Source: a virus | Lineage: Duplodnaviria > Caudoviricetes | Reading direction: 5' to 3' (one strand) | IMG/VR virus record: IMGVR_UViG_3300044723_010151 | Coordinates: 1-34,431 of that record | Length of the DNA: 34,431 nucleotides | In this document: positions 1 through 34,431 of the stretch, in pieces | Position numbering within the stretch: the first letter of the stretch is position 1 | Layout: every line of letters begins with the position of its first letter | Program-made: the position numbers and the translations under genes | The notes under the pieces: model-generated | Databases searched by the model: none | What the model was told of the DNA's origin: nothing | The model's input: the letters and a program-made list of their open reading frames with translations, nothing else

Positions 1-2
1 GT

Positions 3-242
3 TTCTTAGGTGCTTTTAACCTTCCAACTGGTGCAACCAAAGGCATTTTGACATCAGATGTAAATGGACAAATTACTGTTACAACAAATCCTTTATCAGC
101 ATTAAATTGGACATTATCTGTAAATGGAAATAATGATCTTTTGTTTTCGTATCAAGGTTCAGTTGTAGCAAGACTTACTACAAATGGACAATTTTCAGCG
201 TTAAATGATGTAGTTGCATTTGAAACAGCACCAATAACATAA
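3..242 (+). CDS. C-terminal end of a tail fibre-like protein (5' truncated by window edge)
   Basis: Frame is open from base 3 (FLGAFNLPTGATKGILTSD...) to TAA at 240-242, so the ORF-track TTG start at 48 is probably not real. The C-terminus W..S.NG.NDL.F.Y.G..VA.L..NG.F.A.NDV.AF resembles phage fibre distal ends. Confidence 0.65.
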   Translation, partial: FLGAFNLPTGATKGILTSDVNGQITVTTNPLSALNWTLSVNGNNDLLFSYQGSVVARLTTNGQFSALNDVVAFETAPIT

Positions 243-252
243 GGCAGAACAA

Positions 253-1932
253 ATGACATTACCTACATCTGGAAGGATAAGCTTTGCTGATATAGCAACA
301 TCATTTGGAGCATCTCCTCCATATTCTACATCATCCTTTGCTGCATATGTATTCCAAACTCCTGGAACACGTATGCAATTAGCGAATACATTCCATGGAA
401 AAGAAGGTGCGTCGGTTAGTATAACTACTGATAACGTTGACGAAGGCTCTGCAATAGAAATAACAGGTACATTTCCTCACAATACAACCGCATCCGGAAT
501 CAATAAATTTCAAATAACGGGATCTTGGGTTCAAAATGCTCCCGGAACTGGTAACACAGCAGATGGATTAGTTTATGACGATTTTGAAGTGTTTCCTACT
601 GTTTATTATGATTTAACAGAAAGTGAAGGAACATATGCACAATTTGTAGATTTAGGTAATTCTACATATGAATGGCGATTAGTTGATAGTGTCGGCACAA
701 CTGTTAAATCATTCTCAGCAACTATTAGTGATAGTACAATTTCTGAAAATATGCCTTTATTTGATGCTGGCGAAATTGCTTGGAATTTCGCAACAGGCGG
801 CACAGTTGCGATAGATGCTGTAAATTATAAATATAGAGCTTATGCTGCATTAGGAACGCAAGGAGTATTTGCTGGAGGTGTATACAGATTAGATACATCG
901 TATATACCATTCCATCCTACAACATTTCAAGCAAAAATAATTCTAAGAATACGAGCAGATCAAACCGACGAAAACACAGAAACATTTAATGTAACACTTG
1001 GATCAGTAGATCAAACTGGAGTTCAGTCCGCTTGGGGTGTGAATACTGTATCGGTATTAATCAACGATACATCAATTATGCCTAACACAACTGCAAATGC
1101 ATGGTTGCAAGGAGGATTTTACACACAAGATTTCCATAAGAGATCATTTTCGTCAATGAGCAATGAAGTCACAGCAGGAGCATTAACAACAACAAACAGC
1201 GGTGGAGGTTGTGGCGGAACTAACGGTTACTACATGATAGTTTCATGTTTCACTGGAGCAAATACAACTAATAGTGATAAAAAAGATTTATCTACTACAT
1301 CTAACGCTGTTGTATGGGGTAATACAACCTATACCCATGCTTATGGCATGGCAGACGGAAATGAGACTCAACTAATGTATTACGGAGGTTGGAATGGAAG
1401 CAGTAATACTAGACAACAATCTAAGCAGGATTACGCAAGTGCCAGCTCAGCATTATGTGGACAAGGTACAGTAACAGGAACAAGGCACAGTTTTTGTTCA
1501 AGTGATTTTATTGATTACATACAAGCAGGAGCAGGAGATAATAATAGTTTTAGAACAAGTGCAACATGGAGGACGACGATGAGTTCTTGTAGTGTTACTA
1601 GCGGTCCAGGACTCCCGAGTGTGATGTATGTGATGCAAGCAGCTGGCAATGACACATATAATTGTGTAAGTGGGAATTATGGAAACAATCCTTATAATCA
1701 TTTAGGACAGATTAATAGGTATGCTTTTGCAACTAACTCTCAAACGAATAATTGGTTAGGTATTACAGGTATTGATAGTGGTGTTAATGTTTCTGATAGA
1801 GATGATCAGTGTTTTCACGGAGGTTCAGCAAGTGGATGGCAAAAATTTAGTATAAGTTCAGGTGGAACTGTGACATATTTTGGAACAACAAGTGTTACAT
1901 CAGGAGCAAAAGCAAGAGGACCAGGCGTATAA
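253..1932 (+). CDS. Putative tail fibre adhesin / receptor-binding protein with C-terminal kelch-like repeats, 559 aa
   Basis: N-terminus MTLPTSGRISFADIATSFG...P.S.S resembles the 'LP.SG.IS..DI..EFG' start of fibre-tip proteins. DQTDENTETFNVTL resembles a Calx-beta/Ig end motif. The C-terminal ~280 aa has Gly/Ser/Thr-rich ~45-aa repeats (e.g. YYGGWNGSSN, FHGG). Confidence 0.6.
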   Translation: MTLPTSGRISFADIATSFGASPPYSTSSFAAYVFQTPGTRMQLANTFHGKEGASVSITTDNVDEGSAIEITGTFPHNTTASGINKFQITGSWVQNAPGTGNTADGLVYDDFEVFPTVYYDLTESEGTYAQFVDLGNSTYEWRLVDSVGTTVKSFSATISDSTISENMPLFDAGEIAWNFATGGTVAIDAVNYKYRAYAALGTQGVFAGGVYRLDTSYIPFHPTTFQAKIILRIRADQTDENTETFNVTLGSVDQTGVQSAWGVNTVSVLINDTSIMPNTTANAWLQGGFYTQDFHKRSFSSMSNEVTAGALTTTNSGGGCGGTNGYYMIVSCFTGANTTNSDKKDLSTTSNAVVWGNTTYTHAYGMADGNETQLMYYGGWNGSSNTRQQSKQDYASASSALCGQGTVTGTRHSFCSSDFIDYIQAGAGDNNSFRTSATWRTTMSSCSVTSGPGLPSVMYVMQAAGNDTYNCVSGNYGNNPYNHLGQINRYAFATNSQTNNWLGITGIDSGVNVSDRDDQCFHGGSASGWQKFSISSGGTVTYFGTTSVTSGAKARGPGV

Positions 1933-1939
1933 AGGTGAT

Positions 1940-2689
1940 ATGGATTTAATAGAAAAGAAAAAATTTAAACTAGAAAATTTAGAAAAAAATTTAGAACAAT
2001 TACAAGAATCATTAGCTCCTATGCTCAACAAAGTTGAGCTTATGAAAAGGACTATAGGCACACCGCAAACTAAACATGAATTAGAAATAGGAAATTTACT
2101 TTTTAGTGGAGATAGTGTTCTAATTTGGTATAAACAATGTTTTAGTCAAATGAACAGTCGTTTAGAAGGAGCGTTAGACAGTTTTTTTAATCTACAAAAA
2201 CTTAAAATTAAAATTGATAAATTAAATATAAAAAATAGTTTGACAAAATTAGAAGAAGTAAAACTATTAAAACATCAAACTGATTATATAAAATTAGAAG
2301 GATATGTTCAAAATGCAATGTCTGAAATATCGCATTATAATAATGCAGCAATTAGAATGAAAGAAACATTTAACATACCTGATGTGATAACCGACGATGA
2401 TATGGACAGAGCAAGTATAGAAGATCATATTAAAACAGCATTTAAACAAGCTGTCCAAGATGTTAGCCAACATGGAGTTATTACTCGTGGAACATTTGGA
2501 CATTTAGAACAATGGGGTATTCATCCTATGACTGCTAAATTTTATGTTTTTAATTATATTAAAAGTTGCGACGAATTACTACAGCAAGGAAAAACTCCTA
2601 ATGTTAAACATTTACACAATTTCTTAGAAGAAATGTATCAAATTCATAAAGATTTGTATAAAGATAATAAAACTCGTTTAGGCATATAA
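1940..2689 (+). CDS. Coiled-coil phage hypothetical protein, 249 aa
   Basis: ATG at 1940 follows the SD-like AAGGTG and lies just after the upstream stop. This is preferred to the ORF-track start at 1880, which overlaps the upstream gene. The sequence has Lys/Glu/Leu-rich heptads. Confidence 0.75.
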   Translation: MDLIEKKKFKLENLEKNLEQLQESLAPMLNKVELMKRTIGTPQTKHELEIGNLLFSGDSVLIWYKQCFSQMNSRLEGALDSFFNLQKLKIKIDKLNIKNSLTKLEEVKLLKHQTDYIKLEGYVQNAMSEISHYNNAAIRMKETFNIPDVITDDDMDRASIEDHIKTAFKQAVQDVSQHGVITRGTFGHLEQWGIHPMTAKFYVFNYIKSCDELLQQGKTPNVKHLHNFLEEMYQIHKDLYKDNKTRLGI

Positions 2690-2710
2690 GATTTAATTAA
2701 CATTTTTTCC

Positions 2711-2718
2711 GATAAATA
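2711..2718 (+). promoter_or_regulatory. T4-type late promoter (GATAAATA)
   Basis: Intergenic, one mismatch to the T4 late consensus TATAAATA, followed by SD AGGA and ATG 2735. Confidence 0.7.
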
Positions 2719-2734
2719 GTTTATAGGAAATATT

Positions 2735-3064
2735 ATGCCAACACAAGTAAAAAATCAGGTTGTTAAAAATATAGGAACAAGTCCTACCATTATTTGCCAA
2801 ACAGATAATTCAATAAAAATTACTATAATAGGCATTAGTTTAACTAATTTAATTGATAGAATAAATTACATTGATATAACTCTTGAAGATAACGGTGTGA
2901 CTACTTATTATTTAAAAAACACAGTTGTACCATTTAATTCGAGTTTACGTGCAGTTTCAACTGGGGAAAAATTAGTTTTAAATTATAATAATATTTTAAG
3001 AGTGTCAGCAATTCATGAAGAATCAATTGATGCAATAGTAAGTTATGCAGAGATAATAGAATGA
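2735..3064 (+). CDS. Small beta-rich virion protein, 109 aa (paralog of 14553..14873)
   Basis: SD AGGA. Pattern T..I.G.SL.N....I.I.L.....Y..KN..VP..SSL.....KLVL....L.V.....ID..VSY.E is typical of small structural proteins beside T4-like fibres. Confidence 0.7.
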   Translation: MPTQVKNQVVKNIGTSPTIICQTDNSIKITIIGISLTNLIDRINYIDITLEDNGVTTYYLKNTVVPFNSSLRAVSTGEKLVLNYNNILRVSAIHEESIDAIVSYAEIIE

Positions 3065-3390
3065 GTCATTATATAGGAATTACACCAGCAGATTTAATCA
3101 ATAGCTTTTCAAAACGTTATTTTTATGGCATTAGAAGAAATGACGACGGAGAAATATTTTTAGGAAAGTACGATCAACTTGTAGACGAAGTTTTAGTAAT
3201 TAATTTACCAGGAAACACATCTGAAAATTTTCCAAATTTTACTGAAGGACAAGACTTTTTTGAAGGAAGAGATCAATTTCATGAATTAATATATGAAAAT
3301 TTAAACTACGAACAATTTCGTTGGGATGGTAGAAGTCTTACTTACACAATAAACGAAGACGGAGAATTTGTTTTAAGAACAGATGGTTAA
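3061..3390 (+). CDS. Phage hypothetical protein, 109 aa
   Basis: ATGA start/stop overlap with the upstream gene. Aromatic/acidic globular sequence (YFYGIRR.DDGE...DFFEGRD..HE..Y.NL.YEQFRWD). Confidence 0.75.
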   Translation: MSHYIGITPADLINSFSKRYFYGIRRNDDGEIFLGKYDQLVDEVLVINLPGNTSENFPNFTEGQDFFEGRDQFHELIYENLNYEQFRWDGRSLTYTINEDGEFVLRTDG

Positions 3391-3408
3391 GCACAGGAAA
3401 AGTAAACT

Positions 3409-6400
3409 ATGGCAAATTTTAATTTAGATAGATTAAAATACAATTGGCGAGGAACATGGAATCCTCTTGTAAGTTTTGCAAAAGATGATATAGTGTATTA
3501 TGAAGGAAAAGCGTATGCTTGTCTAACAGCACATACATCAAGTACCAACTTTTATGCAGATAAAGATGCAGAATTTGTAGATCAAAATGTAGTTGTTACA
3601 GTAGGTGCTGATACTTTTGATAATCAGCGGCAAGGACATTTCTATCTTGATTTTGCTGAAAATCCAGTGTTTACTTTGTTAAAAGGTAGAACATATATAT
3701 TTAAACAAAATGATGCAACAAACATAGAATACAATACTACGCCAAGTCCTTTATTAATTAGTACGATTGAAAATGGTACAAGAAGCGGCGGAGGAGTATA
3801 CGGTGAAGGTGTAAAATATTATTTAGACGATGTAGAAGTCACAGTTAACGAATATACTGATAATTTTGCTACAGCCACAACAAGAGAACTGCACTTTACT
3901 GTTCCTCAAACAGCACCTAATACTTTATATTACTACAGTCACAATCAAATTGACATGGGTGGTAAAATAAATTCTAAATACAGTTCATATTGGGATAAAA
4001 TATTTGACGGAAAAATATGGAAGGGTGACTGGACAGGAGAAACTAATTATGCAGAAGGAAATATTGTAAAATACAATGGTATATTATACCAAGCAATACA
4101 AGGTCATACGTCACCACCTACTGAAGATACTATTTATGAGATAGATTCGTACTTATATTGGCAATTATATCAAAAAACTGTAAAATTTGAAGGAGAATGG
4201 TCAGGGCAACGGCAATATTTCACAAATGATGTTGTAAAAAATGGCGGTAACATTTATATTTGCAATCAGAATCATATTTCTTCAGGAGACGTAACAGGTA
4301 TTAGTGCAAATATTGAGCTGTGGGATAAAATAATTTTATCTGATAAATGGACAAACAATTGGATTATTAATACTTTATATAAAATTAATGACCTCGTGCG
4401 TTATGGCGGTATAATTTACAGGTGTATTGAAGGACATACAAGTGCAAGTATTGATAGAATAGGTCTTGAATTAGATTTAGAAAAATGGGAAGTTGTTGTT
4501 AATGGCATTACGTTTAAAGGTGAATGGCAATCTGGAATACGATACAAAGCAAATGATATAGTGAAATTTGGAGCTTCTTTGTACGTGTGTATCATTTATC
4601 ATACATCTAATGAAGATTTTTTACTTGATGATTTAAATTGGCAGATATATTTACCTGGATTAGAATTTGATAATTATTGGAATAATGTAACTCTTTACCA
4701 AATAGGTGATATAGTTGTATATGGTGGATATAGTTACACCGCTTTAAAAAATAATCGTAATAGCAACCCTAATTTATCTTTAGATGGTAGTAATCTTGAT
4801 TGGGAATTATTAATAAGAGGTTATAATCATCAAGGAGAGTTTCAAGAAGGAATTGTTTATAAATCGGGTGATGTAATTAACTATGGTGGAAATTTATACA
4901 TTGCAAGAAGAGATGCATTAACTGATATTAGACCAGGAACTGACGAAGCAATATGGCAAATTTTAGTGCCAGGAAAAAGGTTTAGAGCAGAATGGAATGA
5001 TGATGTTCTATACTTTGAAGATGATATAGTTTTATATGCTGGTACTGCATATCTATGTATTCGAGAACATTACTCTTATGATTCAGGCAGTCGGCCCGAT
5101 CTAGATAAAGATTACACTGCTGAAAATTATTGGGAAATTTTTATACAAGGATCATCTGACAATGTTCTTACTGCAGAAGGTGATATCCTGGTACACGACG
5201 ACACTGATATACAAAGACTCCCCATTGGATCTTTAGGTAGTGTCTTAACTACTCAAAATAATTTTCCAATTTGGAAAGAATACGAAACGGTTCCTGAAGT
5301 TTATTTTGTTAGTATGGAAGGAATAGACCGAGACGGTGGCGGAAGGACAATAGATTCTGCATTTGCAACAATAAAATTTGCATGTGATTATATAATGAAT
5401 GATTATGATGACACAAAAAACTATACAATTTTTGTCAAATCAGGTGTATATCAAGAAATATTACCTATTAGTATTCCTGCAAGATGTGCAATAGTTGGTG
5501 ATGAGCTGCGAAGCACATCTATACAACCTGCACCAGGATATGAATTAGAAAATATGTTTTATGTAAGAAATGGATCTGGTTTAAGAAATCTTTCTTTGCA
5601 AGGATTAAACGGTGAACTAACTGCACCAACTGAATTTTTGACTCGCAGAACTACTGCTGGAGCTTATGTCAGTTTAGATCCAGGTCTTGGACCTGCAGAT
5701 GAAAATGTTTGGATTACTTCTAGATCTCCATATATTCAAAATGTTTCAACATTTGGCACCGGTTGCATTGGAATGAAAATCGACGGGGCGCTTCATGCAG
5801 GAGGAAACGATTCAATTGTTGCAAATGATTTTACTCAAATATTAAGCAATGGAATTGGATATTGGGCGGACAATTTAGGAAGATCGGAATTAGTATCAGT
5901 TTTTACTTATTACTGTCATATAGGTTATTTAGCAACAAATGGAGGAATCTTACGTGCTACAAATGGTAATAATTCCTATGGAACGTATGGATCTGTTGCA
6001 GAAGGTTTTGATGTTGACGAAATTCCTGTGACAGCAGTTGTTGATAACATAAGTAATCAGGCTATTTTTGGGCAAGCAGTTACATATGGAACGACAGAAC
6101 AAATTGTTATAGCAATAGCTTACAGTCATGCTGGACAAGATTACTCATCAGCTAATATAGAATTTGGAGGTTCTGGAATAAACGCAGTAGCAAAATTTGA
6201 AGAGTTTAGAAAAGGAGCTATATCAAATGTTCGTATACTTGGCCCTGCTGACTCAAGTACACCAGGAGGACAAAACTATACATGGTCACCTAATTTTGCA
6301 AGAGCAGGAACAACAACAGAAATTTCTTTATCTAACGCTGAAGAATTTACAGTAGAAGAAATAGTAGGTCAACGAATAGTTATTCTAAGTGGTCTCGGCG

Positions 6401-8526
6401 TGGGCCAATACGCAGAAATAGACACTTATGATGCAGACTTACAAATTGCAACCATAATTAGAGAAACAGATGGCGCACCAGGATGGAATCATTTCATGCC
6501 AGGATGGCCTATTGAAACAGTATTAGATGATACAACAAAATATAATATTGAACCAAAAATTACAGTTTCTGAACCTGTTTTCAATTTTTTTGCTATCACA
6601 CCACCAGGTGGGTTTGATTATGAATATATCACTGTACAACAACAAGATAATTCGTTTACATATGTAGCTGTTCAAAATGGTATAAACAACCCTGTCGAAG
6701 TAGGATACAGTACAGATGGATCTTCGTGGTCTAGCAATCAAATTGGAAATTTTGTAGTAAGTGGGGTAGACTGTACAAATAATATTTTTACAATTTCTAT
6801 ATTAGAAAATGATCAAGGTAATGCCACAGATATAACACTATTATCAAATGGCGGGATTACATGGAATGAAACAACTTTGCCTCAAACAGGTAGATGGTCT
6901 GCAGTTACAACTGATAAATTATCAAATATTTATATTTTAGATGTAGCCGGTGATGTTGCAATATCCTTAGACGACGGTAATACCTGGAATATGCAATCTA
7001 TACCAAGTAATGGAGAATATTGGGGATTGTTAAAATATGGCAACGGAGTTTTAATTGCAGTTGATACAGGTTCTATTGGTAGTGTTGCATATTCGCTAGA
7101 CAACGGAGTAACATGGAATATAATTTCAAATATTGGGTTATCGGCTTGTAGTGATATTACATATGGTAATAATAGATTTGTTATAGTTACATCAACTGGC
7201 GAAAGTGCAATAAGCTTTGACGGAATAAACTGGTATACTGACAATAAATTAACTGGAGGAACATTTGCGTATGTTGCATACGGAAATGGAGTATTTTTAG
7301 CAACAGGAGATTCAAATTTAGTTGCAAAATCAGCTGATGGTCTTTTATGGTACACGTCTAATAGTCAAATAAATTTTTCTTTTGGTCAAGTTTCTGATTG
7401 GAAAAGAGCAGTGCATGCCGATGGATCTTTTACAGTAATTAATTCTAATGCAAATTTATGGATGAATGCTGTAATTGGAGCTGATCCGATACTAAGAGCA
7501 ACTATTGTAAATAAGCAATTAGACGAAATTGTAATTTATGATCCTGGTTCAGGATACACTAACGACATTATATTAACAATTATTGATAATTCAGTTACTA
7601 TTGAAGCAAGCTACAAGGTTAACATTAACGACGGAGTTTTGTCGCAACCAACAATGCTTAATAGAGGCGAAGGATATGTAACTATCACAGGAAGAATTTT
7701 AGGAAATGGATATGCAGAAATTTTCCAAACAGGAACAGCCTTAAAAGTAACAAATTTAACAAGACTTATTAGTCCAGGAGCTAATTTAACTATTGCTGGT
7801 ATAACCTATGGAGAATACGTTTTATCGTCAATTATTGAACATTCAGAAATTGGTCCTCCTTTCACTGCAACTCTTAGAATAACTCCGTCAATACAAGAGT
7901 TTGAATCTCCTGCTACAGGTACACAATTAACATTGCGAGAAAAATATAGTCAAGTCCGGTTGACCGGACATGATTTTCTTGACATCGGAACTGGAAATTT
8001 TCCAGATACTGATTATCCTGATTTATATCTTTTTGGACAAACCTCTACCAATGCTAGACAACCTTTTAATGAAACCGTTGGTTATGGAGGAGGTAGAGTA
8101 TTCTACACATCAACTGATCAGGATGGAAATTTTAGAGTTGGAGATTTGTTTAAAGTAGAACAAGCTTCTGGTGTAGTTACAATTAGCGCATCTCAATTTG
8201 AGTTAGGTGGATTAAGTGAATTAGCTTTAGGTGGAATACAAATTGGAGGTTCTGCTGTAATTATTAGAGAATTTAGCAAAGATCCAACTTTTATTGCTAA
8301 TTCAAATAATATTGTACCTACCCAACGTGCGATTAAGGCTTACATTCAATCAAGAGTTTCAGGTGGAGGATCAAATGCCACAACAAACAAACTCGTTGCA
8401 AGTCAAGTTTCAATTGAAAATAATACTATAACAACTATAGATAACACAGAGCTCGTAATGGGAACAAAAAGCACAATCATAAAAGGTATTGATGGACATT
8501 ATCTAGCAATGCAAATATTTTCATAA
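3409..8526 (+). CDS. Giant modular virion (tail fibre/spike-like) protein, 1705 aa: CBM5/12-like repeats, beta-helix-like core, Asp-box propeller
   Basis: SD AGGA. Eight W.G.W...Y...D.V.YGG..Y.C...HTS repeats, core motif DGALHAGGNDSIVANDFTQ, six S.DG..W Asp-boxes. The C-terminal YSQVRLTGHDFLDIGTG...VFYTSTDQDGNFRVG block is shared with the next gene. Confidence 0.8.
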   Translation: MANFNLDRLKYNWRGTWNPLVSFAKDDIVYYEGKAYACLTAHTSSTNFYADKDAEFVDQNVVVTVGADTFDNQRQGHFYLDFAENPVFTLLKGRTYIFKQNDATNIEYNTTPSPLLISTIENGTRSGGGVYGEGVKYYLDDVEVTVNEYTDNFATATTRELHFTVPQTAPNTLYYYSHNQIDMGGKINSKYSSYWDKIFDGKIWKGDWTGETNYAEGNIVKYNGILYQAIQGHTSPPTEDTIYEIDSYLYWQLYQKTVKFEGEWSGQRQYFTNDVVKNGGNIYICNQNHISSGDVTGISANIELWDKIILSDKWTNNWIINTLYKINDLVRYGGIIYRCIEGHTSASIDRIGLELDLEKWEVVVNGITFKGEWQSGIRYKANDIVKFGASLYVCIIYHTSNEDFLLDDLNWQIYLPGLEFDNYWNNVTLYQIGDIVVYGGYSYTALKNNRNSNPNLSLDGSNLDWELLIRGYNHQGEFQEGIVYKSGDVINYGGNLYIARRDALTDIRPGTDEAIWQILVPGKRFRAEWNDDVLYFEDDIVLYAGTAYLCIREHYSYDSGSRPDLDKDYTAENYWEIFIQGSSDNVLTAEGDILVHDDTDIQRLPIGSLGSVLTTQNNFPIWKEYETVPEVYFVSMEGIDRDGGGRTIDSAFATIKFACDYIMNDYDDTKNYTIFVKSGVYQEILPISIPARCAIVGDELRSTSIQPAPGYELENMFYVRNGSGLRNLSLQGLNGELTAPTEFLTRRTTAGAYVSLDPGLGPADENVWITSRSPYIQNVSTFGTGCIGMKIDGALHAGGNDSIVANDFTQILSNGIGYWADNLGRSELVSVFTYYCHIGYLATNGGILRATNGNNSYGTYGSVAEGFDVDEIPVTAVVDNISNQAIFGQAVTYGTTEQIVIAIAYSHAGQDYSSANIEFGGSGINAVAKFEEFRKGAISNVRILGPADSSTPGGQNYTWSPNFARAGTTTEISLSNAEEFTVEEIVGQRIVILSGLGVGQYAEIDTYDADLQIATIIRETDGAPGWNHFMPGWPIETVLDDTTKYNIEPKITVSEPVFNFFAITPPGGFDYEYITVQQQDNSFTYVAVQNGINNPVEVGYSTDGSSWSSNQIGNFVVSGVDCTNNIFTISILENDQGNATDITLLSNGGITWNETTLPQTGRWSAVTTDKLSNIYILDVAGDVAISLDDGNTWNMQSIPSNGEYWGLLKYGNGVLIAVDTGSIGSVAYSLDNGVTWNIISNIGLSACSDITYGNNRFVIVTSTGESAISFDGINWYTDNKLTGGTFAYVAYGNGVFLATGDSNLVAKSADGLLWYTSNSQINFSFGQVSDWKRAVHADGSFTVINSNANLWMNAVIGADPILRATIVNKQLDEIVIYDPGSGYTNDIILTIIDNSVTIEASYKVNINDGVLSQPTMLNRGEGYVTITGRILGNGYAEIFQTGTALKVTNLTRLISPGANLTIAGITYGEYVLSSIIEHSEIGPPFTATLRITPSIQEFESPATGTQLTLREKYSQVRLTGHDFLDIGTGNFPDTDYPDLYLFGQTSTNARQPFNETVGYGGGRVFYTSTDQDGNFRVGDLFKVEQASGVVTISASQFELGGLSELALGGIQIGGSAVIIREFSKDPTFIANSNNIVPTQRAIKAYIQSRVSGGGSNATTNKLVASQVSIENNTITTIDNTELVMGTKSTIIKGIDGHYLAMQIFS
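3445..5150 (+). repeat. Eight ~50-aa Trp/Tyr-rich repeats (CBM5/12, ChtBD3-like), protein-level
   Basis: Repeat heads WRGTW, WKGDW, FEGEW, WTNNW, FKGEW, FDNYW, HQGEF, FRAEW, each followed by Y...D/N.V.Y.G..Y. Confidence 0.7.
6706..7350 (+). repeat. Six Asp-box/BNR motifs (sialidase-like beta-propeller), protein-level
   Basis: YSTDGSSW, LSNGGITW, ISLDDGNTW, YSLDNGVTW, ISFDGINW, KSADGLLW, with interspersed YGNG/YGNN. Confidence 0.7.
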
Positions 8527-8533
8527 TAAATCA

Positions 8534-8541
8534 GATAAATA
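8534..8541 (+). promoter_or_regulatory. T4-type late promoter (GATAAATA)
   Basis: Intergenic, upstream of SD GGAG and ATG 8563. Confidence 0.7.
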
Positions 8542-8562
8542 TTCATAGACTCGGAGTTTTAA

Positions 8563-11500
8563 ATGGCTGAAATTAAATTAGGTAGAATTAAATTTATATG
8601 GAAAGGCAATTGGTCGCCTGGGATAGAATATTTTAAAGATGATATTGTTAGAAATGGCGGGAATACATATGTCTGTGTTGCAAGACACGTAAGTTCAGAT
8701 TTTGCATTAGACGAACCTGGTTCTTGGAATACTATTTCAGAAGGACAAGAATGGAGAGGTAACTGGGAAGTTTCAACTCTATATCGTGAAAATGACATTG
8801 TAAAATATAATGGGTTACTCTATATAGCAAATACTGAACACACCAGTATAGATGAAATTTACAGTGGCGGCTTGACTGTTGATTCAGAAAAGTGGGATTT
8901 ATATGGAGAAAGTTTTGAATATACAGGCAATTGGCAAACAACTTATGTTTATAGACTAAACGATCTTGCAAAGTACAATGGAATAACTTATAGATGTATA
9001 GAAGAACACACATCAACTGATACAGAATTTGCAGGTTTAGAAGTTCAACAGGCTAAATGGGAAGAATTTGTTTCAGGTATTTATTGGATGGGTCAATGGA
9101 CAACATCTACGAGATATAAAGTTAACGATGCAGTAAAATATGGCGGACAAATTTATTTGTGCAATACTGGGCATATAAGTTCAGATACAATAGCTAGTGG
9201 TTTAGAATTAGATCAAGACAAATGGACATATTTCCACAAAGGTATAGAATATAAAGGTGACTGGGAAACAAATGTAAGGTATAAAGTAAATGATGTAGTA
9301 AAATACGGCGGAGGTATATGGATTTGTACAATTCCTCACACAAGTTTTCAAGATTTTACAACTGACGTATTTGAACAGTTTGTTGAAGGTTTAGAATTTG
9401 AAGATAGCTGGTCACACACAAAGAATTATCAGGCAGGAGATATAGTAACGTTTGGTGGATATAGTTATATTGCAAAAGTTAACAATAAAAACTACACTCC
9501 GTCTATAAGCGCAGCAGTTTGGGATTTTTTTACCGCAGGTTTTAGATTTAGAGGAGAATGGGGAGAAGATAGTTCTTTACAAGATTACTTTGTAGGCGAT
9601 GTTGTAACAATTGGTAGTTATACATATCTTTGTATATTAGATAATCAAAATGTAAGACCTCCTGATTCAGGAAGATGGTTACGATTAAACAGTGGTATTT
9701 ATTGGAAATCTGATTGGACATCAGGACAATATTATGATACAGGTGATGCAGTTTCATATCAAAACTTTTCTTATATTTGTATATCAAGTCATACAGCCGA
9801 TGAAATCAGTCAACAAAATCGACCAGATCAAACAACTGGATTTGGTAATGCAGCATCTTTTTGGGATTTATTAGGCGGAGGAACAGAAGCTAAAACTTTA
9901 ACAACCTCAGGCGACTTACTATATTACAGTGGAGTTGGACCAGCAAGAATACCAATCGGAGAAGTAGGACAAGTTTTAGCAGTTGATAATCAAGGACAAT
10001 TTCCTGAATGGAAATATCTTGGCACAATTAATAATGTGTATTATGTAGAAGGAACAACAGGTACCGATTTACCAGCTCCGGTATATGGTACAACATTAAA
10101 TCAGCCTTGGAAAACTGTAAGGTATGCTGCAGAACAAGTTGATTTAGGCCCATTGCTACCAAATGCACGATATCTGTTAGAAACAAATAAATCTTTTATT
10201 CAAAATGCTGTAGTAGAATGGGTGAATGATAGAATTGCTGAAGGTACTGGAATCTGGGCTGGATTTACAAATACAAATATTCCATATTGTAGAAGAGATA
10301 TAGGCTTAATTTTAGACGCAATTATTTGGGATATGGGCCATGGTGGAAATGCAAAAACAAGACTTGCAACTTTATCATATTTTGACGAAGCAGGAGCATT
10401 AATACCTGAGATAGCCGATGAATACCAACAATTAGTTGCTGCATTAGAATCTATGAGATTCATAACTGAATACATAATTAGCAACCTTGATTACGTACAA
10501 GTTTCTAATTCTTTTACGCAATTTAAAGACACAACAATTGTTAAAGAATTTGATGCGCAAGAAAAAATAGATAATCTTGTTTCTATCATAAAAACAACTT
10601 TAAACGATACTAACTTAACAAATTTGCCAAAAGAATATAAACCTAATAATACAATTTTTGTAAAAACTGGCATTTTTGAAGAAATTTTACCAATAATTGT
10701 TCCTGAAAATACAGCAGTTGTAGGAGATGAATTACGATCTACAAAAATAGTTCCTAGAGGAAAAGTTACTCATCCAACTGATAGTTATTATAGCAAACAA
10801 ACTTTACTTCATATGAAATCTATTATTTCAGATGTAATTACAAATACTTCAATAACTCCAACTACTGGCAACAATGAATCACAATATTTACAAAGTCCTC
10901 CAGGTACAGTTGGATCTCAAACAAATATAGATAGTATAATAAATAATTCTATAGAAATAAAAGACATTCTAAATAACGGAACAACAAATGCCGATGCAAT
11001 AAATTTTACAGATCCTGGAGTTGACGCAAATAAATTGAACGCAAGAGTTTTGCTACAATTAAATAAAGCATTTATTGTAAATGAATTAACAACATGGATC
11101 AATGCACAAATTTCAGGTAATATAGCACCTTTTACAAGTGCGTTTACATATGATGTTGCAAAGTGCGAAAGAGATGTTGCATACATAGTTGACGCTTTGA
11201 GCTATGATGTACAATACGATTGCGAATGGGCAGTTTACATCATGGCTGAATCCTATTTTGTAGGAGCTGTATCTTCTTTGCCAGCAGGCGAAATAGACGA
11301 AACAGTAGCTGCATACGAACAATTAGCTGATATTGTATCTGATATTGTTGTAGAAAATTATGCTGGACAGGTAACTAATGGATTACCGGCATCATTTACT
11401 GAAGCAGGAACAGTAGATAGTGGAGTACATGTCATATCAGATGCAATCCAAGCTGGTGGGTTAGACAGCTTACCAGGGATAACCTACCCAGATATAACTT

Positions 11501-14500
11501 GGACAAGTGCAGAAGCTCAGATAGCTCATGCAAATATGCTTTCTGCTAAAACAAGTATACAGCAAGAAGTAGTTGCATACATAAAGAAAAATAATTACGA
11601 TCTTGCATTTAATCAGGCCACTTGTTACAGAGATGCAGGATATATGGTAGATGCGCTTGCATATGATATGGCATTATCTACAAATTATCAATCAATACTT
11701 GTAGGAATATCATATTACAGGGGAACAAGTTCTTCTAATTTAGTTTTAGCTGAACAACTTGATGTAACGATAGATGCCGTAAATTATATTGCACAAAAAC
11801 TTCAAATATATGCACCTGGCGGACCAGGTTTAGCGTCAGAAATTATTGTACAAAGTGGCATAGATTACATTGACTATTACATTAACAATATTGGTTTATC
11901 ACCTATTGTTGCAGGTACAAATTACCCTATTACAGACACTAATTACACATATGCAGCAGAAAACATAGAAAAAAATAGAAAATTTTTAGTTGAAGAAATG
12001 GATGCATACATAGATGTTACTTTTTCAGATACTGTTACTGCTACTACTACTGGACAAAATACAATTACAATAAGCGACACATCTTGGTTACAAATTGGTA
12101 CAGCAATAAAGTTTACAGGAACGGTCGGCGGCGGACTTATTGAAGATTTAGAATACTATGTGCTAACGATTGTAGATGGCACAAACTTTAAAATTACCGA
12201 GTCAAGAGATTCTGTAGCAGAAGTAAACCTAGATACTTCAAGTACGTCATTTACTGTCTCATTATCGTATAACTCAGAATTATGTTTAAGAGACGTAAAC
12301 AAATATATCGATGGACTTAAATTTGATTTAATATACGTTGGAAATTATAAAACTTTAAATGCCTCACAATACTATGTCAATGCTGTTACAGGGTCTAAAT
12401 TATTAGATATGTTTTACATGAGGAATGCATCAGGACTGAGAAATTGCACACTGCAAGGATTAGACGGACGATCAGACGGTGATTTGATTAATACACAAAT
12501 TTCTGGATTAACTGATGTAGGACTGTCGGGTACACAACGTCCATTAGCAGGTGCATTTGTAAGTCTAGACCCTGGATTTAATCCAACAGATGAAAGAACA
12601 TGGATATTAACACGGAGTCCGTACATCCAAAATGTTACAACATTTGGAGATGCATGTACTGGTATGAAAGTCGACGGCGAAATTCATGCAGGTGGAAATG
12701 ATTCAATTGTTGCAAACGATTTTACTCAAATTATTAGCGACGGAATTGGATTTTGGGTTTCAAACCTAGGTAGATCTGAGTTGGTATCTGTATTTACATA
12801 TTATTGTCATGTGGGCTATTTAGCAGAATCAGGCGGAAAAGTAAGAGCTACAAATGGTAATAATTCTTATGGGTTATTTGGCTCTGTATCAGAAGGTGTA
12901 GATAATACTGAAGTTGCAATAACTGGTAAAGTTGACAACAGAGCCTTTACAGCAGTAGTTCAACGTGTTATTGCAAGCGGACAAGATATTATTGCAATAG
13001 AATATTTAAATGCAGGTGTTAATTACACGCCATCAGGAACTACTCTGACTGTTTCTGGAACAGGTTACGGAGCGTTAATTGGAAGCGTTAACACTGTAAA
13101 TCAAGGTGTTTATGAAGTACGAATGTTAGATTTAGACGATTCATCTGGAAAGTTTGGCGGTGAAGGATATTATTTTGCTACTAACAGTGCTCAAGAAGGA
13201 AATACAACCCAAATTAGATTAGCTAACACAGAAACTGGTTTAGCAAGTAATCTAATCACACTTGCAGTCTACATTGTAAGCGGTAAAGGAGCAGGCCAGT
13301 ATGGAGTTATAGACACTTATAATCCTACAACAAAATTAGCCGATATTATAAAAGCCAGCGACGGAACTGCAGGTTGGGATCAAATGATTCCTGGTAGAGC
13401 AATCGAAACTTTACTTGATGCAACAAGTGTATATTGGCTTGAACCATTAGTAATTTTTAGCGGATCAGATCAAGATCCAGCAGATTATTCACTTAGAGCA
13501 AAAGGTAGAGCAATTGTTGAAGCTGAACAGGTAATTAGAATAACAATTTTTGATCCAGGCACAGGTTACTCAAGTCCTCCTACTGTTACATTACAAGACC
13601 CTAATAATACTAGTGATGCACCAACAGAAGCAAGAATAGGCAGTGGTATTTTAACCCAACCAACATGGATTAATCGTGGTTTAGAATATGATACAGCAAC
13701 TGTAGAAATTAACGGAGATGGTTACGCAGACTTTTATCAACCAGGTGCATTGATACAGGTTAATAACCTAACAGATCAACCAAAACCCGGATCAAATGTT
13801 GAATTTGCAAATTTACTTAATACCTATTACAAGCTGGTTGCAGTTAGACAACTTACAGGAAGTGGACAATTTGGATTAGATGCTCCATTCAGTTGTCAAT
13901 TACAAATCAGTCCCGCTTTAGAAATTTCTGAAGCTCCGGAGCATGCCGAAGACTTAGAAATGCGTATACGATATAGTCAAATTAGATTAACTGGACACGA
14001 TTTCTTAGACATAGGAACTGGAAATTTTGCTACAACAAATTATCCAGGTCTTCCATTACAAGAGCCAGATCCAGAAAAAGAAACTGTAGAATATGGTGGA
14101 GGCAGGGTATTTTACACTTCAACAGATCAAGATGGAAATTTTAGAGTTGGAAAATTATTTTCAGTTGAACAAGCAACTGGTGTAGCAACCCTAAACGCAG
14201 ATGCATTTAACCTAAGCGGATTACAAGAGTTATCACTTGGAGAATTAGGATTAGGTTCACAAGGTGCTGTAATTAATGAATTTAGTACAGATGCTACATT
14301 TACCGCAGATAGTGACAGTATTGTACCAACACAAAAAGCAATTAAAGCATATATTACATCACAAATAGGCGGTGGAGCATCAACATTAAATGTAAATAGC
14401 ATTACTGCCGGAGAGATTTTAATAGTGGGAACAAGTATAAGCACTACAACAAATAATCAAATTGTAGTAAATCAAAAAATGAACTTTACAAAAGGTGTTG

Positions 14501-14541
14501 ACGGTGTACCTATTGCAATGAATTACTACTTAAAAAGTTAA
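8563..14541 (+). CDS. Giant modular virion protein, 1992 aa; paralog of 3409..8526 with helical CxRD (phycobiliprotein/globin-like) insertions
   Basis: SD GGAG. Same eight N-terminal repeats, same core (VGDELRS, HAGGNDSIVANDFTQ, GRSELVSVFTYYCH) and same C-terminal block. Four CxRD helical repeats are inserted. Confidence 0.8.
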   Translation: MAEIKLGRIKFIWKGNWSPGIEYFKDDIVRNGGNTYVCVARHVSSDFALDEPGSWNTISEGQEWRGNWEVSTLYRENDIVKYNGLLYIANTEHTSIDEIYSGGLTVDSEKWDLYGESFEYTGNWQTTYVYRLNDLAKYNGITYRCIEEHTSTDTEFAGLEVQQAKWEEFVSGIYWMGQWTTSTRYKVNDAVKYGGQIYLCNTGHISSDTIASGLELDQDKWTYFHKGIEYKGDWETNVRYKVNDVVKYGGGIWICTIPHTSFQDFTTDVFEQFVEGLEFEDSWSHTKNYQAGDIVTFGGYSYIAKVNNKNYTPSISAAVWDFFTAGFRFRGEWGEDSSLQDYFVGDVVTIGSYTYLCILDNQNVRPPDSGRWLRLNSGIYWKSDWTSGQYYDTGDAVSYQNFSYICISSHTADEISQQNRPDQTTGFGNAASFWDLLGGGTEAKTLTTSGDLLYYSGVGPARIPIGEVGQVLAVDNQGQFPEWKYLGTINNVYYVEGTTGTDLPAPVYGTTLNQPWKTVRYAAEQVDLGPLLPNARYLLETNKSFIQNAVVEWVNDRIAEGTGIWAGFTNTNIPYCRRDIGLILDAIIWDMGHGGNAKTRLATLSYFDEAGALIPEIADEYQQLVAALESMRFITEYIISNLDYVQVSNSFTQFKDTTIVKEFDAQEKIDNLVSIIKTTLNDTNLTNLPKEYKPNNTIFVKTGIFEEILPIIVPENTAVVGDELRSTKIVPRGKVTHPTDSYYSKQTLLHMKSIISDVITNTSITPTTGNNESQYLQSPPGTVGSQTNIDSIINNSIEIKDILNNGTTNADAINFTDPGVDANKLNARVLLQLNKAFIVNELTTWINAQISGNIAPFTSAFTYDVAKCERDVAYIVDALSYDVQYDCEWAVYIMAESYFVGAVSSLPAGEIDETVAAYEQLADIVSDIVVENYAGQVTNGLPASFTEAGTVDSGVHVISDAIQAGGLDSLPGITYPDITWTSAEAQIAHANMLSAKTSIQQEVVAYIKKNNYDLAFNQATCYRDAGYMVDALAYDMALSTNYQSILVGISYYRGTSSSNLVLAEQLDVTIDAVNYIAQKLQIYAPGGPGLASEIIVQSGIDYIDYYINNIGLSPIVAGTNYPITDTNYTYAAENIEKNRKFLVEEMDAYIDVTFSDTVTATTTGQNTITISDTSWLQIGTAIKFTGTVGGGLIEDLEYYVLTIVDGTNFKITESRDSVAEVNLDTSSTSFTVSLSYNSELCLRDVNKYIDGLKFDLIYVGNYKTLNASQYYVNAVTGSKLLDMFYMRNASGLRNCTLQGLDGRSDGDLINTQISGLTDVGLSGTQRPLAGAFVSLDPGFNPTDERTWILTRSPYIQNVTTFGDACTGMKVDGEIHAGGNDSIVANDFTQIISDGIGFWVSNLGRSELVSVFTYYCHVGYLAESGGKVRATNGNNSYGLFGSVSEGVDNTEVAITGKVDNRAFTAVVQRVIASGQDIIAIEYLNAGVNYTPSGTTLTVSGTGYGALIGSVNTVNQGVYEVRMLDLDDSSGKFGGEGYYFATNSAQEGNTTQIRLANTETGLASNLITLAVYIVSGKGAGQYGVIDTYNPTTKLADIIKASDGTAGWDQMIPGRAIETLLDATSVYWLEPLVIFSGSDQDPADYSLRAKGRAIVEAEQVIRITIFDPGTGYSSPPTVTLQDPNNTSDAPTEARIGSGILTQPTWINRGLEYDTATVEINGDGYADFYQPGALIQVNNLTDQPKPGSNVEFANLLNTYYKLVAVRQLTGSGQFGLDAPFSCQLQISPALEISEAPEHAEDLEMRIRYSQIRLTGHDFLDIGTGNFATTNYPGLPLQEPDPEKETVEYGGGRVFYTSTDQDGNFRVGKLFSVEQATGVATLNADAFNLSGLQELSLGELGLGSQGAVINEFSTDATFTADSDSIVPTQKAIKAYITSQIGGGASTLNVNSITAGEILIVGTSISTTTNNQIVVNQKMNFTKGVDGVPIAMNYYLKS
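8599..9870 (+). repeat. Eight ~50-aa Trp/Tyr-rich repeats (CBM5/12-like), protein-level
   Basis: Repeat heads WKGNW, WRGNW, YTGNW, WMGQW, YKGDW, FEDSW, FRGEW, WKSDW. Confidence 0.7.
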
Positions 14542-14552
14542 TGGAGATATAA

Positions 14553-14873
14553 ATGGCTACCGGAAGATTAGGAATTTCAAATTTACTCGCAGATACAGAA
14601 ACAACCCTGTATACATGCCCTACTGATACATTTTGTGTTGCATCAGTTTCTTTTTGCAACAGAGGTAATGCTGCAGTTGCTGTAAGGCTTGCAGTAGCAG
14701 AATTAGATTCACCAGATGATGCTGAATATATTGAATACGATTGCGAAATTTTAGCGAAAGGTGTTTTAGAAAGAACTGGTATTGTTTTAGATGCTGGAAG
14801 AAAATTGGTAGTCAGGTCGTCAGCAGTTAATGTTTCTGTTGTAGCATTTGGAATTGAGACTTCAACTGTATAA
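14553..14873 (+). CDS. Small virion protein, 106 aa (paralog of 2735..3064)
   Basis: SD GGAG. TTLYTCP......SV..CNR.....VRLAV.......EYIEYD..I....VLERTGIVL has the same layout as the 109-aa protein. Confidence 0.75.
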   Translation: MATGRLGISNLLADTETTLYTCPTDTFCVASVSFCNRGNAAVAVRLAVAELDSPDDAEYIEYDCEILAKGVLERTGIVLDAGRKLVVRSSAVNVSVVAFGIETSTV

Positions 14874-14876
14874 ATA
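14869..14876 (+). promoter_or_regulatory. T4-type late promoter (TATAAATA), overlapping the upstream stop codon
   Basis: Exact T4 late consensus, followed by SD AAGGA and ATG 14899. Confidence 0.75.
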
Positions 14877-14898
14877 TAATAAAGAAGGATAAAATTTA

Positions 14899-15231
14899 AT
14901 GGGACGATATATAACAACAACAGGCACAGCAGCTCCTGTTATAAGAGAAATTTCAGCAGGATATAATGCTCAAGTTAATGATAGAATTTTAGCTAATTCG
15001 GCGTTAGGTCCTTTTACAATTAATTTACCTGCTAATGCATCATTATTTACTAATGATACTATTCAAATAATAGATGTTGGCAAGGCTTTTGCAACAAACA
15101 ATGTTACTTTAGGTAGAAATGGATCTTTGATAGCAGGATTAGATGAAGATTTAGACTTAGATATGAATAGTAGTATCACAACAATCATGTATTCAGGTGC
15201 TACTTATGGGTGGATTATAATTGGAACTTAA
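14899..15231 (+). CDS. Small tail/baseplate fibre-type domain protein, 110 aa
   Basis: FTINLP.....D.I.IIDV...FATNN.T.GRNG..I.G..EDL.LD......Y.GAT.GW is a motif set common in T4-like fibre/baseplate proteins. Confidence 0.65.
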   Translation: MGRYITTTGTAAPVIREISAGYNAQVNDRILANSALGPFTINLPANASLFTNDTIQIIDVGKAFATNNVTLGRNGSLIAGLDEDLDLDMNSSITTIMYSGATYGWIIIGT

Positions 15232-15234
15232 AAT

Positions 15235-16110
15235 ATGTCAAGTTTGAGAGAACTTTTAGATAGAGCAGATACTAGTACATTTACAAAAGAAATTGGTGCT
15301 CCAATTCATCTAGATAATCTTACTCAAAGTTTATTTTTTACCAGAGTCTGTACTCAAAGGTATTGCGAAGTATATGAGGAAGGTTGTTGGTGCTGTTGGG
15401 AGATTGAATCTTGCATGAAAGAAATTACTTTTGAAATATGGGGCGGTGGAGGCGGTGGAGCCGGATCCTGCTGCTGTGCATGGGGTCCTCCAGGCGGAGC
15501 CGGAGCATATGCATGGAAATCAATTACTAACTATGACGGAGCATTAAATAACTGTAAATATACTTTCTGTGTTGCTCCTCCGAGTTGCTGTTCGCCATCA
15601 AGAACTTGTGGGTATAAAGGTTGCAGGAGTTTTGTATTAGGGCAAGGATTGAGTAATTTTTGTGCAGAAGGAGGCACTCCAGGTTGTTCGTTATGTTTCT
15701 TCTTTGGCTGTTTTCCGGTAAGTAATGCTTGCGGAATATTATGGCATCCTAATAGAGATACTGATTGTGCTTGTTATTTTGGAGCAGACTGGGGAGTAGA
15801 AGGTAAACCAGGTGGTCTTGAAGCAAGTTGTTCAAATACAGGCAATTGGTGCCATTACAAGACAATTTTTACTTTACCGCCAATGAGTGGTTACAAACAT
15901 GGATCCTTTAAAGCAGTTGGAGCACATTGCAACCTTGTTGCATCATGTGATATATGCAGAGTTGGTTCGTTCTTAGACGGAGCACACGGTGGAGGAAGCG
16001 AGATGAATGCTGTAGGAATAGGCGGAGCAACCGCTAGAGTTTGCGGCGGTGGGTGCTGTTGCGGAAATAACGGCGGACCAGGATTGATTAAGGTAAGTTA
16101 CAAGGAATAG
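15235..16110 (+). CDS. Cys-rich, Gly-rich adhesin-like protein 1, 291 aa (31 Cys by hand count)
   Basis: MSSLRELL start, FEIWGGGGGG, CCC, PGGAGAY, FCAEGG, C-terminal GGPGLIKVSY. Glycine-rich architecture is reminiscent of gp38-type adhesins. Confidence 0.75.
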   Translation: MSSLRELLDRADTSTFTKEIGAPIHLDNLTQSLFFTRVCTQRYCEVYEEGCWCCWEIESCMKEITFEIWGGGGGGAGSCCCAWGPPGGAGAYAWKSITNYDGALNNCKYTFCVAPPSCCSPSRTCGYKGCRSFVLGQGLSNFCAEGGTPGCSLCFFFGCFPVSNACGILWHPNRDTDCACYFGADWGVEGKPGGLEASCSNTGNWCHYKTIFTLPPMSGYKHGSFKAVGAHCNLVASCDICRVGSFLDGAHGGGSEMNAVGIGGATARVCGGGCCCGNNGGPGLIKVSYKE

Positions 16111-16111
16111 T

Positions 16112-16996
16112 ATGGCATCGTTAAGAACATTATTAGATAAGCATGATCAGGTTACCTATACCGAATTACAGGAAAGAAAAGTAATACCATCACCAAATTT
16201 TGGTTGCCAATGGACTCACACTAGTTATTGTCATTACGAGATAGGTTGTTGCGATGCGTACGGTAGAGGAAGAATTGCATCATGGTGCGTGCCTACCGGC
16301 TCATCTACAGTAACCTTTCATGTATGGGGAGCAGGTGGTGGCGGACCGGGTGCTTGTTGTTGTCAACAAGGAACACCTGGTGGATCAGGTGCATATGCAA
16401 AAGTAACCATAAGTGCTACACCAGGAGATTGTTATACTCTATGTGCAGGAATGAACGGGCTTTGTTGTTCTTTTACATGTTTAGGTTGCAGAGGTTGTGC
16501 ATCCTATGTGCAAGGAAATGGATTGATAAACTTCTGTGCAGATGGAGGACAAGGCGGAAAAGCTTGTTGTTTTTTACATCAACAAGCAATGAGTTATTGT
16601 TGTGCAATTGCAGTTCCAGGAAATCAATATGGATACTGGTACAATAATCATACACCATGCGCTTTCTTCTATGGAGCAGATGACGGAGCATGGGGTAGAC
16701 CTGGATTTACATATTCTTATTGTAGATATAATGATAATTCATGTTGGTGGAAATTAGGTGTGCCTTATCCAGGTGGAATACACAATAAATGTGGAGGTCA
16801 CATCCATGTAAGAACACAAGGAGATGCTTGTATACACGATTGGGCTTCTTGTGCAACTGGAACCGTAGGAGGAAGTTATTTCTCACCATTTCCAGGTGTA
16901 GGAGGACTTCCGGCAACAAGTTGTGGTGGAGGATGTTGTCATGCATGGAGTGGAACAGCCTGGGGCCCAGGCATGGTAAGAATAGATTACTGCTAA
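16112..16996 (+). CDS. Cys-rich, Gly-rich adhesin-like protein 2, 294 aa (30 Cys)
   Basis: MASLRTLL start, FHVWGAGGGG, CCC, PGGSGAY, FCADGG, PYPGG, GPGMVRIDY. Confidence 0.75.
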   Translation: MASLRTLLDKHDQVTYTELQERKVIPSPNFGCQWTHTSYCHYEIGCCDAYGRGRIASWCVPTGSSTVTFHVWGAGGGGPGACCCQQGTPGGSGAYAKVTISATPGDCYTLCAGMNGLCCSFTCLGCRGCASYVQGNGLINFCADGGQGGKACCFLHQQAMSYCCAIAVPGNQYGYWYNNHTPCAFFYGADDGAWGRPGFTYSYCRYNDNSCWWKLGVPYPGGIHNKCGGHIHVRTQGDACIHDWASCATGTVGGSYFSPFPGVGGLPATSCGGGCCHAWSGTAWGPGMVRIDYC

Positions 16997-17004
16997 GGAA
17001 TTTT

Positions 17005-17856
17005 ATGGCTAGTTTGCGAAGTTTATTAAATATTAAAGATGCTACAGAACTTAATGGATACAGTCAACCTGCAGAAGGTCAACAGCACTTATTTGCAGTA
17101 ACGTGTCACGTCACAACAAATGATAGTTACTCTGATTTTTGTTGTATGTCTTTCATAGTAGAAGCTGGCGCATCACGTGCAACATTTGATGTGTGGGGAG
17201 GCGGTGGATCTGGTCCTGTAGCTTGCTGTTGTATGTGGGGATCACCTGGTGCTTCTGGAGCATATACAAGGAAATACCAGTGCATAGAACCTGGTCAATG
17301 TTATGCTATCATACTTGGAAGGTCTGCATATTGTACAAATGGTACATCAGGTTGTAATGGTTGTTGGACCTGTGTATGCGGTGCAGATTTGTGTTACACA
17401 CCTTATAAACTAACACTATGTGCCCAAGGCGGCGAAGGAGGTTGTGCTTGTTGTAATGCTCCATGTTGTGGTATGTATCGAACAGGTGGCGAAGACAGGG
17501 GCGGCGAACGACATTCAGGAACTGCTTTTTGTGGTGATTATAATATTCCTGCGGTAAAAGGTTGCTTGTGGCATCGTTGTTACAATAATGGTTGTTACAA
17601 TAAATACTTTATACCATATCCAGGCGGAATAATTAATAGATGCGGAGGAGTTGTGATGTCAAGACCTCATGATTCAAGATGGTTTAGTGGATGGGCCAGT
17701 TGTGTAGTCCAATATATTGGCGCACCCATAGGTGGTGGTGTAAGATGGCATGGATATATACCAGGTGTCGGAGGAGGTGCTGCACAAATCTGTGGCGGTG
17801 GTTGTATATGCGGCACACCAGGAACACCTGGACTAGTAAGAATTACATGGACATAA
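17005..17856 (+). CDS. Cys-rich, Gly-rich adhesin-like protein 3, 283 aa (29 Cys)
   Basis: Likely start is ATG 17005 (MASLRSLL, matching both paralogs, with SD AAGGA), not the ORF-track 16789. Motifs FDVWGGGGSG, CCC, PGASGAY, LCAQGG, PYPGG, PGLVRITW. Confidence 0.75.
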   Translation: MASLRSLLNIKDATELNGYSQPAEGQQHLFAVTCHVTTNDSYSDFCCMSFIVEAGASRATFDVWGGGGSGPVACCCMWGSPGASGAYTRKYQCIEPGQCYAIILGRSAYCTNGTSGCNGCWTCVCGADLCYTPYKLTLCAQGGEGGCACCNAPCCGMYRTGGEDRGGERHSGTAFCGDYNIPAVKGCLWHRCYNNGCYNKYFIPYPGGIINRCGGVVMSRPHDSRWFSGWASCVVQYIGAPIGGGVRWHGYIPGVGGGAAQICGGGCICGTPGTPGLVRITWT

Positions 17857-17862
17857 TAAATA
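17855..17862 (+). promoter_or_regulatory. Possible T4-type late promoter (AATAAATA)
   Basis: Overlaps the upstream stop, with SD AAGGA before ATG 17892. Confidence 0.5.
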
Positions 17863-17891
17863 GATAATTAAGATAAGGATAAGGAAAAATA

Positions 17892-18590
17892 ATGGCAAAA
17901 CAGATTTCGCATGAGTTTACATATAGTATGCCAGACGAGTATTTAAAAGATACCTCAACTTTAGGGTTAACGGGTACTTTTACATACAATGGACCAGATA
18001 AATTTTATGTTTTTGTTGATATAGCAACTAATAAAATAGACGTAAATGCTGGATATATGAAAGATGATATTACTGATAGTAACTTAACTCAACTATTAGA
18101 ATTGAATGCAAATAACGGTAAGGACTATCCGGTACTTGTTGATGCTACACAAGAACCAATTATTGCTACTCTAATAGTACCTCAAGAATATGATTCGGGA
18201 TTATGGCCGCAGAAACAATATAAATTAGATGGAGACGATACAGTTTATTTTGAAAGGCCTGAGCAAACGCCAGTTGATCATACATATGAGCTTGAATTAA
18301 TTACATATAATAAAGCAACAAGTTCATGGGTAAAACCCTTTCCGTGGAAAAAACCACACATAGATTGGAACATGATGAATCAAATAATTCAAATGAATAT
18401 TTCTAATATTGATAACGATATAGCAAGTGGAAATTATTCAGATGAAGAAATTGTAACTTTAAAAGCTCACCAAGATGAATTTAGAAATCTTACTACAAAA
18501 TTTGCCGGACGGGATCCGTGGCAAATACCATTCCCAGAATGGCCTTTTGCAGAGCCTGCCGAACCACCTGCCGAACCACCTGCTGTCTAA
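17892..18590 (+). CDS. Tail fibre assembly/chaperone-like protein, 232 aa
   Basis: C-terminal W..........L......FRNL..KF.G.DPW.IPFPEWP resembles the 'R..LRDLP....P....WP' end of phage tail assembly chaperones. It lies directly after the adhesin-like genes. Confidence 0.55.
   Translation: MAKQISHEFTYSMPDEYLKDTSTLGLTGTFTYNGPDKFYVFVDIATNKIDVNAGYMKDDITDSNLTQLLELNANNGKDYPVLVDATQEPIIATLIVPQEYDSGLWPQKQYKLDGDDTVYFERPEQTPVDHTYELELITYNKATSSWVKPFPWKKPHIDWNMMNQIIQMNISNIDNDIASGNYSDEEIVTLKAHQDEFRNLTTKFAGRDPWQIPFPEWPFAEPAEPPAEPPAV
18555..18584 (+). repeat. 12-bp tandem repeat CCTGCCGAACCA x2.5 encoding a PAEP tail
   Basis: cctgccgaacca cctgccgaacca cctgct, read directly from the sequence. Confidence 0.85.
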
Positions 18591-18594
18591 CATT

Positions 18595-18630
18595 ATAAGA
18601 GGTTAAGATATTTCTATTTTAACCTCTTAT
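18595..18630. terminator. 16-bp stem-loop (putative terminator or RNA processing/stability element)
   Basis: ATAAGAGGTTAAGATA-TTTC-TATTTTAACCTCTTAT: 12 perfect bp plus 4 bp containing one G-U, and a 4-nt loop. It is followed only by a weak U-tract (TCTATCTTCT). Confidence 0.6.
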
Positions 18631-18643
18631 TCTATCTTCTAAT

Positions 18644-18651
18644 TATAAATA
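18644..18651 (+). promoter_or_regulatory. T4-type late promoter (TATAAATA) for the glycosyltransferase-carbamoyltransferase pair
   Basis: Exact consensus just downstream of the hairpin, with SD AAGGT before ATG 18676. Confidence 0.75.
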
Positions 18652-18675
18652 AATTGTAATTTTTAAAAAGGTAAT

Positions 18676-19707
18676 ATGCGATCCAAAGCGTTTTTTATTA
18701 ACGGTGGAGCAGGAAGAGTTATATGTTCAATTCCTGCTTTTGAAAAGTATGCCGAAGAAACAGATGATAATTTTATTATTGTATGTGAAGGAGGAACAGA
18801 TTTTTATAAAGGTCATCCTTTACTACACAATAAAGTTTATGATCATTGGCACAAGGATTTATTTGTTGATAAAATTAAAAATAGAGATATAGAAACTCCT
18901 GAGCCATACAGAATATGGGAATATTATAATCAAAAATGTAATTTATCTGAAGCATTTGATATAGCTATAAACAAAAAAGGTAAACGAAAATTAGATAAAC
19001 CTACAATCTATTTTAATTCAGATGAAACTATTATTGGTAAAAATCTTATCAAAGAAGTAACCGAAAAAACAGAAAAAGAAAATACTATTGTATTTCAGCC
19101 ATTTGGCAGAGGTGTACAAAGTCATGGTAATTTTATCATAGATAGTAGTGGAAGGAGCTTTGATTTTAACAATGTCTTAGAATTTATTAAAAAATTAGGT
19201 AAGGATTTTGGCATTATTTTAATGAGTGAATTTCCTTTAAATCTTGAAGCAGAAGGAATTAATATACCTGTTGCTCAACCTAGAGATCTTAATATTAGGC
19301 AATGGGCATCTATTATTAAAGAATCATCTTATTTTTTTGGATGCGACAGTGTAGGACAACATATTGCATATTCTTGTAACAAGCCAGGAACTGTTGTTGT
19401 TGGATCTACTTTTGCTGAAAATATTTCTTATCCGGACTACGAAAAATTTGATATTCAAGATATGGGCGAAGGAAAAAGAATATACGATCCTATTAGGATT
19501 ACTATGGACGAAGTTTGTAATAGAAACAACGACGGAATAATGCGTATGAATGATTTAATAGAAGATGTAATTATTAAATCAATAAAAACAAATTTTGCTA
19601 AATGGCATAATATAGAAAATAATGTAAACAAAGTGGTAAAATTTGAGCAAATAGAAAAAAAGAACACTTTTAAATTACAAACTGGAACAGGAATTATAGA
19701 GAAATAA
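18676..19707 (+). CDS. GT-B glycosyltransferase, GT9 (heptosyltransferase)-like, 343 aa
   Basis: N-terminal FINGGAGRVICSIP (compare G.GD...S.P), IVFQPFG, and C-terminal IRQWASIIK.S..FFGCDSVGQHIAY...KPGTVVVGST matching the GT9 'G.DSG..H.A.A...P.V...G.T' signature. Confidence 0.7.
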   Translation: MRSKAFFINGGAGRVICSIPAFEKYAEETDDNFIIVCEGGTDFYKGHPLLHNKVYDHWHKDLFVDKIKNRDIETPEPYRIWEYYNQKCNLSEAFDIAINKKGKRKLDKPTIYFNSDETIIGKNLIKEVTEKTEKENTIVFQPFGRGVQSHGNFIIDSSGRSFDFNNVLEFIKKLGKDFGIILMSEFPLNLEAEGINIPVAQPRDLNIRQWASIIKESSYFFGCDSVGQHIAYSCNKPGTVVVGSTFAENISYPDYEKFDIQDMGEGKRIYDPIRITMDEVCNRNNDGIMRMNDLIEDVIIKSIKTNFAKWHNIENNVNKVVKFEQIEKKNTFKLQTGTGIIEK

Positions 19708-19708
19708 T

Positions 19709-21499
19709 ATGGTTACAGATTCAGATTTTTGGGTTGCTGCTTTAACAAGAGGACATAACGGCGGAGTATGTTTGTTAAAAAACGGGGAAATTGTTTTTGC
19801 AATCGAAGAAGAAAGGCTATCTCGCCACAAATACGACGGTGGACCTCTAGCTTCTTTAGTTAAAATATTAGACTATACTAACAGATTAGATTATTTAGTT
19901 ATTGCTCATACACATTCATTGTATTCACCTGATACACCTAAAATTGATTTTACAGGCGATGACGTTTATACAGGGCTAGCAAGGAAACTTGGACTGATAA
20001 GTAGAGATAGAAGCTTGTTACCAAATCATCCGCAAGTTTTAGATTCAAGTCAGTATCATCATAATTTACATGCTGCTTGTGCATTTTACAGATCTGGATT
20101 TAATGATGCTGTTGCGTTGATTGTTGACGGTGCTGGAACAATATCTCGTTTTCAAGCAGACGGTGTAGAGTACGGTGGTTGGGAAACTGAATCGATGTTT
20201 TGCTGCGAGTACCCGAATACAATAAAGTGTATTTATAAGCACATAGGTTCTAGGGGCCCTCATAGAGCAGACTGTATACTTGATGAAAGTGATAAAAATA
20301 ATAAATATCCTGTCTATGTAACAGATAGAGGTGGTATTGTAAAAGTATACGAAGCTGTTACTCAATATTGCGGTTTTGATGCAATAGAAGCCGGAAAAAC
20401 TATGGGGTTATTTCCATATGGTAAAAAGAATCCTAATATTCCTCCATTATTTGACGATAGTTTAGACATTCCATTGTCTAATAGAAATATGATAATTCCT
20501 ACATATCCTAATGGTGCAGATATAAATGACAAACTTAATTCAGAATTAGCATTTAGTGCAGATAAAGAATTATCTACATTAAACAATAGAAGAGATTTAG
20601 CTTATCATTGTCAAATTGAAACGCAAGAACAGGTCCTGAAATTAATTAAAAAAGCGGTTAAATTGAGCGGAAATAAAAATGTAGTTTTGTCAGGAGGTTA
20701 TGGACTCAATTGTGTTGCTAATTACTATTATCTAAATGAAATAAAAGACTTAGATATAAACTTGTACGTAGAACCTATTTCTAGTGATGCCGGTACAGCA
20801 ATAGGAGCAGCTTTGTGGGCTAATAACATTATGTCAAATAATCCTAACAAATATAAAAAGCAAACAAACTTATATTTAGGCTTAGATCATTTTTACACAA
20901 ACGAAAAAATAACTAACATAGTAGAAAAGTTAGAAGTAAATGTAACAGAAATATCTAAAAAACAAGTAATTGATATTATTTTAGATAAAAATATTGTTGC
21001 TATTTTTCAAGGAAAGTCTGAAAATGGTCCAAGAGCACTAGGTAACAGGAGTTTATTGTTTGATCCACGACACAAAGACGGAAAAGATTTTGTTAACAGA
21101 GTTAAACATAGAGAATATTTTAGACCCTTTGCAGGAACTATTTTACAAGAAGATGTACATGATTGGTTTGATTTACGAGGAATGGCAGACTCTCCAAGCA
21201 TGATGTATGCAGTAAATTGTAAACCCGGTGTTGCAGAAAAGATTCCATCAATTATTCATGTAGATGGAACATGTAGGATTCAAACAGTTACAAAAGAACA
21301 AAATTTACATTTTTATGAACTTATAGAACTTTTTAAAGAAAAAACAGAAACTCCTATTCTTTTTAATACCAGCTTTAATTTAGGAGGCCAGCCTCTTGTT
21401 GAAACACTTGAAGATGCTATATGGACTTTAAAACAAAGTGAATTAGAATATTTATACTTGCCAGAATTTAATTATTTAATCACATGTCCTAATACATAA
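19709..21499 (+). CDS. O-carbamoyltransferase, NodU/CmcH/TobZ family, 596 aa
   Basis: Full motif set: EEERLSRHK, HH.LHA..AFY.SGF, VDGAG, GKTMGL..YG, SGGYGLNCVAN, P.SSDAGTAIGAA, E.GPRALGNRS, VKHRE.FRPFA, HVDGTCRIQTV, NTSFN..GQPLVET. Confidence 0.93.
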   Translation: MVTDSDFWVAALTRGHNGGVCLLKNGEIVFAIEEERLSRHKYDGGPLASLVKILDYTNRLDYLVIAHTHSLYSPDTPKIDFTGDDVYTGLARKLGLISRDRSLLPNHPQVLDSSQYHHNLHAACAFYRSGFNDAVALIVDGAGTISRFQADGVEYGGWETESMFCCEYPNTIKCIYKHIGSRGPHRADCILDESDKNNKYPVYVTDRGGIVKVYEAVTQYCGFDAIEAGKTMGLFPYGKKNPNIPPLFDDSLDIPLSNRNMIIPTYPNGADINDKLNSELAFSADKELSTLNNRRDLAYHCQIETQEQVLKLIKKAVKLSGNKNVVLSGGYGLNCVANYYYLNEIKDLDINLYVEPISSDAGTAIGAALWANNIMSNNPNKYKKQTNLYLGLDHFYTNEKITNIVEKLEVNVTEISKKQVIDIILDKNIVAIFQGKSENGPRALGNRSLLFDPRHKDGKDFVNRVKHREYFRPFAGTILQEDVHDWFDLRGMADSPSMMYAVNCKPGVAEKIPSIIHVDGTCRIQTVTKEQNLHFYELIELFKEKTETPILFNTSFNLGGQPLVETLEDAIWTLKQSELEYLYLPEFNYLITCPNT

Positions 21500-21502
21500 A
21501 TA
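21495..21502 (+). promoter_or_regulatory. Possible late promoter (CATAAATA) overlapping the stop codon
   Basis: NATAAATA followed by SD GAGGT and ATG 21522. Confidence 0.55.
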
Positions 21503-21521
21503 ACATATAAAGAGGTAAGAC

Positions 21522-21926
21522 ATGGATCCTGTTAAAAAATTTTTTGATCTTGGTGCTAATAATTCAATTCTTATAAAAAATAATGCTGGATTTTCTCATA
21601 GAGGACCATGGAAACAAGTAGGAACAAAAAACACATTTGATAGATGGTATATAGGAGAAATTTCAGCTGCTGAATATACAATAAGTGTAGATTATAACAC
21701 TGAGAATAGAGAAATTTTAAAATGTTTAATTATAGCAAGCACAAACACTGCAAATATTCATGTGTATGCAAGATCATTTCTTAATAGAGAATTGGTAGAT
21801 GTCGTAGCGGTTGTTAATCAGTCGTATGTTGACGTAAGCATAGAACCAAAAGCACCTCAAATTTACTCTGCAAAATTTATTTTTACTGCACAATATTTTC
21901 AATCACAAAATCCTATTACCGCTTAA
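21522..21926 (+). CDS. Small beta-rich virion/hypothetical protein, 134 aa
   Basis: SD GAGGT. SAAEYTISVD.....EILKCLI.A....A....YAR resembles repeated beta-sandwich units of T4-like tail/baseplate proteins. Confidence 0.7.
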   Translation: MDPVKKFFDLGANNSILIKNNAGFSHRGPWKQVGTKNTFDRWYIGEISAAEYTISVDYNTENREILKCLIIASTNTANIHVYARSFLNRELVDVVAVVNQSYVDVSIEPKAPQIYSAKFIFTAQYFQSQNPITA

Positions 21927-21930
21927 TTTA

Positions 21931-21938
21931 GCTAAATA
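21931..21938 (+). promoter_or_regulatory. Possible late promoter variant (GCTAAATA)
   Basis: TAAATA core in a short intergenic gap before SD GGAGGT and ATG 21956. Confidence 0.5.
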
Positions 21939-21955
21939 TTTACATTGGAGGTATT

Positions 21956-22864
21956 ATGCGGAAAGCATTAAAATCAGCGTTTTTTTCTGATTATGGATTT
22001 AACAGTCCTAATTTTTCTGTAGATCAGAATGGAAATATCAGTGCAAATTCAATTATTTTAAATATTGATACAACTAAAGTATTAATTGATTTTTCAATTA
22101 CTGACGACGAAAATTCAAATTATATAATCAATGATAGTGTAGAAACTAACCCACCGATCACACTAGCAAAAGGAAGAACATATCTTATAAGCTTAGAATT
22201 AACAACCACAGGATTTTACATACTACAAGCAGATCAATTTACAGAGTACATTCAAAGTTTAGCTCATGATACTGGTGCATCTGGATCAGGAGCGCAAGGA
22301 AAACTAGAAGGAACTTTATCAATAACAATACCAACTAATGTTGACACTGATGTATTATATTACACTAATAGCAATAGAACATTTTATGGTGTTATTAATG
22401 TAGTAGATCCAATTGGCTTGTTTAGTTCTTTATCCGTAACCAATACTGATAATTCTACGTCTAAAACTACAGGAGCTGCATTAATAAGCGGAGGCGTCGG
22501 AGTTGAAAAAAATCTTTCAATTGGTGGCAATCTTATATTTGACAATTCTATACCGGTTGTGATAGATAGTTCAACAGATCTAACAATCTTTGTAGCAAAT
22601 AATTTAACTTTAGAAAACGAAGACGGAACAATTGGTGTAATGAATTCTACAGGATCAACTGTACCTTTAATTAATACTTCGATAGATAATTCTAGTATTG
22701 ATAATTCGACGATTAATGACACACCAATAGGAACAAATACGCCAAGCACTGGAAATTTTACTCAAGGAACAGTTCAAACTACAGGCAGTAACATTTACAG
22801 TTTACCTAATAAATTATATGTTGATAGCACAGCATTATCTCTTGCAATAACATTTGGAATCTAA
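21956..22864 (+). CDS. Short tail fibre-like virion protein, 302 aa
   Basis: SD GGAGGT. NP.ITLAKGRTY...LYY domain, fibre motifs STSKTTGA..ISGGVGVEKNL.IGG and INDTPIG.NTPSTGNFT, and C-terminal NK.YVD..ALSLAITFG. Confidence 0.7.
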   Translation: MRKALKSAFFSDYGFNSPNFSVDQNGNISANSIILNIDTTKVLIDFSITDDENSNYIINDSVETNPPITLAKGRTYLISLELTTTGFYILQADQFTEYIQSLAHDTGASGSGAQGKLEGTLSITIPTNVDTDVLYYTNSNRTFYGVINVVDPIGLFSSLSVTNTDNSTSKTTGAALISGGVGVEKNLSIGGNLIFDNSIPVVIDSSTDLTIFVANNLTLENEDGTIGVMNSTGSTVPLINTSIDNSSIDNSTINDTPIGTNTPSTGNFTQGTVQTTGSNIYSLPNKLYVDSTALSLAITFGI

Positions 22865-22866
22865 GT

Positions 22867-25800
22867 ATGGCAAAAACTATTATAAAAAATTATGTTTTTA
22901 AACCAGGTATAGGTTATTTAGATAATAAATTACCTAATGCCTGGAATCTATTTTTACTTAATAAGGATTTTATTTTATCAGAAATTTTATCTTATATAAA
23001 TCAAGAAATAGCGGATGTTGAAAAATGCCAAAGAGATATAAATTACATCATAGAAGGAGCTGCAAATGACGCTGCATTAAATACTAATTATAATGCAAGA
23101 TTTTTAGGTTATACTGAAGTAAATAGTTTAGATTTATCAAATACTGTAATAAGAACTATAAACAGAGCAAGAAATGCTATTTTAAATTTAAATGTAACCA
23201 GCAGTAGTAATCTTGCTGTTAATAATATCAATGCTTTTTTTGATCAACTTATAGAGATTATAAATGACGGAAGAGATGCTGCACAACCTATTTTTATTAC
23301 TCCTGGAGTTACTACACCAGTAAATAGCACTGCAGCAAAGGATCAATTATTAAATAACATAGATTTTATTGTTGCAGAAATAAATGCCTACGTTGCATTT
23401 ACGTATCCTAATGCAGACCATAATGTAGATAAATGTTCAAGAGACATAAAATATGCCATCGAAGCATTAGCTTATGATATTTTGTATGGAGGAAACGCTG
23501 CAACTTATGATCAATCAAAATTCTTTTTTTATAATACTAACGAAAATTTTCCTGGAATTGATCCGACTCATCGAATTCAAACCGTAAGTGCATATCAACA
23601 TTTTCAAACTATCATACAAGATATAGTACAAGGAATTGGAGTAACTCCAAGCGACGGAAATTTAGCTGAACAAAATGTTAGTGGAAATGTTGCAACTGCA
23701 TCAGAAGCATCTGTACTAAATGCTTTAGTAGAAATTACAATAAATGTTCTAAGTGCAGAAACTTCTGCAGAAGCTAATCAAGTATTATCAAATATTAGTC
23801 GCACACCTCCTGTTGTAACATTATGGGCAATAGCTGAATTACAGGATGTCTACCTTGAAATAATTGATAATCAAGAAGATATAGTAACCGCTATCACATG
23901 GCCAAGTAATTATACGTACAATGCAGAAAAGTGTACTCGAGACGCAAATTATGTATTAGATGCTTACCTTTATGATCTAAGATACGGAGGCAATGAGCAG
24001 ACTTTAGAAACAGTGAAATATTATTGGGACGAAGATGTAGCTCAAGTTGATGGTACTCGGTTACCGGAAATTGACACTCATGCTTTTATAGGTGAGTTAT
24101 TAAATGATTTTATACTTTTAAATATTGAATTTCCAAGATTAGGCACGGTGCCGCAAAGCATTGATTTAAGTTATACAAGCGAAAATGATGCATTTACACG
24201 AATTAGTACTCTTACTAATACAACAGTAGCAATTATTGAAAATGGATTAGCATCTGCTCCAACAAAAGAATATAACGATGTCGGAACAGTAAAATTTACT
24301 GGAATGTATAATCTAGAAGAAATTTTACTTATAACTAATGTTAGTAAAAATGAAATTATTTACAACTTCGGAACGTCTGTTGCAGGCGGAACACTAAGAA
24401 AAAGTAAAAATTATGATAGAGATTTTCCAGCTTTTAATCAAACAACAGATTTTGTTTTAACTTTAACTTTAAATTATAATACAGAGTCTCATACTGCTGA
24501 CGATGATTTACAACTATTTGTAGAACAAGTTGAAAATGGTAAAAGTATTTTAACCACTAGACCGTATAATTTTGGCACAGATGCTATTGAAAGAAACAGA
24601 GTAGCAAATCCTCTATCAATGTTAGATGCTGATTTTGAATACGGATTGCAACCTACGAAATGGGCAGCAATAGGAACATTAAGAGGATATCCTTCAATAT
24701 ATGAAATACCAGGTACAGACACTCCTGTCCAAAACATAACCACGGATGCAAGTGCAGGAACTTTTGGTATTGGTCAATCATTAATAACTGTAACTACAGT
24801 AGGTCCGCATCAATTGTATCCAGGAGATCCTTTTACAATTAAAGCATTAGAAGATTCAATTGCAGGAGCTGCAAGAGCAGAAGGATCGTTTACTGTTGTT
24901 ACTACACCTAGCTCGTCTAGTTTTACATATTATGCTAAGGCTAAAGTAGGTACTGTAAATGGGCAGGTAATAGCAACAAGTTATACTCAATTAAGGAAGG
25001 CAGGATTTTATTCTGGATCAAATATTGGCAATGCAACGTTTGACATTTTAAGTCAAGGAGCTGATGCAACAATAACCTTAGAATTAGATCTACTTGCAGG
25101 AAACAATCTTATACCTTTTGATGGAGTAGCACCAGACATTGGATCTCCAACTGATTCTGTAACAGTTACTGATTTTCCAACTGGAACACAAGTAACATCG
25201 GTTCAAGCAACAAGTGCAGGCGGTGGTACTTACATATCAGCACAAGCAGATGGCGATTGGCCTGCAGGATCTGATTTTATTGAAGTAATTGATGCTACCG
25301 GAATAATAGAAGATTTAGCAATTGACAGAGGAGATGGTACAGCAACATTTGTAGAAAGTATAGTAGGTAATAGATTATTTTTGACCAATCCTCTTACATC
25401 AACTTTAATTGGTTATACTACTCTATATGAAAATATTAGCGCTCAGAATGAAATTTCGTCAGGAGCTAATGCTTTATTTGACATTACAGCAACTGGAGCA
25501 AATTATTCAGTTACAATTGTCGCAACAGGACAAGATTACGGCGCAGGTAATAGACTCTTTGTGCCTGGAAACCAATTAGGAGGATTAATAAATGTTCACG
25601 ATTTGTTAATCAATGTAGAAACTGTCGTTGGTAATGGAAGCATAGATACAATTTCAATTTCAGGAACAGCTTTTGACGGTAATGCAACAATTGAAAATGT
25701 AGTAGGAATTGTAGAAAATAATTCAGGTTCTGGAGCAATTTTTGATGTAAGCTATGCAGATAACATTTATAGTGTCAGTGTAAGTTCGCCAGATGTTTCA

Positions 25801-28800
25801 TTTGGATACGAACTAAACGACAAGATTTTAATAAGTGGAACAACATTTAATAATGGCGATAATACTAATGATTTAATACTTACTGTAAGTCAAACAGGAT
25901 TAAATGGTTCTGTTGTAAATGTGAGTGTAGCAGGCACTGCTCCAGATGCAATAGTAACTTACCTTAATCCATCGTATACAACAACCGGTGTTGGCATTTT
26001 AACTTCGTATGATATTACCAGAACTGGCGTTACGTATTCTTTAAATTTCGCCAATACACAAGATTTTGGGCCGGCTGATACTATTACTATCTTAGGAACA
26101 GAGCTAGATGGAGCTGCACCTGCTAATGATTGCGAAATAACAGTTAACACGGTAAATGTAAATGGAGCAATAGAAACTTTTAGTATCGTAGGGACTGCAG
26201 TGAATATAGATTCAGCTGCTGATTTAGCTGGAACAAATTTTGATGGCATTAATGCAACATTTAACATAGAGCTATCAGCAGGAAGTTATGTAAATGCTAC
26301 AGTAAATCAACCCGGTAACAATTTTGCAGTTGGACAAGAAATAATTGTTTCTGGGTCAGATTTACTTGGAACAAGTCCTACAAATGATTTAACATTACAA
26401 GTTGTAAGTGTTAATACCGATTACAGTTTAGCAACTGTATCTGTTTCGCAAGGAATAGCAGCAGGAGGTATAGGATTATTTACAAATGTTAGTCCAACTA
26501 TTGATAATCCATCTGGAAGTAATTCTATTTTTTCTGTTCTTAGATCAGGCCCAACTTATAGTGTTAATGTTATTAATGGAGGAATAGGTTATAGGATTGG
26601 TGACAGATTAATTATTACAGGAAATTTATTAGGTGGAAGTTCGCCGGCAAATGATTTAATTATAAGAATTTTAGAAGACTATGATGGGCAAATTTTAGAT
26701 GATTCAACAAATAGATTTGAACTTATATACGAATCTACAACTACAAGTTTTTTAGTTAATTTTATATCAACTGTAAGAGTAACTGAATTATCTACAGGCG
26801 ATCTTACGCAAGGTACTGAAATAGATTTTACAGCGTTAGCATCTCTTGAAATTAACTTCCAAAATGCACACGGGCTTGTACCCGGAGACACATTTATTGT
26901 GGGGATAAATTCAGATGATGGTGTAAATAATCATCTATTAGCATCGGGATCTTTTTTTGTTTCAGACGTTCCTGAAACAAATCTATTAAGATATCAAGCA
27001 CGTTCAGTAGGTTTTATTGACACAGATATACAAACTATTGAGACCCCTACAACACAATATAATGCAGGTGAGTGGGAATGGTTAGAATCAAATGGATTTA
27101 TAGATGATTCTCCTGTTACGTATATTACTATATTCTGGAATGAAGAAATCATCTATCAAGTAAACAGTTACGACAATCCTATTGAATATAATAATGTTAG
27201 ACTAACAAATCCAGATTCTTACACTTTGCCAGATGGAACAAAGAGGTACGAACGAGACTCGTTGCAAAATAATTTACCACCTACAATTATAAGCTATCAA
27301 GTAACAGAAGTAATAATCACAATAGAAGCACAAGATCCTATTAATGGCGACATTTATCCTCGACCTGATTCATTTTTTATTCATAGACCATATGACGGCG
27401 GTGTACAATTAGGAACTGGTGGTCCGCAACATGGGGCGCAAGCTATTAGACAAAGTAAAAAATATATTAGATACCAATCTGGTAAAGGTATTATGTACAC
27501 AACTGGTGCTTTATTTGCGCCAAGTTATGATTTAAGAAGTGTAACTGCTAATGGTATTGAAGTTAATAGTTTAATAACTATAGTAACCGATGACAACGAT
27601 CACGGCGTGCAAGAAGGTGGCGTGATAAGACTGTTAGGTATAGAAACACCAGGATACAATAGTGGTCCACAAACTGCAGTTCCTCCGGTCTTTGATTACA
27701 CTGTTGTATCAGTTATAGACGAAAGAACCTTCGCAGTAAGATCACAAAGGAGATTAGGATCAACAACAGCTAAATTAGGGTTTGATGCTCAAATGTCTGT
27801 TGTTTCATGGCATGGAGCAACTGTTAGATCTGGAATTTTCGATGATCAAAACGGATTATTTTGGGAATACGATGGAACAAATATTAATGTAGTGCAACGT
27901 ACTGGTACAAAACAAATTTCTGGAACAATTGCAATTGACCAGAATACAAACTTGATGATTGGAACAAATACAAAGTTTAGAGATCAATTAAAAGCAGGCG
28001 ATAGAATTATTTTAAAAGGCATGACTCATGTAGTTACTCATGTTGATAGCAATACAGAATGCACAATTTCCCCTGATTGGCGTGGTGTTGTAAATATCAG
28101 TGGTGCAAAAGCAAATTTGATAGTTGAAAAAAGAGTAAAACAATCTGACTTTAATCAAGATAGATTAGATGGAACAGGACCTAGCGGATATGATATTGAT
28201 ATTGCAAAAATGCAAATGATTGGAATACAATACAGTTGGTACGGAGCTGGATTTATTGATTACATGTTAAGAGGAACAGATGGTAATTTTGTATTTGCCC
28301 ACAGAATGCGAAATTCTAATGTTAACACTGAAGCTTTTATGCGTTCTGGAAATTTACCGGTTAGATACGAAGTGACAAATGAAGGCCCATCTGGAAAACT
28401 TAAAAATAGTATGGATCTTACCCAAACAACATGTACCTTATATGATAGTAGCTTTTTTCCTAATAACGGAGTGATATATATAGATAATGAAGTTATACAA
28501 TTTACTGGTAATGATATAGAAAATAATCAATTAACAGGATTGATTAGAGGATCTTCCTTAACTAATTTTCAAGCAGGTGCAATAAGAAACTATACAGCAG
28601 GACCTGCAGCAAGTCATCAAGCAGACACGGGAATAATTTTAATATCAACAACAATAACGCCGCTTATTAGTCATTGGGGGAGTGCATTTTTGACAGATGG
28701 TGGCTTTGACGAAGATCGTGGATACATTTTTTCATATACTGTTTCTCAACTATCAATTTCAACTACTGCTCAAACAGCATTTTTAATTAGACTTGCACCG

Positions 28801-29829
28801 AGTGTTTCTAATGCGCTAGTTGGTGACTTAGGAGAAAGAGAACTTTTAAATAGAGCACAGCTCTTATTGCAAGGAATCGAAATTACAAGCGATACTGGCT
28901 CAGGAGGTATTGTTATCGATGGAATATTAAACCCGCAAAATTATCCAACAAATCCTTCTGCTATTACTTGGTCTGGTTTATCGAATCAAGCACAAGGAGG
29001 ACAGCCAAGCTTTGCACAAGTTGCTGCTGGAGGAGCAATCGATTGGGGTGGCGGTGCACCTGTAACAGCTACAGCAACTGTAGAATCAAGTATAGATACG
29101 GGTTTTGTATTTAATGGTATTCAAAGAGATAGATATAGCCCACTTCCCTTATTGTTATCAGAGTTTAATAATAATCCTATATTAATAGGATCAATAATAT
29201 ATTCTCAAAACAATGATGTTTTTACAGATGCAGGAGAAACATTCTTTGTAACAAATATTATTCAATTTCCAAATTTTGGGGAAGTTGATATTTATTATAA
29301 TTCTAGTTTAGGAAATCAATCATCTCAAGCTAACACAAATGCAAATACTGATTTTAAATTTATATATGTAGCACCAAGTGGTAAAGTAAGTAAACTACTA
29401 TTTACTAAAAGTTCATGGGAAGCGGCTGGTGCTTCAATTGGTACTCCTGTATCAACAACAGATAGTAATTGGCCAGCAGGAACAGCAGTTTCAAATGTAC
29501 AATTTTTAAAGCACGGACAAGTTGAATTTTATGAAGTATCATTCAACAATACTTCAGTGAACAACATATCGCCAGGCAATACAGTAACATTTGAATTTGG
29601 TGTTGCATCTTATGCTCAGCCTGGAGAAACTGTTTTTTCTTTTATTGCAAATCCTGGAGAAAGATCAGTCCTTGGTCTTGAGGAATTAAAAGAACTTACG
29701 AATACACCGTTAGGTGGTAGAGGTATCTATCCAAACGGACCGGATATTTTAGCCATAAATGTTTATAAAGTAACTGGGTCTGCAGTAAATAGTAACATTA
29801 CATTAAGATGGGGAGAAGCACAAGCTTAA
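22867..29829 (+). CDS. Giant modular virion protein, 2320 aa, with N-terminal CxRD helical repeats and five ~85-aa beta repeats
   Basis: Uninterrupted ORF, Thr/Gly/Asn-rich. Contains ILLITNV....IYNF, DADFEYGLQPTKW, RQSKKYIRYQSGKG and YSWYGAG...GNLPVRYE blocks of the kind seen in T4-like virion proteins. Confidence 0.8.
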   Translation: MAKTIIKNYVFKPGIGYLDNKLPNAWNLFLLNKDFILSEILSYINQEIADVEKCQRDINYIIEGAANDAALNTNYNARFLGYTEVNSLDLSNTVIRTINRARNAILNLNVTSSSNLAVNNINAFFDQLIEIINDGRDAAQPIFITPGVTTPVNSTAAKDQLLNNIDFIVAEINAYVAFTYPNADHNVDKCSRDIKYAIEALAYDILYGGNAATYDQSKFFFYNTNENFPGIDPTHRIQTVSAYQHFQTIIQDIVQGIGVTPSDGNLAEQNVSGNVATASEASVLNALVEITINVLSAETSAEANQVLSNISRTPPVVTLWAIAELQDVYLEIIDNQEDIVTAITWPSNYTYNAEKCTRDANYVLDAYLYDLRYGGNEQTLETVKYYWDEDVAQVDGTRLPEIDTHAFIGELLNDFILLNIEFPRLGTVPQSIDLSYTSENDAFTRISTLTNTTVAIIENGLASAPTKEYNDVGTVKFTGMYNLEEILLITNVSKNEIIYNFGTSVAGGTLRKSKNYDRDFPAFNQTTDFVLTLTLNYNTESHTADDDLQLFVEQVENGKSILTTRPYNFGTDAIERNRVANPLSMLDADFEYGLQPTKWAAIGTLRGYPSIYEIPGTDTPVQNITTDASAGTFGIGQSLITVTTVGPHQLYPGDPFTIKALEDSIAGAARAEGSFTVVTTPSSSSFTYYAKAKVGTVNGQVIATSYTQLRKAGFYSGSNIGNATFDILSQGADATITLELDLLAGNNLIPFDGVAPDIGSPTDSVTVTDFPTGTQVTSVQATSAGGGTYISAQADGDWPAGSDFIEVIDATGIIEDLAIDRGDGTATFVESIVGNRLFLTNPLTSTLIGYTTLYENISAQNEISSGANALFDITATGANYSVTIVATGQDYGAGNRLFVPGNQLGGLINVHDLLINVETVVGNGSIDTISISGTAFDGNATIENVVGIVENNSGSGAIFDVSYADNIYSVSVSSPDVSFGYELNDKILISGTTFNNGDNTNDLILTVSQTGLNGSVVNVSVAGTAPDAIVTYLNPSYTTTGVGILTSYDITRTGVTYSLNFANTQDFGPADTITILGTELDGAAPANDCEITVNTVNVNGAIETFSIVGTAVNIDSAADLAGTNFDGINATFNIELSAGSYVNATVNQPGNNFAVGQEIIVSGSDLLGTSPTNDLTLQVVSVNTDYSLATVSVSQGIAAGGIGLFTNVSPTIDNPSGSNSIFSVLRSGPTYSVNVINGGIGYRIGDRLIITGNLLGGSSPANDLIIRILEDYDGQILDDSTNRFELIYESTTTSFLVNFISTVRVTELSTGDLTQGTEIDFTALASLEINFQNAHGLVPGDTFIVGINSDDGVNNHLLASGSFFVSDVPETNLLRYQARSVGFIDTDIQTIETPTTQYNAGEWEWLESNGFIDDSPVTYITIFWNEEIIYQVNSYDNPIEYNNVRLTNPDSYTLPDGTKRYERDSLQNNLPPTIISYQVTEVIITIEAQDPINGDIYPRPDSFFIHRPYDGGVQLGTGGPQHGAQAIRQSKKYIRYQSGKGIMYTTGALFAPSYDLRSVTANGIEVNSLITIVTDDNDHGVQEGGVIRLLGIETPGYNSGPQTAVPPVFDYTVVSVIDERTFAVRSQRRLGSTTAKLGFDAQMSVVSWHGATVRSGIFDDQNGLFWEYDGTNINVVQRTGTKQISGTIAIDQNTNLMIGTNTKFRDQLKAGDRIILKGMTHVVTHVDSNTECTISPDWRGVVNISGAKANLIVEKRVKQSDFNQDRLDGTGPSGYDIDIAKMQMIGIQYSWYGAGFIDYMLRGTDGNFVFAHRMRNSNVNTEAFMRSGNLPVRYEVTNEGPSGKLKNSMDLTQTTCTLYDSSFFPNNGVIYIDNEVIQFTGNDIENNQLTGLIRGSSLTNFQAGAIRNYTAGPAASHQADTGIILISTTITPLISHWGSAFLTDGGFDEDRGYIFSYTVSQLSISTTAQTAFLIRLAPSVSNALVGDLGERELLNRAQLLLQGIEITSDTGSGGIVIDGILNPQNYPTNPSAITWSGLSNQAQGGQPSFAQVAAGGAIDWGGGAPVTATATVESSIDTGFVFNGIQRDRYSPLPLLLSEFNNNPILIGSIIYSQNNDVFTDAGETFFVTNIIQFPNFGEVDIYYNSSLGNQSSQANTNANTDFKFIYVAPSGKVSKLLFTKSSWEAAGASIGTPVSTTDSNWPAGTAVSNVQFLKHGQVEFYEVSFNNTSVNNISPGNTVTFEFGVASYAQPGETVFSFIANPGERSVLGLEELKELTNTPLGGRGIYPNGPDILAINVYKVTGSAVNSNITLRWGEAQA
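25459..26670 (+). repeat. Five tandem ~85-aa repeats G.NA.F.V.....Y.V.....G..Y..G..I.I.G..L.G..P.NDL.I.V, protein-level
   Basis: Units start SGANALFDI, SGSGAIFDV, VGILTSYDI, DGINATFNI, SGSNSIFSV and end HDLLINV, NDLILTV, NDCEITV, NDLTLQV, NDLIIRI. Confidence 0.75.
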
Positions 29830-29833
29830 AATT

Positions 29834-30136
29834 ATGCCAATTTACAATTTTGAATGCAATAATTGCACTACTAATTTTTTATCATTACAAAATATTAACG
29901 AAGAACCCAATGAGTGTCCAGAATGTTTAGAAAGCAAAGGGTTTAAAAAATTAGTATCGGCTCCTGTAATTAGAACAGCAGGTAAGAAAAGTATGAGTGT
30001 AAAACAGACAACAAGTGAATATTTTGGACCTATGGGTCCGATTAAAAAAGAAGAATATTTTCCAGAAGAAGTTAAGAGGAAAACCGACGAAGAGCGTAAA
30101 AAAAGAGAAGGAAAAGGATCAAGTATTATAGTTTAA
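29834..30136 (+). CDS. FmdB-family zinc ribbon protein (CxxC...CxxC), 100 aa
   Basis: MPIYNFECNNC...F..LQ.I.E....CPEC......KKLVSAP is the canonical FmdB pattern. Confidence 0.85.
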   Translation: MPIYNFECNNCTTNFLSLQNINEEPNECPECLESKGFKKLVSAPVIRTAGKKSMSVKQTTSEYFGPMGPIKKEEYFPEEVKRKTDEERKKREGKGSSIIV

Positions 30137-30726
30137 TTCAAAGCATTAGCAAAATCATATAAGCTATCAAAGGTATAGATTTTTTGCAATAAATTTTTGT
30201 TCAATCCTCTTTGTAAATTATTAATAGTTTTTTGTCCTTGTGCATTTTTTATTATTATTGGGCGAGATCCAATCTTTAATGCGGCTTTTATATCCTCTAG
30301 CTTTGTACCAATATAAAAGCTATTTTTAAAAGAGATATAAGGATGCTCTGTTTCACATCTTTTAAACATTCCAATATTTGGTTTGGCATAATAATCATTT
30401 TTTTTAGCACTTGCACTATAATATAATGCATCAATTGATGGACAACCATATTGTCCTAATAATGAAAGCATGTAACTATTAACTGCTTCTACGTCGTCAA
30501 TAGTTAATAGTCCTTTCTCAATGCCTCCTTGATTCGAAAGGATTACAATAGGAAATCCTTTTTGCTTTAATTTTGTTATGGCCTCTAAACTTTTTGGTAT
30601 ACTTTTAAAATCCTTGGGATGGCGGATCCAGCCGTTACATTCATTTATTACACCATCTCTTTCTAATCCTATTACACACTTAGCATTATTATTAAAAGAT
30701 TCGTTATCTCCCCAATATATTTTCAT
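30133..30726 (-). CDS. GmhB/histidinol-phosphatase-like HAD (IIIA) protein with degenerate active site, 197 aa
   Basis: GLERDGVINE (compare FLDRDGVIN), SNQGGI.KG, KPNIGMF, YIGTKLEDIKAA.KIG.RPI. Confidence 0.8.
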   Translation of the reverse strand: MKIYWGDNESFNNNAKCVIGLERDGVINECNGWIRHPKDFKSIPKSLEAITKLKQKGFPIVILSNQGGIEKGLLTIDDVEAVNSYMLSLLGQYGCPSIDALYYSASAKKNDYYAKPNIGMFKRCETEHPYISFKNSFYIGTKLEDIKAALKIGSRPIIIKNAQGQKTINNLQRGLNKNLLQKIYTFDSLYDFANALN

Positions 30727-30727
30727 A

Positions 30728-31075
30728 TTAATTTGTAATTATAAAATTATCTTTTTCAGTTTCTCCTGAAGAAACTTCTGCTAAACTTCCGCCCTCCTGC
30801 AAACAAGTAATCTGATATGGGACTAATTTAGGTATTGTAAATGTGTTTCCGTCTTGTAATTCTTGAGATTTTAGTTCGCCTGATGTAGTATCAATTATTT
30901 GCAACAAAAAATTTCCTGAATTGATAAAAAAACTTTTATCAGTATCTTTATGGAAAATTAATTTAGTTTTTGCTTTTTGTCTTGAAAAAACATGAATCTT
31001 TGCTGAATAATTATCAAAATTTGCCCAATGCAAAAAGTATCCATAATCAGTTTCTTTTACATTTTCATTTGACAT
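30728..31075 (-). CDS. Cupin-fold protein (mannose-6-phosphate isomerase / sugar isomerase-like), degenerate, 115 aa
   Basis: YG....W.N.DNYSAKI..F......LIFHKDTDKSFFINSG.F...L.DG.TF.IP.L.PYQI.CL......EVSS follows the phage cupin layout. Confidence 0.65.
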   Translation of the reverse strand: MSNENVKETDYGYFLHWANFDNYSAKIHVFSRQKAKTKLIFHKDTDKSFFINSGNFLLQIIDTTSGELKSQELQDGNTFTIPKLVPYQITCLQEGGSLAEVSSGETEKDNFIITN

Positions 31076-31082
31076 ATTACCT

Positions 31083-31514
31083 TTATTCTAACTCATTTAT
31101 GTATTTGAGAATTGTTTCAATTTTTATTTGATTAATTTTATTGTTTAATGTATTTTTTAGTCCATGATGTAAGGGCCTTGGCCATTTTCCTAATGATACC
31201 CAAGCATACCCATTGTGTTCACAATTTAATATAGGAGAAAATTCTTTTTCTACTAAACAAAGATAAGTGTGGAATAAAAAATGGTCATCTTTACTAACAA
31301 AAGTTTCTAAAGGTATAATTTTTTTTATATTAATTTCACCTACTTCTTCTTGAACTTCTCTAAAAAGCCCATTAGTCGGTGTTTCAAATTTTTCATTTGT
31401 TCCACCAACTAATCCCCAAAAATTAGAATACTTACCTTTTGCTCTGTGTAAAAATAAGAATCTTTTGTAATCTAAAGAATAAAACAAAGCGCCACTGCAA
31501 ACTATTTCTTTCAT
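31083..31514 (-). CDS. Nudix hydrolase, 143 aa
   Basis: Intact Nudix box G-TNEKF-E-TPTNGLF-REVQEEVG (Gx5Ex7REUxEExG), followed by LN.EH.GYAW and PLH.G. Confidence 0.9.
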   Translation of the reverse strand: MKEIVCSGALFYSLDYKRFLFLHRAKGKYSNFWGLVGGTNEKFETPTNGLFREVQEEVGEINIKKIIPLETFVSKDDHFLFHTYLCLVEKEFSPILNCEHNGYAWVSLGKWPRPLHHGLKNTLNNKINQIKIETILKYINELE

Positions 31515-31519
31515 GTAAA

Positions 31520-31527
31520 TAGTTATC
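31520..31527 (-). promoter_or_regulatory. Possible late promoter variant (GATAACTA) 5 nt before the Nudix ATG
   Basis: The minus strand reads TAA-GATAACTA-TTTAC-ATG, with no SD. Confidence 0.45.
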
Positions 31528-32994
31528 TTAAAAATTTATACGCCATGCTCCATGTGGATATTCTCCTTCAAAACTTAAAATCCACTCTCCGTTAATAAAT
31601 TTATATTGTATGCCTGTGTTTAGATTTGTTGTGTAAACAATATCAGTTCCATTAGTGCTTGCATCAAAAACAATTGTCCAATTATTACCATCCCACTCAA
31701 TAATATCATTGGCTTCTGCTGTAAAATCACTACCATTGTTATTTTTCCATGCATCTGCACCATCTGAATTATTTAAAGAACCTATATTTTCATTTAATAA
31801 TAAAAGTCGCAAACCAGTTGATTTTAAATTACTAGGATTTGTTTTTAACGGATCAATAATATAATCTATTTTTGTTTTACTACCGGTTGGACCAATAAAA
31901 ATTGTATCACTTGGCAGTGTATCAATATCCCAATTAACACTCATTATAAAATCATCTAATGGGTTAAAAGATAAATTTCCAACAATATCACTATCTAAAT
32001 CATTTCTATATAAATGTATTTCTGAAAGACCAGGATTAAATATGTCTGGATATGCGTTTAAGTATTCTTTCCATGTAACTATTTTAGCCGAAGCAGTATT
32101 TGGTATTAATTTTAATGTATTATTAATTACTAGTAAATCATAATCTTTATAAGTGGTTGCAATAACAGCATCGGTATCGGGTCGACTTGCAATTAAATCT
32201 CCAAATTCATTTTGCGATGTTTCATTATCATTAGTTGTAGGCAAATGTTTTGCATCAGATTTGTACCTACTGTCGGCATATGCTAATAATTCTGGCATAG
32301 TTTGTTGTAGATCCACATTGCCATAAGACTCATTAAAAATACTTGTTATGATTGTATGTATAATACCAAGTTTTTTAACTTTAGCAGGAGCTGAAATGTA
32401 TATAGGCGTACTAAAACCTAAGGTTGCAATATCTATTTCACTTTCTGTACTTGTTCCTATACTTCTACTACTAAAAGTTATATTTTCTAAATTTACTACA
32501 CTTAAACTAGTCCAATCTACAAAATTATCTGTTGTTTGTATTTCTAAACTTGGATTAAACAACATAAGAATTTGTTCTAAAATTTGTAATTTTTGATCTG
32601 TATTTGTTGACCAAATATCTGCATTAACTGATAAATTATATGGAGTTGGCATTAATCTTTCAACTGTATAATTTTTACCTTGCATGTTTAGATATTCTTC
32701 GTTGTTAGCATCATATGCCCGCTCTCTAATATTAACCTTACTTACAAAACTACTGTCAGATAATCTAGACCTATCTAATTCTAACCCAGTTATGTATACT
32801 GAAATCTTTGGTGCTCCTATTAATTTTAATTCTGAATTATCTTTTAGTATAGATCCAACTTGCCGAGCTAAATCTCCATACACAACAGGAATAGTTTTAA
32901 TATTTCCTTCAATATCTTTATGACTAAAATTACTCAACATTCTGACAATTTGAGTTATGTATCTTCTGATTTGACCATCATAAAAATGTTGCAT
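31528..32994 (-). CDS. gp15: T4 gp15-like tail sheath stabilizer / tail terminator with C-terminal extension, 488 aa
   Basis: FYD.QIRRY......F, IPVVYG, P.ISV.ITGLE.D..R, MPTPYNL....IW..NTDQKLQILEQIL.LFNP. It lies next to the gp14- and gp13-like genes. Confidence 0.8.
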   Translation of the reverse strand: MQHFYDGQIRRYITQIVRMLSNFSHKDIEGNIKTIPVVYGDLARQVGSILKDNSELKLIGAPKISVYITGLELDRSRLSDSSFVSKVNIRERAYDANNEEYLNMQGKNYTVERLMPTPYNLSVNADIWSTNTDQKLQILEQILMLFNPSLEIQTTDNFVDWTSLSVVNLENITFSSRSIGTSTESEIDIATLGFSTPIYISAPAKVKKLGIIHTIITSIFNESYGNVDLQQTMPELLAYADSRYKSDAKHLPTTNDNETSQNEFGDLIASRPDTDAVIATTYKDYDLLVINNTLKLIPNTASAKIVTWKEYLNAYPDIFNPGLSEIHLYRNDLDSDIVGNLSFNPLDDFIMSVNWDIDTLPSDTIFIGPTGSKTKIDYIIDPLKTNPSNLKSTGLRLLLLNENIGSLNNSDGADAWKNNNGSDFTAEANDIIEWDGNNWTIVFDASTNGTDIVYTTNLNTGIQYKFINGEWILSFEGEYPHGAWRINF

Positions 32995-33002
32995 TATTCA
33001 CC

Positions 33003-34169
33003 TTACACATTATCGGTTTTAGCCTTAAGAGCTTTACTTACACTCTGTCTTTCAGGCACAGACTCACCAGCGACAGTTGTAATATTTGTATTGTTAATAA
33101 ACGTACCTTTTTGCGTACTTCTATCATTAGTTTGAGTCATTGTCATACGAACATTATCTTCCATCTTAATCCAGCGTCTTCCGTCATATCTAAATAATCT
33201 ATTTGGAATCATATCTGTCCTTAAAAAATAATCTCCTTTTACACTACCTTCAGGAAAAAGAGTACCATGACCAAAAATTTCGCCATTAGGGGCTATTCCA
33301 TCACCAAGTAAGTACCCTGTATATCCTGTCCTTTCTGGAGTTTGCATAACTCTATCTGCTAATTCATTTGCCACGCTCGCATCTAAGTCTGTTAAATCAG
33401 CTGTAACTAACTCTACCCTACCTTCGTCATTTGTTTGCAATGTAAAATAATGTCCAGTTTCGTAACCACTTTTCTTTGCATCAGCTTCTGCTTGTGCAAT
33501 CACTGCATTATTAACTTGCATGTCTTTTTCATATGTTGATAATAAGTCTCGTAGACTACCTGCAGCAGGAACTTCTTCGTCCATTGGTAGATCAAGAATT
33601 TCTTTAAATTCTTGACTATCTACTATCTGCTTGCATTTTAATCTATACAAATGAGGATACCATGTTGGACTGTATCCTTCTGCTGCTCTACTTACTTCTT
33701 CAACAACATAATAACTCTTGAGTGCAACATGAAAATCATTTGCAGCGTATTCATCCTTCATGTGTGGTAATTCAATAACATCTCCGCTCATTATTTTGCG
33801 ACCTATTGTTTTTACCGAACTATTAATATGAATAGTCATAAAAAGAGTGTCGTTATTCAAAAATAATCCAAATTGACTTAAATTAAAATCAATATCTTGA
33901 ACGCTATAAATTCCTCTAATTGTATAGACATCCGGATCGTATTTCCTATCTCTATTTTCTAAAAATAGCAAATCTTGTATGTTTGTTTCAGTTATAGCAT
34001 CATAGTGAGGAATGTCTGCAGTTGCATCTTCCTCAGTTGGATTTTTTGGTCCTAAATATTTGTGGATATTTACATCTGTTCCTCCAACAGTAAACATTTC
34101 AAATATTCGTGCATCTATAAAATTGTAATCATTCCCTTTACTGGGTTTATATAAAGATATTCTAGGCAT
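33003..34169 (-). CDS. gp14: T4 gp14-like neck / head completion protein, 388 aa
   Basis: GG.DV.IHKYLG, DLLFLENRDRKY, LSQFGLFL.ND.LF..IH, GR....GDVIELPH, YVVEEV, WYPHLYRLKC are gp14-like motifs. Confidence 0.75.
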   Translation of the reverse strand: MPRISLYKPSKGNDYNFIDARIFEMFTVGGTDVNIHKYLGPKNPTEEDATADIPHYDAITETNIQDLLFLENRDRKYDPDVYTIRGIYSVQDIDFNLSQFGLFLNNDTLFMTIHINSSVKTIGRKIMSGDVIELPHMKDEYAANDFHVALKSYYVVEEVSRAAEGYSPTWYPHLYRLKCKQIVDSQEFKEILDLPMDEEVPAAGSLRDLLSTYEKDMQVNNAVIAQAEADAKKSGYETGHYFTLQTNDEGRVELVTADLTDLDASVANELADRVMQTPERTGYTGYLLGDGIAPNGEIFGHGTLFPEGSVKGDYFLRTDMIPNRLFRYDGRRWIKMEDNVRMTMTQTNDRSTQKGTFINNTNITTVAGESVPERQSVSKALKAKTDNV

Positions 34170-34199
34170 ATAGTATTTATCGAGTCGATAAATACTATA
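34169..34199. promoter_or_regulatory. Perfect 15-bp inverted repeat containing back-to-back divergent late promoters (GATAAATA at 34174-34181 minus and 34187-34194 plus)
   Basis: TATAGTATTTATCGA-G-TCGATAAATACTATA, read directly from the sequence. Confidence 0.8.
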
Positions 34200-34213
34200 G
34201 GAGACATAAAAAT

Positions 34214-34431
34214 ATGACTGAATTAGCTACATTAAGACAAGAAGTTTACGATTACATTCACAACATGTTAGGTGGAGGAATGGTAGATGTAGAGCTTGAT
34301 CCTGTACATTATGAAACTGCTTTAGACAAGGCTTTATCAAGATATAGGCAACGTACTGAAAATAGCACAGAAGAAAGTTATTTTTTTATGCCAACAATTG
34401 TAGATCAAAACACTTATACCCTTCCAAAAGA
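34214..34431 (+). CDS. gp13: T4 gp13-like neck protein, N-terminal part (runs off window; absent from ORF track)
   Basis: SD AGGAG, then ATG 34214: MTELATLRQEVYDYIHNMLGGGMVDVELDPVHYETALDKALSRYRQRTENSTEESYFF... matching the gp13 'YI...LG...V.VEL.......A...AL..Y' start. Confidence 0.75.
   Translation, partial: MTELATLRQEVYDYIHNMLGGGMVDVELDPVHYETALDKALSRYRQRTENSTEESYFFMPTIVDQNTYTLPK

Follow-up and report, generated by a model that had tools for sequence, protein, structure and literature searches.

The described systems closest to the domain analysed here are the phycocyanin alpha subunit CpcA (PF00502) and the globins BBAG-1 and BBAG-3. The BBAGs are described as CXRD globins that occur with heme oxygenase and bilin reductase in non-photosynthetic lineages, need no lyase to take up bilin and show no photoactivity, and the same source describes CXRD as the chromophore (bilin-attachment) motif (PMC10151467). 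In alpha-phycocyanin, Asp87 and Tyr129 are reported to bind PCB (PMC12692400). Photocobilins and the bilin-binding domain of ApcE also contain a bilin-type globin fused into a larger protein, and these are cellular sensor or antenna proteins. For viruses, the occurrence of hemO and a bilin reductase in phages of non-cyanobacterial hosts is called 'still enigmatic' (PMC11480375), and a role of the tail fibre itself in light-dependent cyanophage adsorption has been raised as a question (PMC6628666).

Here, we describe a CxRD domain of about 140 residues, related to phycocyanin alpha, that is repeated in two giant proteins encoded among the neck and tail genes of a myovirus. The window, the whole stretch of DNA analysed, is a 34,431-base IMG/VR fragment. 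We propose, with a rough probability of 0.58, that these phycocyanin-alpha-type units in a tail-region protein bind bilin covalently via the CxRD cysteine. The homology, the fold, the conservation pattern, the insertion and the co-occurrence of genes in relatives are supported directly. The features concerned are as follows.

22867..29829, plus strand: 2320-aa giant protein; C-terminal part is 'virion structural protein' phrog_5838, and the globin units follow the first ~20 residues
22933..23268, plus strand: unit 1 (residues 23-134), shortened phycobiliprotein-type; CxRD Cys54, codon 23026
23014..23901, plus strand: two-unit cassette of ~296 residues (about 50-345), missing from single-copy relatives
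23320..23751, plus strand: unit 2 (residues 152-295), complete phycobiliprotein-type globin fold; CxRD Cys190, codon 23434
23833..24243, plus strand: unit 3 (residues 323-459); CxRD Cys356, codon 23932
10162..10605, plus strand: CxRD unit of the 1992-aa tail-fibre-like protein; Cys576, codon 10288
11038..11451, plus strand: CxRD unit of the 1992-aa protein; Cys868, codon 11164
11524..11814, plus strand: CxRD unit of the 1992-aa protein; Cys1021, codon 11623
12241..12384, plus strand: CxRD half-unit of the 1992-aa protein, after an inserted beta-rich segment; Cys1241, codon 12283
33003..34169, minus strand: structural gene phrog_11591, by which the phage groups near jumbo phages of the Atu_ph07/PA5oct type

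The initial annotation gave the three cysteine codons of the 2320-aa protein and their peptides exactly, and its count of seven copies in two giant proteins is borne out by the four further codons in the 1992-aa protein (ORF 8563-14541). A six-frame scan of the window found a single other CxRD, in a stop-filled frame, and unit 2 as query retrieves the six other units at E values from 5e-11 to 3e-4. BLAST joins the two proteins only around the repeat region, in agreement with the earlier claim that they are otherwise non-homologous. The name 'virion protein' is a prediction from the phrog_5838 label of the C-terminal part (E 7e-237 against PHROGs) and from the tail-gene neighbourhood, with no proteomics basis. 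CxRD motifs account for three of the six cysteines of the 2320-aa protein; the other three are not conserved among relatives, which rules out an intrachain disulfide in this protein. The product of 33003-34169 is 65-67% identical to those of bilin-gene-bearing relatives and 36-38% identical to those of its nearest cultured phages (Phosso, Atu_ph07 and PA5oct), and cyanophages are absent from the 30 matches listed of 93 records. By these comparisons, the window's phage appears to belong to a jumbo lineage distinct from Kyanoviridae.

Several neighbouring genes deserve mention. Two paralogous tail-fibre-like proteins (3409-8526 and 8563-14541) contain 7-8 CBM5/12 repeats, with CxRD units in the second only. 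Three Cys/Gly-rich phrog_4205 paralogues occupy 15235-17856; the ORF at 16789-17856 overlaps the one before it, and since its match to the family begins at residue 73, its true start is probably later. Within the tail-gene block, 18676-21499 encodes a glycosyltransferase-like protein (phrog_8954; the likeness is our reading) and a carbamoyltransferase. This pair is conserved in the relative G051:C57 and may modify virion or host-surface sugars.

Pfam returned nothing relevant for the whole giant proteins or for single units, and the PF00502 profile had no match anywhere in the window. No unit reaches the gathering cut-off of PF00502, the best scoring 21.9 bits against a CpcA profile. In PDB searches with single units, phycocyanin alpha appeared at E 0.4 or weaker, which is not significant, and a six-unit profile reached 0.07 at best. 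With an alignment of 65 units, all 43 PDB matches at E values up to 10 were phycobiliproteins (best 5.7e-4). Comparison by hhalign with four CpcA/CpcB sequences gave 92% (E 6e-7), and a larger profile gave 94% for CpcA versus 48% for CpcB; the alpha subunit appears to be the better fit. The initial annotation had let its reading depend on a significant profile-profile relation to the globin/phycobiliprotein clan, and these values provide one. The sequence KCxRDIGY...GG stands in register between the units and CpcA in both the PDB profile search and hhalign. The CpcA profile exceeded 10 bits in 420 of 1605 units versus 1 of 1511 reversed. The CpcA median of 21.3 bits (2.4 reversed) fell to 4.4 when the triad was masked, and the sequence signal is thus concentrated in the CxRD triad. 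An ESM Atlas search gave no usable match. No stand-alone cellular form was found among proteins of 65-289 residues, where the 13 matches had no Pfam domain and lay mostly on short contigs.

An AlphaFold2 model of unit 2, built from phage rows alone, has six helices (pLDDT 94.9). Phycobiliproteins or ApcE make up the top 8 of 48,161 chains compared with it (Z 12.1-14.8, rmsd 2.0-2.6), on a scale where chance can bring helical folds to Z 13-14. The model aligns with allophycocyanin over residues 37-159 at an rmsd of 2.0. Phycobiliproteins rank above all other globins and are followed by sensor globins and photocobilins; heme-sensor globins come just below at Z 11.5, photocobilins reach 11.4 and the ApcE domain 13.3. 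In Foldseek, 37 of 38 rows were titled phycobiliprotein or phycobilisome, none of them at E below 0.02. A globin-like A-B-E-F-G-H fold nearest to phycobiliproteins is therefore present in unit 2, and this was repeated in a second search. In a model of residues 1-548, three helical units pack together (pTM 0.70) and only unit 2 matches phycobiliproteins in full, so the fold result holds for unit 2. The CxRD motif lies at the start of helix E in all seven window units, in register with phycobiliproteins. BFVD models of Kyanoviridae proteins with the domain reach TM values up to 0.90.

The phage units share the globin core with CpcA from about residue 37 on and differ from it in several ways. They lack the N-terminal X-Y helices: matches begin at residue 33-39 of the alpha and beta subunits, and a single-copy unit is preceded by about 24 residues of its protein. 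Asp replaces Arg93, which we take to be an alpha-beta contact in phycocyanin. A loop stands in for the F' helix, the G-H loop is long, and D55, N61 and Y71 are new invariants. Unlike CpcA, the phage unit is part of larger virion proteins, which contain 1-37 copies of it; being a repeated virion module also sets it apart from photocobilins and ApcE. The domain would act like a phycobiliprotein chromophore domain, yet it falls outside PF00502, being below the cut-off and without X-Y helices.

A profile search matched 1642 of 1.84 billion representatives (clusters at 50% identity), with 1 to 37 units per protein; our family analysis used 150 listed of these 1642 and the 13 from the 65-289-aa search. 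Among 50,697 GenBank phage records, one search gave 141 matches and another 353. Save for one marine single-cell virus in each, all carriers were cyanophages (352 of 353 named as such), including the cultured S-PM2, S-RSM4, P-HM1 and P-HM2, and they are annotated as having the domain in tail fibre, baseplate or structural proteins. The Kyanoviridae proteins called 'structural', 'short tail fibre', 'gp7-like' or 'YapH' belong to the same domain family, and their annotation is silent on the domain. Ten top multi-repeat matches of the wider search are unnamed or 'hypothetical'. We found no description of a CxRD virion domain in the literature within reach, which excluded subscription papers and bioRxiv supplements. 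A domain confined to cyanophages is ruled out by the jumbo relatives described below, which have non-cyanophage affinities and include G051:C57, without psbA. The mobile phycobiliprotein-type domain of the initial annotation is upheld with this correction.

The complete C+R+D triad is kept in 1498 of 1595 homologous units (C/R/D 96/96/99%), which have a mean identity of about 25%. The triad had been called invariant and under selection. It is invariant in the window's seven units and not in the family at large, and the expectation of selection stands, since free variation is not seen at this level of divergence. We compared 56 Cys-less units from 30 proteins with 1531 Cys-bearing units. Loss of the cysteine is accompanied by a fall in R from 97 to 49%, D from 100 to 66%, Y71 from 99.6 to 75%, T90 from 83 to 44% and K40 from 58 to 23%. 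D55, G59, G60, N61 and N11 are unaltered in these units, and identity to the consensus outside the motif is 0.285 versus 0.280 in Cys-bearing units. In 32 of 59 cases the cysteine is replaced by F, Y or W. Because Arg, Asp, Tyr71 and Thr90 erode together with the cysteine while scaffold residues stay, we infer that the triad with Y71 and T90 may be switched off as one unit, as a ligand pocket would be. In the global alignment with alpha-phycocyanin, T90 falls opposite Tyr129 and Y71 opposite Tyr110, in a stretch where alignment confidence is low. No conserved His is found among the conserved columns of the family. Counted from the GGN/NTN motif, the three units of the 2320-aa protein each deviate at one of the two secondary positions, with Phe in unit 2 and apparently Glu in unit 1 at Tyr71 and Glu in unit 3 at Thr90. 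The three units of P-HM2 have CxDD instead of CxRD. In one orthologue of the 1992-aa protein (L086), the cysteine is gone from three of four units.

The mobility proposed earlier for the module is seen in both its insertion into a shorter form of the protein and a cassette common to two tail genes. Six domain-free homologues from other phages (931-1685 aa) align only from residue 472-572 on. Among 76 full-length relatives, counted as distinct sequences with near-duplicates included, a single unit is present in 59 and three units in 17; the triad is kept in 103 of 110 units, and 10 of the 76 have one cysteine in the whole protein. In the alignment, single-copy proteins correspond to the N-terminal half of unit 1 and the C-terminal half of unit 3, and the two-unit cassette sits inside the single ancestral unit. 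The best non-family match of the 296-residue cassette is a two-unit stretch encoded by a different tail gene in related phages (34% over ~306 aa, 138-147 bits), compared to about 37 bits for the weakest of the single-copy family members. Since the cassette matches this different tail gene far better, the three-unit form is likely the product of an exchange in which tail genes swapped segments at the conserved motif. Simple tandem triplication is ruled out, because the cassette resembles a different tail gene and splits the ancestral unit; the three repeats of the initial annotation are all present and need only this correction. Six single-unit relatives (L019, L035, L054, L067, L073 and L082) have a beta-rich insertion of 100-200 residues in the helix B-E loop within the N-terminal 300 residues, the same loop that takes the cassette. 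A similar insert precedes Cys1241 in the 1992-aa protein.

Bilin genes are absent from the 34-kb window fragment. No heme oxygenase (HO) or bilin reductase (FDBR) was found in 50 short relatives, which are only 6-33% complete and hence uninformative. Longer relatives do have them. G051:C57, a 335-kb contig binned in a bacterial MAG and syntenic with the window, encodes three repeat proteins, heme oxygenase and bilin reductase one gene apart, a 5-aminolevulinate synthase (alaS) over the cut-off and a proteobacterial FdxA; psbA was not found in it. The reductase of pelagiphage Mosig shares 53.5% identity with the one encoded here. A nitrilase-family gene lies between hemO and the reductase, and positions 1-95000 hold an unusually rich metabolic set: PEP carboxykinase, alternative oxidase, a phosphate ABC transporter, IscU/IscA/NifU, a pseudoazurin-like protein, IMPDH and ClpS. 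G059, a 358-kb genome estimated at 100% completeness, has a three-unit orthologue and alaS. These two and G063 are long jumbo relatives with alaS, heme oxygenase and bilin reductase and without psbA, and thus show the BBAG-like context of a CXRD globin with both genes. By the published description of BBAGs, rather than by sequence comparison, the phage domain is not a BBAG as defined: BBAGs are stand-alone and cellular, inside a bilin gene cluster, whereas the phage domain is in tail proteins (1590-2933 aa in the relatives) 30-215 kb from hemO-pcyX. The MAG labels were set aside as hosts, the three genome-collection loci being phage-like contigs inside MAGs. From alaS, we infer an alphaproteobacterial host for the jumbo relatives, following what PMC11480375 reports of this gene.

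A search with the reductase found ten contigs with the G051-type enzyme. The domain is present in all five of at least 90 kb, each also with heme oxygenase, and in none of the five shorter ones. A Mosig-type PcyX scan gave contigs only up to 30 kb, which were left out of the counts. Sixteen long contigs formed a set independent of bilin genes; they were picked by the C-terminal motif of the 2320-aa protein among the first 80 entries in a list of 120 loci. HO and FDBR occur together in two of eight with the domain and in none of eight without it, or in 2/3 versus 0/6 at a completeness of at least 50% (one-sided p about 0.08 by hand, one clade). All four domain-bearing long genomes not chosen via bilin genes (G051:C57, G063, G064 and G065) have psbA or HO with FDBR, and G065, a near-complete carrier without HO/FDBR, has psbA. 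The distant jumbo relative G067 (57% complete) has no domain, bilin genes or alaS. Domain carriers are phages with a cyanobacterial host or a bilin pathway of their own, in co-occurrence counts that are small and share ancestry. In G065:C1, the repeat gene and psbA seem split by stops or frameshifts, possibly assembly errors (8000-13500, 85700-86600, 171000-171900).

Pathway and motif do not always go together. CxRD is kept in three of seven units of G051:C57, where it is lost in the orthologue of the 2320-aa protein, and in five of nine units of G059. Mosig (hemO-pcyX) and P-SSM2 (pebS) have no CxRD unit even with unfiltered HMMs, the domain is missing from four of five PebS cyanophages tested, and PebS matches 31 records versus 353 with the domain. 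Strict coupling is ruled out by these phages, and because they have no unit the domain cannot be the sole reason for phage bilins. In Mosig, hemO and pcyX lie directly before neck genes (L249:354-4681), with a putative ferrochelatase 3 kb upstream, and another bilin-binding structural protein may exist in this phage.

The cyanophages differ from the window's jumbo lineage in that many of their units have a second cysteine and some of the phages have cpeT. T-type lyases are reported to act at the beta-153 site (PMC10452541). In a set of 12 cyanophage genomes, cpeT occurs in five of seven with the domain and none of five without it (one-sided p about 0.03 by hand, kinship uncorrected), and at least 21 of 29 named cpeT phages are also among the repeat matches listed. 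Several cyanophages have the gene some 1-4 kb upstream of the fibre gene that contains the repeats (S-RSM4, W01, G064 and G065; in S-RSM4, L088:7016-7540 and 8494-21942); in S-WAM2, S-PM2 and P-HM2 the two are far apart. The three domain-bearing jumbo relatives have no cpeT. The second cysteine, at profile column 129 in L091 and other cyanophage units, is at the start of helix H; its position resembles the beta-153/155 bilin site, or it could be a disulfide partner.

Under the proposed covalent attachment, the jumbo phage's pigment would likely be made during infection by its own alaS, heme oxygenase and PcyX-type reductase, as encoded in relatives. The synthase would boost heme supply, hemO would yield biliverdin and the reductase PEB or PCB; cyanophages would take bilin from the host. 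The A-ring vinyl or ethylidene of the bilin would add to the cysteine during particle assembly, probably without a lyase, as in BBAG-1/3 (PMC10151467). Lyase-free loading is proposed because the three jumbo relatives lack cpeT. Arg, Asp and the family-specific Tyr71/Thr90 would hold the pigment. With the X-Y dimerisation helices gone, the units would form no phycobilisome and would ride on the particle.

Bilins have antioxidant properties. The most likely purpose is a rigid pigment coat that would absorb light and quench oxidants around the tail in sunlit water. Such a photoprotective or antioxidant coat fits the varying copy number and the inclusion of non-photosynthetic hosts, and the range of 1 to 37 copies would go well with an effect that depends on dose. 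Second in likelihood comes a light-sensitive gate that would control adsorption. P-HM1 and P-HM2 are reported not to adsorb in the dark, while P-SSM2 still does (PMC6628666), and the domain is present in the first two and absent from the third. A gate would fit this difference, which compares two phages with one on different hosts. It is weakened by the photoinactivity reported for BBAGs (PMC10151467), the CxDD units of P-HM2, and light-enhanced adsorption of P-SSM2 as well (PMC6628666). A broader proposal, in which pigmented aquatic myoviruses would use alaS/hemO/pcyX (or cpeT, pebS, pcyA) partly to chromophorylate tails and the fibre would be a light gate, seems doubtful to us.

The captured globin could also do no more than give fibres a rigid helical spacer or scaffold, with a triad needed for folding and no ligand. 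The survival of Cys-less units with an intact scaffold, the loss of the triad in whole orthologues, tandem copies up to 37 and the packing of three units in one model would all suit a spacer. However, a structural triad would not vanish as a block beside unchanged scaffold residues, a free cysteine in 96% of units would be unusual for an extracellular protein, and non-cyanophage relatives pair the domain with bilin genes; we consider a ligand-free spacer unlikely. A pocket for another ligand (heme or porphyrin, a metal ion, or a host surface molecule), making the domain an iron lure or adhesin, is somewhat less probable still. Coupled loss reveals a pocket and not the identity of its ligand, the family invariants D55 and Y71 are not phycobiliprotein residues, heme-sensor globins rank close in the fold search, and alaS in relatives would raise heme as well as bilin. 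Against these points, the residues kept are exactly those given as the bilin-attachment motif (PMC10151467), the conserved columns lack a conserved His, and the nearest sequences and folds are biliproteins.

Inter-chain disulfides cross-linking fibre subunits, paired in a cyanophage subset with the second cysteine at the start of helix H, appear improbable. The second cysteine is present in 139 of 840 full units and in none of 36 without the first, as a pairing would predict, but the first cysteine stands alone in 665 of the 840. Cross-linking would not account for R, D, Y71 and T90 being lost together with the cysteine, and the second cysteine also falls at the second bilin site of the beta subunit (low-confidence alignment). 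Least probable is a chance or convergent likeness of a helical repeat to phycobiliproteins. PF00502 matches no unit, single-sequence PDB matches are no better than E 0.4 and the sequence signal hinges on the triad, all of which would suit a chance likeness; yet the position of the motif and the complete fold both coincide with those of phycobiliproteins, every one of the 43 profile matches is a phycobiliprotein, and the CpcA profile separates units from reversed sequences.

If true, covalent bilin loading of the tail protein would give the first biliprotein known within a virus particle. It would be a partial answer both to the question of why phages of non-cyanobacterial hosts carry hemO and a bilin reductase and to that of tail-fibre involvement in light-dependent cyanophage adsorption. 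The family would be a large undescribed branch of bilin-type globins, found in many cultured cyanomyoviruses and amounting to 1642 clusters at 50% identity, and the domain may yield new self-loading biliprotein scaffolds.
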